This document shows positions 1 through 57,342 of a DNA stretch of 57,342 nucleotides, in pieces. A program made the position numbers and the translations under genes. The notes beneath the pieces are model-generated. The model ran no database searches. It was not told the DNA's origin and saw only the letters and a list, made by a program, of their open reading frames with translations. Within the stretch, counting starts at the first letter, position 1, and every line of letters begins with the position of its first letter. Origin of the DNA: Verrucomicrobiales bacterium (GTDB lineage: Bacteria > Verrucomicrobiota > Verrucomicrobiia > Verrucomicrobiales > V1-33); NCBI GenBank assembly GCA_043757865.1, contig JAYVOP010000235.1:1-57342 (forward strand), read 5' to 3'.

Positions 1-100
1 GGTGCCTCAGAGTGCTGCTAAAAACGCTCCAATCCAAGTCCAAGCATGGCTCCGCAGCTTAGCCGCTAACCTGCTGGAGCCGCAGCCCTGAGGCCCGCTA

Positions 101-832
101 CTACTGCATAGCCGCATGGACGCGGGTCACGTCCGCATGTTCATCCAAGGCTTGGAGGAACGCTGTGACCTCTTCCCGCTGCTCGTCTGTGAGGTTCGGG
201 AGATCCTTGGGCAGGTAGCTCCACTCGCTGGTGGTGATCTGCCAGCCAGCCGCTTTGAGCGCCTTGCCCACCAGGTCTAGCTGCGTGGTGGCACAGAGGA
301 ATCTACCTGCGAGATGGCCTGCGGGCAGGTCTTCCACATCGTCTGCGGTGAGTGGGGAAACATCGTCCGCGCCCGCTTCTAGCGCGGCCGTTTCCAAGTC
401 CTGACTGGCATCTGCGTGATGCGCCTCGATCAAGCCCACGTGGTTAAACATCCACGCCACGCTGCCTTTCCCACCCAGCGATCCTGCGCGGAAGAGCACC
501 CGCAGCTCAGGGGCCGTGCGGTTATTATTGTCGGTTAGGCATTCCACGATCACGGGCACGCGGTGCGGGGCAAAGCCCTCGAACACCACCTCTTCCATGG
601 CCGCACTGCCCGCTTCCAGGCCCGCTCCTTTGGCGATGGCGCGCTCGATGGTGTCCTTATACACGCTGGCCTTCTTCGCATTCTCGATGGCCACATGCAG
701 CCGCGCATTATACTCCGGGTGTGGCCCACCGAGCTTGGCGGCTATCTGAATTTCCCGCACGAATTTCGTCGAGACTTTGCCTTTCTTGTCGGCGGCCATT
801 TCCCGCCATTTCTGTTTCCATTGAGCGCCCAT
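101..832 (-). CDS. yebC: YebC/PmpR family protein
   Basis: N-terminal MGAQWK..K...KF.REIQIAAKLGGP.P..NARL..AI..AK, the YEG/FEG-type motif FEGFAPHRVPVIVECLTDNNNRT, and C-terminal L.EHADV.RVH; 243 aa is typical length. Confidence 0.95.
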   Translation of the reverse strand: MGAQWKQKWREMAADKKGKVSTKFVREIQIAAKLGGPHPEYNARLHVAIENAKKASVYKDTIERAIAKGAGLEAGSAAMEEVVFEGFAPHRVPVIVECLTDNNNRTAPELRVLFRAGSLGGKGSVAWMFNHVGLIEAHHADASQDLETAALEAGADDVSPLTADDVEDLPAGHLAGRFLCATTQLDLVGKALKAAGWQITTSEWSYLPKDLPNLTDEQREEVTAFLQALDEHADVTRVHAAMQ

Positions 833-856
833 AGTTTCGTGTTAGGTAAAATTTGT

Positions 857-1672
857 TTAAGCCAGCAGCGGCGTGGTGCCCTCGAACACAAAGTCCGCTG
901 GGCCAGTGAGCGTGACCTCCGTAAATGACTGCTCTGCCCCCGGCGTGAAGCCGATGTGCAGCGTGTCTCCGCCCCGCACCTTCACGCTGATCGGACTGGG
1001 GGCACCGCTCAGCAGATGATGCACTAACGCACACGCCACCATGCCCGTGCCACACGCGAGCGTTTCATCCTCCACGCCGCGTTCGTAAGTGCGGATGGCG
1101 ATGCTGCCTGGGGCTAACACTTGCAGGAAATTTGCGTTCGTGCCCTTAGGTGCGAAGTGTGGGTGATACCGCAGTGCCGCGCCCCACAGCACCACTGGCG
1201 TGGCGGCTAGATCCTCCACGCAGACCACGGCATGGGGCACCCCCGTGTTTAGAAAATGCACGGGCAACGTCGCCTCCGCCACGGGCAGCCTAGTGCCCAG
1301 CGCTAGGCCGTGCGGCACGCTCATGGCTAAGCGCACGAGGTCACCTTCATACGTGGCAGAGAGCACCCCAGCCATCGTTTCAAAGCGCACCTGGCTGCGT
1401 CCATCGCCCAGCAGCCGCTGCACATAACGGGCAAAACAACGCGCCCCATTCCCACACATTTCCGCCTCCCCACCGTCCGCATTGTAATACCGCATCCGCA
1501 CGTCCGCGCCTTGCTGGGCGGGCTCTACAGCTATCAAGCCATCTGCACCCACGCCACGGTGGCGGTCACATAAACTAGCAATCTGGGCAGTGCTTAGGGA
1601 CCAGGCATTCGTGCGATTATCTAGCATCACGAAGTCATTACCAGCACCATTCATTTTCGTAAAAGTCAGCAT
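857..1672 (-). CDS. dapF: diaminopimelate epimerase
   Basis: FTKMNGAGNDF, DRHRGVGADG, EMCGNGARC, NTGVPH, NANF and RTYERGVEDETLACGTG motifs; both catalytic Cys present. Confidence 0.97.
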   Translation of the reverse strand: MLTFTKMNGAGNDFVMLDNRTNAWSLSTAQIASLCDRHRGVGADGLIAVEPAQQGADVRMRYYNADGGEAEMCGNGARCFARYVQRLLGDGRSQVRFETMAGVLSATYEGDLVRLAMSVPHGLALGTRLPVAEATLPVHFLNTGVPHAVVCVEDLAATPVVLWGAALRYHPHFAPKGTNANFLQVLAPGSIAIRTYERGVEDETLACGTGMVACALVHHLLSGAPSPISVKVRGGDTLHIGFTPGAEQSFTEVTLTGPADFVFEGTTPLLA

Positions 1673-1861
1673 CGGAATTTAAATATGGGGAAAAGAGATT
1701 TGCCTACGCCATGGAAGCAACTGCCCTGGGCGGCAACTCCTATTTCTCATCGGAACCCGCAGTCCTCTCCTCCATCAGGCCCCGTGGGGCTCACCTTCAA
1801 AAAAATACCGCCTCCCCAAATTGCTTCGAGCTTTCTTGGCCAGTGCCATTAGGTTGGCGGC

Positions 1862-2041
1862 ATGTTGTGTCCTGTCACCTGTCCATCGTGCTATGAAGAA
1901 TTTACCGTGTTGGCCCCGCCTGCCGCGGAGGTGCCGTGTGTGGTGGACTATGATTGCGAGGTCTGCTGCCGACCCATGGTGATCCGGTTTGAGGAAATGG
2001 ATGACGAGGTCTGGGCGGAGGCGCTGGGAATGGGGGAATAA
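1862..2041 (+). CDS. small Cys-rich CPXCG-family (zinc-ribbon-like) protein, 59 aa, absent from the ORF track
   Basis: Hand translation: MLCPVTCPSCYEEFTVLAPPAAEVPCVVDYDCEVCCRPMVIRFEEMDDEVWAEALGMGE*. It has CPxC and DCEVCCRP motifs and ends in TAA at 2039-2041. Confidence 0.75.
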   Translation: MLCPVTCPSCYEEFTVLAPPAAEVPCVVDYDCEVCCRPMVIRFEEMDDEVWAEALGMGE

Positions 2042-2086
2042 AATGAGCGGCGGGCGGCCTCTGCTGCTTGACCCGCAGGCCGCGCG

Positions 2087-3829
2087 ATGCAGGATGCGCC
2101 CTCCCTTATGAAAAAGAAATCTGCCTCTGCTGCTGCCCCCGCTGTTTCCGCCTCCTCACTCCATCGTCGTTGGTCTGGCCCCATGTTAGATGGGGTCGAT
2201 CGTGCGGCTAGCCGTGCGATGTTGCACGCCGTGGGGTTCAATCGTGGAGACTTTCAGAAATCCCAGATCGGCATTGCCAGCACTTGGGCGCAGGTCACGC
2301 CATGCAATATGCACATCGATAAATTGGCGCTGGAGTCCGCCAAGGGCGTGAATGCGGCCGGGGCGAAAGCGATCATTTTCAACACCATCACCATTTCCGA
2401 CGGCATCTCCATGGGCACGGAGGGCATGAAATACAGCCTTGTGAGTCGCGAGGTCATTGCCGATTCTATCGAAACGGTGGTCGGCTGCGAGAACCTAGAC
2501 GGACTGGTAGCCATCGGCGGTTGTGATAAAAATATGCCCGGCTGCTTGATCGGCATGGCGCGGCTGAATCGGCCCAGCGTGTTCGTTTACGGCGGCACTA
2601 TTTTGCCCGGCTGCTTTGAAGGCAAGGACGTGGACATTGTCAGCGTCTTCGAGGCCTGCGGCAAACACGCCGCTGGCCAGATCACCGATGCGCAGCTCCA
2701 AGGCATCGAGGAAACCGCCATTCCCGGCCCCGGTGCCTGCGGCGGCATGTATACCGCTAACACCATGGCCAGTGCTATCGAGGCCATGGGAATGAGCTTG
2801 CCTAACAGCAGTGCGCAAAGCGCCATCAGCCCAGAGAAACTCATGGACTGCTTCGATGCCGGAGCCGCCGTCATGCACATGATCACGCGCGGCATCCGTC
2901 CCAGCGACATCCTCTGCAAAGAGTCCTTTGAAAACGCCATTGCGCTCATCACTGCCCTAGGCGGCAGCACCAATGCCGTGCTCCACATGCTGGCCATGGC
3001 TCATGCGGCGGGCGTGAAATTGAGCATCGATGATTTCACCCGCATCGGTGCGCGCACTCCCGTGCTAGCGGATCTGCGGCCCAGTGGCAAGCACGCCATG
3101 GCGGACCTCGTAAAGATCGGCGGCACCTTGCCATTGATGAAACTTCTCTTGTCCGAAGGCCTCATGCATGGCGATGTGATGACCGTGACTGGCAAGACCA
3201 TGAAAGACAATCTGAGCAAGGTCAAAGCCACCTATCCCAAAGGCCAGACCGTGATCCGCTCCATGAAAGATCCCATCAAACCCGAGGGCCATCTCGTCAT
3301 CATGTATGGCAATCTAGCACCCGAAGGAGCCGTGGCTAAGATCTCTGGCAAAGAAGGTCTCACCTTCAAAGGCACCGCCCGCGTCTTCGATAGCGAAGAA
3401 GCCGCCATGGCCGCCATCATGGACGGCAAGATCGTGAAAGGGGATGTGATCGTCATCCGCATGGAAGGCCCCGTGGGCGGCCCAGGGATGCGGGAAATGC
3501 TGGGGCCCACCAGTGCCGTCATGGGCCGGGGGCTGGGCAAGGACGTGGCGTTGATTACCGATGGACGTTTCTCCGGCGGCAGCCACGGCTTCGTCGTCGG
3601 CCACATCAGCCCGGAAGCCTACGTGGGCGGCCCCTTAGCCATCGTGAAAAATGGCGACATCATCAGCATCGACGCCAGCAAACGGAAGATCAATTTAGTG
3701 GTCCCCGCCGCCGAGATCGCCAAGCGCCAAGCCGCCTGGAAACAGCCGAAGCCGCGTTACACCCGAGGTGTGCTAGCCAAGTTTGCCAAGTGCGTGAGTT
3801 CCGCTAGCACAGGCGCGGTGACGGATTAA
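2087..3829 (+). CDS. ilvD: dihydroxy-acid dehydratase
   Basis: [52 protein letters not shown] and TDGRFSGG motifs. True start may be ATG 2108. Confidence 0.97.
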
Positions 3830-4043
3830 GGGTCATGCCGCCCCCCTCCAGCTTTGTAATCAGACGCCACCACCTCGTCGCTGCGGGAACGCCCGGGTAC
3901 CCGCAGGGCACGAGTCCCAGCAGCCGCCGCCCGGTCGAGTTTATTACGTTTACGGTTTGGCCATGCTCCTGCCTAGCTTGAAGAGATTTTAGTGCAAATA
4001 TCATCTTGCTTGAGAGGCAATTCACACTGACGTCCATACTAAT

Positions 4044-5168
4044 ATGCACTCAACTTTTTACGCCCGTATGAAACTCCTTTCCCTCGGCCTCGGCCTAGCC
4101 TCTCTCACCAGCCTCCATGCGGCCAATATCCTTGCACCGTCGGATCTTGTCATTGCGGTGGATGCAGATGTTTCCGGCTCCAACAGCAACTACCCAGAGC
4201 CCAATGAAAATCCCGCCAAGGTGATCGACGGCAACAACGGCACCAAATATCTCAATTTCGGAGGCTCCGGCTCCGGCTTTATTGTTACCCCTAGCGCCTC
4301 TACGGCGGTGCAGAGCATGCAGTTCGTCACGGGCAATGATGCGCCAGAGCGTGATCCCTCCAGCTATCAAATCTACGGCACCAATGCCCCCATCACCTCG
4401 GGCGCTAATAGCGCGGGCACCGCTGAGGCCTGGACCCTGGTTTCTGCTGGATCAGTCGCCTTGCCTACTGCCCGCAATGCGGCAGGTCCAGCGATCAACA
4501 TCATCAATACTACCGCCTACAGTTCCTATAAACTAGTGTTCCCGACCATCACCAACAGCGATCTCCTCCAGTTGAGCGAAGTACAAATGTATAACGCTCC
4601 GAACCTCACGGGTTCCGCCTCCTTGATGGCTTCTAATGCGATTGTCGGCATCGACCAACCAGGTTTTTCTGACAGCCGCTACGCTGACTCCGAAACTCCC
4701 GGGCACCTGATCGATGGCAACACGGGAACGAAATACCTAAATTTCGGGAAACAAAACAGCGGAATTATCGTCAAGCCTGCCACTGGTTCCTCCGTTGTAA
4801 CGGGCATCGAATTTTGGACTGCCAATGATTCTGAAGAGCGGGATCCATCTATGTATCAGATCTATGGTCGCAACGGCGGCTTCACTTCACTAAACAACAG
4901 CCTAGGCGATAGCGATACTTGGACCTTAATTCAATTAAACGCCCTCACCTTGCCGAGCGCCCGCGGGGCCACCAGCGGAGTGCTGAACTTCCCAAACACG
5001 GCGGCCTTTGACACCTACAAAATTCTTTTTCCAGATGTAAAGGATGCCGGAGCCGCAAACTCCATGCAGATCGCTGAAGTGCAGCTATATGGCACGCTGG
5101 TGCCGGAACCAACCAGTCTGGCCACCCTCTCATTGGGATTGCTACTGATGGCCCGCCGCCGCCGGTAA
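4044..5168 (+). CDS. PEP-CTERM protein with two tandem discoidin/F5-8 type C-like domains
   Basis: Signal peptide (start may be 4068). Internal duplication IDGN.GTKYLNFG...T[GA]ND..ERDPS.YQIYG...W......L occurs twice. C-terminus VPEPTSLATLSLGLLLMARRRR. Confidence 0.85.
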   Translation: MHSTFYARMKLLSLGLGLASLTSLHAANILAPSDLVIAVDADVSGSNSNYPEPNENPAKVIDGNNGTKYLNFGGSGSGFIVTPSASTAVQSMQFVTGNDAPERDPSSYQIYGTNAPITSGANSAGTAEAWTLVSAGSVALPTARNAAGPAINIINTTAYSSYKLVFPTITNSDLLQLSEVQMYNAPNLTGSASLMASNAIVGIDQPGFSDSRYADSETPGHLIDGNTGTKYLNFGKQNSGIIVKPATGSSVVTGIEFWTANDSEERDPSMYQIYGRNGGFTSLNNSLGDSDTWTLIQLNALTLPSARGATSGVLNFPNTAAFDTYKILFPDVKDAGAANSMQIAEVQLYGTLVPEPTSLATLSLGLLLMARRRR

Positions 5169-5427
5169 CCTAATGTTTACGGTCTCACGGGGCGTGTTGC
5201 CAACGAATGTTCCTGCCGGGAGGCATCCCAGCGTGCGCAATCAAGCGGACCCCTTGTGGTCACGTCCAAGCGGGAAATCTCGGCCTCATCCTCGCGCTGC
5301 GGCGGGAGGGTGATTTGACCAAAAGGTTCCGCTCCCCAGCCAAAGGGCTAGGGAATATCCCCGCCAAGCTCGCGATGATCCGCCAGAACACGGCTCGCCA
5401 TCCATGCCAGATGCAGCCTCGCACCAC

Positions 5428-6039
5428 CTAACGATGCCACTGCTGCCAGTCCGTCACGGTGTCGATGTCCCGCAGGGTTTCCAGCCGGGTGACGCGGAGG
5501 CCTAGGGCCTCTGCGCGTTGGGTGCAGATGGCCAGCGTTTCGGCGGTGCTCCAAGGGATGTCATGGAAAAGCGCGGGATGCGGCTGGCGTAGCGCTTGTA
5601 GATAGTAACCGCCATCCGCAGCGGGGCCGAAGACGACATCTGCGCCCAGTTCCAGGGCCTCCCAGGCCTGTGAGAAATGATGCGCCCGCAGCCCCGGACA
5701 GTCCGTGCCGATGAGGCTGACGCTGGTGGCTCCAGCCGCCAAGGCCTGCTGCGTGAGGGCCAGCAAGCGCGCGCCCAGATCCCCGCTGGGCTGGGGCACT
5801 AACGTGTAACCCTGCACCTCCGGCACGTGCTGCTGGAGCCACTGGGCGAACTCTGCGCCATGGCTTGGCGGATCATACGCCAGCCACACGTCCCCGAGCG
5901 GCAGGTGGCGGAGCGTTTCCGCTAGCAGAGTTTCGTAAATGGCCACGGCAGCCGCGTCTCCCACGTCAGCGGCTAGGCGGGTTTTCACATAGCCGGGGCG
6001 GGGATATTTACAGAAGGCGATGATGACGGGAGTTTTCAA
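5428..6039 (-). CDS. TIGR04282/DUF2064 family glycosyltransferase-like (nucleotidyltransferase fold) protein
   Basis: F.KYPRPGYVKTRLA, QPSGDLGARL, LIGTDCP, VFGPAADGGYYL, IPWST and DIDT..DW motifs. Confidence 0.85.
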   Translation of the reverse strand: MKTPVIIAFCKYPRPGYVKTRLAADVGDAAAVAIYETLLAETLRHLPLGDVWLAYDPPSHGAEFAQWLQQHVPEVQGYTLVPQPSGDLGARLLALTQQALAAGATSVSLIGTDCPGLRAHHFSQAWEALELGADVVFGPAADGGYYLQALRQPHPALFHDIPWSTAETLAICTQRAEALGLRVTRLETLRDIDTVTDWQQWHR

Positions 6040-6405
6040 TTTGTGATGATGCGCATGGCTAGGTGCGGGCTTGCGCTTAGCGCTGATTCGTGCGTTTGCA
6101 ACGCGCTACGCTAAGGCGGACGGTGCGGCCACGTCAGCCCTCGGAATCTCCGGGATTTGAAGTGCATTATGGCGTTAGCAGCTTGCCACCGGGGGCAGCG
6201 CGATTGGGGCCAGCCATACGGGACATTGGTCCATCCATGGCCAAACAAGAATTGACCACCCACCCCGTCCGCAATCCTCCGCGCCTGATTTCCGCCCTCC
6301 AGACTTTCCTCACTTGGGGGTCACAGTCCAAAGAGGGCTCCCTCCCCAACGGGACGGACGGAGGCGTTGGCCACAGAGGGCGCTTTGGTGCGGGGGACGT
6401 TCCCT

Positions 6406-6500
6406 GCGCCCCGTTAGGGCGCGGGGGGGGGGACTTTGGTCCCAGGGTGGCGTTCGTGCCTTGCGCCACTCTGGGCTTTCACCGTTAGCCCCTTTGGGGC
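6406..6500. repeat. REP/BIME-like palindromic element
   Basis: Hairpins gcgccc-cgtta-gggcgc (6406-6422), cccagggtggcg...cgccactctggg (6441-6475, one mismatch) and gcccc-ttt-ggggc (6488-6500), with a G10 run at 6423-6432. Related cores occur at 1779-1790 and, degenerate, at 46972-47024. Confidence 0.6.
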
Positions 6501-6661
6501 CGGGGTTGGTTCCGCCCTAATCTCCCCCGCCGCCCTTCTCCAGGAACGGAGGTGGACTTCCCAAAGCCGTCCCGCCCCGAAATACCGGTGGAGCCCGGTT
6601 TTCGGTAGCTTTTCTCCTGATAAACGGCAGGTTGGGCCAGAAATAGGGGGCGGGAGACGGA

Positions 6662-6740
6662 GGCGGGAGAGACTTGCCCTGCGGCTGGGAAAGTCTTCCC
6701 AAGGGCTGGGAAAGTCTTCCCAAGGGCGGGGAAAGTCTTC
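6662..6740. repeat. 21-bp tandem repeat array (two exact copies, one partial, one degenerate)
   Basis: ggctgggaaagtcttcccaag at 6683-6703 and 6704-6724, partial copy 6725-6740, degenerate copy 6662-6682. Each unit contains the dyad gggaa-agtc-ttccc. Confidence 0.9.
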
Positions 6741-6892
6741 TTAAATCTATCCCCCGGCCTGGAACCTCCAGAGGATTCATACGTAAGCCCTGAAGGAAGG
6801 ACCGACAAAACCCATATCGCCCTTGCGCCAAGGCTGATTCTGCTTAGTCAATCTGGCCTTCCACCGCACCACCCTTAACCTCGCTTCTCCTG

Positions 6893-7987
6893 ATGCTTAC
6901 TTTAAAGCCCGCTGCTGCTTGCCAATATGACCTCATTTCCCTGGGGGAGATCATGCTCCGTCTGGACCCAGGTGAGGGCCGCATCCGCGGTGCGCGGGAG
7001 TTCAAGGTGTGGGAAGGCGGTGGGGAATACAATGTGGCGCGGGGGCTGCGGAAATGTTTTGGGCTGCGGACTAGCGTGGTGACGGCTTTTGCGGACAATG
7101 ATGTGGGCCGGCTGGTGGAGGACTTCATTATGCAAGGCGGGGTGGACACGCGGCATATCCAATGGGTGCCGTATGACGGCATCGGCCGCACGGTGCGCAA
7201 TGGGCTGAACTTTACGGAACGTGGCTTCGGCATCCGGGGAGCTAAGGGCATCCCGGACCGGGGGAATACAGCGGCTAGTCATTTGAAGCCGGGGGATGTG
7301 GACTGGGAGGAGATCTTTGGGAAACAAGGCGTGCGGTGGTTTCACACGGGCGGCATTTTTGCCGCCCTCAGCGATACCACGCCGGAGGTGGTGATCGAGG
7401 CGGTGGAGTGTGCCCGGAAGCATGGCACCATCGTGAGCTATGATCTGAACTATCGGCCTAGTCTCTGGAAAGGCATCGGTGGTAAGGCCCGCGCGCAGGA
7501 GGTGAACCGCCGCATCGCCAAAAGTGTGGATGTGATGATCGGCAATGAGGAAGATTTCACGGCCTCGTTAGGGTTCGAGGTGGAAGGTGCGGACGAGCAC
7601 ATCAGCACGATTGAAATTGGGAGTTTCCAAAAGATGATCGAGCGCGCAGTGCAGGAGTTTCCTAACTTCAAAGTAGCCGCCACCACGCTGCGCACGGTGC
7701 AGTCTGCCACCATCAACGACTGGGGGGCGATCCTCTGGCACGAGGGCCAATTCCATAGGGCGGCACAGCGGAATGGGCTGGAAATTCTGGATCGGGTGGG
7801 CGGGGGAGACAGTTTTGCCAGTGGGCTGATCTACGGTTTCCTGGCCCACAATGATGCGGCTAAGGCGGTGGAATATGGCGCTGCGCATGGCGCGCTGGCG
7901 ATGACCACGCCGGGGGACACGTCCTTCGCCACGCAGAGTGAGGTGGAGAAGGAAATGGGCGGGGGCAGCAAACGCGTCGAACGCTAA
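6893..7987 (+). CDS. kdgK: PfkB-family sugar kinase, 2-keto-3-deoxygluconate kinase-like
   Basis: SLGEIMLRLDP, GGGEYNVA, HTGGIFAALS, SYDLNYRPSLW, GNEEDF and DRVGGGDSFASGLIYG motifs. Confidence 0.85.
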   Translation: MLTLKPAAACQYDLISLGEIMLRLDPGEGRIRGAREFKVWEGGGEYNVARGLRKCFGLRTSVVTAFADNDVGRLVEDFIMQGGVDTRHIQWVPYDGIGRTVRNGLNFTERGFGIRGAKGIPDRGNTAASHLKPGDVDWEEIFGKQGVRWFHTGGIFAALSDTTPEVVIEAVECARKHGTIVSYDLNYRPSLWKGIGGKARAQEVNRRIAKSVDVMIGNEEDFTASLGFEVEGADEHISTIEIGSFQKMIERAVQEFPNFKVAATTLRTVQSATINDWGAILWHEGQFHRAAQRNGLEILDRVGGGDSFASGLIYGFLAHNDAAKAVEYGAAHGALAMTTPGDTSFATQSEVEKEMGGGSKRVER

Positions 7988-8003
7988 CCTAGCGAAATCT
8001 GAC

Positions 8004-9068
8004 GTGGAAGAGCCCCCTCTGCAACCTAGCCACTGGCATCAATGGGCGCTGCCTAGCCACGGACTGAAGATCGAGGCCATTGATGCGCACGTGGGTGGTC
8101 AGCCCTTGCGGTTAGTGCTGGGCGGTTATCCGCTGCCCCGGGGCGTGACGATGATCGATAAATGCCGTTACAGCATTGAGCACCTGGACCATCTGCGCGG
8201 CTCCATTTTACTAGAGCCCCGTGGGCACCCGGACATGTGTGCCTGCCTGCTCACACCGCCGCAGCGCGTGGATTCAAACTTCGGCACGCTCTTTCTGCAT
8301 CGCAGCGGCATCTGTCCCATGAGCGCCCACGGCATCGTGGCCGTGGCGACGATGTGTGTGGAGGCCGGCCTCGTAGAAGCCAAGGCCCCGGAGACGCTGC
8401 TGCGATTTGATACCCCCGCCGGGCGCATCCGGGCTTATGCCAGCGTGGAAGCGAACCGCGTGCGGCGGGTGTTCTTTGAAAATGTGCCCTCCTATGTCGT
8501 CGCTCAGCATCAACAAGTTGAGGTGCCTCAGATCGGGCCGGTGAACTATGATCTGGCCTACGGGGGCGAGTTCTATGCCTTTGTGGAGGCCCAGTCGCTG
8601 GGTCTGGAACTGGTGCCGGACCGCATTGCGGAGATCACGCAGATGGGCGTGGCCATCGCCACGGCGTTAGCGGAAAAGATTAAAGTAATCCATCCCACCG
8701 AGCCCCTCCTGAGCCTGCTCTCCGGCGTCGTGCTAACCCAGGAAATTCCGAAACGTCGGGACTCCGTGGCACAGAGCCGCCAAGTCTGCGTCTTTACGGA
8801 TGGAGCCGTGGACCGCAGCCCCTCTGGCACTGCGCTCAGCGGGAAACTGGCGCTGATGCACGCGCGGGAGGAGATCGATCTGGGGGAAGCCTACGTGGTG
8901 GAAGGCCTGCTAGGGGGGACGTTTACGGGCCGCCCCGCCCGGGCGGGCGTAACCGTGGGGCCGTATCAAGCGATCGTCGCAGAGATCGAAGGCCGTGCGT
9001 CGATCACTGGGCATCACAGTTTCTTTATCGATCCCGAGGACCCGCTGCGGGAAGGGTTCTTGCTCTAA
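8004..9068 (+). CDS. proline racemase/hydroxyproline epimerase family protein with atypical Ser/Ser active site
   Basis: IDAHVGGQPLR, EPRGHPDM, DTPAG, F.NVPSY, DLAYGGEFYA, DRSPSGT and G.A.ITG motifs. Probable start is GTG 8004; the ORF-track start 7938 overlaps kdgK. Confidence 0.9.
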   Translation: MEEPPLQPSHWHQWALPSHGLKIEAIDAHVGGQPLRLVLGGYPLPRGVTMIDKCRYSIEHLDHLRGSILLEPRGHPDMCACLLTPPQRVDSNFGTLFLHRSGICPMSAHGIVAVATMCVEAGLVEAKAPETLLRFDTPAGRIRAYASVEANRVRRVFFENVPSYVVAQHQQVEVPQIGPVNYDLAYGGEFYAFVEAQSLGLELVPDRIAEITQMGVAIATALAEKIKVIHPTEPLLSLLSGVVLTQEIPKRRDSVAQSRQVCVFTDGAVDRSPSGTALSGKLALMHAREEIDLGEAYVVEGLLGGTFTGRPARAGVTVGPYQAIVAEIEGRASITGHHSFFIDPEDPLREGFLL

Positions 9069-9089
9069 CGCTGCGCAGAAAGTCCGCTG

Positions 9090-9118
9090 TTGCTTGCGCA
9101 ACGGATGCTGTTTATAGC
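9090..9118 (+). promoter_or_regulatory. candidate sigma70-type promoter of prfC
   Basis: TTGCTT-17 nt-TATAGC ending 8 nt before ATG 9127. Sequence resemblance only. Confidence 0.35.
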
Positions 9119-9126
9119 ACGCGCCC

Positions 9127-10722
9127 ATGTCTGCCGCCTCTGAAATCGCCCGCCGTCGCACCTTCGCCATCATCTCCCACCCAGATGCGGGGAAGACCAC
9201 GCTCACGGAAAAGTTGCTGCTCTATGGAGGCGCGGTGCAGTTAGCGGGCTCTGTCACCGCGCGGAAAAATCAACGGGCTACCACGTCGGACTGGATGGAG
9301 CTGGAGCGGCAACGGGGGATCTCCGTGAGTTCCACCGTGCTGCAATTCGAGTATCGTGGCTGTGTCGTAAATCTGCTAGATACCCCCGGCCACAAAGACT
9401 TTTCGGAAGACACCTACCGCGTGCTGACCGCCGTGGATGCGGCCATCATGGTGGTGGATGCGGGGAAAGGGATCGAGGCCCAGACGCGCAAACTCTTTGA
9501 GGTCTGCCGCCGCCGTGGGGTGCCCATTTTCACCTTCATGAATAAAATGGATCGCCCTGCGCGCGAGCCCCTGGAACTGCTGGACGAACTGGAGAACGTG
9601 CTGGGAATCGGGGCCGTGGCCATGAACTGGCCGCTGGGCCAAGGCTCGTTTTTCCGAGGCGTCTTTGATCGCATGAAGAACGAGTTGCATCTCTTTGAGC
9701 GCACCGTGGGCGGCATGTATCGCGCGCCAGAGGAAGTCAGCGGCATTGATGATCCTAACGTGGCCACCAAGGTGGAATCTGCCGCCCTGTCCCAAGCTAA
9801 ATCAGAGTTAGAAATGCTGGCCGGAGCCGGGCACGAATTCGATCAAGCCGCCGTGCTCGCTGGTAACCTAACGCCCGTCTTCTTTGGCAGTGCCGCCAAC
9901 AACTTCGGCGTGCAACTCATGCTGGAAGCCTTCCTGGATCTCGCGCCTCCACCCACCGCGCGCATCGCTGCGGATGGCACGGAAGTGTTGCCAGAGCAGA
10001 AACATTTCTCCGCCTTCGTCTTCAAGATCCAGGCCAACATGGACCCCCGGCATCGGGATCGCATCTATTTCATTCGCATCGTTAGCGGAGCCTTCGCACG
10101 GGACATGCAAGTGACCAACTCCCGCACGGGCAAAACCCTCCGCTTAGCCAACTCCCAACGCGTCTTTGCCCGGGATCGGGAAACGCTGGACGAAGCCTGG
10201 GCGGGCGATGTGGTGGGCCTTGTGGGCAACTATGAACTGGGCATTGGAGACACCCTTTCCACGCAGAGTGGACTGCGTTTCAACGAGATCCCGCGCTTCC
10301 CACCAGAGGTCTTTGCCTACCTTCAGAGCCCGAATACGAGTCAGTTCAAACGCTTCCGGGAAGGCCTCACGCAACTCCTGCAAGAAGGCGTCATCCAACA
10401 ATTTTCCCAGCCCCATTCCACTCAACGCGTGCCCCTGTTAGGCGCGGTCGGCCCGTTGCAATTTGAAGTCGTGCAGTATCGCCTCCAGTCGGAATACAAC
10501 GCCGAGTCCCGCCTGGAAACCAGCCCCTATCAATACGTCCGCTGGGTCCGCCACACCGACGGCACGCCCTGCGGAGACGAGCTAAATCTACCCACTGGCA
10601 CCGCCCTGGCCCTGGATGGAGATCAACAACCGGTGATGCTTTTCCCCGAGACCTGGAGTATGAAATTCTTCACGGACCGCAATGCTGGCGTGGAGCTATC
10701 CGAACTGCCATTTAAAAGCTAG
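9127..10722 (+). CDS. prfC: peptide chain release factor 3
   Basis: RRRTFAIISHPDAGKTTLTEKLLLYGGA, SDWMELERQRGISV, LLDTPGHKDFSEDTYR, NKMDR, FVFKIQANMDP.HRDR and GAVGPLQFEV motifs. Confidence 0.97.
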   Translation: MSAASEIARRRTFAIISHPDAGKTTLTEKLLLYGGAVQLAGSVTARKNQRATTSDWMELERQRGISVSSTVLQFEYRGCVVNLLDTPGHKDFSEDTYRVLTAVDAAIMVVDAGKGIEAQTRKLFEVCRRRGVPIFTFMNKMDRPAREPLELLDELENVLGIGAVAMNWPLGQGSFFRGVFDRMKNELHLFERTVGGMYRAPEEVSGIDDPNVATKVESAALSQAKSELEMLAGAGHEFDQAAVLAGNLTPVFFGSAANNFGVQLMLEAFLDLAPPPTARIAADGTEVLPEQKHFSAFVFKIQANMDPRHRDRIYFIRIVSGAFARDMQVTNSRTGKTLRLANSQRVFARDRETLDEAWAGDVVGLVGNYELGIGDTLSTQSGLRFNEIPRFPPEVFAYLQSPNTSQFKRFREGLTQLLQEGVIQQFSQPHSTQRVPLLGAVGPLQFEVVQYRLQSEYNAESRLETSPYQYVRWVRHTDGTPCGDELNLPTGTALALDGDQQPVMLFPETWSMKFFTDRNAGVELSELPFKS

Positions 10723-11012
10723 GCCGTGCGACGACGGAGCATGAGAATATAGCCAAAGAGGGCAATGAAGCCTGCCGCTGCGGACTCTGGAACCGTGGTG
10801 GGGCTCTGCACGGCCAGGGCTTGCGGCACATCCAAGAGGCCATCCGCAGAGACCCCGCCGAGCATTCCCTCCACAGGGTTCACCTCTAGGCTAGCGGCCT
10901 CGGTAGGCGCAGCGGCCTTGACCGTAGCGGCCACGCCATTCCCATCTGTGATCGAGGCCGCCCAGGCGATCGAGACAGTGGTGAGGAATAAAACTAGCAG
11001 AGAAATCTTCAT
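10719..11012 (-). CDS. small PEP-CTERM-like protein
   Basis: Signal peptide, short low-complexity body, C-terminal VPESAAAGFIALFGYILMLRRR (PES variant, TM helix, basic tail). Confidence 0.75.
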   Translation of the reverse strand: MKISLLVLFLTTVSIAWAASITDGNGVAATVKAAAPTEAASLEVNPVEGMLGGVSADGLLDVPQALAVQSPTTVPESAAAGFIALFGYILMLRRRTA

Positions 11013-11103
11013 AAAAACGGGGCTCCGATACTACCTAAGATAGCACGGATGGCGAAGGAGAAAATCATAAATTCACCTCACTAGTCAAGATTTTTTAGTA
11101 AAA

Positions 11104-13410
11104 GTGTCGGGAAAATTCCCGCCATCGGAACCTCATTTTCCTTGGCAGGAAGAGGATCTGTTGATAGAGATGAAATCCACCATGCGCTCTCCCCTCCCCC
11201 ATCCACGCGCGGCGGTCTTGGGCAGTTTATTGCTCCTCACCAGCGTCGTTAGCTCCCCAGCCACCACCCGCCATGTCAACATCCTAACCGGCGTGGACAC
11301 GAATCCCGGCACAGCGGCTGCTCCCTGGAAAACGATCACGAAGGCTGTACAGCCCACCTCCGTAGCGGCTGGGGATCTAGTGTATATCCACGCGGGGACT
11401 TACGCGGAGGCCGTGAATGTGCTCAGCTCTGGCACTGCGGCGGGGGGCTTCATTACTTATCAAGCCTTTCCTGGTGACAAGGTAATCCTGGATGGCACGA
11501 CGATCATCCCCCCCGCGCGCAGCTCCACCGGTCTCATCACCCTAGTCAGTCAAAGTTATTTAAAATTTCTGGATCTGGAACTCCGTAATCTCAAAACTAC
11601 CACGGCCAATCATTCCGACGTCATGGGCGTGGTGATGACGGGCACCTCGCACCACATCGAGATCCGCAACTGCCTGATCCACGACATCCAAACGCTGCCG
11701 CCCGCTAACGGGATCGCCAATGGCATCGGCGTCTATGGCACGCAGGCGAACACGCCGATGACGGCTATAACCATCGATGGCTGTGAGGTCTATAACTTGG
11801 TAACCGATAGCAGTGAGTCCGTGACCTTTAATGGCAACATCGATGGTTTCCAAATCTCGAACTGCACGGTGCATGATTGTAATAACATTGGGATTGATTG
11901 CCTCGGCTTCGAGGGCATCGGCGGCACCACGCAGGATCAAGCGCGCAATGGCCTGATCCTGCATAACACGATTTATAACATCGACTCACTAACTAATCCC
12001 GCCTACTTCGGAGGGCGGGCCGCAGGCGGCATCTACGTGGACGGCGGCAAGGCCATCACCATTGAGGGCAATACCGTGCATCACGCCAACATCGGTATTG
12101 AGCTAGCGAGCGAACACTTCGGTTATGTGGCGAGCGACTGCGTGGTGCGGAATAACTTTATTTATCAATGTCACATCGGCGGAATCTTCCTGGGTGGGTC
12201 CGGGACAACCAATGGCGGAGCGCAGAATTGCCAACTGCTGAATAACACGTTGTATGATAATGATACGGACGATAGTGCCAATGGGGAAATCTGTTTCCAG
12301 AACTATGTCAATACCATCACCATCAAGCAAAACGTGCTCTATGCTGGGGTGGATATATATGGGGATAGTTATTTTATTCGCACCGGCGGCACCTCCATGG
12401 GCACGGTGGTGCAGCGGAATCTATATTTCTCGACAGCGGGCGTGGAGAATCGGAACTGGGAGTGGCAGGGCGTGCTCTATCCTAGCTTTGCGAGCTGGAA
12501 GACTGCCTCTGCGCAGGATTCGCTGAGCACGTTTGGGAATCCTCAATTCACGAACCTCAGCCCGCTGAATCTCCATATCCTAGCCAATTCCCCCGCGCGG
12601 AACGCGGGCGATCCGAGCTTTGCACCTGCGTTAGGAGAACAGGAAATCGATGCCCAAGCCCGCGTGGCGGAATCCGTGGTGGATCTAGGCGCAGATGAGT
12701 TTGTGCCCACCGTGACGCTCACCAGCAGTGATCTAGCCGCTGCCGAATGGGGGCTAGATCTGGCCAGCGGCACGCTGACGCGCAGTGCGGGCCAGCTGAC
12801 AGGCGCAGCGCTGAGTGTGGCGCTCAGCATTTCCGGCACCGCCACGAATGGCGTGGACTACGCTACGCTAACCAATATCACCATCCCAGCGGGGAGTATT
12901 AGTGCAAATTTTACCGTGACCCCCATTGCTGATTTACTAGCCGAGGGACCAGAAACGATCATCCTGGCTCCAGCCACTGTGACTGGGGCGCAGCTTAATG
13001 GCAATGCGGTCCCGCTCACGATCACGATTGCTGATCGCCCGCTCCAGCAGTGGAAATTCACCCATTTCGGCACCAATGCTAGCCTAGCTGCCGATGCCGC
13101 TGATCCTGATGGCGATGGCCGCCCGAACCTCTTGGAATATGCCACTGGCACCATTCCCACCGTGGCCAATGCCGGGCCGTTGCTCACCATCACCCGGACG
13201 AATAACTACGCCACCGCCACCCTGAACCGTATCAGTAAGCCCGTGGATGTGACGCTGACGCCGCAGATCTCCTCGAACCTCAGCACGTGGTTGCTGGCAC
13301 CTAACTTGGTGCTGCTCCAGGACACGGTCACCACTTTGCAATTCCGCGATGCCTCCACCATGAGCGCCAATCCTAAGCGCTGGCTACGCGTCCGCGCCAC
13401 CGCTCCCTGA
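11104..13410 (+). CDS. secreted right-handed parallel beta-helix protein with Calx-beta-like domain and DxDGDG-type C-terminal domain
   Basis: N-terminal NPGTAAAPWKTI..A...GD.VYIHAGTY.E, many Ix(D/N)GC/NN repeats, GIYVDGG, V.L.ISGTATNGVDY (Calx-beta-like), then W...HF...DPDGDGRPNLLEYA...RWLRVR. True start is probably later (about 11170-11182). Confidence 0.8.
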   Translation: MSGKFPPSEPHFPWQEEDLLIEMKSTMRSPLPHPRAAVLGSLLLLTSVVSSPATTRHVNILTGVDTNPGTAAAPWKTITKAVQPTSVAAGDLVYIHAGTYAEAVNVLSSGTAAGGFITYQAFPGDKVILDGTTIIPPARSSTGLITLVSQSYLKFLDLELRNLKTTTANHSDVMGVVMTGTSHHIEIRNCLIHDIQTLPPANGIANGIGVYGTQANTPMTAITIDGCEVYNLVTDSSESVTFNGNIDGFQISNCTVHDCNNIGIDCLGFEGIGGTTQDQARNGLILHNTIYNIDSLTNPAYFGGRAAGGIYVDGGKAITIEGNTVHHANIGIELASEHFGYVASDCVVRNNFIYQCHIGGIFLGGSGTTNGGAQNCQLLNNTLYDNDTDDSANGEICFQNYVNTITIKQNVLYAGVDIYGDSYFIRTGGTSMGTVVQRNLYFSTAGVENRNWEWQGVLYPSFASWKTASAQDSLSTFGNPQFTNLSPLNLHILANSPARNAGDPSFAPALGEQEIDAQARVAESVVDLGADEFVPTVTLTSSDLAAAEWGLDLASGTLTRSAGQLTGAALSVALSISGTATNGVDYATLTNITIPAGSISANFTVTPIADLLAEGPETIILAPATVTGAQLNGNAVPLTITIADRPLQQWKFTHFGTNASLAADAADPDGDGRPNLLEYATGTIPTVANAGPLLTITRTNNYATATLNRISKPVDVTLTPQISSNLSTWLLAPNLVLLQDTVTTLQFRDASTMSANPKRWLRVRATAP

Positions 13411-13418
13411 GAGTCTCG

Positions 13419-14828
13419 CTAAAAATTTTCTAGCAGGACGCGCAGGAACTGCCGACCACCGAGGCCCAGTGGCTTGCCGCTGCGCACGATCACGGATTCT
13501 ACATCGTCATCCACAGGGGTCGTGGACACCTCGATGGTGAAGGGAATCAAGCCTGCGGAGGGCGTGTGGATGTTGTCTTGCCAACTGGTTAGACTGTTAG
13601 ACACTTGCACATAATAATTCAGATCCGTGGCCCCTAGGCGTCTGCGGAACTGCACGGCGGGATAGCTTTGGCCGCCGTTCTGCACCACTCGGATCGCAGG
13701 TTGGCCGTCGGCATCGGGCAGCCAGGGGCGGAGGCCTTGGGCATACTCGGCTAGGTTCGTAACGCCGTCCTGGTCAGGGTCGGCAGTGGGGGAGGAGTGG
13801 GCGAGGGCCGCGTCCTTGCGGAAAAAGCGTGCAAGCCATTGGCTGTAGGTGGTGGTGCGGGTGTCTAGATCCAAGTCCCAAGGCTGACTGCTAAAGGTAT
13901 TGGTGCTGCTAGGGCCGATCAACGCCTCCGCAGCTCCATTGCCATCTAGGTCTCCACGGTTGACCCCACTGCGGCCAAATCCACTGGTGCCATTGGTGCC
14001 CGTGTCCACCCAGTAAATTTTCTGCGCCACGAGGTCCAGCGCCACGCCATGCGGGGCATTCAAACCAGCGTAGAGGTTGACCAGGGTGGTGAGATCGAAA
14101 TGATGATTGGCTGTCAGTTTGGCCCGCCGCACGGCGGCGGCATCTTTCTCGGTCCAGTAAACCATCTGGTTCGCAGCATCCACGGCAATGCCACGCACAT
14201 TGCTGCCGCCAGTGTAAATAATATCTGAGGTGATCCACGTAGGATCGGTGCCCGTGACTTCATAGCTTCCGGTACTATTTCCCCAAAGAATGGCGGGCAG
14301 ATTCAACGTGCTAGGGCCGCGATAGATTTCCAAATAGTAGGCGTCCGTAGCGGTCTTCGCATAGCTTGGGGTGACGATGAAATTACTGGTCAGCGCGCGC
14401 TGCAAGGTGCCAGCGCCTTGATCCGCCCAATAAAGATAGCCGCTAGGACGATCCAGTTTCAGATCCCGCACGGTATTGAGGCCGGAGACTTTCGCGGCGG
14501 AGGAACTGCCATCCAGATTCGTCTGCACGATCTGGGTGGTGACACCATAGTAGAGTTTACCCGCCGACACATCGACCGCCACGCCACGTGGATCCGCCGT
14601 GGGGGGGAGAGCGATGAAGGGCGTGGTGGTGGTGGGCGCGGCACCATCCAAGCCCATGCGGCGGATGGCTTTGGCACCACTAGCGCGGTCAGTCCAATAG
14701 ATCGCACCTGCGGAGGCAGGGCTAAAACAGCCCAACCAAAGGCCCAGCAGGAGGAATGGTGAGGGGGACATGAGGCGGATTTTACCAGAGGGACGCGGGC
14801 ACGTCACGGATAATATTTCCTGCCACAC
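13419..14828 (-). CDS. secreted YWTD/LDL-receptor-class-B-like beta-propeller protein with DxDxDG-type C-terminal domain
   Basis: Repeats IYWTD, PRGVAVD...KLYY, LYWAD, RGIAVD...MVYWTE and PHGVALD..KIYWVD, followed by W...F...DPDQDGVTNLAEY...RQFLRV. Probable start 14771. Confidence 0.8.
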   Translation of the reverse strand: MWQEILSVTCPRPSGKIRLMSPSPFLLLGLWLGCFSPASAGAIYWTDRASGAKAIRRMGLDGAAPTTTTPFIALPPTADPRGVAVDVSAGKLYYGVTTQIVQTNLDGSSSAAKVSGLNTVRDLKLDRPSGYLYWADQGAGTLQRALTSNFIVTPSYAKTATDAYYLEIYRGPSTLNLPAILWGNSTGSYEVTGTDPTWITSDIIYTGGSNVRGIAVDAANQMVYWTEKDAAAVRRAKLTANHHFDLTTLVNLYAGLNAPHGVALDLVAQKIYWVDTGTNGTSGFGRSGVNRGDLDGNGAAEALIGPSSTNTFSSQPWDLDLDTRTTTYSQWLARFFRKDAALAHSSPTADPDQDGVTNLAEYAQGLRPWLPDADGQPAIRVVQNGGQSYPAVQFRRRLGATDLNYYVQVSNSLTSWQDNIHTPSAGLIPFTIEVSTTPVDDDVESVIVRSGKPLGLGGRQFLRVLLENF

Positions 14829-14925
14829 TACTCATCGGTGGACCTCGCGAGGCTGCGGCTTAGAGCCGCGATTTTCATCTCATCATCAAAAGTTCTTCAT
14901 TGAAATGAAGCCCGCAGAGCGGTAA

Positions 14926-16236
14926 ATGCGGCCCGTGTTCCTCTCCCGCTTCTACCCTCTCCTAGTGTTCCTCTGCCCGCTGATTGCGTCGGCAGCGGTG
15001 TATCACGTGGGGTCTAAGGGCAGCGATACACGCGGGGAAGGCACGAGCGCGCAGCCCTGGAAGACGATCCAGCGCGCACTGGATGATTGTGTGGCGGGGG
15101 ACTCGGTGATGGTGCAGGCGGGCACGTATGCGGAGCGGGTGGAGTTCAACCAATCTGGCAATGCCACGGCGGGTTGGATCTCCCTGATAGGCGAGGATGG
15201 AGCCATCCTCAGTGGCAAGGGCGTGCGGGGCGCAGAACTGATCCGTGCAGAGAATCAGAGCTACCTGCGCATCACCAATCTGGATCTAGTGGATAACCAA
15301 AATGCCAAGGAGAGTGCTGGCATTATGATCGAAGGCGGCGGCAGTCATTATGAGATCAGCCATTGCCGCATCGCCCGCTGCACGGGGAAGAACGCCATCG
15401 GCATTGCTTTCTATGGTAGTAAAATTGACCAGCCGCTCTCAGACATTGTCATTGATCAAAACACGATCACGGATTGCCAACCTGCGCCCAGTGAAGCGTT
15501 AGTGCTGAATGGTAATGTGATTAAATTTGCCGTCACCAAGAACGTCATCACGAATGTAAATAACATCGGCATTGACTTCATCGGCGGAGAGTCGGGCATC
15601 GTGAAAGACCTCACTAAGGTGGCGCGCGAAGGCCTGTGCCAAGGGAACCGCGTGGAGCGTGCGCGCAGTAGTTATGGGGATGGCTATGCGGCGGGGATCT
15701 ATGTAGATGGCGGGAAAGACATCGTGATCGAAGACAATGTGGTGACGGAAAGTGACCTGGGGATTGAGGTCGGAGCAGAGAATAAAGGCACTGTGACCAC
15801 AGGTGTGATCGTGCGGGGGAATACGTTATTTAAAAATGATAAGGCCGGTCTGGTCTTCGGTGGCTATGACAAGAAACGCGGCCAAGTGCGCGAGTGTCAG
15901 TTTGTCGATAACATCTTTTACCAAAACACCCAACACGCCCATCCCCAAGCGGAACTGTGGATCCAGTTAGCCGCAGCCAACGTGGTGCGGGGGAATAGCT
16001 TTTGGGTAGCCCAGAACAAGCCCATGGCACTGATCGTCAGCGGCGGCAGTGGGAACACCGTGGATGAGAACACGTGGTATGCTGAGGGTGGCGCAGAAAG
16101 TCTGAAATATCAGCTAGGAAATGCTGGCGGCATGACCTTTGCCACATGGCAATCTGCCACGGGTTGGGATGCTAAGGGTAAGTTTGAGAAATGGGAATTC
16201 ACGGAGCCTGCGAAGCGCCACACAGCGGCCCGGTAG
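14926..16236 (+). CDS. secreted right-handed parallel beta-helix protein (paralog of 11104-13410, without C-terminal accessory domains)
   Basis: Signal peptide, GTSAQPWKTIQ.A...GD.V.VQAGTY.E, SEALVLNGNV, NNIGIDFIG and AAGIYVDGGK.I.IE.N...GIE; collinear with the N-terminal part of the 11104 protein. Confidence 0.82.
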   Translation: MRPVFLSRFYPLLVFLCPLIASAAVYHVGSKGSDTRGEGTSAQPWKTIQRALDDCVAGDSVMVQAGTYAERVEFNQSGNATAGWISLIGEDGAILSGKGVRGAELIRAENQSYLRITNLDLVDNQNAKESAGIMIEGGGSHYEISHCRIARCTGKNAIGIAFYGSKIDQPLSDIVIDQNTITDCQPAPSEALVLNGNVIKFAVTKNVITNVNNIGIDFIGGESGIVKDLTKVAREGLCQGNRVERARSSYGDGYAAGIYVDGGKDIVIEDNVVTESDLGIEVGAENKGTVTTGVIVRGNTLFKNDKAGLVFGGYDKKRGQVRECQFVDNIFYQNTQHAHPQAELWIQLAAANVVRGNSFWVAQNKPMALIVSGGSGNTVDENTWYAEGGAESLKYQLGNAGGMTFATWQSATGWDAKGKFEKWEFTEPAKRHTAAR

Positions 16237-16247
16237 GACTGAGGTGG

Positions 16248-17438
16248 TTAGGCCAGCGAAGGCACGCCGATGCTGACATCCGTGTCTGCGGCATAGTCCA
16301 CGCCTGCGAGGCCGAAGCCGAAGAGGCGGAGAAAGCTGGATTGGTAGCCTGCGAAATCGGCTAGCTCACTGAGGTTTTCCGTGGTGACGGCTTGCCAGCG
16401 TTGATCCACTAACGCCTGCACATCGGGAGCCATTTCCCAGTCATCCACGCGGATGCGCCCGGCACTGTCCGGCTGCGGTTGGCCATTGCAGAGCCGCTCC
16501 CGGAAGAGGCGATCCATTTGCTCAATGGTGTCCTCGTGGGTGCCCGCGGCTTTCATCACTTTATAGAGCAGGGAAATGTAGAGCGGCACCACCGGGATGG
16601 CGGAGCTGGCTTGAGTGACCAGCGCTTTATTGACGGAGACCCACGCCTTGCCGCCTAACGGAGCCAGCCGCACATCCAACGCGGCCTGAGCGCGCTCCAC
16701 GTCTTCCTTGGCGCGGCCAATGGTGCCGTCCTTGTAGATCGGCCACGTTTCCGCGGGGCCGATGTAGCTGTAGGCCACGGTCCGCACGCCGGGTGCTAAC
16801 ACGTCGGCAGCTAACAGGGCCTCCATCCAGAGTTCCCAATCTTCCCCGCCCATCACGGATACGGTCTGGGTGATGTCGTCCGGCGTGGCGGGCTCGATGG
16901 TCACTTCATTCACCACCCCGCTCGTGGTGTTCAGATTCTTGTTCGTGTAGGTGGCCTGGGTCGGCTTGAGACATGATTTATAAACTTCACCGGTCTTCGG
17001 ATCCACGCGCCGAGGCGAGGCCAGACTATAAATGACGCAATCCAAGTGCCCCAGGTCCGCTTTGATAGCTGCGATGACCTCCGTCTTCATCGCATCCGAA
17101 AAGGCATCCCCATTGAACGAGCGCGCATACAGCCCATCCGCTCGGGCCGCTTTTTCAAATGCCGCAGAATTATACCAACCCGCCGTGCCACAGCGATCCG
17201 CCTCCCCGGCCTTCTCAAAGAATACGCCAATGGTAGCCGCGCGCGCGCCAAAGGCCGCTGCGATGCGGGAAGAGAGCCCATAGCCCGTGCTAGCACCGAT
17301 GACGAGCACCTTCTGCGGGCCGTTCGGAATGACGCCACGCCGCTGCACCACAGCAATCTGTTCAGCAACGTGAGCCGCGCAGCCATCCGGGTGCGCGGTG
17401 GTGCAGATGAATCCGCGAATTTTAGGAGTTACGATCAT
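16248..17438 (-). CDS. fabV: enoyl-ACP reductase FabV / trans-2-enoyl-CoA reductase
   Basis: PKIRGFICTTAHP.GC, KVLVIGASTGYGL.SRI, GTAGWYN, YSLASPRR, VMGGEDW, IY.DGTIG.AK, VTQASSAIP and IRVDDWE motifs. Confidence 0.95.
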   Translation of the reverse strand: MIVTPKIRGFICTTAHPDGCAAHVAEQIAVVQRRGVIPNGPQKVLVIGASTGYGLSSRIAAAFGARAATIGVFFEKAGEADRCGTAGWYNSAAFEKAARADGLYARSFNGDAFSDAMKTEVIAAIKADLGHLDCVIYSLASPRRVDPKTGEVYKSCLKPTQATYTNKNLNTTSGVVNEVTIEPATPDDITQTVSVMGGEDWELWMEALLAADVLAPGVRTVAYSYIGPAETWPIYKDGTIGRAKEDVERAQAALDVRLAPLGGKAWVSVNKALVTQASSAIPVVPLYISLLYKVMKAAGTHEDTIEQMDRLFRERLCNGQPQPDSAGRIRVDDWEMAPDVQALVDQRWQAVTTENLSELADFAGYQSSFLRLFGFGLAGVDYAADTDVSIGVPSLA

Positions 17439-17498
17439 AGGGCGCTACGCATGAACGCACCCCGCCCCGCTGGCAACTGATTTGCGTGCCTTGGCCAG

Positions 17499-18548
17499 CT
17501 ACGGCATCAGCGCGAAGTCTGCCACCACCATGCGGTGGTCGCTGTTGGCCGTTTCCACCGTGCACGCGCGCACGGGCTGGAGCTGGCTACTAGCGTAAAT
17601 GTGATCAATCCGCAGCAGCGGCGTTTTATTCGGAAAAGTGTCTCCCCAGCCACTACCCACGGCGGCAAAGGCATCGGTAAAATCAGGCGTTAGCTCACGA
17701 AAGACCGCATCGCCTGCGGGGGCATTGAAATCCCCGCCAATCAAGATGGGAGCCATCCCGTAGAGCTTCCTAACTTCAAGAAATCTCCGCAGATCCCGCA
17801 TCTCTTCCCGACGCGAAATCCGATTCATATAATGAGATTGCCACGCCGCCGCGCGATGCAGGCCCACTTCCGTCACTGCCCCTTGCAGATGCACACTAAC
17901 TACATGCAACATCCTTCCATCTAGCTTGATGGAGCACGGCAACTCTCGCATCAGAAAGGGAGAGACGATGTTGCCCCCAGCATCCACCGACAGCGTGTAG
18001 AGCGGCAGCACCTCCCCCCGCGTCAGTACCGCCACCTCATAGCCGCCGAGCACGTGCGTGGGCTGTCCGTCGGGATATAATTTCTGCGCCAGCAGCGCCA
18101 ATGCTTGGTGGGACGGGGCTTCTTGCAGCAGCACCACATCCGGGTGCCACGGCAGCACCTCCTCCGCGCTAACGGGATTCATGTGGCGGCAGTTTAAAGA
18201 AATGACGCGCAGCAGATGCCGGCCCCCATCATCCGCTGGCACTCCAGGCACGGGGCGCTGCGCCCGCCAGCGCAGGAGCGGCGGCGTTTCATCCGAGCCG
18301 ATGACCAGGGTCACCAGCCACAGCACTAGCAGAAAAACGGACGCCCGCCGCCGCTGCCATTTCCAGCCTAGCAAGACCAAGATTACCCCCAGCCCGCACC
18401 ACGCCCAGAACGGGAAAACCGTCAACGCTGCCGCCCGATCCCACCGCCGCGCATACGCCGCCACGATGCCGAAATGCAGCGCCAGCCCACCCCACGGCCA
18501 ACCCATGCGGCAGCACCAGCCGAGCCCACGCAGGAAGGTTGCGATCAT
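17499..18548 (-). CDS. membrane-anchored endonuclease/exonuclease/phosphatase family protein
   Basis: N-terminal TM segments, then LRVISLN, DVVLLQE, ILIGGDFNAP, RIDHIYAS and SDHRMVVADF. Confidence 0.88.
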   Translation of the reverse strand: MIATFLRGLGWCCRMGWPWGGLALHFGIVAAYARRWDRAAALTVFPFWAWCGLGVILVLLGWKWQRRRASVFLLVLWLVTLVIGSDETPPLLRWRAQRPVPGVPADDGGRHLLRVISLNCRHMNPVSAEEVLPWHPDVVLLQEAPSHQALALLAQKLYPDGQPTHVLGGYEVAVLTRGEVLPLYTLSVDAGGNIVSPFLMRELPCSIKLDGRMLHVVSVHLQGAVTEVGLHRAAAWQSHYMNRISRREEMRDLRRFLEVRKLYGMAPILIGGDFNAPAGDAVFRELTPDFTDAFAAVGSGWGDTFPNKTPLLRIDHIYASSQLQPVRACTVETANSDHRMVVADFALMP

Positions 18549-18561
18549 GCCCGGGCAGTGA

Positions 18562-18876
18562 TTAGAAACCCATCCCTGGAGGCAGGCCCATGCCGCCAGT
18601 GAGTTTGCCCATTTCTGAGGAGGCCAACGCCTGGCCTTGCGCGATGGCGGCTTGCACGCCGCTGAGCACTAGCTCTTGCAGGAACTCCACATCCGTGGGG
18701 TCCACGATACTAGGATCAATCTTGATGGAGACCACCTCACCCGCGGCGGTGGCCACCACCGTCACCTTGCCCCCGCCCACAGCGGCTTCCACCGTGCGGG
18801 TTCCCAGGGAGGCCTGCGCCTCCTGCATCTTCTGCTGCATCTGCTGCGCCTGCTTCATTAACTTTTGAATATTCAT
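18562..18876 (-). CDS. ybaB: YbaB/EbfC family nucleoid-associated protein
   Basis: MNIQKLMKQAQQMQ.KMQ.AQ..L, GGGKV.V and IDP...DP.D.E.LQ.LV motifs. Confidence 0.93.
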   Translation of the reverse strand: MNIQKLMKQAQQMQQKMQEAQASLGTRTVEAAVGGGKVTVVATAAGEVVSIKIDPSIVDPTDVEFLQELVLSGVQAAIAQGQALASSEMGKLTGGMGLPPGMGF

Positions 18877-18950
18877 AGGCTAGCTGTCTGGCGCAGAACT
18901 CCGCCGAAGGAAAGAGGGAAATCTGCAAATGACTAGCCAAGGGGCATGGT

Positions 18951-19016
18951 GCGGCGTGCTTCCAGCCGCCGAGGATCACGCCACGCCTGCTACAACGGCG
19001 GCTAGAAGCACGCCGC
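18951..19016. repeat. REP-like inverted repeat, family copy 1
   Basis: gcggcgtgcttccagccgcc (18951-18970) and ggcggctagaagcacgccgc (18997-19016): 20-bp arms, one mismatch. The same arms occur at 46897-46960. Confidence 0.85.
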
Positions 19017-19117
19017 TCCGGACGTTAGCAAATTTACTCTCTTGGCTTCCCCCTCCTGTGCTGGCTCCACTTTAATGTTATCCGGGCGATGACGCCCGGA
19101 CTCCCAGGCCAGAGGCA

Positions 19118-19990
19118 CTACATCTCCAGCATCGAGAAAAACAGTCCCGTAGGATCACAGAAAAACGTCCGCATGTAGAGCCCGAAGGTGAATTCTATTT
19201 TCTCCAACGTGTCCGGCAAAATGTTATGCGTTAGCGCAGCCTTGCTATAGCTTTGATACCTGGGGTTCAGGTATCCGGGGAACTGCACCTCCCCCACAGG
19301 AAGGGGCTCCGCACGCCAAGGAGCGGGGCCATCTTGGCCCCCTGGATTTGTAATCTGGGGGCCAGGATGGCCCCCCTCCTTGGTGTGCCTCATTAACAAG
19401 GCATTCCAACTCGCTTGGTCCCGGAATCCAGAATCCCGCAGCGGATCGCTTTCATCTATATCCCGCCAACGCTCCATCACCTCATGGAATACCGCCCCAC
19501 GCACGGCTATGGTGCCACTATTGGCTCCCGTCCGCGCCCCAGCCAGCGCCATTTCTTCATCCGTTAGGTAGGCATTGAAACTCTTCCCATTGGCAGGCTT
19601 CCCGCGCTCTGGCTGGTAACGGATGTCCCAGTCACCTTCCAGCAAATGATCTATGTTCCGCAGCGCCAGCGAATCACAATCCAGGAAAAGGATTTTATCA
19701 TACTGCTCCGGGTTCTCTATCAACTCCGCCACCCGGTATTTCCAACACCACGCCTCCTCCGCCCCATCCTGCCCGGTCATCGGCGGCGTCTCCAGATACA
19801 CCTCCTCCAGCCCCTTCCGCTCCACCATAAATAAAGGCATCGGCGTATTCCGAAACACCACCACATCCCCCGTAAAAAACGTCCGCATCAACGACGACGC
19901 CAACATCTTCCCCAGGAACCGATACCCCCCACTCTCAAGAGAATCGAAGGCAATGGTGTAGATCAGATTTTTCTTTGGATGGCGGGGCAT
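19118..19990 (-). CDS. putative GT-A fold glycosyltransferase (GT8/nucleotide-diphospho-sugar transferase-like)
   Basis: KILFLDCDSLALRNIDHL (DxD motif), NSG motif and DQASWNALL motif in GT8-like order. Confidence 0.6.
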   Translation of the reverse strand: MPRHPKKNLIYTIAFDSLESGGYRFLGKMLASSLMRTFFTGDVVVFRNTPMPLFMVERKGLEEVYLETPPMTGQDGAEEAWCWKYRVAELIENPEQYDKILFLDCDSLALRNIDHLLEGDWDIRYQPERGKPANGKSFNAYLTDEEMALAGARTGANSGTIAVRGAVFHEVMERWRDIDESDPLRDSGFRDQASWNALLMRHTKEGGHPGPQITNPGGQDGPAPWRAEPLPVGEVQFPGYLNPRYQSYSKAALTHNILPDTLEKIEFTFGLYMRTFFCDPTGLFFSMLEM

Positions 19991-20088
19991 GGAGGAGAAG
20001 TGTAAGTGGTTAGTGAGAAGAGAAGAGAAGAGAGGGAGTTGAGATGTCTAGTCACTGGTAACTAGCCACTTTTACTTTTAGAAAAAAC

Positions 20089-20117
20089 TTGACGTTAGGA
20101 TGTGTTTTTGCTAATCT
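20089..20117 (+). promoter_or_regulatory. candidate sigma70 promoter with extended -10
   Basis: TTGACG (20089-20094), 17-nt spacer, TG-c-TAATCT (20112-20117), with an AT-rich upstream tract. ATG at 20126. Confidence 0.55.
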
Positions 20118-20286
20118 GGATTTCTATGAAACCTAGCTACCATAAACACCAAAGAGGGGAGGAGCTGTCAAGACCTCCATAACTATATTTTTCAAAATAA
20201 CCTCCCAGAGCCAACGCTTTGGAATTCACAACTGGGAAGGAGGCAATTTTTGGGTAAGGTGGGTAAGTGTTGGCGCGGCTATTGTC

Positions 20287-20667
20287 ATGAATGCGCTGAA
20301 ATTGGATGTTGTGGCAAGCGATAGCGATTCAGGGGAAACTGCTATTATTTGGGAGAGATTTAAGTTCGACATTCAAACATCTTTCGAGACAGACCCCGTT
20401 TACGGAAGTATTCAGGATGCGAACACCGCTTTGATGGACGCTTTGTCAGATATGTCCGTATTGCCAGATGGCTGCTACAAGGAAAACGATTCGGGCCAGC
20501 AAGAGATATCGGGTCTCACCCACGAAACTTCGGTCACAGCTGAGGGCGGTGGGCAGGGGGGCATTGGCGGTCCAACTCACACAGGCACAGAGGAGGATCA
20601 CGACATCAAAGCAACCATGACTCTGCAACCCGGCCTATACACGTTCACATATTATCAGGCTATTTAA
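20287..20667 (+). CDS. hypothetical acidic Ser/Thr/Gly-rich protein (possibly the 3' part of a frameshifted gene starting at 20126)
   Basis: 126-aa ORF. Its frame is open upstream to a stop at 20143-20145 with no ATG before 20287. AT-richer than flanks. Confidence 0.5.
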   Translation: MNALKLDVVASDSDSGETAIIWERFKFDIQTSFETDPVYGSIQDANTALMDALSDMSVLPDGCYKENDSGQQEISGLTHETSVTAEGGGQGGIGGPTHTGTEEDHDIKATMTLQPGLYTFTYYQAI

Positions 20668-20675
20668 GTGCTAGA

Positions 20676-21686
20676 ATGAAATGGCACCTCTTTTTTACCT
20701 TACTATGCATTTCCATCATTGGAACTGCCAGTTTATGGCAGGGGCGCCACTCTGGTGCTGGGTCTTCGGGGCTAACTGCTCAACGTGACAAGATTGATAT
20801 AGATGCGATTGGGGCAGTCGCCCCACCGCCGGAACGAACCGCGACCGTTTCTAGCCCGTCCGACCCAGCGCCAGATCCTATTCGAGGAAAATTGTTAAGT
20901 CCAGCAAAGGCAGGGGATGCCGCTTTCCAGCTGGGATTGGATACCAATTCCTCCAGGCTTGCAGAAAACCTCTCAAAACTGGCTACGCTGATCGAAGGAC
21001 AGTCTATACAGCAAACTGTTTGGAAGAATTTTGAAGCAGGCCTCCGCAAATCAGGATCTTGGGAGGAAATTGTATCAAATTATTCTACATTATCTAACGA
21101 TGATGTTTCATCATTGTCTAAGCTGACAATGAACAGCGGCCGGGATCTTTGGTCCGAAATTGCATACGCTGTTATCTCTTGTGCGCCGCGAGATAAACTG
21201 GATCAATTACAAGGAAATATTGATAAGATCAAAAATCCTACTACGAAGCTAGCCTTTGAGGCTGCACATCTTGCGAGGGCAATGTTAAATATTCAACCGG
21301 CCGAACGAGTGGAGAAGTTGAAAGATGTTCCAGCAGAACAACGTGGATTCGTTGAGGCAAGATTATTAACAGAAGTGGCCATAACCGACCCCGCTATTGC
21401 TGCAAAATATTTCTTGTCAGAAAACTGTTCCTGCACCCCCAACAAACTTTTAACCTACCATTTACTCACCAGTTGGGTAAACAAGGATCCTGAGGCAGCC
21501 TCTATCGCAATCCGTGACGCTCCTCCAAGCCCAAGAAAAAACTATGCAATCGCTAATTTGGTAAAAAATATCTGTCGGAATGATTCTACTTCCGCCGATA
21601 TTTGGCTCGCTGAAATAAGCGACAAAATACTTCAAAATGAGTGCGCCGAGTACCTAAGAAAATATGGGCAAAAACCAATCCAGTAG
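20676..21686 (+). CDS. hypothetical secreted/membrane-anchored alpha-helical repeat protein
   Basis: N-terminal hydrophobic segment, Pro/Ser linker, then helical repeats TDPAIAAKY, W.NKDPEAAS.AI and DS.SA..WL..I.D, a pattern frequent in verrucomicrobial hypotheticals. Confidence 0.7.
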   Translation: MKWHLFFTLLCISIIGTASLWQGRHSGAGSSGLTAQRDKIDIDAIGAVAPPPERTATVSSPSDPAPDPIRGKLLSPAKAGDAAFQLGLDTNSSRLAENLSKLATLIEGQSIQQTVWKNFEAGLRKSGSWEEIVSNYSTLSNDDVSSLSKLTMNSGRDLWSEIAYAVISCAPRDKLDQLQGNIDKIKNPTTKLAFEAAHLARAMLNIQPAERVEKLKDVPAEQRGFVEARLLTEVAITDPAIAAKYFLSENCSCTPNKLLTYHLLTSWVNKDPEAASIAIRDAPPSPRKNYAIANLVKNICRNDSTSADIWLAEISDKILQNECAEYLRKYGQKPIQ

Positions 21687-21704
21687 CATGAATAACGTTT
21701 CAAA

Positions 21705-22456
21705 ATGCTCTCAAATAAAATCTCTGCGTATTGCTTAAATTTAGGCCGAAGACCAGATCGTCGGCTACAGGCGTGGCAACAATTCCGCCGTGAAAGGCTG
21801 AAGGTAGCACGAGTGCCTGCGTTTGATGTTTTGGGGATTTCCGACGAACGCGGCTGGAGAAACAAGGGTGCCCGTGCTTGCGCAGTGTCACATCAGTTAG
21901 CATGGCGAAAGGCTAGACAAGAGCAGGCTGATTCCGTGGTCGTTTTGAAGATGATGTCGTCTTGGCAGGCAATTTTGGTGAGGTGTTCCGACATTTGGAA
22001 TTACCAAAGGACTGGATGCTCTGCTATTTAGGATGTGTCCTCCGCACGGTTCCCACTCTAATCTCGCCTGGTATAGTTCGGGTGGATGGCCCCACGTGGG
22101 ACATGCATGGTTACATGATCCGCCGTCCACTCTGGGAGGCTGTGCGCAGGGATCTACGCAAGGTAAGTAGCCCCAAGTTCGTCCCGGAAAGACGTGAGGA
22201 TTCTGCAATCGACGTGATTCTGGCAAAGTACCATGGCCAGTTCCCCACTTACGCAGTCTGGCCCCCATTGGCTTGGCAATGCGAAGGGTTTTCCAATAAC
22301 GAAAATAACGTTCGTTGTAACTATTTTCCCAACGGAAGGCAGCGAGTGATACCTGAGGTGGCCCGCGAACTAGACCGCCTGACGGGGTTAGCTCCAACCG
22401 CAGTGGAGACACCGCCGATGCCTTTGTTCTCCGAAATCCAGTCATCTGATGCATGA
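21705..22456 (+). pseudogene. glycosyltransferase family 25 (LPS/LOS biosynthesis type), split by a 1-nt deletion
   Basis: 5' ORF has YCLNL.RRPDR...G..AC..SH...W. Adding one T to the T4 run at 21943-21946 restores VVVF-EDDVVL (GT25 EDD motif) and fuses it to ORF 21962-22456 (W...YLG...HGY...DV). Confidence 0.8.
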
Positions 22457-23320
22457 TATGAGTGACCGCGGCATCCTCATCTCACCATTCAGCTATGCCT
22501 CAGAGCAGATGGCTTATGGGATGGTCAAAAGCCTGCGGCGTTTCAACGCAGATCTGCCTGTGTTAGTATTGTCTCAAGGCTATCTCTGTGGATTGCCTTG
22601 GAAGGGGCTGGCAAAGGTGAAGGCAGTGCGGGAGTATGCGGCCCACAGATCAGATGAGAGTTGGATGAATAAGCTGGCAGCCCTGTCTCAAAGCCCATTT
22701 GGCGAAACACTCTATTTGGATTGTGACATTGTTATGCTGAGTGACCCCGCTTGGTGGTTCGACTATTTAGCTACGGATGATTTTACCTTCTTCAACCTTC
22801 ACAACCACCCAGATGAGATCCCCGATGGGATGCGGTATAACTTGGTGAACCCGCATCGAATGAGAGAGCGGCTGGGGGCAGAATATTCTACCATCATTGA
22901 CGGTGGTGGACATTTTTACTATCGCCAAACGCTGCGGGGACAGCGCCTGCTGAAAGGCGTAGGCCAAATTCTCCAGGAGGCGCTGGACCAGAGGGAACGG
23001 TCCCTTTACCACTGGATAGCTGGTTCTGGGAACATCCCGGGATCTGATGAACTAGCTGCTAGCATTCTAGTGGCTCAGGAGAATGTGCAGATGCCAGCGC
23101 CCTTGACTCGCCCCCAGCAAGCCATCGGCGTTTTTATGCCTCCTATCAGCACTCGGCACAAATGGAGCTAGCTGACGGACGTGCCACTTACTACGATGAA
23201 TGGTGCCAGAACTGGGTCAGCCCAGGAGCGGTGCATTTCTGCCATGTGGGCAAACAGTATGGAGCTTATCAATCCTTCATCCAGCAAGCCTGCAAAAGGG
23301 ATCGCTCTCCATCCGCATAG
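22449..23320 (+). pseudogene. putative GT-A fold glycosyltransferase, apparently frameshifted near 23131-23143
   Basis: ETLYLDCDIVML (DxD motif). The called ORF stops at 23171, but the -1 frame from 23141 reads SYQHSAQMELADGRATYYDEWCQNWVSPGAVHFCHVGKQYGAYQSFIQQACKRDRSPSA* to 23320, including a GT-like C-terminal VHF.H motif. Confidence 0.6.
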
Positions 23321-23386
23321 ATAGCCAAGGCCAGCAGCGGGGCGGCTTTGTCGGTTTGGGAGCAAATGACCTCGTGGCAGTGCCTC

Positions 23387-23414
23387 TTGACGCTGCGGGC
23401 GGGGCTCGCATACT
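23387..23414 (+). promoter_or_regulatory. candidate sigma70 promoter of purEK
   Basis: TTGACG-16 nt-CATACT, 39 nt upstream of the purE ATG. Confidence 0.45.
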
Positions 23415-23453
23415 GCGGCTCACTTTTTCACCCACCCCACCATTTCATAAACT

Positions 23454-23945
23454 ATGACCCCACACGTCGGCATCATCATGGGCAGCATCTCAGATTGGGA
23501 AACCATGCAGCACGCGGCGGCCCTCCTGACAGAATTTGGCGTACCGCATGAGACTAAGGTCGTCAGTGCGCATCGCACGCCGGACCTCATGGCGGAGTAT
23601 GCCAAGAGTGCGGCTGGGCGCGGGCTGCGGTGCATCATCGCAGGAGCTGGCGGGGCCGCGCATTTGCCCGGCATGACCGCGGCATTTACCACCTTGCCCG
23701 TGTTAGGGGTGCCCGTGCAGAGTCAGGCGCTGAGCGGAGTGGATTCCCTGCACAGCATCGTGCAGATGCCAGCGGGGATCCCGGTGGCTACGTTTGCCAT
23801 TGGCAAGGCCGGGGCCATCAATGCGGCGTTATTTGCGGTGGCTCAATTAGCCGTTAGCGATGCCGCCCTAGCCGAGCAACTCCACGCCTTCCGTGCCCGC
23901 CAATCCGCCGCCGTCCTGGCCACCCAAGCCCAACTCCCATGCTAA
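23454..23945 (+). CDS. purE: N5-carboxyaminoimidazole ribonucleotide mutase
   Basis: [46 protein letters not shown] and A.NAAL.A motifs. Confidence 0.98.
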
Positions 23946-25123
23946 ACCCCGGCCAGACTCTCGGCATCATCGGCGGTGGCCAACTCGGTCGCATGTTGAC
24001 GCGCGAAGCCCGACGAAATGGCTATCGCGTGGTGATTTTTACTGATGAATATCCGCCCTGCCCGGCGGGACAACTAGCGGATATAGAAATCAACGCGCCT
24101 TATTATGATCCTGAGGCCACCGCGAATTTCATCAGCCAAGTGGACGTGGTGACGATGGAGTTTGAGAACATCCCCGCCGCCTTTCTCCAAGCCGTGGAGC
24201 AGCGCAGAGCGATCTTTCCACCGCCCGCCGCGCTGACTATCACGCAGAATCGGGAGCGGGAGAAAGGCTTTTTAAAGGAGCACGGCATCGCCCATGCGGC
24301 ATTCCGCGTGGTGGCTAATGCAGAGGAGTTAGCCACGGGCGTGGCCGCGCTGGGCACGCCGTGTGTGCTGAAGACCGCCGCCTTCGGCTATGATGGTAAA
24401 GGCCAAGTGAAGCTAGCGGGTGGGGAAAATTTGCAAGAAGTATGGGGTGCCTTTGGCGCGCCCCGTGGCGTGCTAGAGCAGTGGGTGGACTTTGCCATGG
24501 AGATCTCCGTGATCGGCGTGCGGGATCAGCGCGGCCAGTTTGCGGCGTTTCCGCCAGGGGAAAATATCCATCATCAGCACATCTTGGATGTCACCATCGC
24601 CCCCGCACGCATCAGCGCGGAATTGCAGGCGGAGGCCATCGCGCTAGCGGGACAAGTAGCCGCAGCGTTGCAATATGTGGGCACGTTAGGCGTGGAACTC
24701 TTCGTCACCCGGGAAGGGAAACTGATCGTCAACGAGATCGCCCCGCGCCCGCATAACTCCGGGCATCACACCATTGATGCCTGTGACTGCAATCAGTTTG
24801 AGCAACAATTGCGCGCCATTTCCGGCCTGGACGTGGGCAGCACCCGCCAGCATACGCCCGCCGTGATGGTGAACCTGCTAGGCAATGTGTGGTATGGCGA
24901 AACCACCGCGCCAGACTGGTCCCCCGTGCTGAATCATCCCCGCGCCAAGCTGCATCTCTATGGGAAACGCCGCGCGCTGCCCAAGCGGAAAATGGGACAT
25001 TTCACCGTGTTAGGAGAAACCGTAGCGCAAGCCCTAGCCGACGCCCGCGCCATCAAATCCCGGCTCGACACGCTGGCCGCCGCGCAGCGAGCCAAGGAGT
25101 CGGGGCCACTGGCTCCGATCTGA
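23939..25123 (+). CDS. purK: N5-carboxyaminoimidazole ribonucleotide synthase
   Basis: [50 protein letters not shown] and RKMGH motifs; overlaps purE. Confidence 0.97.
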
Positions 25124-25124
25124 A

Positions 25125-26345
25125 TTGTGTGGGCGGCAACAAGATTCAGGCCAGCGGCCCCGCCTCCTTGGCACGCAGCCCGCACCTCCCGGATTTCCCA
25201 TTGTCACCCGCCCCATTGGCCGCGATATGCAGCACGTTCCCCGCCCTGCCATGAACTTTGCTCCCGCGCCCCCCGACCCTCCGTTTCGCTTCCCTCCTGA
25301 CCATGCCTTTCTCCAGCCCTTGGTGGATACGCTGCGTCTGCATCCGAAGCGGGTGGTCTTTCCTGAGGGTGCGGACGCGCGGGTGCTGCGGGTGGCGGCA
25401 GAGTTGGTGCGGCTGGAATGTGTCTCGCCCATCCTGGTGGGGAATCGACGGGAGATCACCAGACTAGCCGCTAGCATCGGTGTGAGCATGGAGTTCATTG
25501 GCGTAGTGCAGCCGGAGGACAGCAGTGATTTCCAAGCCTATTGCGAGCGGTATCGACGCACCGAACGCGTGCGCCAACGCATCATCCGCAGTCCAGAGGA
25601 GACCATCGTCATGCCCGCTTATTTCGCAGCCATGATGGTGCAGTATGGCGCGGCGGATGCCATCGTGGGGGGGAATCAGATGATCCCGGCGGCGTTCTTC
25701 CGGGCACTCTTTCACCTCATCAAACGCCAGCCCCATTTAGATAGTGTCACCAGTTGCCTGCCCGTGCGGCTTACCCAGCGGCCAGACCTGGGAAATGGTG
25801 GCGTGCTGTTTCTGGCAGACTGTGCCGTGATCCCCACCCCCACCGTGGGGCAGTTAGCAGACATTGCCGTAGAAACGGCCAAGGTGGCGGGCCCGCTGCT
25901 GCAAGACCGCCCGCGCGTGGCCATGCTCAGCTTCTCCACCAAAGGCTCCGCGCGCACGCTCTCCACAGATAAAATGCAGGCCGCTACCCAGATGGCGCGG
26001 CTGCGTGCTAGCCAACAACTGGTGGCCATGGACGTGGATGGGGAGTTGCAGTTAGATGCCGCCATCGCCCCCAGTGCCGCTGCACGGAAATCTCCCCAAA
26101 GCTTGGTGGCAGGCCGCGCGAATGTACTCGTCTTTCCTGATCTCAATGCCAGCCACATTGCTAGCAAGATGCTGCAACACATCTGCGCTGCGGAGACCTA
26201 CGGCCAACTCCTGCTAGGACTCGCCCGCCCCGCCGCCCACGTCTCCCGTGTGGCAGAGGAAATGACCCTCTTTGGCGCAGCCGTCTGTGCCGCCTACCAA
26301 GCCGTCTCCTACCGGGAAATGATCCTACGGGAAGACTGGGACTGA
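25125..26345 (+). CDS. phosphate acetyltransferase/butaryltransferase family protein (divergent Pta-like)
   Basis: KRVVFPEG.D.RVL.AA, YFAAMMV..G.ADA, LFLADCAV.P.PT..QLADIA, PRVAMLSFSTKGSA, DGELQLDAA and AGRANVLVFPDL motifs. True start is probably 25227 or 25251. Confidence 0.85.
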   Translation: MCGRQQDSGQRPRLLGTQPAPPGFPIVTRPIGRDMQHVPRPAMNFAPAPPDPPFRFPPDHAFLQPLVDTLRLHPKRVVFPEGADARVLRVAAELVRLECVSPILVGNRREITRLAASIGVSMEFIGVVQPEDSSDFQAYCERYRRTERVRQRIIRSPEETIVMPAYFAAMMVQYGAADAIVGGNQMIPAAFFRALFHLIKRQPHLDSVTSCLPVRLTQRPDLGNGGVLFLADCAVIPTPTVGQLADIAVETAKVAGPLLQDRPRVAMLSFSTKGSARTLSTDKMQAATQMARLRASQQLVAMDVDGELQLDAAIAPSAAARKSPQSLVAGRANVLVFPDLNASHIASKMLQHICAAETYGQLLLGLARPAAHVSRVAEEMTLFGAAVCAAYQAVSYREMILREDWD

Positions 26346-26412
26346 GCCCACGCCAAGCTACCGATGCGGGAGGGGCTTCCGCCCAGGGCTTTCCAGAACT
26401 CATGCGGGCAGG

Positions 26413-27642
26413 TTGTTTTTCAAAAATATTTCACTGGAATTAATATTTTTTAAAGCAATAGTATCGGCTCTGATGTCCCACGCTGTTACCCACGCCACTT
26501 CTACGACTACCATCGAGTTCGACTGCCAATCCTGCGCAAGCACGTTGGAGGTGCCATTGTCCTATCTGGGGGTCCGTGGCCCGTGCCCCTATTGTGGCGG
26601 GGAGGCCACGGCTCCCACTATGGACGCCTGGATAGCTGGATTGGATGGCGGACCAGCCATGGAGTTGAAAACCCGGCGGGTCACAAAGAAGAAACGCCCG
26701 CCCACCGCAGCCCCGCCGCAGCCACAGAGCGGAATGCTAAACTCGGACCCGCTTTCCCCGGACCGCATGGAAAGCCACCTGCAACGAATCAAGGATCGTT
26801 TTCGCCGCACGCGGATTCCCCGCATTGATGATTCTGGCCCCAGTCTGCCGCAGCTCTTGGGCTGGGCCACGGTGGCGCTGACGTTAGTGGCCACTGGATT
26901 TGGCTTAGCAGTGGCCTTCTACACCGTGCCGCTGAAACCACCACCACGGCAGATTGCGGTGCCTCTGGACCTCACGGTGCAAGTGGCCATGGAAAAACAG
27001 CATCAAGCCAAACTCCAGGCCCAGGCCCAGCACGATGCGCTGGATGCCGTGGCGCAGTTCTTCCACTCCGGCTCGAATACGGGCGGGCAGTTAGGAATGT
27101 ATTCCGCCAGTGGCAAAACGGAGAGCTTAGAGGCCAATCTTTTCCCCGCCGTGGAGCGGGATCTATTGACAGCTAGTAGCTGCACCCGCCGGCCCGGCAC
27201 TACGGAGTATTTAGTCACTGTGGAACCAGCGGATCAACGCGGCCCAGTCTTCATCGTAGAGCAACAACAAGGGAAGCTCCTGCTCCATGCCGATGCCTTG
27301 AAACAACAAGCTCAAGACACGCTCAATGCCTTCCTCAGCACGCCGGGAGAGGCCTCGATCATTGCCTACGTCATGGCCCAGCCATCCCACACCCAACTGC
27401 CCATCACGGGCTTGGATACGTGGCCGAAGCTGGACATCATTCCTCCATTTCCCTGTGACTCCCCTCACGAATTCATCGCCAGTGCCCACCCCGAAAGCGC
27501 CCCCGCCACGGCCATTCTGGATCGGGTGACCACGCAGCACTATACCAAGATGGTAGGCGAATTCAAATGGAGCAAGAACGCCCAGGGGCATCGCTTCGTG
27601 GAACTAGTGCGCATCATCCCTAACGCCTGGGCGAAGTTTTAG
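26413..27642 (+). CDS. hypothetical membrane protein with N-terminal zinc-ribbon
   Basis: CQSC...CPYCG at the N-terminus (probable start 26473), Pro-rich linker, one TM segment (LLGWATVALTLVATGFGLAVAFY), then an extracytoplasmic domain. Confidence 0.7.
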   Translation: MFFKNISLELIFFKAIVSALMSHAVTHATSTTTIEFDCQSCASTLEVPLSYLGVRGPCPYCGGEATAPTMDAWIAGLDGGPAMELKTRRVTKKKRPPTAAPPQPQSGMLNSDPLSPDRMESHLQRIKDRFRRTRIPRIDDSGPSLPQLLGWATVALTLVATGFGLAVAFYTVPLKPPPRQIAVPLDLTVQVAMEKQHQAKLQAQAQHDALDAVAQFFHSGSNTGGQLGMYSASGKTESLEANLFPAVERDLLTASSCTRRPGTTEYLVTVEPADQRGPVFIVEQQQGKLLLHADALKQQAQDTLNAFLSTPGEASIIAYVMAQPSHTQLPITGLDTWPKLDIIPPFPCDSPHEFIASAHPESAPATAILDRVTTQHYTKMVGEFKWSKNAQGHRFVELVRIIPNAWAKF

Positions 27643-27683
27643 GGCGTGGCCCGCAATGGGCTTATTTCTTGGGCTCGAGCTTC

Positions 27684-28099
27684 TCATCCGCGTCGTGCTC
27701 GCAAGTGCAGTTGTATTCTTGGAAATTGCACGTCGGGCATTTGTCGCGCAGCAGCCCGGCGGGCGAAGGTAAAGAAGACGGTGGGGGTGACGGCTCGACC
27801 TAACAGGGTGCTGGTGATGAGCCCCCCACGATGACGACGGCCACGGGATGGATAATTTCTTTCCCCGGTTGATCCGCCGCGAGCACGAGCGGGATCAGCC
27901 CCATGCCCGCCGAGAGCGCGGTCGTCATCCAAGGAAATGCTGGGGCACCCCATTTGGCAGCAAAGCCCGCCGCAATGGCCAAGCCGGATGCCGCCACTAG
28001 CCAACGTTGCGCTGGGGTGATCCCGGCACTGTGATCGTGACCGTCCGCATCCGTATGCGGTGCGGGCTTTGCAGAGGGTGAGCAGCAGGTGTTAGAGAT
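27684..28099 (-). pseudogene. chimeric remnant: His/Cys-rich N-terminus fused to the last ~60 codons of a CusA/CzcA gene
   Basis: MTTALSAGMGLIPLVLAADQPGKEIIHPVAVVIVGG, a frameshift, then LITSTLLGRAVTPTVFFTFARRAAA. This closely matches the C-terminus of 35184-38321. The upstream part CCSPSAKPAPHTDADGHDHSAG..RWLVAASGLAIAAG has ATC where a start codon would be expected. Confidence 0.8.
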
Positions 28100-28121
28100 A
28101 AATTTTAGTGGTGTGTAATTT

Positions 28122-29324
28122 TCAAGAAATCGGGGTGGGTGAACAGAATTGGGAGACCCAAACGGGCAGAGAAATGGCTGCAATAAGAGCCGCAAAAATC
28201 CCCGCTGTGGGAGCGAATCCGAGGGCGGTCGTCAGCAGGCCAGCCAGCGGATAGGTCAGCCCCCAGCCCGCATGACTCAGGGCAAAATGAGCCGCGTAAA
28301 CATGAGATCGCTCCGCGCCATCGCTATTGGCTGCGAGCAGCTCGCTGCCCCGGATGCCTAGAATACTGTAACTCATGCCGATGAACCACCACGCGATGCA
28401 GAGCGTGATGAACTGAGGCATTACCGCCACGGAGATCAAGGCTGCCAGCATGACAGGAGCACAAGCGGTGACGGAAACATTCCTCCAGCATGGTGGAAAT
28501 TTGCCGTAGAGTAATGCCGCACAGACAGAGCCAATTCCAAACGCTGCCATTACCCAAGCGTAGTCGGAATCGCTCCGGTGGAGGTCGTTTTTGACGAAAT
28601 CCACCGTGGCCACTATCACGAATGCCCCGCCAATGCTCGTCTGAAATGCGAGGAAAAGAGACTCCCGCAATGGTGCCCGCTGGAACATAGCGGCCAGACC
28701 GTGCCGCACCGACGTAGGGGCTTTCTTCTCCGCCGTGGTGACTTCAATCGCCAGACGCGGCAGCCCAAAAAGCAAGGCGGCACTGGCCAAGAAGGTGAAG
28801 GCATCCACCACGAAATTTCCTCGAAACCCCACCATCGCGATGACCAATGCCGCCAACGATGGCCCGAGGATGTTAGCGGCATCGTAGGCCACGGAGCCGA
28901 CCGCCAAGGCTTTGGGATATTGCTCTGCGCTGACCACGCCGGGGATCACGGCACGATAAATGGGCGTGAAGATGGCGGAGCCAAAATTTAACAACACCGC
29001 CAGCCCATAAATCTGCCAAACGGAATCCGCAAAAAAGAACCCGATCACCACCGCTGCGCGCATCAGGTCCGCAGCCACCATCAACCGGCGTGCCCCGTAG
29101 TGATCCGCTAATTTCCCTGCCCACGGAGAGCAGAAGACAATGACCACAATGCGAATGGCCAACGTAATGCCCAACACTGTGGACGCCGAAGCGCCTACCA
29201 ACTGATGCGCCAACAACCCCAACGCCAGCGAGGAAAGACCACTGCCCACTAGGCTCAACGCATGAGCCCAGAAAAGCTGCTGAAACGCCCGATGACGCCA
29301 GAGTGAGTGAGATGGAGTATTCAT
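28122..29324 (-). CDS. nreB: MFS transporter, NreB-like (nickel/cobalt resistance type)
   Basis: About 12 TM segments. ..F..LF.A....LVG.GL...ALGLLA..L.G..A..VLG..LAI, AIFTP...A.IP, AYD....GP.LAA and R...YAA.FALSHA.W..TYPLAG match NreB-type sequences; located in a metal efflux operon. Confidence 0.75.
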   Translation of the reverse strand: MNTPSHSLWRHRAFQQLFWAHALSLVGSGLSSLALGLLAHQLVGASASTVLGITLAIRIVVIVFCSPWAGKLADHYGARRLMVAADLMRAAVVIGFFFADSVWQIYGLAVLLNFGSAIFTPIYRAVIPGVVSAEQYPKALAVGSVAYDAANILGPSLAALVIAMVGFRGNFVVDAFTFLASAALLFGLPRLAIEVTTAEKKAPTSVRHGLAAMFQRAPLRESLFLAFQTSIGGAFVIVATVDFVKNDLHRSDSDYAWVMAAFGIGSVCAALLYGKFPPCWRNVSVTACAPVMLAALISVAVMPQFITLCIAWWFIGMSYSILGIRGSELLAANSDGAERSHVYAAHFALSHAGWGLTYPLAGLLTTALGFAPTAGIFAALIAAISLPVWVSQFCSPTPIS

Positions 29325-32300
29325 GGTGCGGCTGTGGTTAGGGGTGTGGCAGTGCGTTCTTTTTCAAACCAATCATACAACAACGGCAACAGCACTAACG
29401 TGAGGAAGGTGGAACTGAGGATACCGCCGATGACTACGGTGGCCAGCGGGCGTTGCACTTCAGCTCCGGCTCCAGTGGCGATGGCCATGGGGACGAAGCC
29501 GAGGCTCGCAACGAGTGCTGTCATAAGCACGGGGCGCAGGCGGGTGAGGGAGCCTTCTAGCACGGCCTCGCGCTTGCTGCGGCCTTCTTCGCGCAGTTGA
29601 TTGAAGTAGGAAATCATCATCAGGCCATTGAGCACAGCCACACCACTCAACGCAATAAATCCCACCGCCGCTGTAATGCTGAAAGGCATGTCCCGCAGCC
29701 ACAGCGCGCCCACTCCTCCAGTAACGGCTAGAGGGATGCCGCTGTAAATGATAGCCGCCTGCCGCAAGCTACTGAAGGCGATGAAGATAAGGATGAAGAT
29801 GAGCACTAGGGCCGTGGGCACCACGATGGCAAGCCGTTGACGCGCCTGTTGCAGGTTTTCAAACTGGCCTCCGAATTGCACGATGTAGCCTTCCGGCAAT
29901 TTCACTTCGGCTTTGATGCGGGCCTCAGCTTCGTTGACGTAGCCTTCCACATCGCGTCCGCCCAGGTTCACCATCAGCGCAGCGCGGCGTTGGCCGTCGT
30001 CGCGTTGGATGGGTTCCACCACTTTGATGGTTTTGAAATCTACCACTTTGCCAAATGGCACCATGCCATGTTCGCCCACACGCAGGGGCAGTTGCTTGAT
30101 TTGCTCATCGTCGGCTCGCAGGGATTCGGGCATTTTGACGAGGATGTCGCGACGGCGGTTGCCATCGTAGGCGGCACCCACCACTTCACCGGCTAGGGCG
30201 GCGGTTACGGCTCCATTTACTTCAGCGCCTTGCAGGTTGTAGCGTTGCAGGGCATCGCGCTTGGCCGTGATTTCTAGCTGTGGAGTGCGACCATCGGTCT
30301 CAAATTCGACTTGAGCCGCACCGGGCGTGGATTCTAAAATACCTTTGACTTGCTCGCCCAGTTTTTCCAATTCGTCGTAGTCGTTACCATAAATTTTCAC
30401 AGCAATCTCGGCCTTGGTGCCCTCCAGCATTTCGTTGAATCGCATCTCGATGGGTTGCGCAAAAAGAATGTCGTATTCCGGATTCAGTTTCTTGAGTTCC
30501 GCTTCGATCTGTTCGCGCAGTTCCGCTTTATTGGCCGGGCGTCCGGCGGTTTTGGGCCATTCGTCCATGGGCTTGTAAAAGATGTAAACATCGCTCTCGT
30601 TGGGCGGCATGGGATCGGAGGCGATGGCGCTGGTGCCAATCCGTGAGAAGATGCGGGTAATCTCGGGAAATGCTTTCAATAACATGTTTTCCACTTCAAT
30701 GTCCGTCTTCAATGACTCCTCCATGCTCATGCCCACGGGCTTGTAGAGCATGGAGGTGATGGAGCCCTCATCCAACTTGGGCACAAAGTTAGCGCCCAAG
30801 TGATTGAATAACATCACCGACCCCGCAAACAGCGCGACGGCTCCGGCAGCCACGAGCCAGCGCAGCCTGAGGGCGAGGTGCAGCACTGGTTCATAGACGC
30901 TCTTGGCGGCACGGATGGCGAAATTATCTTTCTCCGAAATCTTCCCGCGCAAGAGGAACGAACAGAGCACGGGCATGAGGGTGAGCGAAAGCAGCAATGC
31001 CCCGGTGAGCGCTAGCATAACGGTGATGGCCATGGGGTGAAACATTTTACCCTCAATGCCAGTGAGAGCGAGGATGGGAATGTAAACAATGGTGATGATG
31101 AGCACGCCAAAGAACATAGGACTGCCCACCTGTTTGCTAGCGGCTAGCACGGTGTGGTTCCGTTCCTCGAATGTGAGCGTGCGCCCGAGTTGGTGTTGTT
31201 TATGAGCCAACTGGCGGACGATATTTTCCACCATGACCACCGCACCATCGATAATGAGTCCGAAGTCCACCGCCCCCAGTGACATCAGGTTTCCCGACAC
31301 TCCACCTTTGAGCATTCCGGTGAGGGCGAACAGAAACGAGAGTGGAATGGCACATGCGACAATGAGGGCCGCGCGGACATTTCCTAGCAAGAGCATAAGC
31401 ACAGCGACGACGAGCACCGCACCTTCAAAGAGGTTTTTTTTCACAGTGCCAGTGGTGCGATCGATCAAAAGCGAACGGTCATACTGGCCTTGGATTTCCA
31501 CGCCTTCTGGGAGCTTGGTTTGAATCTCCGCGATACGCTTTTTGACCCGCCCTGCCACCTCGCGGCTGTTCTCGCCAGCGAGCATGAGAGTGGTGCCGAT
31601 AATGGTTTCTTGGCCATTGAGCGTGGCCGCTCCGGTGCGGAATTTGGTGCCGATCTTTACCTCCGCCACATCCTTTACTAGCAACGGCTGCACGGCGGAG
31701 CCGAACTTGATAGGGAGATTTGCTAACTCCTCCACGGTGGTGACACGGGTGATGGCGCGGATGGTGAGTTGCTCCCCCTCACGGCTGACGATGCCCCCGC
31801 CTGCGTTCTCCACGTTCTTGGCTATGAGTGCAGACAGCTCGCTAAAGGTCAGCCCCGCGTTGGTCAGAGCCTCTGGCTTGGGCTCGATGATGAACTGTTT
31901 CACATAGCCGCCCGTGCCGTTGATCTCAGCAATCCCAGGCACGGTGCGCAAAAGTGGCTTAATGACGTATTCCTGAATTTCGCTGAGTTCGATGAGTTGA
32001 TCCAGCTCCTGCGCAGGCTTGTGCTGGGCATCGGCACGGTAGCTAACGGAATAGTAAAAAATTTCACCCAAGCCAGTGCTGATGGGAGCTAGCTTTGGCG
32101 AGGTGCCGGGAGGAAGCTGATCCAGCACGCCTTGCAGGCGCTCTGCCACCAGTTGTCGGCAGCGATAGATGTCCGCGTCATCATCAAAATCTAGCGTGAC
32201 CTGCGAGAGGCCAAACTTTGTCAGCGATCTCATTTCCCGCACGCCCGGCAGGCCCGCTAGTTCCATTTCAATGGGGCGGGTGACGAGTTTTTCGGATTCT

Positions 32301-32476
32301 TCCCCAGCCAGCGCGGCCACCTCGGTATTGATCTGCACCTGCACGCCAGTAATGTCCGGCACGGCATCGATGGGCAGATGCACCGCCGACCACAGGCCCG
32401 CTCCTAGCAGCCCTACCGCCATCAGCAGCACTAGCGCACGCTGGCGGAGTGAAAATTCAAGGATCTGGTTAATCAT
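29321..32476 (-). CDS. czcA: CusA/CzcA family heavy-metal efflux RND transporter (CzcA-like)
   Basis: LPIDAVPDIT.VQVQINT, RS.TKFGLSQVT, LAPISTGLGEI, NLMSLGAVDFGLIIDGAVVMVEN, RLRPVLMTALVASLGFVPMA..TG.GAEVQRPLATVVIGG motifs; 1051 aa. Confidence 0.93.
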   Translation of the reverse strand: MINQILEFSLRQRALVLLMAVGLLGAGLWSAVHLPIDAVPDITGVQVQINTEVAALAGEESEKLVTRPIEMELAGLPGVREMRSLTKFGLSQVTLDFDDDADIYRCRQLVAERLQGVLDQLPPGTSPKLAPISTGLGEIFYYSVSYRADAQHKPAQELDQLIELSEIQEYVIKPLLRTVPGIAEINGTGGYVKQFIIEPKPEALTNAGLTFSELSALIAKNVENAGGGIVSREGEQLTIRAITRVTTVEELANLPIKFGSAVQPLLVKDVAEVKIGTKFRTGAATLNGQETIIGTTLMLAGENSREVAGRVKKRIAEIQTKLPEGVEIQGQYDRSLLIDRTTGTVKKNLFEGAVLVVAVLMLLLGNVRAALIVACAIPLSFLFALTGMLKGGVSGNLMSLGAVDFGLIIDGAVVMVENIVRQLAHKQHQLGRTLTFEERNHTVLAASKQVGSPMFFGVLIITIVYIPILALTGIEGKMFHPMAITVMLALTGALLLSLTLMPVLCSFLLRGKISEKDNFAIRAAKSVYEPVLHLALRLRWLVAAGAVALFAGSVMLFNHLGANFVPKLDEGSITSMLYKPVGMSMEESLKTDIEVENMLLKAFPEITRIFSRIGTSAIASDPMPPNESDVYIFYKPMDEWPKTAGRPANKAELREQIEAELKKLNPEYDILFAQPIEMRFNEMLEGTKAEIAVKIYGNDYDELEKLGEQVKGILESTPGAAQVEFETDGRTPQLEITAKRDALQRYNLQGAEVNGAVTAALAGEVVGAAYDGNRRRDILVKMPESLRADDEQIKQLPLRVGEHGMVPFGKVVDFKTIKVVEPIQRDDGQRRAALMVNLGGRDVEGYVNEAEARIKAEVKLPEGYIVQFGGQFENLQQARQRLAIVVPTALVLIFILIFIAFSSLRQAAIIYSGIPLAVTGGVGALWLRDMPFSITAAVGFIALSGVAVLNGLMMISYFNQLREEGRSKREAVLEGSLTRLRPVLMTALVASLGFVPMAIATGAGAEVQRPLATVVIGGILSSTFLTLVLLPLLYDWFEKERTATPLTTAAP

Positions 32477-33717
32477 TTCGCGAAGGCCTTTCCGGTTAGC
32501 AATTCTAGTTGTTGGCGATGTTCAAACGCATCCGCTTGAGCCCCGAACATGGCGTCCAGCGCATCCAGGTAGGACCGCTGCATCTCCATATAGATGGCCA
32601 CTGGCACCGCACCTAGCCGATAGTGGCGATCTGCCAATTCTGCGGCCTCACGGAATCGGGCCACGGTGTCCGGCTGCCAGGCGGAGATTTCCTCTAGCAG
32701 CTTACGGTAGGCAGCGGCACGGGTGGCTACTTCGCGCTCCAACTCACGTTTGGTCATGCCCAGGGCGGCCTCCGCCTGCATCTGGCGGGCTTTGGCGGCA
32801 TCTATGTTGCCCTCATTTTTATGCCACAGCGGCAACGGAATGGACAAGCTGAGGCCGATCTCCGTCTGCTTATCACTGGCCTTTTCCCCCGCTACATACG
32901 GAGCCACGGTCACGCTGGGCATCCGTTCGTTTTCCGTCAGGCGCACCGCAAACCCTTGTTGGTTCAGCTCCACCACACGCCGCCGCACTGCGAAATTTTG
33001 TTTCCACGCAGAGGTTAGAAGCACGCCGTCGTTGGGCGCGGGCGGCAGGGCCACCTTGGGCGTTGCGATCTCCACAGCGCTGTCCAATGGCTGGCCGGTG
33101 AGTTGATTCAACTCCACCCGCGCCTTCTGCAACTCCTGCGCGGCTTGGCTGGCGCGACGCGTGAGAGACAACACGTTGGCCTCCAAAATGCGGGCCTCTA
33201 ACTGCGGCGTTGGCCCGGTGTCATCGCGTTGCACCAGCACGGAGAGCACTTCTTGGAACCGCTTGGCTGCGGCCTTGGCAGCAGTTTCTTTTTCTTGCGA
33301 GGCAGCAACCAGAAACGCCAGTGACCGCACCTTGGCCGAGAGCGCTGTTTTGAATTCATCCAGCCCCAGTTCTGCCAGATCAATCTGGCGATCCGCCACC
33401 GCCTTGCGCAACGCCAACCGCCCCGGCCACTCGAATATCTGCGAAACCGAAACGGACCACGCGGCCCCATTGCCCAGCCCCGCGCCATTCAAGTCCCGCA
33501 CCCGCTTGCCGCCGCCCTGCACGGCCACATCGGGATTGGCGATTTGCCCAGCGGTCTTGCGACCGCCTCTGGCAGCAGCGATCTCAGCCTCGAAGTAGGC
33601 GATCTCAGGATTTTTGGCGACCGCCTGAGCGGCCAGAGCATCGAGCGATAACGGCTCGGCACTCAACGATGCCATGGAAATAATTAGCGAAAAGGTAGTA
33701 AGAAATTGGAAATTCAT
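32473..33717 (-). CDS. TolC-family outer membrane factor (CzcC-like)
   Basis: A...NPEI, ANP.V, EWPGRLALR, LSIPLPLWHKNEGNI..A.A and Y.LG......Y...QR motifs. Probable start is ATG 33717 (MNFQFLTT signal peptide), not 33894. Confidence 0.9.
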   Translation of the reverse strand: MNFQFLTTFSLIISMASLSAEPLSLDALAAQAVAKNPEIAYFEAEIAAARGGRKTAGQIANPDVAVQGGGKRVRDLNGAGLGNGAAWSVSVSQIFEWPGRLALRKAVADRQIDLAELGLDEFKTALSAKVRSLAFLVAASQEKETAAKAAAKRFQEVLSVLVQRDDTGPTPQLEARILEANVLSLTRRASQAAQELQKARVELNQLTGQPLDSAVEIATPKVALPPAPNDGVLLTSAWKQNFAVRRRVVELNQQGFAVRLTENERMPSVTVAPYVAGEKASDKQTEIGLSLSIPLPLWHKNEGNIDAAKARQMQAEAALGMTKRELEREVATRAAAYRKLLEEISAWQPDTVARFREAAELADRHYRLGAVPVAIYMEMQRSYLDALDAMFGAQADAFEHRQQLELLTGKAFAK

Positions 33718-33839
33718 AAAGATAGGATGGATAGGAAATAGTGGGTGCCCCGCGACAGGCTGGAGCAATCCCAAGAAAACAATGCCCCACGCTGCGAGCA
33801 ACGCAGCGCACCTGGACACGAAACCGAACGGTCTCCCTT

Positions 33840-34346
33840 CTATACCATCATCACCGTGGCCCGCAGGATGCGGTGCCAAGCCAACGGATCCCAAGGCGGC
33901 GGACGGCCCGCCACGCCACGGTCAATGCCCTCACCCATGCAAGTGAGCGGCATTTCATTGCTATGAATATACGAAACCTCTACGCACGCGGCCACAGTGA
34001 AGACCACTGCCGTCGGCTCCCAAGAAGATAATTTTGAACTGCCCAACGCCAAAACATGATCAGGGTGAGCATGCACAGTGGAGAGACTGGCAATGATCGT
34101 GGAATCCTCCTCGTCATCATCCTCTGCGTCGTGATCAGAGTCTTCGTGAAAATGATCCTTCACTGAATGGCTCAGCGTCACCACCAAAAAATCCCCATTT
34201 GCCACCACACGCATCGCGTGGTGATGCCCATCATGATCCCACATTCCTGCCCCGCCCTGCATCAACCACTGGACACCCAGCAGTTGCGAACAAATCGCCA
34301 TGAAGACGACGAGGCAGGTTAGCAATTTTTTGATAGGAGAAAACAT
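33840..34346 (-). CDS. His/acidic-rich membrane-targeted leader protein upstream of efflux operon 1
   Basis: N-terminal TM, HDGHHH, HFHEDSDHDAEDDDEED and HAHPDH, ending GRPPPW...LRATVMMV. Confidence 0.7.
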   Translation of the reverse strand: MFSPIKKLLTCLVVFMAICSQLLGVQWLMQGGAGMWDHDGHHHAMRVVANGDFLVVTLSHSVKDHFHEDSDHDAEDDDEEDSTIIASLSTVHAHPDHVLALGSSKLSSWEPTAVVFTVAACVEVSYIHSNEMPLTCMGEGIDRGVAGRPPPWDPLAWHRILRATVMMV

Positions 34347-34523
34347 AGGGGAGAAAACTAGGTGGAATCAGGTGATGAGCCTGCCCTGGACACATATCAA
34401 GCAGGACGGCCTCCGTATTTGCAAATTATAAATTTTTTTGCCCACAATTAGTCGGGCGCGCCACCCGCAGTGCCACCCTCGCTGACGGCAGCGCGGGGGC
34501 AGGAGGAGCGCTATACTCAAAGA

Positions 34524-35078
34524 TTACTTCTGCTTGGCATCCTTAGCATTCTTGCTGTGATCGTGGCCATCCCCTTCTTTGTGCTCTTCTTCATCTCCGT
34601 GGGCACAGGTGCAGTTGTATTCTTGCAGGCTGCAAGTCGGGCATTTGCTGAGGTTGAGGTTGAACTTTTCATTCACAGCCTTGGCCTTGGCGTCGGTTTT
34701 GATCTGAACCACGATGGGATAGTCGTTGCCCTCGGGGATGACTTTATCGGACATCAATTTGTCGCCCTCCTTGGTGAAAGTAAGTTTGGTAGGGTTGCTA
34801 CGGTCGCCTAGAGTCACGCTGATGACTTGGGCGGCTGGTGCCACTACTTTGTTGTCGTCGTCCACAAATCGGATTTCGATTTTCTTGTCTTTGGTGACGA
34901 GAAATTCGACGTGCGGCTCGACGGCGGTGATGAGACGGCCACCAGTGGGTCCGGCTTTCTTAGCAGCATGTTCGTGATCGTGCTTTTCTTCTTTGGCCGG
35001 GGCTTTTTTATTTTGGGCGTAGCTGGGGGTGAGGCTCAGTGCGAAGCCGAGCAGGGTGAGGGCGAATATGGTTTTCAT
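34524..35078 (-). CDS. secreted His-rich putative metal-binding protein
   Basis: Signal peptide, HDHEH followed by GPTGGRL...PHVE, C-terminal CPTC...CTCAH...HKEGDGHDH; last gene of efflux operon 2. Confidence 0.78.
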   Translation of the reverse strand: MKTIFALTLLGFALSLTPSYAQNKKAPAKEEKHDHEHAAKKAGPTGGRLITAVEPHVEFLVTKDKKIEIRFVDDDNKVVAPAAQVISVTLGDRSNPTKLTFTKEGDKLMSDKVIPEGNDYPIVVQIKTDAKAKAVNEKFNLNLSKCPTCSLQEYNCTCAHGDEEEHKEGDGHDHSKNAKDAKQK

Positions 35079-35183
35079 GATGATTTATGGATGGGTTTTG
35101 TTGTTTTAGTTTTAGTTTGGGTTTTGTTTGGTTAGCCCCAGGGCGAGAGAATTGACGCTCCTGCCCTGCGGAAATTCGGTAAA

Positions 35184-38100
35184 TTAATGTGAGGCAGCGG
35201 ATTGGAGTTCGATGGATTTCGCAGCGGCTTTTCTGCCGAAGGTGAAGAAGACCGTGGGCGTAACGCCTAGGCCGAGGAGCGTGCTAGTGATGAGGCCACC
35301 GACGATGACAACAGCCACGGGGTGCAGAATTTCCTTGCCCGGCTGGTCTGCTGCTAGCACCAGCGGGATCAGGCCGATGCCTGCGCTGAGGGCGGTCATG
35401 AGGACGGGCACGAGCCGTTCTTTGGTGCCGCGGATGACCATGGCTTTAGTGAATTGCTCTCCTTCGTGCTGCATGAGATGCAGGTAGTGAGAAATGAGCA
35501 TGATACTGTTCCGCGCAGCCACGCCAGCCACGGCAATGAATCCGACGAGCGTGGCAATGCTGATATTGCTGAGCTTCCAGTAGGTCAGGGCTAGGCCACC
35601 CACGAGCGCCAGGGGAATATCGCAGAGCACTTGCATGGCAAAAAACGGGGTGCGGAAATAGCCATAGAGCAGGAAAGCGATGATGATGAAGACCACTGCG
35701 CTGAGGAGGGCGATGCGCTCTGAAGCCTCCTTCTGGGCTTGGAATTCACCTTCGTAACTGATGAAGTAGCCTTCTGGCAATTTCACTTTCTCAGCGACCT
35801 TGGCTTGCAGAATTTTCACGCTTTCCCCCACGTCCCGGTTGGTGGGTTTGATGGCCACGGCAAACCGTCGTTGACTGTTTTCTCGGTTGATCACGTTGGG
35901 GCCTTTGGCCTCGCGCACGTCCGCCACTTGCCCGACGAAGACGCGCTGGCCTGCGCCATTTTCGATGGGTAAGGAGGCAATTTTTTCTGGTGAATCCCGC
36001 CATTCCACTGGCAATCGCAGCACCAGATTGACCGTCTTTTGTCCATCTCTGAGTTCGGCCACTTCCTTCCCGCCGATCAAAGCGGAAAGCTGTTCATTCA
36101 AATGCCCAGGCGCGATGCCGTAGGCTTTGGCGCGGGCGCGATCCGCCTCGATGCGGAGCTGTGGGATAGACGACTGCTGATCCAGCTTGGCGTCCTCGAA
36201 GCCCGGAACAGTCTTGGCTACGGCCTGTACTTCCGTGCCGATCTGGCGGAGCTTATCCAAATCCGGTCCGAAAATTTTTACAGCCACTGGCGCGGAAACA
36301 CCGCTGAGCATGTGACCGATGCGATCTGCTAGCGGGCCAGTTAGCACACTGAACGTGCCCGGCACGGTTTTGATCTTGGCCCGGATCTCATCCAGAATTT
36401 CTTTACGCCCCCGCTGCTTGCTGCGCTGCGCGCCATCCTCCCCACGGAAATCCACATCAAACTCCGCCGTGGATACCGGCACCACATGGTCCCCACGCTC
36501 TGCCCTTCCTAACCTGCGGCCTACTTGCTTCACTTCCGGGATGGAGAGAATGAGTTGCTCCACCACATCACAGATTTTGTTCATTTCCTCCAGCGATGTG
36601 CCGGGCGCTGAGGTGGTGGAAATGAGGGCAGTTTCTTCTTTAAATGCTGGGAGGAAATCTTTTCCCATCTTCGGATACAGGCTGAATGCAGCGATCACCA
36701 ACCCCACTACGGCGGTCAGCAAAATCAGAGGTTGATCCAAGCCAAAACGCAGCATGACATGCTCCAAAACCCATTTCATCCCACGCGTGATGAAGCCATC
36801 TTTATGCTCCTTACCATGCTTAGGATTCAGCAAAAACGAGCACAACACAGGTATGGCCGCCAAGGAAACCAAGAACGATGCGATCATGGAAATGATGGTC
36901 GCTAGGGCAATGGGGGCGAAAAGTTTGCCCTCCACGCCACTCAATCCTAACAGCGGCAGAAACACCAAAATAATCAGCAGCGTGGCGTAGAGAATGGAAT
37001 TTCTCACCTCACCCGACGCTTGGGCGATGACTTGTAATTTAGGGTGCGGAGTGGCTAGGGCAGCGTTTTCCAGCAATCTGCGATAGACATTTTCTACATC
37101 CACGATAGCGTCGTCCACTACCATGCCGATGGCCACGGCCAGCCCTCCCAGGGTCATCGAATTAACCGAAATACCCAAGTATTTAAACGTCAGCAAGGTC
37201 ATGGCAAAACTCAACGGCATGGCCATGAGAGTGATGAACGTGGTGCGAAAATTCAGCAGAAATAGAAAGATGACGATGGTCACCATGATGGCACCGTCAC
37301 GGATGGCTTCTTTTAAATTATTGATGGCATGGTCGATAAAATCTTTCTGCTGAAAGAGCAGCACGGTCTCAACGCCTGGCGGCAGGGTCGCTTTTAATCC
37401 GTCCAAGGCCGCTTTGATTTGTTCCGTGAGCTTGGTGGTATCGAATCCCGGAGCCTTGGTGATGGACATGATCACTCCGGGCGTACCATTGATGCTAGCA
37501 TCTCCCCGCATGGGCTCTATGCCCCACTCAACTTTAGCGACATCGCTGATGGCAATGGGGCGGTCATTCACTTTTTTGATCACCACCTCGGCTATGTCAT
37601 CTAGCTGCACGGTCATGGCCAGATTCCGCACCATGATTTCCGTGGAACCCGTGTTGATGAAGCCGCCCGTGGTGGTGCTAGCGGCTTCTTGAGCGGCTTT
37701 TTCGAGTTGCTCATAGGACACGCCGTTGGCCTGCATCCGGTAGGGATCGGCTTGGATTTCGATCTGCTTCACGCCGCCGCCCATGTTGAGAATTTCGGCT
37801 ATTCCGGAAATGCTTTGGAGCCGCCGCCGCACCGTCCAATCCGCGAGCGAGCGAATCTCGCGTGGGGGCATTTTGCCATCCGTGCTGCGAATGCCAACGA
37901 GCAGTATTTCCCCCATCAGGGAGGCCACTGGCGTCATAAATGGAGCCACGCCTTTTGGCAATTGCTCTCGGACTTCTTGCATTCGTTCCTGCACCAAGGT
38001 GCGAGCTTTGTAAATGTCCGTGCCCCACGCAAATTCTGCAAACACTAACGACAAGGCGACATCTGAATTCGAGCGAATCCGCGTGAGTCCACCCACCCCC

Positions 38101-38321
38101 ATCAGGGCACTCTCAATCGGCTGCGTGACGCGCGCTTCCGTCTCCTCTGGGGCCAGCCCAGGCGCTTCCGTGAGGATGATGACCGTTGGTTTTGTCAAAT
38201 CAGGCAGCACTTCTACTGGCAATTCCTTCACGGCCTGAAAGCCCATCACCATCAGCAGGATGGAGAGGCCAATGATAATTGCTCGGTTGGCCAGCGACCA
38301 TTTAATGAGTTTGTTGAGCAT
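35184..38321 (-). CDS. CusA/CzcA family heavy-metal efflux RND transporter (second, different subfamily)
   Basis: LPVEVLPDLT.PTV.I.TEAPGLAPEE.E, NSMTLGGLAVAIGMVVDDAIVDVEN, ERL.PVLMTAL.AG.GL.PL and GKEIL.PVAVVIVGGL.TST motifs; 1045 aa. Confidence 0.93.
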   Translation of the reverse strand: MLNKLIKWSLANRAIIIGLSILLMVMGFQAVKELPVEVLPDLTKPTVIILTEAPGLAPEETEARVTQPIESALMGVGGLTRIRSNSDVALSLVFAEFAWGTDIYKARTLVQERMQEVREQLPKGVAPFMTPVASLMGEILLVGIRSTDGKMPPREIRSLADWTVRRRLQSISGIAEILNMGGGVKQIEIQADPYRMQANGVSYEQLEKAAQEAASTTTGGFINTGSTEIMVRNLAMTVQLDDIAEVVIKKVNDRPIAISDVAKVEWGIEPMRGDASINGTPGVIMSITKAPGFDTTKLTEQIKAALDGLKATLPPGVETVLLFQQKDFIDHAINNLKEAIRDGAIMVTIVIFLFLLNFRTTFITLMAMPLSFAMTLLTFKYLGISVNSMTLGGLAVAIGMVVDDAIVDVENVYRRLLENAALATPHPKLQVIAQASGEVRNSILYATLLIILVFLPLLGLSGVEGKLFAPIALATIISMIASFLVSLAAIPVLCSFLLNPKHGKEHKDGFITRGMKWVLEHVMLRFGLDQPLILLTAVVGLVIAAFSLYPKMGKDFLPAFKEETALISTTSAPGTSLEEMNKICDVVEQLILSIPEVKQVGRRLGRAERGDHVVPVSTAEFDVDFRGEDGAQRSKQRGRKEILDEIRAKIKTVPGTFSVLTGPLADRIGHMLSGVSAPVAVKIFGPDLDKLRQIGTEVQAVAKTVPGFEDAKLDQQSSIPQLRIEADRARAKAYGIAPGHLNEQLSALIGGKEVAELRDGQKTVNLVLRLPVEWRDSPEKIASLPIENGAGQRVFVGQVADVREAKGPNVINRENSQRRFAVAIKPTNRDVGESVKILQAKVAEKVKLPEGYFISYEGEFQAQKEASERIALLSAVVFIIIAFLLYGYFRTPFFAMQVLCDIPLALVGGLALTYWKLSNISIATLVGFIAVAGVAARNSIMLISHYLHLMQHEGEQFTKAMVIRGTKERLVPVLMTALSAGIGLIPLVLAADQPGKEILHPVAVVIVGGLITSTLLGLGVTPTVFFTFGRKAAAKSIELQSAASH

Positions 38322-38324
38322 GGG

Positions 38325-39455
38325 CTACGCTGCCTCCTTGGTGGATATTTTGGACTGCGTGCCTTTTAGCAACGTCGCCACCAAGAGCGCTGCTAACACA
38401 CCGCTGATGATCTTCCAGAGCATTCCGCCACCTTCTTCGTGGTCGTGCTCTGCACCGTTGTGTTCCGCCGCTTTGGCTTGCTTTTGGGAGGCCGTGAGTT
38501 CAGATCCATCCTCGTTATGTTCATGCCCATGCGCTGCATCCAGTGCGGCTTTTAGCGACACGCTGCCGCCACCAGCAAAGGCTAGCGAATACGCCCCCTT
38601 GGTCACTACCTCATCACCCGGCAGCAGCCCATTGGTGATTTCTACAAATCGATCGTTCGTCTGCCCCACCTCCACCATGGTCTTGATGAAGGCATGTTTT
38701 AGTTCAAAATGTTTGACATAAACGAACCGATTGGCCGCCTCTCCTTGCAGCGCCATCCGCGGCACAGCCTGCACCGCGTCTCGTTTGCTTAGCACGATGG
38801 AGAACTCCGCTCTCATGCCAGGGCGGATGGTTAGGTTAGGATTCGGCAGTTTGAAAATGGCATCTATCGTGCCACTCTCGCGATCCGCTTCCGTGCCAAA
38901 ACGCATCAGCTCGCCCTCGAAATTTTCCTCCGGCAGAGCGATCACTTTGATGTGGGCCACGGTGCCCGGTTTCATGCGTCCCACTTGTTGTTCCGGGACG
39001 CGCGCGATGGCGAAGACAGCGCTCAGATCCGTGATTTCCAAGAGCGTGGCCCCAGGTTCCAGGGGCTCGCCCAGCGCCACATTTCCCTTGGTCAGTAGCC
39101 CGCCTGCAGCCGCCTTGAGCGAGATCGTAGGCGGCGGATCACCCGGCTGCCGACTCTCTAAGCGGGCCACCTCCGCGCCCGCCTCCACCTTGTCTCCTAA
39201 CGCGACTTTGAGTTCCACGATGCGGCCAGGGATGCGGCTACTCACGCCACTTCGACGCGCTGGATCGGCTTCGATCCGGCCTAGTGAGAAAATGGATTCT
39301 TCGAAATCAGCATCTTCAACTTCCACAGTTTCGATGCGCAAATTTTTCACGCCAGTGGCATCAAGCACCACAGTATTGGCAGCACTTTTGGCGTCGCCTG
39401 CCGCCAACGAAAGATGATAGGGCGCGAGCGCGAGAATGAGCAAAAGACGTTTCAT
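38325..39455 (-). CDS. RND periplasmic adaptor (CzcB/CusB-like) lacking the alpha-hairpin, with His-rich and TM C-terminus
   Basis: SSRIPGRIVEL.V.LGD.V..G..VA.LES joined via RQPGDPPP to ISLKA...G......V.LGE.LEPG..L.EI.DL. Also GT.A.RESGTI, L.RPGMRAE, VP..A, G.....F.EI..GL.PGD.VVT.GAY.L, then HGHEH..HDHE and a TM helix. Confidence 0.9.
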   Translation of the reverse strand: MKRLLLILALAPYHLSLAAGDAKSAANTVVLDATGVKNLRIETVEVEDADFEESIFSLGRIEADPARRSGVSSRIPGRIVELKVALGDKVEAGAEVARLESRQPGDPPPTISLKAAAGGLLTKGNVALGEPLEPGATLLEITDLSAVFAIARVPEQQVGRMKPGTVAHIKVIALPEENFEGELMRFGTEADRESGTIDAIFKLPNPNLTIRPGMRAEFSIVLSKRDAVQAVPRMALQGEAANRFVYVKHFELKHAFIKTMVEVGQTNDRFVEITNGLLPGDEVVTKGAYSLAFAGGGSVSLKAALDAAHGHEHNEDGSELTASQKQAKAAEHNGAEHDHEEGGGMLWKIISGVLAALLVATLLKGTQSKISTKEAA

Positions 39456-39491
39456 GTAATCAGATAGGAAATAAAGTTGATGGTAAATTTT

Positions 39492-40709
39492 TTAGCGCCC
39501 CATGGCGGCGTTGTAGCGGATGCGGGCCAGATGATAGGCACGCAGCGCGTCCACTTTGGCTTGTTCCAGAGCTAGGCGTTTTTCCCTGGACCGCAGCACA
39601 TCGGTGAGTTGGGAGCCGGGCTGCCCGTTCTTGTAATTCAGGAGAAATTTCTCTTCGAGTTCCAGCGCTTTGGGCAGCAGCTTGTTGGTTGTTTGATCCA
39701 GAATCCGCTGGGCAGCAGTCATTTCGCCTAGGGCAGCAGCGGCTTCTGCGCGGATGTTAGCGGCTAGCGCTTCCGCTTCTTTTCCCGCACGAGCTGCGGT
39801 GGCTTCTGCTTCCACAATCTTGCCTTCGTTCTTGTTCCAAAACGGAAGCGGCAGGGAAAATTTGATGCCAATGAAACCATCCCTTTGCAGCCCATCGGGA
39901 GCATCTTCGGAACGATCTAGCTCCGCTGTCAGGCCGATCCCAGCGTCCTGCCATTTATTGGCCTTGGCCAGCGCTATCCCCTGTTGGGCCGCCTCCGTCC
40001 GCGACTGGGCCGCACAATAATCAGGCCGTGCTGCTAGGTCGGGATTGGCATCACGGGGCAAGGTCGCCTCTGGCAGACTCCCGGTAAATTCCGCCGACTG
40101 TGTAGCCGCCAGCCCCATGAGAGGTCGGGCTTCTCCTAGTAACACTGCCTGCTCAGATTCCAATTGCAGTAAATCGAGCGATAGCTGCTGCGCCTCCAAT
40201 TCAAACTGAGCGGCCTCCAATGATGATCCCTCGCCAACTGCGGCTATTTTCGAAGCAGATGCAGCTAGCTCCTTGCTAGTAGCAATGAGCTTTTCCTTGA
40301 GCGCCCGGTTCTCACGCAAGCTCAGAATTTTGACTCCCACCATGCGCACAGCAGTCGCCAATTTCCGTTCTGCCGCCTGCACCTCCGCCGTGGCGGCGGC
40401 TAGTTCCGCCTGCCCGACGGCCTTTTCAATGCGCAGTCGATTGGTAAATGGAAAGCGCTGCATGAAGCCCACCCCAAACGAGAACTCACGACCTCTCACA
40501 TTGGGTTTGAGTTCGGATTCCAGTTCAGGATTAGACCGCCTCCCAGCCTGCATCAGCCGCCCACGCGCTTCCTCGATACTGAACCGCGCAGCGGCTAGAT
40601 CGGGATTGTGCTGGAGCGCGTAAGATGCAGCAGAGTCGAGCGTGAAGGGCTCGGCCCGGCCAGCCACGGCAAGGCATAGAAAGGATATACAAAGGGTCAG
40701 ACGAAACAT
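39492..40709 (-). CDS. TolC-family outer membrane factor
   Basis: Signal peptide, AL.HNPDL.AAR..I..A.GR..QAG...NPEL, L..RPD..AA and FSLPLPFWNKNEG.I.EA.A motifs. Confidence 0.92.
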   Translation of the reverse strand: MFRLTLCISFLCLAVAGRAEPFTLDSAASYALQHNPDLAAARFSIEEARGRLMQAGRRSNPELESELKPNVRGREFSFGVGFMQRFPFTNRLRIEKAVGQAELAAATAEVQAAERKLATAVRMVGVKILSLRENRALKEKLIATSKELAASASKIAAVGEGSSLEAAQFELEAQQLSLDLLQLESEQAVLLGEARPLMGLAATQSAEFTGSLPEATLPRDANPDLAARPDYCAAQSRTEAAQQGIALAKANKWQDAGIGLTAELDRSEDAPDGLQRDGFIGIKFSLPLPFWNKNEGKIVEAEATAARAGKEAEALAANIRAEAAAALGEMTAAQRILDQTTNKLLPKALELEEKFLLNYKNGQPGSQLTDVLRSREKRLALEQAKVDALRAYHLARIRYNAAMGR

Positions 40710-40820
40710 GAAAATGAAGTGGTTGGGTGATGGAATGTCGGCACGGCCAAGCCGTGAATTTTCGACATCAGGAAATCGGCATCACCCTTTCCGGGTGATA
40801 AGGCCGTGCTTTCACATCGC

Positions 40821-41285
40821 TCAAACCAACATCACGATCGTCTGTGCCACGAGCTGTGACATCGGCGGGCTCCCATATTCAGGAGGCTCCAGCAGACCAA
40901 TGCACGGGCACTGTAATGCCAGCATCTCACTGAAATCTGGCATTTCATAAGTTACGGGCAAATCGAACAAGGCCGGCGGGGGCAGCGACAACGCGGGCGG
41001 GAAACTGGTGACGACCAGCGATTTTCTCAGCTCAGTATGCTTGTGATCATCGTGCCCACCTTGAAGTGGGGTTTGCTGGCTCTCGCCTGCGGAAGTGGCA
41101 ACATTTCCACCAAATCTGCACTCATGGGCATCGTGGGAATGACACTCCGAAGCAGCACAATCCGCCTTCTCCACCCTCTCGCCCGTGCATCCGCAAAGAA
41201 AACCAGCCCTCAAGCCCACAACCTGTCCCAGCCCGACCGCAATCACGGTCAGACAAATCAACAAGCATTTGACGATTTTGGGCAT
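40821..41285 (-). CDS. Cys/His-rich membrane-targeted leader protein upstream of efflux operon 2
   Basis: Probable start ATG 41285. N-terminal TM, CGC..C...CHSHDAHEC, HDDHKH, Pro-rich segment, ending GSPP...AQTIVMLV. Confidence 0.7.
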   Translation of the reverse strand: MPKIVKCLLICLTVIAVGLGQVVGLRAGFLCGCTGERVEKADCAASECHSHDAHECRFGGNVATSAGESQQTPLQGGHDDHKHTELRKSLVVTSFPPALSLPPPALFDLPVTYEMPDFSEMLALQCPCIGLLEPPEYGSPPMSQLVAQTIVMLV

Positions 41286-41421
41286 TTTCGGAATGAGGCC
41301 ATCACAGTGGACAAATTGCAAGACGAATTAAAAGCACAAGTCGCCCTAGCGGCCTCCGACTCCGCGCGCCTACGCCACTCTGAACTTGCGTGGGCGCTGC
41401 CATCCGCCACGGTGCGCGCTC

Positions 41422-44400
41422 ATGTCACTGCTCCCTATTTCCTCACTCGTCGTGCTTCTTTCCTGGCCAACCCTCGCGTTGGCGCAACGGGATCTGAAAG
41501 ATATTCCTGATGCTAACCCGGATGCGGAGCAGGCCGCGCTGAAGTTAGCTCCTGGGCTGAAGCTGAATCTCTGGGCGTCCGATCCTATGATCGCCAAGCC
41601 CATCCAAGAAGCCTGGGATGCCAAGGGCCGACTCTGGATCGCCAGCAGCGCCATTTATCCGCAGGTGAAACCGGGCTCCACTGCCGATGATAAAATCCTG
41701 ATCGTGGAAGACACGGATGGCGATGGTAAAGCGGACAAATGCACCACCTTCTACGATGGCTTGCTGATCCCCACGGGCGTATGGCCGATCATTGATGCGA
41801 GCCTGCCCGCTGGGGCTCCAGGCCGCTACAATGCAGCCTACGTGGCTAACTCCACAGAGGTCATCTTGCTGCGCGACACAGATGGCGATGGCCGGGCGGA
41901 TGATAAGACGATCGTGCTCAGCGGGTTCGGCACGGAGGACACGCACCACATCATTCACACGTTCAAAGGCGGGCCGGATGGCTGTCTATACATCAATCAG
42001 TCCGTCTATATTCACAGTCACATCGAGACGCCGTTCGGCACGCGTCGCATGTTAGGCAGCGGCATTTGGCAGTTGAAACAAGAGACGGGCCAGTTGGAAA
42101 TGTTTTCGTTAGGATTAGTGAACTCCTGGGGCCATGCCTGGGATCGCTGGGGGCAGAGTTTCCAGACGGATGGCGCAGGCGGGGAGGGCATCGACTTCAC
42201 GTGGCCGGGGGCGACGTTTGTAAATTTACCGAACCAGCGCCCGCGCATCCTCCATGGCTTGAATCCGGGGCAACCGAAGCAGGCTGGATTGGAAATCGTG
42301 CAGAGTCGAAATTTCCCTGACGATTGGCAAGGGACGCTGATTACCAATGATTTCCGTGGGCATCGCGTGAACCGTTTTGCCCTGCGCGAGGACAGCAGCG
42401 GCTATGCTTCCCAACAGTTGGCGGATGTGGTGACGACGAATCACGGAGCCTTCCGTCCGGTGGATGTGCGCATGGGGCCGGAGGGCGCGTTGTATCTGGC
42501 GGATTGGTATAACCCCATCATCCAACATGGCGAGGTGGACTTCCGGGATGACCGCCGAGACCATGTGCATGGCCGGATCTGGCGGCTGACGTATGAAGGA
42601 CGCCCGTTGGCGAAATTGCCTAACTATGAGAAATTGAACGCCACGGAACTCGTGGCGCTGCTGAACGAGCCCGAAGATCAGACGCGCTACTGGGCGAAGC
42701 AGGAGTTGAAAACCCGCCCGCACGACGCAGCCCTAGCCGCCTTGACGACAGCGAGTGAAAAGCCGCCGACTGACGAATCCAGCACGTTAGTGCGATTGGA
42801 GCATCTGCACGCCGCCGAGACGCTAGGCCATGCCGCCGAGCTAGCGGGTAAGATCAGCGCGCAGCTTCTGTCCAGCCAGGATGGCCGCGCGCGGGCCGCA
42901 GCAGTGCGCTATGCTCGGAACATTGCCCTGGCAGAAGTCGGCACCGCTAAGGCGTTAGGCAAGTCGCATGAGCCGACTGCTGGTGAGCTGGAAATTTTGT
43001 CCAAAGCGGTGGCGGACGCGCATCCTCGCGTCCGTCTGGAAGCCATCAATGCGCTGCGCACGCTCAACACTCCGGCCACCGTGGAGCTGGCGTTTACCGC
43101 CATGAAACAGCCCGTGGATGTGAATCTGGACTATGCGCTGTGGCTCACGGCGTGGGAGTTGGCGGACGTTTGGCTGCCCGCTTTGGAGGCGGGAAAGATC
43201 ACCTTCCAAGGAGATGTGGCGCAACTCACATTCGCGCTCAAAGCCGCTTCCCATAAGCCACAGGCGGCCTCGGCTTTGGTGAAATTAATCCGTGAGGACA
43301 AGATCCCGCAGGCGAATCTCAGTGCGCTGTTAGGCTTCATTGCCGAGGCCGGGCGGGCAGATGATCTGACGCTGCTGCTAGAGTTAGCGGCGGACTCACC
43401 GAAGTTGGCGGAAGCCCAACGTGCGGAGGTCTTGAACGCGCTGGGCCATGCCTTCCAGCAACGCAAACTCAAGCCCACGGGCGAGTTGAATCGCATTGAG
43501 TCTTTGCTCAGCCACGCTGCACCAGCCCTGCAAACTGCCGCCGCTAAGCTGGCAGGCGCTTGGAAATTAGAGTCTGCACGCGGAGCCTTGCAATCGCTGG
43601 CCAGTGCGCCCGCCACCGCTGCGGACGTGCGCCAAGGCGCGCTGGAAGGCATCGCCAGCTTAGGTGGAAATGATTTCCTGCATCAGTTAGCCTCCTCCGC
43701 CGCCACGCCGGAGATCCAGGTGGCCGCGCTAAGTTTATTGGCCGCTAGCAAGCCGGAAGACAGCGCGACTGAGGCCGTGAAATTACTCACCACGTTAGGC
43801 GAACACCCAGATTTAGGCATCGCGTTGATCCAAAGTTTCCTGAAATCCACCACTGGTCCCGCTGCGCTAACGGCGGCGTTGAAAGACCACCATTTACCCG
43901 CCGCGATCGCTACTGCGGGCGTGCAAAAGGCCGCTGCGGCGGGCACGAACACCACGGAACTACAAGCCGCCTTGACCGCTGCGGGCAGCCTCCAGCCGAT
44001 GTCCCAGCAGCTCACCCCAGAGGCGATGAGTGCGCTACTAGCCGAAGTCAAATCCGCGGGCGATCCCGCCCGGGGCGAGGCTGTGTATCGTCGCGCAGCG
44101 CTCACGTGCAACGTCTGCCATGCCATCGGTGCGGCGGGCGGCATCATCGGGCCTAACTTGGTGAGCCTGGGGGCCAGCGCTCCGGTGGACTACATTGTGG
44201 AATCGCTGTTAGAGCCCAGCAAGAAGATCAAAGAAGGCTATGCCACCACGGTGGTAACGATGAAGAACAACGAGGTGGTGACGGGCTTTCTCAGTGCCGT
44301 TTCCGATGCCGCCCTGACGATCCGGGACGCCACGGGCAAGCTAACGCAGGTGCCCAAGGATCAAGTGGCCAAGCAGGAAAACGTGCCCATTTCCCTCATG

Positions 44401-44949
44401 CCGTTAGGCCTGATGGCTAGCCTGCGGCATGATGAATTCGTAGATCTGGTGCGATTCCTTTCCGAGTTAGGAAAAGAGGGCGATTACAAGCTCAAGGGAG
44501 AGCAACTGATCCGTCGGTGGCGGGTGCTGAACTATGCAGACGCGCTGCAAGCGCCCATCAATCAAGACGGCTGGCGCACGCTGGGCCAGCCCCACGCGGA
44601 TTTCCCGTGGACGCCCGCGTATAGCCAAGTCAGTGGCCGCCTGCCCGGCACGGACATTCCGAAGTTCCAAGCCTTTATCCACAAAATGTCCGCCACCCAA
44701 TGCGAGATCGAAGCCACCACCGCAGGCTCGCTAGGCTTGCGCGTCAACGATGCTACGGCCATGCATTTGTTTATTGGCGACAAGGAAGTGGCGCTCGAAA
44801 AGAACCAAGCCGTCTTCCCCGTTACCGTGGGCAAACACACGTTGACCATCGCCTGGGATCACAGTCAACGAAGCGCGGATTTCCTCACCGCCGAACTCTT
44901 CGAGCCAGCCACCCAGGCCGCCCACGCGCAGCCTGTGGGCGGGCCCTAA
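41422..44949 (+). CDS. PVC-type heme-binding CxxCH protein (dehydrogenase-like beta-propeller, HEAT repeats, cytochrome c)
   Basis: WASDP.IAKP....WD.KGRLW, DTDGDG.AD, GFGTEDTHH, N.WG..WD.WG, FRPVD...GP.GALY.ADWYN.IIQHGE, HEAT-like helices, CNVCH and GPNL motifs. Probable start 41422. Confidence 0.92.
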   Translation: MSLLPISSLVVLLSWPTLALAQRDLKDIPDANPDAEQAALKLAPGLKLNLWASDPMIAKPIQEAWDAKGRLWIASSAIYPQVKPGSTADDKILIVEDTDGDGKADKCTTFYDGLLIPTGVWPIIDASLPAGAPGRYNAAYVANSTEVILLRDTDGDGRADDKTIVLSGFGTEDTHHIIHTFKGGPDGCLYINQSVYIHSHIETPFGTRRMLGSGIWQLKQETGQLEMFSLGLVNSWGHAWDRWGQSFQTDGAGGEGIDFTWPGATFVNLPNQRPRILHGLNPGQPKQAGLEIVQSRNFPDDWQGTLITNDFRGHRVNRFALREDSSGYASQQLADVVTTNHGAFRPVDVRMGPEGALYLADWYNPIIQHGEVDFRDDRRDHVHGRIWRLTYEGRPLAKLPNYEKLNATELVALLNEPEDQTRYWAKQELKTRPHDAALAALTTASEKPPTDESSTLVRLEHLHAAETLGHAAELAGKISAQLLSSQDGRARAAAVRYARNIALAEVGTAKALGKSHEPTAGELEILSKAVADAHPRVRLEAINALRTLNTPATVELAFTAMKQPVDVNLDYALWLTAWELADVWLPALEAGKITFQGDVAQLTFALKAASHKPQAASALVKLIREDKIPQANLSALLGFIAEAGRADDLTLLLELAADSPKLAEAQRAEVLNALGHAFQQRKLKPTGELNRIESLLSHAAPALQTAAAKLAGAWKLESARGALQSLASAPATAADVRQGALEGIASLGGNDFLHQLASSAATPEIQVAALSLLAASKPEDSATEAVKLLTTLGEHPDLGIALIQSFLKSTTGPAALTAALKDHHLPAAIATAGVQKAAAAGTNTTELQAALTAAGSLQPMSQQLTPEAMSALLAEVKSAGDPARGEAVYRRAALTCNVCHAIGAAGGIIGPNLVSLGASAPVDYIVESLLEPSKKIKEGYATTVVTMKNNEVVTGFLSAVSDAALTIRDATGKLTQVPKDQVAKQENVPISLMPLGLMASLRHDEFVDLVRFLSELGKEGDYKLKGEQLIRRWRVLNYADALQAPINQDGWRTLGQPHADFPWTPAYSQVSGRLPGTDIPKFQAFIHKMSATQCEIEATTAGSLGLRVNDATAMHLFIGDKEVALEKNQAVFPVTVGKHTLTIAWDHSQRSADFLTAELFEPATQAAHAQPVGGP

Positions 44950-45011
44950 CTGCAGCGCGTCCCCGCCAAGCCAGCGCTTTAAACATTCGCCCAACCTCGC
45001 AGTCGTCCCGT

Positions 45012-45488
45012 ATGGCCGAAGACTCCTTATCCTTTTTCGCAGTTCCGCCGTTTGGTCGCGTGTGGAGGAGCCTGCTTTGCTGCGTATTTGGGTGGATCGG
45101 CATGATGGCGTATCTGACGTTCCTCTATGTTCCGTTTGCGGCAGATAATCTGCGTTGGTTTAGCATGCCGATGGTGTTCGGCACCTCCTCACTTCCATAC
45201 ATCGGCGGTATGTGGCTCATCCTCGTTCTTCCCCTATTCTGCCTACTGCCACACAGGGCTCCCCTATGGCGATGGTATTTTATTTCTCCAGTGCTGGCCT
45301 TGGTTGGCTTTTTGATGATGTCCGTGCTTTTCAAGTTCGACTACAACCGAACGACGATTAGAGTTGCGAAGTTAGCTGCAATCGTAGGCGGTGCGACAGG
45401 ATTAGCTTGTTCCTTTACCCAACATCGATTATCAAAGCGCCCCAGGGGGGGAACAATAATAGCTACTCCAATTTCCCAGACTATCTAA
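45012..45488 (+). CDS. hypothetical integral membrane protein (about 4 TM)
   Basis: From ATG 45012 (MAEDSLSFF...) there are four hydrophobic stretches. The ORF-track extension to 44700 overlaps the upstream gene and is rejected. Confidence 0.6.
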   Translation: MAEDSLSFFAVPPFGRVWRSLLCCVFGWIGMMAYLTFLYVPFAADNLRWFSMPMVFGTSSLPYIGGMWLILVLPLFCLLPHRAPLWRWYFISPVLALVGFLMMSVLFKFDYNRTTIRVAKLAAIVGGATGLACSFTQHRLSKRPRGGTIIATPISQTI

Positions 45489-45550
45489 AGCGGCTTAGAG
45501 CAGCAATTTCCACTCTTTACAAGTGACCCGCGAGACGTAATTCCTTTAAA

Positions 45551-46027
45551 ATGCAGACGGTTTACATCGAGACGACGATTCCGAGCTACTTGGGCGCACA
45601 CCCAAGTAGTCAGCCGTCCATTACAGCCGATCAGAAGGCCACTCACGAGTGGTGGCAAAACGAGCGCAGCAGGTTTCGCCTCTACACCTCAGTGTTCACG
45701 CTTGATGAGGCTGGCCGTGGTGATGTGGGCGCGGCTGCACGGCGCATGAAGTTCTTGCTGGGTATCCCCGAACTGGACATTCCATCAGAATTCCCGCGCA
45801 TTGAAGGTGACATCATCAAGTTGTTCCGACTGCCACCACGGGCGCACACGGATGCTTCGCATTTGGCCTTGGCTGTTCTACACCGGATGGACTACCTCTT
45901 GACGTGGAACTGCACGCATCTGGCCAATGCCTCTCATCAGAAGGAACTGATGGAGTATTGCATGTATCACAGCCTTCACGTCCCAATCATTTGCACCCCA
46001 GAATCACTAACCGAAGAGCAACCATGA
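45551..46027 (+). CDS. PIN-domain (VapC-like) toxin of a type II TA system
   Basis: VYIETTIPSYL, S.FT..E...GD, DA.HLALA....MDYLLTWNC.HLANA and P.ICTPE.L motifs. Confidence 0.88.
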   Translation: MQTVYIETTIPSYLGAHPSSQPSITADQKATHEWWQNERSRFRLYTSVFTLDEAGRGDVGAAARRMKFLLGIPELDIPSEFPRIEGDIIKLFRLPPRAHTDASHLALAVLHRMDYLLTWNCTHLANASHQKELMEYCMYHSLHVPIICTPESLTEEQP

Positions 46028-46248
46028 AAAACGAGATCATCGAAGAAGTCAGAGAAGCGCGTGCCGCGCTCGCAGCCGAACACGGTTACGATCGCCAGCT
46101 GATTTACGAGTGGGCAAGAGCTACCACAGCAGCCCACAAGCAAGCCCACCGTGCTGGCCCGGACCATACGCTGGAGACAACAGACGGGGCAGCAGTGTCT
46201 CCGGTAACGCGAAAGCGAGGTGTGCGCCCAGCCCATGTCTCAGCTTAA
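46024..46248 (+). CDS. putative antitoxin partner of the PIN toxin
   Basis: ATGA overlap with the toxin stop. MKNEIIEEVREARAALAAEHGYD..LIY resembles the small downstream partners of this PIN family. The C-terminal tail reads through the attC-like hairpin. Confidence 0.7.
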   Translation: MKNEIIEEVREARAALAAEHGYDRQLIYEWARATTAAHKQAHRAGPDHTLETTDGAAVSPVTRKRGVRPAHVSA

Positions 46249-46257
46249 ACGTCCGGC
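46158..46257 (+). mobile_element. attC-like recombination site (integron cassette type) with atypical GAC/GTC core
   Basis: R'' cccggac (46158-64), 5 nt, L'' gctggaga (46170-77), central arm with cgc-gaaa-gcg loop, L' tctcagc (46238-44), 6 nt, R' gtccggc (46251-57). The extra G in L'' is the expected extrahelical base. Confidence 0.6.
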
Positions 46258-46764
46258 AACACTCTTAATTCTTCGCACAAGTCCGCTAGACACTACATAC
46301 TCGCAAGCCTTGTATTTTGGACCATTACTGCTCTACAGGGAACCGTTACTGCAAATACTCTGCCAATTGAAATAACAGTCGAAGCGCTAGTTGATGGCCC
46401 GTCCACACTGCATATCACAGCAAAAGGCGTGTATTGGACGAATGGCTGGGCTGCCAAACCCGGGCGCTATGGAGCTAAGAATTACCCAACCTCAATCAAC
46501 GGGAAGGATTGGACGCCAAAATGGAACAAGAATGGAGACGACCGTGGGGAAGATACGAGTGACCTTTATGCTCTCGACATACCCCAAACGATATATGAGT
46601 TAGAAATACTTGGCATTAGTGATCGCAAGGGTGGCAATAAGAAGGACAAACGCACCGCGCTTGGACTTGTCCGCAGAAAGGGCGAGCTTTGCTTGGACAT
46701 TCCAGACCCCGAAGCTGGTGCGAAGTGGTATAAGATCAAGCTCAAGCCGATCAAACCCAAGTGA
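46249..46764 (+). CDS. hypothetical secreted protein, start codon missing or non-canonical
   Basis: The frame is open from 46249 and reads ...KSARHYILASLVFWTITALQGTVTA-NTLPIEITVEALVDGPSTLHITAKGVYWTNGW... (signal-peptide-like) with no ATG before the track start at GTG 46429. Confidence 0.55.
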   Translation, partial: TSGNTLNSSHKSARHYILASLVFWTITALQGTVTANTLPIEITVEALVDGPSTLHITAKGVYWTNGWAAKPGRYGAKNYPTSINGKDWTPKWNKNGDDRGEDTSDLYALDIPQTIYELEILGISDRKGGNKKDKRTALGLVRRKGELCLDIPDPEAGAKWYKIKLKPIKPK

Positions 46765-46896
46765 CTACATTCACCATTCACCCCACCGCCAATGCAGACC
46801 AAACCCCAAGTCAACCCCACCGCAGCCTATCAATAATGGTTAGCATTGGGCCTTAGCCCCCAAAGCCAACGCTGGTTGGTGGCTGATGATAGCAGA

Positions 46897-46960
46897 GCGG
46901 CGTGCTTCCAGCCGCCGCGGGGGCCCCTCTGTGCAGCGACGGTGGATGGAAGCACGCCGC
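46897..46960. repeat. REP-like inverted repeat, family copy 2
   Basis: gcggcgtgcttccagccgcc (46897-46916, identical to 18951-18970) and ggtggatggaagcacgccgc (46941-46960). Both copies are followed by tccg. Confidence 0.85.
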
Positions 46961-47306
46961 TCCGTTGGGAACTCAGGGTAGGTCATGCGGGCCAACCCTT
47001 GGCCGTGAGGCGAAACCCCGTTGGTCCTGCCGGGCTTGGATGCCCGCTACTTCGAGTCCTCCACGCCTACTAACTTCGCACTCATATCTTGTTTGATCGG
47101 CATTTCGATGGCCTCGCCTGTGGCGGGATTTTTCATGGCCATCACCATATCGTGCGCATCTCTGAAAGGGTTACGCGCTGACCGACGTTACCAAGCGGTA
47201 ACGGTTAGCCCGTAAGCGGCGGATGGCTCCTCCACCGCCCTGGTGGCTGCCAAGGCCGACTTCCCACGGCGGCTCCTAATGCACCTAATTCCTTCGGGAG
47301 TGGGTA

Positions 47307-48239
47307 TTAGCCAAAGGCTTTGCGCAGGAGGGCTAGGCTTTTGGGCACGGCGGTTAGGGGATTTTCTTGGCCCTCGAATTCTAGGGAAATGTAGCCCCGA
47401 TAGTGGGCTGCACGCATGATGCTAGCAATCTTATCGTAGTCCAGGTCTAGCGAATACCAGCGGCCGCCACCGTAGTAAGTCTTCGCCTGCATGAGCACTG
47501 TTTGCGCAGCTAGCATGGCCAATTTCGGATACGGATCTTCAAGGAAATTTCCCGTGTCTAACGTCACCCGCAGCCAGGGTGAGTTCAGCTCATTGACGAT
47601 CTTCAACACGCCTTCCGGGCTGATTCCCAGGCCCCAGTGGTTCTCTAGTCCCATGACGATGCCGCGTTTCTCGGCCTCCGGCAGCAACTGCGCAAAGGCC
47701 TCGATGACCCATTTGAAGCCCTCTTCATCCGTGTGCCCAGGCAGCCGAGGTTCGATGCCCCGGTTCTTCATCAACTCATCGAAGTCCTTGCTGGTGCCCC
47801 ATTGGCCGGTGTTCACGCGAATGGTGGGAATGCCTAACTCGTAGGCTTGCTCTAGGTAAAAGGCGGTCTTGCTCACGTTATCCCGCCGCTTATTCGCCTC
47901 AGGAGTCAGGAAGCCCTGGTGGGTGGAATAGCCCATGAGGTCTAGGCCTAACCCAAATGCAGTGCGCTTGATCTTGCGCAAGGCCGCAGGGGAAAAGTCC
48001 TCTAACTGCACTTGTAAAATTTCCACGCCATCAAAGCCCATGTCTGCCGAGATCTGGAGGCATTTCTCCACAGACTGGTATTCATTCCGCTCGAAACCCC
48101 AGAAGGAGTAGGTGGACACGCCGATGCGATTCGGCAAATGGGGCGGCGGAGCACTAGCAGGAGCGGGTTCCGCAGCAGGCAATAAGGATGGCGCTACGGC
48201 AGCAGCGAGGGAGTTTACAACAAAATGGCGGCGTTTCAT
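47307..48239 (-). CDS. Tat-exported sugar phosphate isomerase/epimerase (xylose isomerase-like TIM barrel)
   Basis: MKRRHF twin-arginine signal, GFDGVEI, LENHWG, LDTGNF, QAKTYYGGG and GYISLEFEG motifs. Confidence 0.88.
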   Translation of the reverse strand: MKRRHFVVNSLAAAVAPSLLPAAEPAPASAPPPHLPNRIGVSTYSFWGFERNEYQSVEKCLQISADMGFDGVEILQVQLEDFSPAALRKIKRTAFGLGLDLMGYSTHQGFLTPEANKRRDNVSKTAFYLEQAYELGIPTIRVNTGQWGTSKDFDELMKNRGIEPRLPGHTDEEGFKWVIEAFAQLLPEAEKRGIVMGLENHWGLGISPEGVLKIVNELNSPWLRVTLDTGNFLEDPYPKLAMLAAQTVLMQAKTYYGGGRWYSLDLDYDKIASIMRAAHYRGYISLEFEGQENPLTAVPKSLALLRKAFG

Positions 48240-48411
48240 AAGATGGCGACCCTAGGCGGCTCCTGCGCGGCTGGCCAGAAAAATCGTCAACGCACCCAAC
48301 GTAAGGAGGGCCCAAGCGCCTACCACCAGCCAAGCGAGCCCCTCGTTGCGTAAATAAGGTGGGAGAAATTGTGGACGTGACAGGATTCCCGGCCCGCCCA
48401 TTAATACCGAC

Positions 48412-49263
48412 ATGAAAAATAACCTTCGCACCCTAACTGGCCTCATTTTACTATTGCTGCTAGGCCGCCCCAGCAGCGCCCGCGCGCAAGCGGTGGCGGC
48501 ACGCGTGGCCGTGGATCTCGTGGAACAAATCGCCAAACGCGGCGGGAAGTCGGCGGCGCGTGAGTTAGCCGAACTCGGGGGGGAGGCGGCCGTGCGGGAT
48601 GTGCTAGAGCAAGCCGAGCGCGAAGGCGGAGAATCCCTAGTGAAGAACCTCACGGAGCAGGCAGGGAAATACGGCATCGTGGCCCTGCAAGCCGCCAAGG
48701 GGGCTCCAAAAATCGCGTTGGAAGCCGTGGCCAAGCTGCCCCCAGAACTCGCAGAGCGAGGCGTGCGGGCGCTGGCGCATGAGCCAGCGGCAATGCAAAA
48801 ACTTATTTCCGAAACTGGCCAAGAAGCCCTGGAGGCCGCCGCACGTCATCCCGGCGTGGGCTCGCAGATAGCCAAGACGCTAGGGCGGGAAGGCGCAGAG
48901 GCCGCCACCAAGTTAGGCGATGACGCCGCCTTAGCCCTCGCCCGCAATGCGGAGGCCATCGCCAAACTGCCAGCGGCGGAACGCACCAGCCTGCTCACCG
49001 CCTTGCGCACCAAGACCGCCCAGACGCTTTCCTTCTTGGAGCGCCATCCCAAGCTCTTGCTCACTGCGGCCGCGGTGGGAGCCTTTGTGATCGGTAAAGA
49101 TGAACTGCTAGGCGTGAATGGTCAGGCGGGGATGCTGGAGCGGCTCGTGCGCGAACCCGTGCGTTTGGTGGGCATGGTGGTAGCGGGTTTGCTGGGGCTG
49201 TGGGGATTGCTGAAGTTAGGCTTTTGCTACCGCGCACTGCGGAAAAAATCCTCCCACGTATGA
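48412..49263 (+). CDS. hypothetical helical protein with signal peptide and C-terminal TM segments
   Basis: 283-aa ORF with host-like codon usage, signal peptide ending SARA-Q, Ala/Glu-rich helices and two C-terminal hydrophobic segments. Confidence 0.7.
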   Translation: MKNNLRTLTGLILLLLLGRPSSARAQAVAARVAVDLVEQIAKRGGKSAARELAELGGEAAVRDVLEQAEREGGESLVKNLTEQAGKYGIVALQAAKGAPKIALEAVAKLPPELAERGVRALAHEPAAMQKLISETGQEALEAAARHPGVGSQIAKTLGREGAEAATKLGDDAALALARNAEAIAKLPAAERTSLLTALRTKTAQTLSFLERHPKLLLTAAAVGAFVIGKDELLGVNGQAGMLERLVREPVRLVGMVVAGLLGLWGLLKLGFCYRALRKKSSHV

Positions 49264-49415
49264 AGCTGCCATTGCCGTTAGTCGGCCGCCCAGACAAGGC
49301 CACCCTCCCCAGCACCTGCGAGATCGACTACGTGCGCGCCTGGCAACTGCGCGGTTAGGACTAGCAACCATGAGGTGGAAGACGGCTTTCCCCATCGTGT
49401 CCACCTGGACGCATA

Positions 49416-50411
49416 ATGCTTTACAGCCACCGCAGCCACGGCTTGGATGGCCGCATCATGGCCGATACTCCCACTCCTCCTAACCCACGTCCCTCCCAGC
49501 CCGCGCAGCCACCACGTCCTCCACGTGAGGGGGCACGCCCAGAGCGTCGGGCGGGCGGTGGACGCCCGAACGGGAAGGGCCGTCCTAGCGCAGGGCCGCA
49601 GCGCCAGGAACCACGGCTGCCGGATGACCCGTTAGTGGGTAAAATTCTCCACCTAGCGCAAGAGGTCCATGCGGAGTTAGGGGCGGGGCTGCCGCCGAAA
49701 TTTTACCGTGAAATCTTTACCACCCGGCTGCAAAAACTCGGTGTGGCCACGCAACTGAAGCCGCGGGGCGTCTTGAAGCATCGGGATAAAGTAGCGGCGG
49801 AGTTTACCCCAGATTTTCTCTGTGAGACCTCGTTGGTCATCGACATCCATGATGGCCCGCAGGAGTTCTCCCAGGCGCAGATCGCCCAGACCAGTGGGGC
49901 CATGAAATTTTACAATGCCCGCTTTGGCATCTTGCTAGATTTCACGCGGCCCGAGTTGGTCACGCGCCTCCTGAGCCCAAACCACGGCACCTTTCCCACT
50001 ATTCCGCATGAGGAGATCCTGCACCAGAATCCCGTGGAGAAGCACGATGAACTGCGCGCCTCTATGCTGGCGCGCAGCCTGCTGCGGGTGGGCAGAGCGC
50101 AGGGGTTAGGCTATGGACAGGAAGTGTATCGGGGGCTGCTGCGGGTGGAATTTAACCTGGAAGCCATCGACTACGAGGACGAGCCGACCGCCAGCATCAT
50201 GCTGGACGGAATCACGTTAGGCGAGTGCGCCCTAACCCAGATCATGACCTTCCAACGCAGCGGGGCGCTGCTGATCCTTTCCCAACAAGACGGCATCCGG
50301 GCCACGGATAAACAGCGCCTGAAGGCCGCCCTCCGCTACCTCAAACTCCCCTGGGGACTCATTGCCCACTTTAGCCGCAAGCGCTTTGAATGGCAGTGGG
50401 TGAAGGCCTAG
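49416..50411 (+). CDS. tandem GxxExxY-family domain protein
   Basis: Two copies of the pattern [VH..LG.G....Y......L...G/I......P...Y.G......D], after a Pro/Arg/Gly-rich N-terminus. Probable start 49458. Confidence 0.65.
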   Translation: MLYSHRSHGLDGRIMADTPTPPNPRPSQPAQPPRPPREGARPERRAGGGRPNGKGRPSAGPQRQEPRLPDDPLVGKILHLAQEVHAELGAGLPPKFYREIFTTRLQKLGVATQLKPRGVLKHRDKVAAEFTPDFLCETSLVIDIHDGPQEFSQAQIAQTSGAMKFYNARFGILLDFTRPELVTRLLSPNHGTFPTIPHEEILHQNPVEKHDELRASMLARSLLRVGRAQGLGYGQEVYRGLLRVEFNLEAIDYEDEPTASIMLDGITLGECALTQIMTFQRSGALLILSQQDGIRATDKQRLKAALRYLKLPWGLIAHFSRKRFEWQWVKA

Positions 50412-51352
50412 CTGCGCGCCAAATACCATTCCACAAACTGCGGAATGCCCACGGCAATGGGCGTGTGCGGGGCGTAGCCGAGGAGGCGATGGGCTTTGCT
50501 GACATCCGCAAAGGTGCGGGGAACATCGCCTGGTTGCATGGGCAGGCTCTGGATCTGGGCCTTTTTGCCTAACGCGTTTTCGACAGCGATGATGAGTTCG
50601 CTGAGGGTGGTGGTTTGGCTGCCGCCGAGGTTGAAAATATCGAACGGGTCGCCCTCATATTTCAGGCTGGCCATGATGCCGTCCACGATGTCGTGGCAGA
50701 AGGTGTAGTCCCGGGCGGTGGAGCCATCTCCAAAGCGGGGCACGGGCAGGCCGTCATTGATGAGGCGGGTGAATTTAGAAATGGCAAGATCTGGCCGTTG
50801 GCGCGGGCCATAGACGGTGAAGAAGCGCAGGCACACGGTGCGCAGGCCGTAGAGATTCGTATAGTTAGAGCACATTTGCTCACCGCACATTTTCGTCATC
50901 GCATACGGGCTGATGGTTTGCTCAATGCGGTCCGTTTCACTGAAGGGGACCTTTTCATTGATGCCATAGACGGAGGAGCTGGAAGCAAAGAGGAAGCGCG
51001 GCACGCCCGTCTGCTTGGCTGCCTCTAGCAGGTGGTGGGTGCCGTAAATGTTGGTGTTTAAATACAGCTCTGGATCCTCGATGGAGGGCCGCACGCCCGC
51101 GCGCGCCGCTAGATGAATCACGGCCTCGAATTTGCCCTCCTGGAAGGTGCGGTTTACCGTGGCGCGGTCCCGGATGTCGCCTTCTACTACGCGCACGTGG
51201 CCTGTGAAGCCAGCCACATTGGCGCGCTTGATAGCGGGATCATAGTAATCATTAAATTCGTCTAACACCGTGACCTCGGCTCCTTGCGTCAGCAGCCGAT
51301 CAACAGTGTGGGAACCAATAAAGCCCGCGCCTCCAGTAACAAGTATATTCAT
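50408..51352 (-). CDS. NAD-dependent nucleotide-sugar epimerase/dehydratase (UDP-glucuronate 4-epimerase/CapI-like)
   Basis: LVTGGAGFIGSH, HLAARAGVRPS, ASSSSVYG, PYAMTK (YxxxK), LRFFTVYGP..RPDLA..KF, RDYT...DIV.G and QPGDV..T.AD motifs. Confidence 0.92.
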   Translation of the reverse strand: MNILVTGGAGFIGSHTVDRLLTQGAEVTVLDEFNDYYDPAIKRANVAGFTGHVRVVEGDIRDRATVNRTFQEGKFEAVIHLAARAGVRPSIEDPELYLNTNIYGTHHLLEAAKQTGVPRFLFASSSSVYGINEKVPFSETDRIEQTISPYAMTKMCGEQMCSNYTNLYGLRTVCLRFFTVYGPRQRPDLAISKFTRLINDGLPVPRFGDGSTARDYTFCHDIVDGIMASLKYEGDPFDIFNLGGSQTTTLSELIIAVENALGKKAQIQSLPMQPGDVPRTFADVSKAHRLLGYAPHTPIAVGIPQFVEWYLARS

Positions 51353-51442
51353 AAGCCGCCGTCCCTAGCTCTGCTGAGGAGGAGATTCAAGATGAAATCA
51401 TGGGGGGCCTGAGCGTAGGCTTCTATGGTGGCGGATGGAGGC

Positions 51443-52111
51443 TTAAATGATGACCTTGTGGCCGCGCCAGAGCTGGGTCCAGCCGCTCGATTGGTCCATT
51501 TCGATAAAGAGTAATTCCTCTCCGTCCAGGTCCATGCGGGAGTAATCCCAATAGCGGAAGGGCTTGGCGGCGGGCATCGTGGCTGCGCTGAGGTGTTCAT
51601 AGGCGGTGGCTTCCCAGGGGCCTTGGAGTTGGTGTAGGCGGGCGAACTGCAGGGAGCCGCTGGTATCGTCTTCGATATTGAAGAGCCCTGATTCGTCCGC
51701 GAGCAGCTCCTCGAAATCTGGATCGTAGGCAAACTCATCGTGGCGGCGGAGGAGAAATTTATCCCAGCCCAGGGTGTCGTTAGGCAGGCACCGCACGCAG
51801 ACGTGGCTCACGGGGCCTTGGCGGGAGGTGATGCGGAGTGGGTAGTCAATGAAATCAAAGTGCTCCTTTCCCAACTCTCGAACCACGTGCCGCACGGCGG
51901 AGACGAGAATGAGGCTGTCTTTAAATTCTGACCCATGGCTCTCATTCAGTGGCGCGGAGACCCCTGCTGCCCAGTCCAAGGGATTCGGATAGGATGGCGG
52001 CGGACTGCCGTCGGGCGGAGACTTTTGTCCAGGGCGCAGCTTGGCCTGCATCATTTCCCACAGCGTGCGCCCCTGGGCCGGGGGTGGGTCATCGGGATTC
52101 AGACTAACCAT
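51443..52111 (-). CDS. hypothetical protein, DUF2491/DUF4178 (YjfK)-like
   Basis: C-terminal YWDYSR....EELLFIEMD..SGW..LW.G pattern; immediately downstream of, and overlapping, a DUF350 gene. Confidence 0.5.
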   Translation of the reverse strand: MVSLNPDDPPPAQGRTLWEMMQAKLRPGQKSPPDGSPPPSYPNPLDWAAGVSAPLNESHGSEFKDSLILVSAVRHVVRELGKEHFDFIDYPLRITSRQGPVSHVCVRCLPNDTLGWDKFLLRRHDEFAYDPDFEELLADESGLFNIEDDTSGSLQFARLHQLQGPWEATAYEHLSAATMPAAKPFRYWDYSRMDLDGEELLFIEMDQSSGWTQLWRGHKVII

Positions 52112-52343
52112 GGAGAATGGTGGCCACGACGTTGCCGATCACATAGCAGAGGCCCAAGATAAAGGCCGCCACGACAATGGCCATGGCTTGATTTCCTTTC
52201 CGGATTTCTTCATCGAAATCCAGTTTCTTCAGTGCGATGTCAAAGATCTTATAGCCCGCAATGACCAGGAAGATGGCCAGCAGGCCGAAGACGAGGGTGG
52301 AGGTGAGATCACCGAGGAAATAGTCCGGGAGATGGAGGTTCAT
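52104..52343 (-). CDS. DUF350 family small membrane protein (YjfL-like)
   Basis: Two TM helices flanking IFD....LDF..EI..GN.A.AIV.AA..LG. Confidence 0.85.
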   Translation of the reverse strand: MNLHLPDYFLGDLTSTLVFGLLAIFLVIAGYKIFDIALKKLDFDEEIRKGNQAMAIVVAAFILGLCYVIGNVVATILHG

Positions 52344-52360
52344 AGTTGGTAGTGAGCAGG

Positions 52361-53251
52361 TTAGTGATAGTGAGATTTGGAAAGGGTGGAGCGAGGCTGC
52401 CAGCGTTTAAAGAAGACGAGCCAGACGACGGAGGCACCGCCGCCGAGGAGGAGGAACCAGCCCCAGCCGCTGGAAGAACGGGCTGCGGGAGCCGCTAGGC
52501 TGGCCATTTGCACCGTGGGGCGCGGGGCTTGGGCATCGTCCGTGGCGGCGGTCATGGCGGCTGGTTCGATGCCGGGCGGAGTGTAGTCAGGATCTGGGCT
52601 GGTGGTAGTGGCCACGGCTTGCACGGCGGTGGTGAGATCTGGGTCTGCGGCTACCAGGGCGGCTTGGCGGGCGGGGTCCATATCGGATTGATGATGGTAA
52701 TACCAGTTGGCGCGGATGGGCCGGGGCTGGTCCAGGAGCCACCACCAGAACGGTGAGGAATAGGAATCATGGTAGAAAACCACGGGGCGGCTGTAGTAGG
52801 GACTGAAGGCCGGATAATGATGAATCACGGTGGTGGTGGGCGCGCTCTGGATGCGGCTGGTGTAGGAGGTGCGGGGCAGCGGGGGTGGCGTGGAGGACGC
52901 AGGGGCGGGATGCGCGGCGGCATAGTTCTGGGAGCTTTGTTGCACCTGTTTCGCCTTGGCGGCAGCGGCATCCGTAGAGCTAAGGGCAGTGGCCGGACGA
53001 CTGAAGGAACTGCTACTAGGCGCAGCGCCTGAACTATAACTGGAGCGGCTGGTGCTCACACTCGGAGTGGTGGGGCGTGCGGAGGAGAAGGAGCCCGCAC
53101 TGGAATACGATCTGCCGCCGCCACTGCTGTATTTGCCAGCATGGGAGCTAACAGTCAGCAGGGACCACATCAAGATGGGCAGCCAGCAGCGAAGTGAAGA
53201 AGAGTGAGAAGACATGGAATCGGATCTAAGCAGGGTGTGGCCATGATGCAC
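52361..53251 (-). CDS. secreted/membrane-anchored Ser/Gly-rich low-complexity protein
   Basis: Signal peptide, YSSGGGRSYSS low-complexity start, YHDSYSSPFWWWLLD...WYYHH..MDPAR core, C-terminal TM helix. Confidence 0.7.
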   Translation of the reverse strand: MHHGHTLLRSDSMSSHSSSLRCWLPILMWSLLTVSSHAGKYSSGGGRSYSSAGSFSSARPTTPSVSTSRSSYSSGAAPSSSSFSRPATALSSTDAAAAKAKQVQQSSQNYAAAHPAPASSTPPPLPRTSYTSRIQSAPTTTVIHHYPAFSPYYSRPVVFYHDSYSSPFWWWLLDQPRPIRANWYYHHQSDMDPARQAALVAADPDLTTAVQAVATTTSPDPDYTPPGIEPAAMTAATDDAQAPRPTVQMASLAAPAARSSSGWGWFLLLGGGASVVWLVFFKRWQPRSTLSKSHYH

Positions 53252-53430
53252 TTCTAATTTCCCAGACTTTTTGTAGGCTCCGGCGGTGGGGCCGTTTTAC
53301 CACGAGTCTTTGCAAGGCGCACGCAGACCGCGCTCTCGCCGCCCCCACGGGAAATGTGCGCTTTTGCTTGCGCAATCAGACTCGTTTGTTAAAGCAACGC
53401 AGCCCCTTCTGGGGGCTCCTCTTTCCTGCA

Positions 53431-54453
53431 ATGACATCCACTCTCGCCCAACCTCCTAACGGGACCAGCCTCAGCGACCGCTTCGCCCAGGGCTATCAAT
53501 GGATGTTACTCTCCCGCACGCTCGAAGAGAAAATTTCCAGCTTGTATGGCGCGGGCAAGATCGTCGGCGGCGTGTATCTGGGCAAAGGCCAAGAGGCCTT
53601 CAGCACTGCGCTGGCCATGAGCTTGCAGCCGGGGAAAGACATCTTTGCCCCGCTGATCCGGGATCAGTCTGGCCGCATGGCCTTTGGGGAGCCCATCATC
53701 GACACCCTGCGCACTTACCTGGGCTCCGTGTTAGGCCCCATGCGCGGGCGGGATGGGAATATCCACCGGGGCCGCCCAGACCTGGGCATGCCAGCCATGA
53801 TTTCCCACCTGGGCGCGATGATCTCAGTCGTCTGCGGAATGCTGATGGCGCGGCGTTTCCGTGGGGAAATGGGCGTCGTGGGAGCCAGCAGCATAGGGGA
53901 CGGCGGCACGTCCACGGGGGCCTTCCATGAAGCCATGAACCTAGCTGCGGTGGAAAAGTTGCCGCTGGTAATAGCCGTGGCCAATAACCAATACGCTTAT
54001 TCCACGCCTAACGACCGCCAGTTCGCCTGCCGAAACCTCGTGGACAAGGCTGCAGGCTACGGAATCACTGGCCACAGCGTGGATGGGCTAGACCTAGCCG
54101 CGTGCTTAGCCACATTTGCCACCGCCGTCACTAACGCCCGCAGCGGCGGCGGCCCGCAACTCGTCGTCGGCTCCATGCTCCGCCTCTGCGGCCATGGCGA
54201 GCACGATGACGCCAGCTACGTCCCTGCCGCACTCAAGGCGGGCGCAGACGACTGCCTCACCCTCGCACGCGCGGAAATGCTAACGCGTAATTTAGCCACG
54301 CCCCAGCAGCTCGACTTCATGGAAGCTGAAGCCTACGAGGCCGTCCAGGCCGCCGTCATGCAGGCCCAGAGCGAGCCCACCCCCAGCCCCGAACGCGAGA
54401 CCTGGTGCCCCCTAGACTCCGCGTGGCTCATGGAAGGAAACGAGCCCGTATGA
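53431..54453 (+). CDS. TPP-dependent 2-oxoacid dehydrogenase E1 alpha subunit
   Basis: G.GQEA, GRDGNIH, ISHLGA, GDG.TSTG.FHEAMNLA.V.KLP......NNQYAYST, DG.D and R..GHGEHD motifs. Probable start 53431. Confidence 0.93.
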   Translation: MTSTLAQPPNGTSLSDRFAQGYQWMLLSRTLEEKISSLYGAGKIVGGVYLGKGQEAFSTALAMSLQPGKDIFAPLIRDQSGRMAFGEPIIDTLRTYLGSVLGPMRGRDGNIHRGRPDLGMPAMISHLGAMISVVCGMLMARRFRGEMGVVGASSIGDGGTSTGAFHEAMNLAAVEKLPLVIAVANNQYAYSTPNDRQFACRNLVDKAAGYGITGHSVDGLDLAACLATFATAVTNARSGGGPQLVVGSMLRLCGHGEHDDASYVPAALKAGADDCLTLARAEMLTRNLATPQQLDFMEAEAYEAVQAAVMQAQSEPTPSPERETWCPLDSAWLMEGNEPV

Positions 54454-55415
54454 GCATCACCTACCTAGAAGCCATTCGCGAAGCCCAACGCCAAGCCCTC
54501 ACCACCGATCCCAGCGTCTTCCTCTACGGCCAAGACATCGCCCAGTTTGGCGGAGCCTTCAAAGCCACCAAGCACCTCGCCAACGAATTCCCCGGCCGCG
54601 TCCTCGATGCCCCCATCAGCGAGGACGCCATGCTCGGCATGGCCGTGGGGGCCGCCATCGACGGCATGAGACCCATCGTGGAAATGCAGTTTGCGGATTT
54701 CTCCAGCATCGCCTTTAACCAGATCATCAACCAAGCCGCCACCCACTTCTGGCGCACCGGCGTGCCCTGTCCGTTAGTGGTCCGCCTGCCCAGCGGCGGC
54801 ACCTCCGGCAGCGGCCCCTTCCATAGCCAATCACTGGAAAGCATCTACGCCCATTTCCCTGGCCTCATCGTCCTCACTCCTGCCACCGTGGGGGACGCCT
54901 ATGGCATGTTATTAGAAGCCGTGAAACTCAACGATCCAGTCATCTTCTGCGAGCATAAATTCCTCTACTACCACCTCAAAGCAGACGAGCTGCCGCAGGA
55001 AAATTTACCCATCGGCAAAGCCCGCATCGCCCGCAACGGCAAGCACGCCACCCTCGTCACCTACAGCGCCATGCTCCACGAAAGCCTGCGCGCCGCCGAC
55101 GAACTAGCCAAAGACGGCTACGAAATCGAAGTGGTGGACCTCCGCAGCGTGAAGCCCCTGGATACCGACACCGTCCTCGCCAGCGTGGCGCGCACCGGAC
55201 GCTTGCTCGTAGTCGGAGAAAGTTTCCCCTGGGGCGGCGTCAGTGCAGAAGTCATCAGCCGTGTCGTTACCGACGGCTTCCACCTCCTAGACGCCCCGCC
55301 CCAGCGCCTGAACAGCAAGGACACGCCCATCCCCTATCATCCGAATCTCTGGGGCACCCACCGCCCCACCGCCAACAGCATCTGCCAAGAACTGCGGCGG
55401 CTGGTGGGGTTCTAG
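54450..55415 (+). CDS. TPP-dependent 2-oxoacid dehydrogenase E1 beta subunit
   Basis: TY.EAI.EA, GQDI...GGAF..T..L...F..RV.DAPISE, RP.VEMQF.DF, GPFHSQS, DPV.F.EHK.LY and EV.DLRS.KPLD motifs; ATGA overlap with alpha at 54450-54453. Confidence 0.94.
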   Translation: MSITYLEAIREAQRQALTTDPSVFLYGQDIAQFGGAFKATKHLANEFPGRVLDAPISEDAMLGMAVGAAIDGMRPIVEMQFADFSSIAFNQIINQAATHFWRTGVPCPLVVRLPSGGTSGSGPFHSQSLESIYAHFPGLIVLTPATVGDAYGMLLEAVKLNDPVIFCEHKFLYYHLKADELPQENLPIGKARIARNGKHATLVTYSAMLHESLRAADELAKDGYEIEVVDLRSVKPLDTDTVLASVARTGRLLVVGESFPWGGVSAEVISRVVTDGFHLLDAPPQRLNSKDTPIPYHPNLWGTHRPTANSICQELRRLVGF

Positions 55416-55416
55416 A

Positions 55417-57342
55417 TCATGCGCTCTCTGGAGCGCTTTTTTTGGCCGTCTTGCGGGCGGGTTTTTTCAGGACCTCGGCATAGTCTGCGGAGGCTGGGGC
55501 TGGCTGACTGCGGTAGTGTTCCCCCACGTTCAGAACTTTGGTGGTTTCTTCTCCGAATTGGCTGATGACGCGGATGGCCAGCTTTTGGTCTTCCTTGGTG
55601 AGGGTGATGGGGTGGCTGCGGTGGCCGTAGAGGCGGGAGAAGGCTTCTTCGTCCAATTCTACGCGCAGGGTTTGCTGGGCTTTCTTGCGGATGCCGTCCT
55701 CGGCTAGTTTGTTCAGGCCTTTCTGCCAGTCGCTGAACTCATCCGCCTCGCCTCCGCAGAAGAAGACTTGGCGGATCACGAAATTCGCCCCGTCATAATC
55801 TTCATCCACCATCCAGTAGGCGATGTCATGCACGTCCCGGCTTTTCACGATGTCGGTGATGGGATCATAAATGTCCAAGCCTGCGATTTCCACCTGCACG
55901 GTGCTGTGGGCCGTGAGGGCTACGCGCACGTCTGGCTCTCCGATGGTCACGAAACTGGCCGCCTTCTTGTCTTTCTTCAGCAGGCCTTCCTGCATCAGGT
56001 CATCGTGCATCCGCACTTTGGTCACTTGGAAGCTGCCTAGCTGGTAGTGCTTCACTTTGTCGGCGGTGTGTTTTTCCTCACGGTTCTCAATATCGCTTTC
56101 AAAGGAGAAACCTAGGATCACTAGCCAATCCGCATCGCCCCGCTGGCGGCATTCCTTGATGGCTTCGTTCACGGCTTTCTTGCTCACGGTGCCGAACTTC
56201 GGCCCGATGTGGAAATACGCTTTCCGCTCCAGCTTGTCCTCTGCGTAGTAGAAACCTAACGCATGGAGATAGGTGCTGGGTTGTTGTTCGAGGTGGTGGA
56301 AAACGGCGTTCTCCCGCTTGTCTCCGGTCTTAATCCCCGCGCTTTGGAGGTGGGCAAAGATGCGTTCTTCAAATTTGGCCAAATCTTCTGCCCCCACGCC
56401 CGGTTCGGCCTGGCGTAAGGATTCGGGCGATTGGGGTTCGAAATTTTGCAACGTTTCCACGGTAAATGGTCCGGCCACGCGGAGGCGTTTTTTGTCTTCG
56501 GCGGGTTGATCGTAGAGGGTTTCTTCCGCTGGTGGTTCGTTGTTGGCAATGCTGCCCAGCGTGATGTGCGGCACCTTCTTGTATTGGAAACCCTGCCGCA
56601 GGTCCCCGCCGTGCTCATCGTGTATTTTGTAATAGGGAAACGTGGCGGTCATCAACCGCGTCTTGGCAATATTCAACGCAATGCGGCTCGTGTCCGTGGT
56701 GATCCAACGTCGCCCCCACTGTTCTGCCACGTAAGCCGTGGTGCCGCTGCCGCACGTGGGATCAAGGACGAGGTCACCGGGGTCGGTGGTCATGAGGATG
56801 CAGCGTTGGATAGCTTTACGAGATGTCTGAACCACGTAGCTTTTATCTGCCGCACCTCCCAAATCGGTCCACATATTTGTTAAAGCCACGAATGGGAAGT
56901 CGTCAGAGTATTTTTTGAAACGAATCTGACCTGCACCAGCGTAGATGCGCGATTTTTCAATCAAACGCTTCATCGCTGTCTCGTTAATTTTCCAAGAGTT
57001 GCCTGTAGCTGGTCGAAACACCCTGCCTTCAACTTCAACCTCATAAATTTGGGTTTTGAAAACGCCGCCAGAGGTAAGCTGGTCAGGTGTGAAGGCTTTT
57101 GCTCCTTGCCGAAAGACAGCGGCCAAGTCCTCTTGCTCAAATGCAGAGGCATCCTTAACAATTCCGTCTGCTAGTTGAACTTTAGGAAAATCATCAGTTA
57201 CCTCTAGACTGGCGACTTTTGAGATGAACATCGGACGCACTTTTACCCCGAACGCCGCTTTTGAATGAAGTTTGGCGGTGTTGAGTGGGATCAAATCCCC
57301 TCGCCGCCGGGTGACAGGGTGTCCCCATCGACCTCCGGTCTT
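55417..57342 (-). CDS. site-specific DNA methyltransferase (N6-adenine/N4-cytosine, type III Mod-like), 5' part outside the window
   Basis: YVVQT..K.IQRCILMTTDPGDLVLDPTCGSGTT.YVAEQWGRRWIT.DTS (SAM-binding motif), RV.GPFTVE, FV.IGEPD and W..D.DYDG..F motifs. The frame is open to the window edge; the catalytic DPPY-type motif is not seen and is presumably upstream. Confidence 0.88.
   Translation of the reverse strand, partial: KTGGRWGHPVTRRRGDLIPLNTAKLHSKAAFGVKVRPMFISKVASLEVTDDFPKVQLADGIVKDASAFEQEDLAAVFRQGAKAFTPDQLTSGGVFKTQIYEVEVEGRVFRPATGNSWKINETAMKRLIEKSRIYAGAGQIRFKKYSDDFPFVALTNMWTDLGGAADKSYVVQTSRKAIQRCILMTTDPGDLVLDPTCGSGTTAYVAEQWGRRWITTDTSRIALNIAKTRLMTATFPYYKIHDEHGGDLRQGFQYKKVPHITLGSIANNEPPAEETLYDQPAEDKKRLRVAGPFTVETLQNFEPQSPESLRQAEPGVGAEDLAKFEERIFAHLQSAGIKTGDKRENAVFHHLEQQPSTYLHALGFYYAEDKLERKAYFHIGPKFGTVSKKAVNEAIKECRQRGDADWLVILGFSFESDIENREEKHTADKVKHYQLGSFQVTKVRMHDDLMQEGLLKKDKKAASFVTIGEPDVRVALTAHSTVQVEIAGLDIYDPITDIVKSRDVHDIAYWMVDEDYDGANFVIRQVFFCGGEADEFSDWQKGLNKLAEDGIRKKAQQTLRVELDEEAFSRLYGHRSHPITLTKEDQKLAIRVISQFGEETTKVLNVGEHYRSQPAPASADYAEVLKKPARKTAKKSAPESA

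Follow-up and report, generated by a model that had tools for sequence, protein, structure and literature searches.

To our knowledge, metal-sensing leader peptides have been experimentally proven only for two copper systems of Proteobacteria. In CutF of Rhodobacter capsulatus, encoded by cutFOG, the stall site is a PPP motif (bioRxiv 10.1101/2025.02.05.636593), and CruR (Bp2923) of Bordetella pertussis, a DUF2946 protein, is reported to be poorly structured and exerts its output through transcription termination (PMC9426467). A survey of CutF-like genes found OEP as their commonest neighbour, described the class upstream of OEP/RND genes on bioinformatic grounds, and recovered almost none beyond Pseudomonadota and Bacteroidota (PMC9973294). 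An earlier note on the DNA considered here knew of no description of such a sensor for PVC bacteria; the class was, however, already known bioinformatically before OEP/RND genes, and true DUF2946 proteins occur in 5 of 301 Verrucomicrobiota genomes. The locus in question lies in the window, by which we mean the whole stretch of 57,342 nucleotides that was analysed (contig JAYVOP010000235.1, Verrucomicrobiales), and comprises, in the order of transcription:

34425..34430, minus strand: perfect TATAAT hexamer following an A7 run; the leader ATG lies 79 nt further 3' (read from sequence)
33840..34346, minus strand: leader ORF, 168 aa and TAG stop (read from sequence; homologue alignments A4 and A8)
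32473..33717, minus strand: OEP (TolC-like) gene, first pump gene after the leader (Pfam OEP, 9.4e-32)
29321..32476, minus strand: CusA/CzcA-family heavy-metal RND transporter (TIGR00914, 1219 bits; cut-off 701)
28122..29324, minus strand: MFS transporter (annotation of operon ORFs)

The reading proposed here, with moderate confidence, is that the 168-aa ORF acts in cis on the OEP-CzcA-MFS efflux operon as a metal-sensing leader comparable to CutF and CruR. The features on which the earlier note had built the same idea are all present at these coordinates, namely the ORF itself with its N-terminal helix, His clusters, GRPPPW and LRATVMMV, the cgctgcg/cgcagcg hairpin, and the position at the head of an RND efflux operon, which proved to be conserved, the pump being of the CusA/CzcA type. 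The claimed gap of 122 nt was likewise found, with the leader stop ending at 33840 and the OEP ATG at 33717. In 12 of 13 loci the leader lies directly 5' of the OEP gene at a distance of 111-154 nt, as the note had expected of homologues of a metal-transport leader, and the keeping of this gap although the pump genes themselves overlap (OEP stop with RND start, RND stop with MFS start) favours the leader model. The Ni/Co context of the leader loci is given by an RcnA-like or MFS gene. The TATAAT hexamer may, on weak evidence, be the -10 box of a promoter for operon 1; a sigma-70 scan upstream of the leader revealed no full promoter, and the sequence 5' of the leader showed no conservation between loci.

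The leader family and its synteny are directly established. Homologues hold the ORF open with H43, H60, H97-V98, R148, P150-P151 and T164 invariant and are syntenic with OEP, which indicates that the ORF is more than a chance reading frame. The family is tiny, consisting of about 19 clusters exclusively from uncultured Verrucomicrobiales, and when 1.8 billion representatives were searched exhaustively with HMMER, only 4 real relatives came up. Scans of the ORF against Pfam (E<=1) and NCBIfam gave nothing credible, a peptide-pattern scan over metagenome contigs gave no match, and the runs found to hold the sequence in an RNA-seq and metatranscriptome search were DNA only, from sediment metagenomes. 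A 167-aa ORF situated 3' of the RND gene in one locus (L013) was considered as well and is not related to the leader. The translation of the leader begins MFSPIKKLLTCLVVFMAICSQLLG, and its parts are as follows:

34257..34346, minus strand: hydrophobic helix behind a short basic N-terminus (KK), residues 1-30 (AF2 helix 3-30)
34218..34241, minus strand: WDHDGHHH, first His cluster, residues 36-43 (H43 invariant in the alignments)
34167..34175, minus strand: LSH, residues 58-60, closing a predicted beta-hairpin (H60 invariant; AF2)
34053..34073, minus strand: HAHPDHV, last ligand motif, residues 92-98 (H97-V98 invariant, 51 residues before R148)
33891..33905, minus strand: RPPPW, residues 148-152 (R, P150 and P151 invariant; codons vary synonymously)
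33843..33866, minus strand: octapeptide LRATVMMV at the C-terminus, residues 161-168 (amino-acid sequence conserved)

Every member of the family carries K/R followed by about 20 hydrophobic residues (A4 and A8 alignments), and residues 1-30 form a putative export signal or signal anchor. The leader was ruled out as a lipoprotein on the grounds that the Cys of the signal region is not conserved in the alignment, and a PEP-CTERM-like sorting signal in the tail was ruled out by inspection, as the tail lacks both a transmembrane stretch and a basic cluster at its end. The His clusters comprise HDGHHH (residues 38-43), HFHEDSDHD (residues 65-73) and HAHPDH (residues 92-97); there is no conserved Cys, and the invariant ligands are H43, H60 and H97. 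GRPPPW occupies residues 147-152, and conservation of RxPP together with the terminal motif, anticipated in the earlier note, is borne out by an RPPP that is invariant across the family bar one RLPP, an invariant T164 and a conserved tail. The AF2 model consists of the helix and the beta-hairpin only, with no compact fold (pLDDT 46.6, and about 30-40 for residues 102-168), although the predicted disorder is weak evidence because the alignment behind it is shallow (10 sequences).

Between the leader and the OEP gene the RNA is structured, and its pairings and terminator-like hairpins belong to what the analysis shows:

33845..33855, minus strand: 5' strand of a long-range helix, last leader codons G-GUG-AUG-AUG-G (alignment A5 and pair counts)
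33718..33839, minus strand: structured spacer between leader and OEP, 122 nt (folding, z = -2.5)
33820..33835, minus strand: HP0, small hairpin GAGACC-GUUC-GGUUUC (2 pairs change on both sides in A5)
33782..33819, minus strand: HP1, main GC-rich hairpin, 15 bp with a 3-nt bulge (core cgctgcg/cgcagcg, 33790-33808)
33773..33781, minus strand: U-rich tract UGUUUUCUU directly 3' of HP1 (letters after the stem: tgttttctt)
33746..33767, minus strand: HP2 hairpin (95% of cells paired in A5)
33718..33730, minus strand: 3' strand of the long-range helix, inside the G-free, C/U-rich OEP start region (A5 and the opening-energy model)

The long-range helix joins the last leader codons to the OEP start region in close relatives. 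Over A5, 87% of the cells of the spacer structure pair, compared with 36-53% in slid controls. Four pairs of the structure change on both sides and the closing pair of HP1 shows one G-C to C-G flip among relatives, a covariation that comes from 5 sequences, the same ones from which the structure was derived. Taken together, HP1 and the U-rich tract are intrinsic-terminator-like. Such a hairpin with a U tract lies 14-23 nt 3' of the leader stop in the window and in seven relatives (L006-L009 and L033-L035); it is stronger in these relatives than in the window, and weak in L005, L021 and L022. When the RNA left free by a ribosome at PPP was folded for 6 loci, it did not pair in any consistent way with the terminator's 5' arm. 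That no antiterminator alternative was found counts against the leader model, which thus offers no account of how translation would act on termination. Rfam covariance models (e.g., NiCo/czcD riboswitch) gave no match at E<=1 within 33500-34700. Masking of a Shine-Dalgarno sequence by the spacer structure was also considered and rejected, as the host genome shows no genome-wide enrichment of Shine-Dalgarno usage.

The observed conservation pattern and spacings bear on the main alternative, conceivable albeit rather unlikely, in which the ORF encodes a genuine small accessory protein of the pump that binds metal, either in the periplasm or anchored in the membrane (for example a metallochaperone, a modulator like CzcI or a partner that docks by its conserved tail). 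The hairpin/terminator would then set stoichiometry, with much small protein and little pump, and the helix would reflect ordinary translational coupling. A length of 168 aa is long for a leader, the beta-hairpin-like segment with its invariant His is conserved, and the extreme C-terminus is conserved as amino acids even where RNA pairing is lacking, so that on these features a functional small protein is equally possible. In distant subfamilies a strong terminator directly follows the gene, as it would for an independent small gene, and CzcI of Cupriavidus, encoded upstream of czcCBA and cited as regulating at the protein level, offers a precedent. In the window, L001, L018 and L033 the operon has no adaptor gene, which leaves room for an unusual accessory component; however, the same leader is also carried by operons that do possess an adaptor. 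The rate of change speaks against an accessory protein as well, since the leader body (42% amino-acid identity, compared with 80% in the neighbouring OEP) evolves about three times faster than OEP, in addition to the missing compact fold in the AF2 model. At the nucleotide level, identity amounts to 54% in the leader body, 70% in its last 75 nt and 63% in the spacer, which has thus changed less than the greater part of the leader gene; the loci scanned for a promoter 3' of the terminator-like hairpin (window, L006, L007 and L008) showed none. Judged from the alignments, a fast body with a better-kept spacer is typical of a regulatory leader. Within the leader, invariance is confined to three His, V98, R-(P)-P-P and T164. 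The distance from HV to R is 49-52 residues and from R to the C-terminus 19-20 in all 10 members measured; such fixed distances from ligand to PPP and from PPP to the end, kept in sequence that cannot be aligned, resemble a ruler more than a fold. The tail and RPPP appear to be under peptide-level selection, given that the Arg at -7 of the tail is encoded by 5 different codons among relatives.

The second alternative, that the ribosome arrests at RPPP in the CutF/SecM manner and from there opens the hairpin of the spacer or exposes the TolC start, is improbable. It would account for the invariance of RPPP, PPP being the CutF stall site and a strong EF-P-dependent pause, and the 49-52 residues between ligand and PPP resemble the 45 between CXXC and RAPP of CruR. 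The Pro motif, however, lies 17-20 residues from the leader C-terminus, with the last Pro of RPPP being the 18th residue from the end, and its PPP codons lie 51-57 nt 5' of the stop and about 75 nt 5' of the hairpin, whereas the footprint of a ribosome extends no further than about 15 nt downstream. With the Pro motif this far from the C-terminus, neither the spacer hairpin nor the OEP start region is within reach of a ribosome paused at RPPP. When a ribosome was modelled at PPP, the start region stayed closed or closed further in most loci, no alternative pairing joins the freed RNA to the hairpin, and the conserved 17 residues after PPP are left unaccounted for, the motif in CutF/CruR being 2-3 residues from the end. 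The proposal of an export-coupled sensor made in the earlier note therefore stands as far as the predicted export helix, the His ligands and the structured spacer are concerned, but not in its stalling step, as a stall at RPPP cannot reach the RNA elements. A ribosome modelled at the stop lowered the opening energy of the OEP start region from 6.6-11.2 to 1.4-4.5 kcal/mol in L005, L021, L022 and L024, a drop of 4-9 kcal/mol (4-12.5 in the operon-2 family), and from 3.2 to 1.5 kcal/mol in the window, where the helix is weak. According to these models, a ribosome opens the OEP start region only once it has reached the last codons or the stop. A duplex test between the leader end and the OEP start region was not significant in the window (z = +0.7) or in L006-L009. 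The leader model is weakened by the weak tail-to-start helix in the window and by the absence of such a helix from distant subfamilies, including L006-L009, as well as by the distance of RPPP from the stop, which is too great for CutF or CruR geometry.

It is very improbable that the leader is a membrane signalling component, anti-sigma-like or another transducer, for a regulator encoded elsewhere, because, although a protein crossing the membrane once, with a His-rich sensor part in the periplasm and no regulator gene near it in the window or L001, would suit this role, its cytoplasmic part would amount to about 7 residues only, a partner gene is present in no locus, and there is no family match. 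The claim that no MerR, ArsR or two-component regulator is encoded nearby held for the domains detectable in the ORFs scanned over 20.6-50.4 kb, and is qualified by several ORFs there without any Pfam match; the lack of a nearby regulator gene in the window and L001 also favours the leader model.

The adjacent pump operon, operon 2, is headed by a second ORF with Cys ligands and with the same N-terminus, spacings and tail as leader 1, and these two are the only ORFs ending in the leader-type tail in the 4.7-Mb genome, which likewise favours the leader model. In the operon-2 family the corresponding spacings are 52-53 in most members (9 of the 10 with the motif scored) and 20. Its leader also has SPPM 13-14 residues from the end and would pass a CutF-like Pro-position filter. 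Homology between the two leader families is not established statistically, as hhalign gave an N-terminal match only, at 42% probability. It is a doubtful proposal that the shared module (RPPP or PPEYG, 19-20 residues, T-(I)-V-[ML]-x-[VI]-stop) constitutes a previously unknown arrest or slow-termination peptide, which would occupy the exit tunnel with the ribosome at the stop codon, or else a pause before an RNA switch, in which case release driven by metal, and not stalling, would switch on an efflux pump. If this is true, interchangeable His- or Cys-type sensor segments sit on one output module, which is wired to a start-masking helix or to an intrinsic terminator depending on the lineage.

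Export, metal binding, stalling and regulatory output are what we infer for the leader, and in the mechanism proposed it would be translated and inserted or exported via its N-terminal helix, and the metal sensed by the His clusters of the nascent chain would be divalent, with Ni/Co/Zn as the probable candidates. The 21 residues at the C-terminus (RPPP, 12-13 residues, LRxTVxxV-stop) would form a module that sets the arrival and stay of the ribosome on the last codons, where it would sit on the pairing partner of the OEP start region and adjoin the terminator-like hairpin. The progress of leader translation would in this way determine translation initiation of the pump genes and probably also transcriptional read-through. 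Two variants of the leader model can be considered. In the first, RPPP would be a force- or metal-released pause located 5' of an RNA switch, and release would turn the pump on; in the second, the whole 21-residue module would act at the stop codon as an arrest or slow-termination peptide. If the leader model is correct, the principle would also hold in Verrucomicrobiota, would include sensing by His (probably of Ni/Co/Zn) and would govern an RND efflux pump directly, with a geometry that differs in having the Pro motif 20 codons from the stop, a conserved tail and either a start-masking helix or a terminator as output. It would also mean that such leaders are built from modular sensor and output parts, which arose on more than one occasion, that pump operons, some of them on mobile DNA, could self-regulate without a regulator gene, and that a class of 'hypothetical proteins' should be read in annotation as cis-regulatory elements.

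The leader is reminiscent of the copper-sensing CutF and CruR, to which its sequence bears no relation, and its layout differs from theirs. The comparison with DUF2946-type uORFs drawn in the earlier note does not extend to membership: the leader ORF has no match to PF11162 (DUF2946) at E<=1, the gathering score being 23.7 bits, and hhalign of A4 with 7 Verrucomicrobiota DUF2946 proteins gave 0.2% probability, with only AARPPP aligned, to xxRAPP. A six-frame DUF2946 search of the host genome gave one sub-threshold match, on another contig. The leader shares with this type the predicted N-terminal export helix and the place as first gene of a metal operon before a long gap; CXXC/CxxxC is absent, and the invariant RPPP lies 19-20 residues before the C-terminus, counted from R, compared with 2-3 for the RAPP or PPP motif of these uORFs. 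Applied to the leader, the CutF-like filters of Ozturk et al. 2023 exclude it by Pro position (18th residue), and another of them retains it.

As in CutF, the leader is the first gene of a metal-detoxification operon and combines a predicted N-terminal export signal, ligands in the part that would be exported and a C-terminal PPP; a stem that uses the leader end is predicted to mask the next start, clearly in some relatives but weakly in the window, and in the models for relatives a ribosome at the end opens it. There is no detectable homology between the two, however, and the ligands are His-only compared with CxxxC in CutF. PPP lies 2 residues from the end in CutF, as against 17-20 residues plus the LRxTVxxV tail in the leader, which heads a CzcA-type RND pump instead of a multicopper oxidase, has a spacer that also bears a terminator-like hairpin, and belongs to a host without Shine-Dalgarno usage. 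CruR resembles the leader as a uORF-like first gene with a long spacer (162 nt, compared with 122 nt), in its ligand-to-Pro spacing and in being predicted to be poorly structured, and its termination-level output fits the terminator-like hairpin of the leader spacer. CruR differs in having CXXC, RAPP three residues from the end and Rho, and in repressing an uptake system, whereas the leader is without CXXC, has RPPP at -20 and an intrinsic-terminator-like hairpin, and precedes an efflux pump that is expectedly metal-induced. Similarity by description only can be noted for CutF-like clusters 14 and 17, which are His-only and found in a Ni/Co context with HupE/UreJ, and for CzcI (cluster 20), which lies upstream of czcCBA as the leader lies before a CzcA-type pump (Ozturk 2023).

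Among leaders of other kinds, a trp-type attenuator corresponds to the locus in the terminator between leader and structural genes, but not in an antiterminator. The force-sensitive arrest peptides SecM, VemP and MifM are, as proposed for the leader, exported nascent chains with an arrest module that spans about 17-20 residues of the tunnel and controls a downstream gene via an RNA helix; they differ in monitoring the secretion machinery rather than metal and show no sequence resemblance. SecM is degraded after export. In pyrE/pyrBI of E. coli, the ORF ends near an intrinsic terminator with no antiterminator, and read-through follows the ribosome-polymerase distance. The leader, with 14-23 nt from stop to hairpin, might by analogy work in a comparable way, with a metal signal in place of a nucleotide pool.

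The histidine-rich ORF of 168 aa that heads operon 1, referred to here as the leader, is a real gene. The features for which the earlier note had singled it out (N-terminus, His clusters, GRPPPW, LRATVMMV, 122-nt gap and hairpin) were each seen in the sequence and are listed below with their neighbours.

Features of the leader region and of the neighbouring OEP-CzcB-CzcA operon (operon 2), window coordinates
28122-33717: OEP and CzcA genes, overlapping, no membrane-fusion (adaptor) gene in between
33717: ATG of the TolC-like OEP, 122 nt from the end of the leader stop at 33840
33782-33819: 15-bp stem in the leader-OEP spacer, with the cgctgcg/cgcagcg arms (33790-33808) as its core and UGUUUUCUU directly 3'
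33840-34346, minus strand: leader, 168 uninterrupted codons, ATG to TAG
Leader N-terminus, basic then hydrophobic: MFSPIKKLLTCLVVFMAICSQLLG
Leader His clusters: HDGHHH, HFHEDSDHD, HAHPDH
Leader Pro motif, residues 147-152: GRPPPW
Leader C-terminus: LRATVMMV
34425-34430, minus strand: perfect TATAAT after an A7 run, 79 nt 5' of the leader ATG
about 34455-34500: GC-rich inverted repeat, 3' of the operon 2 end
34524-35078, minus strand: secreted protein of 184 aa, His-rich at its ends and carrying a CPTC...CTC motif, last of operon 2
40710-40820: spacer of the operon 2 leader
40821-41285, minus strand: second leader-like ORF, heading operon 2

The two operons seem to be separated by a terminator-promoter junction, formed by the inverted repeat and the TATAAT. 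Leader relatives are few among billions of proteins (word-indexed and exhaustive HMMER searches); after a search with a profile of distant members the family comprises about 19 clusters in all, of metagenome or MAG origin throughout and none annotated, and six-frame searches found credible copies in 6 of 401 Verrucomicrobiales genomes (four genera, two families). Pfam and NCBIfam scans of the leader gave no match. The reading frame is open in every homologue. The invariant residues are H43, H60, H97-V98, R148, P150-P151 and T164, with P149, L161 and V168 close to invariant; the Pro motif and the terminal residues are those whose conservation the earlier note proposed to check. The codons vary (CGG, CGT, CGC, CGA and AGG for Arg, ACG, ACC and ACT for Thr in the tail), so it is the peptide that is under selection. 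Across the five closest loci, protein identity is 42% for the leader versus 80% for the first 100 residues of the adjacent OEP. Nucleotide identity is 54% in the leader body, 70% in its last 75 nt, 63% in the spacer and 77% at the OEP start, and the sequence 5' of the leader gives no alignment between loci. In all ten members measured, 49-52 residues separate the last His motif (HV) from the R of RPPP, and 19-20 residues separate that R from the C-terminus, the sequence between these motifs being barely alignable. AF2, run on a 10-sequence alignment, gives only an N-terminal helix, a beta-hairpin (41-60) and one strand, with pLDDT of about 30-40 for residues 102-168.

The OEP gene is the next same-strand gene after the leader, 111-154 nt away, in 12 of the 13 loci with enough DNA, and a CusA/CzcA-family RND gene then follows, so the linkage to metal-type efflux genes proposed as a check on the homologs holds there. 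The 13th locus (L034 4210-10103) carries a MacAB-like ABC efflux cluster instead of the RND pump (adaptor, ABC ATPase, FtsX/MacB permeases), and its leader is followed by the same kind of terminator-like hairpin. The accessory genes, an RcnA-family transporter in two relatives (scored for L018) and the MFS exporter of the window's operon 1, point to Ni/Co. As in the earlier note, no MerR, ArsR or two-component genes were seen, here within about 13 kb on each side of the leader and around the homologue in L001. The adaptor-less layout recurs behind the leader family in three other genomes (L001, L018, L033) and is therefore no assembly accident; an adaptor is present in L017 and L019. At L019 (genome G383, 4143-7458), the leader-OEP-adaptor-RND cluster lies directly 3' of a 722-aa ORF, whose C-terminal sequence looks, by eye, multicopper-oxidase/CopB-like, and of a small protein that by eye is Cys-rich, and is followed by an RcnA-like gene; the region looks like a composite metal-resistance island.

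The 15-bp stem was also reported by a terminator scan; Rfam gave no match at the leader/spacer region. Spacer folding beats shuffles in most loci (z = -2.5 in the window, about -4 in L007, L008 and L009, and from -1.5 to -4.4 in operon 2 loci). When leader end, spacer and OEP start of the window and its closest relatives were aligned (n=5, the loci in which the spacer aligns), 87% of cells were paired in the common structure, compared to 36-53% with partners slid, and both sides changed at 4 pairs. Its outer helix joins the last leader codons (ACG GUG AUG AUG GUx) with 5-20 nt just 5' of the OEP AUG; in L005, where a leader AUG has become UUG, the start region has changed correspondingly from CCAUC to CCAAC. 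The effect of ribosomes was modelled by constraining their footprints as unpaired bases and reading out the opening energy of the OEP start region.

Opening energy of the OEP start region (kcal/mol), free RNA -> ribosome at leader stop
Window: 3.2 -> 1.5
L005: 11.2 -> 2.0
L006-L009: 2.4-3.6 -> 1.7-2.8
L021: 6.6 -> 1.4
L022: 8.7 -> 4.5
L024: 7.8 -> 2.8
Operon 2 family: 8.9-15.4 -> 3.0-5.4

The modelled drop in the operon 2 family is 4-12.5 kcal/mol. With the ribosome at PPP, the start region stays closed or closes further in most loci. Shine-Dalgarno enrichment is absent in the window's own genome (GGAG/GAGG at -18..-4 in 6.4% of 1771 long ORFs versus 8.5% of control windows), thus "SD shielding" is to be read as the masking of an unstructured start region; start regions there are poor in G and rich in C, which occupies position -1 in 46%. 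Distant subfamilies carry instead a strong hairpin with a U5-U6 tract, beginning 14-18 nt past the stop. No promoter-like site was found behind it in the loci scanned, and a search for an alternative antiterminator pairing found none.

The second leader has an N-terminal helix like that of the first, Cys/His ligands and the ending PPEYGSPPMSQLVAQTIVMLV. Apart from the two leaders, no frame of 60 aa or longer in the 4.7-Mb genome ends in T-(I/V)-V-[ML]-x-[VI]. The two families matched in hhalign at the N-terminus only (probability 42%), and formal homology is not established. In the operon 2 family (11 clusters), the corresponding spacings are 52-53 in most members (9 of 10 with the motif scored) and exactly 20, the spacer forms two hairpins, and the helix that pairs the stop-codon region with the OEP start region shows covariation across loci (L013, L015, L016). 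At these three loci, the module (leader, OEP, CzcB, CzcA and a periplasmic His protein) adjoins ParA and RPA replication genes or integrase and D5 primase genes, and therefore travels on plasmid-like or integrative elements. The 184-aa secreted protein, without a match in Pfam and NCBIfam, has an orthologue at the equivalent position in L013 (P0021).

These data fit a leader that acts in cis and controls the pump through its own translation; its export, metal binding, stalling and regulatory output are each what we infer. The main rival, possible if rather unlikely, is that the ORF makes a true accessory protein, small, periplasmic and metal-binding, with translational coupling of the ordinary kind and a terminator that sets stoichiometry. 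A structural protein would be less expected to combine fast drift with few invariant residues, ruler-like spacing and the lack of a compact fold, features also described for the copper-sensing leader proteins CruR and CutF. A literal CutF-type mechanism, with the hairpin melted by a stall at RPPP, is considered improbable, as it is disfavoured by the geometry: to cover the pairing strand and lie against the hairpin, a ribosome has to be on the last codons, which places the responsive position at the ORF end. A signalling component, lacking a partner gene, is very improbable. The earlier note's observation is confirmed and its interpretation, an export-coupled metal sensor for an RND pump, is partly supported: the evidence fits a cis-acting translated leader, and geometry and modelling speak against RPPP as the responsive position.

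For the cis-acting leader, two versions can be proposed. In the first, RPPP would be a pause, relieved by a pulling force once metal binds to the exported His segment, which trails it by about 51 residues; released ribosomes would arrive at the tail, free the OEP start and keep pace with polymerase, so that metal would induce the pump. In the second, the 21-residue module would act as one unit at the stop, as a peptide that arrests the ribosome or slows termination. The exact 19-20-residue spacing and the conservation to the last residue are better accounted for by the second; the 49-52-residue spacing, near the 45 residues between ligand and Pro motif in CruR, favours the first. Alternatively, the hydrophobic tail may be a degron for a periplasmic C-terminal protease. 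Such a degron is known for SecM.

CutF and CruR (PMC9973294, PMC9426467, bioRxiv 10.1101/2025.02.05.636593) are the closest systems, and the leader is alike in outline. It is not a member of their family, DUF2946: PF11162 gave no hit, and hhalign against seven true Verrucomicrobiota DUF2946 proteins gave a probability of 0.2%. Unlike that family, the leader has no CXXC, and its Pro motif lies 17-20 residues from the end versus 2-3 in CutF/CruR; it would also fail the 2023 survey filter "PP within 15 C-terminal residues". Other Verrucomicrobiota (L025-L032) have typical DUF2946 proteins, with CxxC and then RAPP or RGPP 2-7 residues from the end, which pass the Pfam cut-off in 5 of the 301 genomes of the phylum searched; CruR/CutF-type genes therefore exist in the phylum and are rare. 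That a leader may precede an RND pump is not a new idea, since in the survey CutF-like genes most often have OEP/RND genes as neighbours, and His-only clusters are tied to Ni/Co (PMC9973294). What is new here are the leader's family, phylum, ligand set and geometry.

Follow-up and report, generated by a model that had tools for sequence, protein, structure and literature searches.

In a 57,342-nt stretch of DNA from a Verrucomicrobiales bacterium (the window), we found that a small ORF at the head of an efflux pump cassette belongs to a conserved protein family. Our proposal is that it functions in the manner of CutF, as an upstream gene that would sense metal and, acting in cis, gate the translation of the pump. 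From the sequence evidence we put the probability of this reading at roughly one half. The features that bear on the proposal are collected in Table 1.

Table 1. Positions of the small ORF, its protein and RNA elements, and neighboring genes in the window
Feature	Position	Strand	Description or evidence
Small ORF	40821..41285	-	154 aa and TGA stop (40821-40823); member of an unannotated Cys/His family
N-terminal hydrophobic helix	41217..41279	-	Residues 3-23, signal peptide or membrane anchor, ending in QxxG; AF2 helix, pLDDT >90
Cys/His ligand block	41139..41195	-	C31-G-C33 ... C43 ... C48-H49; family conservation
HxH motif	41037..41045	-	H81-K-H83; H83 invariant (148/148), 71 residues before the C-terminus
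C-terminal block	40824..40886	-	PPEYGSPPMSQLVAQTIVMLV, residues 134-154; Pro motif and 11-residue hydrophobic tail, position-locked to the stop
Proposed clamp, 5' arm	40821..40838	-	Last five codons and TGA; free-RNA MFE pairing with the OEP leader
Hairpin H1	40777..40806	-	Outer stem cggc/gccg, inner stem tcaccc/gggtga, then a short U-rich stretch
Hairpin H2	40735..40768	-	Outer stem atgtcg/cgacat, asymmetric internal loop, inner stem cacggc/gccgtg
Proposed clamp, 3' arm	40707..40734	-	OEP leader, poor in G and rich in C/A, with the OEP ATG; no Shine-Dalgarno
OEP/TolC-like outer-membrane efflux protein	39492..40709	-	First pump gene; PF02321, E 4e-30
Membrane-fusion adaptor (CusB/CzcB-like)	38325..39455	-	PF16576, E 2e-27
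HME-type RND pump	35184..38321	-	PF00873; closest solved relative CusA
Exported His/Cys-rich protein	34524..35078	-	184 aa; last gene of the cassette in every complete locus
Leader 1	33840..34346	-	Distant, Cys-poor, His/Asp/Glu-rich family member heading an OEP-RND-MFS operon; profile match

The small ORF (translation: MPKIVKCLLICLTVIAVGLGQVVGL...CGCTGERVEKADCAASECHSHDAHEC...GGHDDHKH...EYGSPPMSQLVAQTIVMLV*) has 10 close homologs with 38-54% identity, and the family as a whole comprises 177 representatives (50% identity clustering; E ≤ 1e-3). Scans of the locus with Pfam, NCBIfam and Rfam gave no match. Full-length family members are mostly about 131-160 aa long, many of them 150 aa or shorter, and some gene calls reach 222 aa. 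Synonymous variation was observed beneath the conserved amino acids. We conclude that the small ORF is a real, conserved gene. The initial annotation had described it as a leader, a term that needs qualifying, as the product is a conserved protein of 154 aa and not a short peptide; what it had said of the sequence itself (the ORF, the ligands, the C-terminal motif, the gap and the hairpins) agrees with the window throughout. For a leader this length is long, and the AF2 model (pLDDT 74, moderate confidence) makes a stable protein possible, both of which count against a translational switch.

Conservation within the protein is concentrated at particular sites. At the N-terminus, a basic n-region (K3, K6) is combined with a 15-residue hydrophobic stretch, an arrangement compatible with a cleaved signal as well as with an uncleaved anchor, and at the end of the helix Q21 is near-invariant (145/148) and G24 invariant (148/148). 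The conserved candidate ligands follow the pattern CxC...C....CH...HxH and correspond to C31 (146/148), C33 (133/148), C43 (144/148), C48 (123/148), H49 (129/148), H81 and H83. The central region shows little conservation and differs in length among members. The spacing from C48/H49 to H83 varies between 17 and 35 residues, while the distance from H83 to the C-terminus is nearly constant (median 71, IQR 70-72, n = 148). The best-conserved part is formed by the last ~22 residues, PPxxGxPPxPxLVA[RQ]TxVMLV, which show no shift relative to the stop codon. Proline is found at position -15 in 108 and at position -14 in 107 of the 155 members compared (P140-P141 in the window protein), and in the tail that follows, V-9 is present in 111, A-8 in 107 and V-4 in 134 of them, with V, I or L as the last residue in all 155. 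None of these tails contains a proline within the last 7 residues, and only 2 contain one within the last 11.

In all loci read, the small gene opens an OEP-MFP-RND cassette. Most of these loci, distant members included, have the small gene 98-122 nt upstream of the OEP gene; longer gaps of 263-265 nt occur in L015, L021 and L022. The small protein is the fastest-evolving part of the cassette (35-54% identity vs. 74-90% for the RND pump), with both of its ends fixed. The cassette was found on plasmid- or ICE-like DNA and without a linked regulator. Other His-rich periplasmic parts encoded in it are the C-terminus of the adaptor and the 184-aa protein, which has no Pfam match and shows 61-67% identity in loci L001, L012 and L014.

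The protein could also be a stable, membrane-anchored periplasmic metal-binding protein that acts in trans, whether it supplies the pump as a chaperone or accessory subunit or senses on behalf of a different partner. In that case the tail would serve for docking or degradation, being recognized at its free carboxyl end, and the spacer RNA would serve ordinary operon functions (translational coupling, processing, mRNA stability). We hold this to be improbable, though by no means far-fetched. A size of 154 aa with seven conserved Cys/His ligands is in line with it, as are the AF2 strands at residues 25-30 and 84-88, directly beside CxC (31-33) and HxH (81-83), the further His-rich periplasmic parts of the same cassette, and the C-terminus that is always V, I or L. 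A C-terminal V, I or L is the kind of signal read by PDZ-type proteins. However, we detected no similarity to CusF, CzcI-type or other Pfam and NCBIfam families, and a PDB fold search with the AF2 model returned no match (best E 7.2), so that neither sequence nor fold links the protein to the periplasmic metallochaperones of RND systems such as CusF. A folded domain, and one predicted to be mostly coil, would hardly account for a ruler of 70-72 residues kept across a variable middle region. A protein acting in trans would also need neither strict adjacency at a fixed, structured spacer of ~100 nt nor pairing between stop and start.

The window contains a second gene of this kind, leader 1, and the initial annotation had assigned both leaders to one family. 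A profile of 148 family members was searched against the 448 six-frame ORFs of the window, and the leader-1 ORF was the sole other match (E 2.7e-6, 22 bits, end-to-end; next-best ORF E 0.33). Both proteins have Q21, G24 and an HxH motif ~71-74 residues before the end, and at their C-termini a Pro motif is followed by ...ATVMMV in leader 1 and by ...QTIVMLV in the product of the 40821-41285 ORF. The profile match and the same placement before an OEP gene bear the assignment out, the resemblance being remote. The C-terminal pattern shared by the two, whose lack of conservation among homologs had been named as grounds for giving up the proposal, is conserved among them, and this objection is thereby excluded. 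Pairwise BLASTP gave no significant match between the two leaders (E 0.12), and with hhalign two small alignments could be matched over the N-terminal 27-30 residues only (probability 75%). Taken alone, these results would fit chance, with the likeness and the hairpins as accidents of a GC-rich intergenic or ORF region and the ORF as non-functional. The chance resemblance of the leaders was rejected, as the family HMM supplies the link that these comparisons had not given. Against chance in general stand the 177 representatives with their invariant residues, the synonymous variation, the conserved synteny, the leader-1 profile match and the covariation of the hairpins described below; the homolog and synteny data already refute it.

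The gap between the small ORF and the OEP start (40709) measures 111 nt and folds better than shuffled sequences (z = -2.6; 1/200 shuffles equally good). The initial annotation had located the hairpins atcaccc/gggtgat at 40781-40799 and atgtcg-cacggc/gccgtg-cgacat at 40735-40768, which is exactly where we find them. Across homologs, H1 changes on both sides at 5/6 inner and 4/4 outer pairs. H2 has a sequence-conserved core (ACGGCTTGGCCGTGCCGAC) and ends 25 nt before the OEP ATG; its outer stem shows compensatory changes (T-A to A-T in L014, G-C to A-T in L010) and its inner stem is 89% paired. The covariation score of the gap was 0.27-0.29, compared with 0.15 in shuffles (0/500) and no more than 0.18 for slid partners. 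We conclude that both hairpins are conserved with compensatory changes. A search with a covariance model of the gap recovered no further copy in the genome, none behind leader 1 and none in distant members. Only the general layout thus recurs, the H1/H2 sequence motif being confined to the close subfamily.

Such an RNA might instead control transcription. H1 and its U-rich tail would then act as an intrinsic attenuator, or Rho would enter at the G-poor, C-rich leader as in CruR, with the position of the ribosome at the ORF end deciding on read-through by RNA polymerase. The GC-rich H1 is kept by compensatory changes and is followed by TTTCC, TTTTCC or TTTTT in most loci, the region 3' of H2 is nearly G-free, and CruR provides a precedent for Rho-dependent termination (PMC9426467). 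Additionally, possible alternative CGGC/GCCG pairings in the window sequence (cacggcc / gccg / cacggct / ggccgtg) resemble a 1-2-3-4 attenuator. We nevertheless consider transcriptional control quite unlikely: H1 was not called by a terminator scan, the U tracts are only 3-5 nt long, and the G-poor stretch of only ~35 nt is short for a rut site.

For control at the level of translation, the reading that we prefer, the relevant structure would be a clamp between the end of the small ORF and the start of the OEP gene. RNAalifold on a wider MAFFT alignment lost most helices through misalignment, and the clamp was therefore tested per sequence. The free-RNA MFE structure pairs the two arms in 12/12 close loci, and cognate arms formed better duplexes than non-cognate ones (p = 0.002). 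In the window, the OEP start region had a computed unpaired probability of 0.42 in free RNA, which rose to 0.84 once a ribosome was placed on the stop codon. Across the close loci, a ribosome at the stop lifted this value from 0.32-0.50 to 0.55-0.92, and a ribosome at the PP motif had no effect on the computed pairing of the OEP start. As the genes of this genome largely lack Shine-Dalgarno sequences, an unpaired leader is the likely determinant of initiation.

Strong clamps were also found in sequence-unrelated members (L004, z = -4.0; L025, z = -4.2; L046, z = -3.4). The window's own clamp does not outperform dinucleotide shuffles (z = -0.17; leader 1, z = +0.71), an observation that counts against the switch model. 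Its complementarity may be due largely to composition, as the Val/Met/Leu codons are rich in G/U and the leader opposite them in C/A. The final codon before TGA is GTT or ATT in 13/15 loci, and the two exceptions with GTG have CAC in the partner arm. An arrest specific to release factor 2 via an invariant TGA was dropped as a candidate, since relatives use TAA and leader 1 TAG. Stop codons across the wider family are mixed (TGA, TAA and TAG), and hence they provide no release-factor-specific signal.

Under the proposed cis-acting control, export of the small protein would be co-translational. With the ribosome at the last codons, ~70 residues would span the tunnel and the translocon, and HxH would just have emerged, so that the Cys/His site could close on a metal ion. 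This closure would alter the tension on the nascent chain while the tail and the Pro motif fill the exit tunnel, and the changed tension would lead to a different dwell time of the ribosome at the ORF end. A ribosome held there would keep the stop-to-start pairing open and the OEP start exposed, and the pump would be translated in the presence of metal. We assume that metal switches the system on because of CutF and because an efflux pump needs to be induced. A ribosome paused at PP stops short of the clamp, and therefore a stall at the tail or at the stop codon must be postulated. The PP motif lies 14-15 residues before the stop, compared with 3-4 in CutF and CruR, which counts against the switch model.

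More specifically, but only tentatively, we suggest that the family could be a new type of arrest peptide. Its PPxP-LVA[RQ]TxVMLV-stop tail would keep the ribosome on the final codons or on the stop codon, the ~71-residue ruler would time the emergence of HxH from the translocon, and co-translational closure of the periplasmic Cys/His site would set the dwell time and hence the opening of the clamp over a start without Shine-Dalgarno. It would represent a self-contained mobile switch, present in His/acidic and Cys/His versions on two pumps of one genome.

The initial annotation had further suggested that the two leaders are tuned to different metals, for example Zn/Co/Ni and Cu/Ag/Cd. The closest relatives of the pumps do differ, which weakly backs a difference in metal: the operon-1 pump is closest to ZneA/CzcA, and the operon-2 pump scores 512 bits with CusA vs. 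475 bits with ZneA. The assignment of operon 2 to Cu/Ag was rejected. It cannot be asserted because the pump lacks the methionine triad of CusA: the residues aligned with M573, M623 and M672 are S, T and H.

Sensing of periplasmic metal by a nascent exported chain has been shown experimentally only for a few proteobacterial DUF2946 proteins. Membership in DUF2946 was rejected for the family described here in three ways (genome scan, family scan and hhalign). The PF11162 (DUF2946) model matched neither leader protein at the gathering score, and a whole-genome scan at E ≤ 10 gave no match at this locus. Against the 148 family members it produced only 2 weak matches (best E 0.08), and hhalign of the 148-member profile with five verrucomicrobial DUF2946 proteins returned a probability of 1.3%. 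The motifs differ as well: the family has CxC and PP at -15/-14, without CXXC and without RAPP three residues before the end, and verrucomicrobial DUF2946 proteins end in ...ARAPPCMTV, ...PRAPPSYC or ...ARGPPETV. The lack of DUF2946 homology counts against the switch model.

If our reading is correct, a sequence-unrelated family would follow the same logic, and the principle would have arisen or diverged well beyond DUF2946. This family sits in another phylum, in a genome largely without Shine-Dalgarno sequences, and on mobile pump cassettes without a transcription factor; such a switch would also explain how the cassettes remain inducible after horizontal transfer. The fixed spacing of 70-72 residues and the position-locked tail offer direct and cheap handles on force- or metal-dependent translational arrest, and a genome in which two pumps carry divergent leaders constitutes a natural specificity-swap system.

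The leader-type regulatory architecture put forward by the initial annotation has a published precedent in the CutF/CruR/CopL class (PMC9973294, PMC9426467), whose members are experimentally studied metal-sensing upstream ORFs (PMC9973294, bioRxiv 10.1101/2025.02.05.636593, PMC9426467). Judged by its layout, the architecture of the small-ORF locus matches the CutF-like class, while its sequence is unrelated to CutF and CruR. The commonest downstream neighbor in that class is an OEP gene (PMC9973294); here, an OEP gene follows after the gap of 111 nt, and the Pro motif at -15/-14 and a Cys/His motif with putative metal binding are present. The length filter of the class is <150 aa, which the window protein misses marginally (PMC9973294). 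Verrucomicrobiota, in which our family occurs, are not mentioned in the paper describing the class (PMC9973294).

Like CutF of Rhodobacter capsulatus, the small ORF is the small first gene of a metal-homeostasis operon, with an N-terminal export signal (putative here), a Cys/His motif outside the cytoplasm (putatively so here), a proline-rich motif within the last 15 residues and a same-strand downstream gene ~100 nt away. In CutF, RNA pairing hides the next start and yields to a ribosome at the ORF end, and the clamp computed here may do likewise. The ligand motif of CutF is CxxxC as opposed to CxC...C....CH...HxH, and CutF has PPP three residues before its end, whereas our family combines the more distant PP with a conserved 11-residue hydrophobic tail. 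The CutF spacer forms one stem-loop over a Shine-Dalgarno sequence; the spacer studied here combines a closing pairing with two hairpins and has no Shine-Dalgarno. The exported CutF protein is undetectable or very short-lived.

CruR (Bp2923, DUF2946) of Bordetella pertussis is likewise an upstream ORF of ~145 aa, followed by a structured, C-rich intergenic region of 162 nt (PMC9426467). The spacing between its metal motif and a C-terminal arrest-type motif is conserved, and it controls a downstream outer-membrane gene in cis (PMC9426467). The ruler from H83 to the C-terminus parallels the conserved CXXC-RAPP spacing of CruR (PMC9426467). In CruR, CXXC and RAPP are 45 residues apart, whereas the distance from HxH to the stop is 70-72 residues in our family, which has no RAPP. 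CruR acts by Rho termination and copper turns an importer off; in our case, an exporter is expected to be turned on.

With SecM, MifM, VemP and TnaC there is no sequence similarity, the arrest is putative in our family, and the proposed input is periplasmic metal and not the activity of the export machinery. In common with these systems, the C-terminal ~17-22 residues are conserved and placed relative to the (here putative) stall site, an N-terminal targeting signal would couple arrest to translocation force, and a stalled ribosome would open an RNA structure that hides the next start.

We conclude from the sequence comparisons that the small ORF heading operon 2 is a real gene. A word-indexed search returned ten close relatives (E 1e-23 to 5e-44, 38-54% identity), in which G24, GCTG, C43, C48-H49 and H83 are invariant and the C-terminus, PPEYGSPPMPxLVA[QR]TIVMLV, is almost so. 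An exhaustive profile search of 1.84 billion representatives extended the family to 177 proteins, mostly of 130-180 aa, at E<=1e-3; 59 of them lie at <=1e-10. None of 148 family members had a credible Pfam match, and NCBIfam had no match to the small-ORF protein. In the tail, alanine is encoded by GCA, GCG or GCT and threonine by ACG, ACA, ACT or ACC; such synonymous differences under conserved residues indicate that selection acts on the protein. The named genomes carrying the family are Verrucomicrobiales MAGs, some labelled Akkermansia, and its distribution in the phylum is sparse (9 of 401 genomes, mostly of the same order).

The protein encoded in the window starts with MPKIVKCLLICLTVIAVGLGQVVGL and ends with PPEYGSPPMSQLVAQTIVMLV. 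The N-terminus is followed by CGC, C43, C48-H49, some window-specific His and Cys residues and a variable acidic/polar middle, beyond which lie H78-DD-H81-K-H83, a proline-punctuated stretch and the tail. Conservation was counted over 148-155 family members. Q21 (145/148) and G24 (148/148) mark the end of the hydrophobic helix, and the ligand-type residues are C31 (146), C33 (133), C43 (144), C48 (123), H49 (129), H81 (100) and H83 (148, each of 148). The C-terminal pattern that the initial annotation had seen in both leaders proved to be conserved and locked to the stop codon across 155 members, its register never shifting: P at -15 (108/155) and -14 (107/155), V at -9 (111/155), A at -8 (107/155), R/H/Q/K at -7, T/S/C at -6, V at -4 (134/155) and V, I or L as the last residue in all 155. 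Proline is absent from the last 7 residues and occurs only twice in the last 11. Counted from the C-terminus, the invariant His is 70-72 residues away (interquartile range), whereas its spacing from C48/H49 varies from 17 to 35. Therefore, length differences fall entirely within the variable, low-complexity middle, and the last ligand keeps a ruler-like fixed distance from the stop codon. In the AF2 model (pLDDT 74, pTM 0.39), an N-terminal helix is followed by short strands (25-30 and 84-88) flanking CxC and HxH, then mostly coil and a short terminal helix; the model had no structural neighbour in the PDB.

All loci read have OEP-MFP-RND genes after the small gene and, if the contig extends far enough, the His-rich protein as well; the OEP-MFP-RND context holds in distant members (E 1e-9 to 4e-6). 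In the window, the OEP gene is followed by an adaptor (PF16576), the RND pump (PF00873) and a 184-aa His/Cys-rich exported protein. Such an exported protein, of 160-184 aa, lies 3' of the RND gene in every complete cassette; it carries HDHEH-type runs at both termini and a CPTCS...Y.CTC.HG motif, is 61-67% identical in the related loci L001, L012 and L014, and belongs to no Pfam family. The small protein is the fastest-evolving cassette product (35-54% identity, against 56-73% for OEP, 50-76% for MFP and 74-90% for RND). Several cassettes have plasmid or integrative-element genes as neighbours, which suggests that the cassette spreads horizontally as a unit, and no linked two-component or MerR-type regulator was found beside these cassettes. 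On another metagenome contig (L007), the small gene lies 3' of a different RND gene and His-rich protein, so that two cassettes stand in tandem, as they do in the window. In seven loci (L001, L008, L009, L012, L016, L006, L010), a loosely shared motif (TGTGAATA, GGGAATA or TGGAAC-like) lies about 60-100 nt 5' of the small ORF and precedes a short palindrome, e.g., AGACGGAACACGTCT or TTGAACAAATTTGTTCAA, which could be a promoter/operator; it is not clearly seen in the window's own 41286-41385.

Coordinates of the features in the window and in related loci
Sequence	Feature	Position	Strand	Remarks
Window	Small ORF (coding)	41285-40824	minus	154 residues + TGA, by translation
Window	Hairpin TGCC-N9-GGCA	40840-40865	minus	within M-P-x-L-V-A codons
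Window	OEP gene	starts 40709	minus	PF02321; 111-nt gap after small ORF
Window	RND pump, operon 2	35184-38321	minus	
Window	184-aa protein gene	34524-35078	minus	
Window	Operon 1	28122-33717	minus	OEP-RND-MFS; stops/starts overlap
L001	184-aa protein counterpart	12335-12823		
L001	RPA replication protein, ParA, Fic	1498-5896		mobile-element neighbours
L006	Integrase, D5-type primase, HTH_17	1-5647		mobile-element neighbours
L008	IS66 TnpB	782-2667		mobile-element neighbour
L007	Tandem cassettes	3-2005		
L004	OEP-RND-MFS	8706-14313		GCA_031411295.1
L015	Long spacer	6460-6724		
L021	Long spacer	3463-3725		
L022	Long spacer	2810-3073		

The proposal that both leaders of the window belong to one family was borne out by a blind scan of its 448 six-frame ORFs, in which the family HMM retrieved only these two (E 2.7e-47 and 2.7e-6; next-best ORF, E 0.33). 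Pairwise comparison fails, and the profile-profile alignment suggested at the outset covers no more than the N-terminal 27-30 residues (31% and 75% probability), while the HMM aligns the leader of operon 1 (P0002) end to end. P0002 shares Q21 and G24, has H92-A-H94 74 residues before the C-terminus, and closes with RPPPW...LRATVMMV, resembling the family branch "WP..L.H.I.LRV"; its two homologs likewise sit ahead of an OEP gene. Therefore, we assign the two leaders to one family, in which P0002 has lost the Cys ligands and gained His/Asp/Glu. The absence of a membrane-fusion adaptor from operon 1 is shared by the identically ordered genes in GCA_031411295.1 and is thus not a local deletion.

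Different metals would fit the split into hard/borderline and soft ligands between the two leaders. Of the two pumps, that of operon 1 is closest to ZneA/CzcA (620 vs. 544 bits) and has a DFG...DGA...VEN motif; the closest solved relative of the operon-2 pump is CusA (512 vs. 475 bits). This kinship lends the suggested tuning to Zn/Co/Ni versus Cu/Ag/Cd weak backing; a Cu/Ag assignment for operon 2 was rejected because its pump lacks the CusA Met triad, with S, T and H at these positions. This pump has AIGMVVDDAIVDVEN as its TM4 motif and may represent an uncharacterised heavy-metal RND subtype.

Two hairpins, H1 and H2, had been reported in the 111-nt gap and were recovered at exactly the same positions. 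The gap folds better than shuffles (z -2.6) and matches no Rfam family. Spacers are 98-111 nt long in 15 close loci, which align at 64% mean column identity, and 99-122 nt in distant loci. A description with outer and inner stems of both hairpins (22 pairs) is paired in 74.5% of cells, against 67% in shuffles and 34-52% with slid partners; its covariation score is 0.273, against 0.157 in shuffles (0/500 as high) and <=0.177 with slid partners, and 13 of the 22 pairs change on both sides. A model-based alignment gave similar figures. H1 varies in a compensatory manner (CACCC/GGGTG, CATCC/GGATG, CGCCC/GGGCG, TTTCC/GGAAA), while in H2 the core is conserved in sequence and the outer stem changes in a compensatory way. 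A covariance model of the spacer had a single match in the whole genome; the gap behind leader 1 and the distant members gave no match, so the motif is subfamily-specific. Fourteen of 15 sequences retain the small hairpin within the ORF, which shows two C-G for U-A exchanges and may be a mere by-product of conserved amino acids. Three loci (L015, L021, L022) have spacers of 263-265 nt with a different insert, a common core (GTTGGAGT[CT]CCGCCTTTAGGCGGTTTCCAATATTCCGGAGA) and long internal pairing, which could reflect either an insertion or another kind of RNA; their MFE structures still pair the ORF end with the OEP start.

When the segment from the ORF 3' end through the OEP start was folded for 12 non-redundant close loci, the predicted structures of all 12 had a long-range helix between the last codons plus stop codon and the G-poor leader 5' of the OEP ATG, enclosing H1 and H2. 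The arms co-vary (L008 GCGGGTT/AACCCGC, L012 GCTGGTT/AACCAGC, L024 GCTGGTG/CACCAGC, L017 GTTTGAG/CTCAAAC, L006 TTGGTTTGAG/CTCAAACCAA), and cognate arms pair better than non-cognate ones (-14.6 vs. -12.4 kcal/mol, permutation P = 0.002). Over 16 loci, z against dinucleotide shuffles averaged -1.6, with strong pairing in the sequence-unrelated members L004 (-4.0), L025 (-4.2) and L046 (-3.4). The window's own two loci were no better than shuffles (z -0.17 and +0.71); here it is mainly base composition that makes the arms complementary, with Val/Met/Leu codons rich in G/U and a leader rich in C/A. Folding with and without a ribosome, as the initial annotation had advised, showed that keeping the footprint of a stop-codon ribosome single-stranded lifts the unpaired probability of the OEP start region from 0.32-0.50 to 0.55-0.92; an in silico footprint at the PP motif had no effect. 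Eleven of 13 inspected gene starts in the window have no Shine-Dalgarno sequence and a G-poor, C/A/U-rich leader (the exceptions, RND2 and RND1, carry GGAGG-/GGAAAGG-like stretches), which points to largely Shine-Dalgarno-independent initiation in this organism and makes accessibility of the OEP leader a plausible control point. A transcriptional attenuator, intrinsic or Rho-dependent, centred on H1 and the G-poor leader is a rival reading of the same RNA.

We propose that the small-ORF chain would be exported co-translationally. A chain of about 70 residues spans exit tunnel and translocon, according to glycosylation-mapping and force-profile work. With the ribosome on the last codons, HxH would have just emerged, able to complete the Cys/His site; metal binding would change chain tension with the conserved tail and Pro motif inside the tunnel, the ribosome would linger at the ORF end, and the stop-to-start pairing would stay open for translation of the pump genes. 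Alternatively, the product could be a stable metal-binding protein acting in trans.

CutF, a protein of 118 aa, carries a Sec signal and a CxxxC motif and ends in PEPEGPPPRL; its translation is needed in cis, copper bound outside the cytoplasm prolongs stalling at PPP, and the stall melts a stem-loop over the cutO ribosome-binding site (PMC9973294; bioRxiv 10.1101/2025.02.05.636593). To be counted as CutF-like, a gene had to encode fewer than 150 aa with a signal peptide and PP among the last 15 residues, and to have a neighbour on the same strand; the commonest neighbours are OEP genes, and His-only clusters adjoin Ni/Co genes (PMC9973294). Our family agrees in PP position and same-strand neighbour and has a putative signal peptide; the window protein exceeds the length limit by 4 residues. 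CruR (145 aa, DUF2946), with CXXC and RAPP at a conserved 45-residue spacing, controls Rho termination (PMC9426467). A DUF2946 identity was rejected by sequence: PF11162 did not match the small-ORF protein, only 2 of 148 family members matched weakly, and a comparison by hhalign with five genuine DUF2946 proteins from Verrucomicrobia, whose C-termini read ...RAPPxxx, gave 1.3% probability. Of the initial reading as a regulatory leader, the observations (gene, hairpins, C-terminal pattern) hold and the interpretation is supported in part; a leader function is credible. The family stands apart from CutF and DUF2946 in where its Pro motif lies, in its conserved hydrophobic tail, in the 70-72-residue ruler and in the three-part RNA, and we propose that it represents a sequence-independent new variant within the CutF-like class of metal-sensing leader genes.
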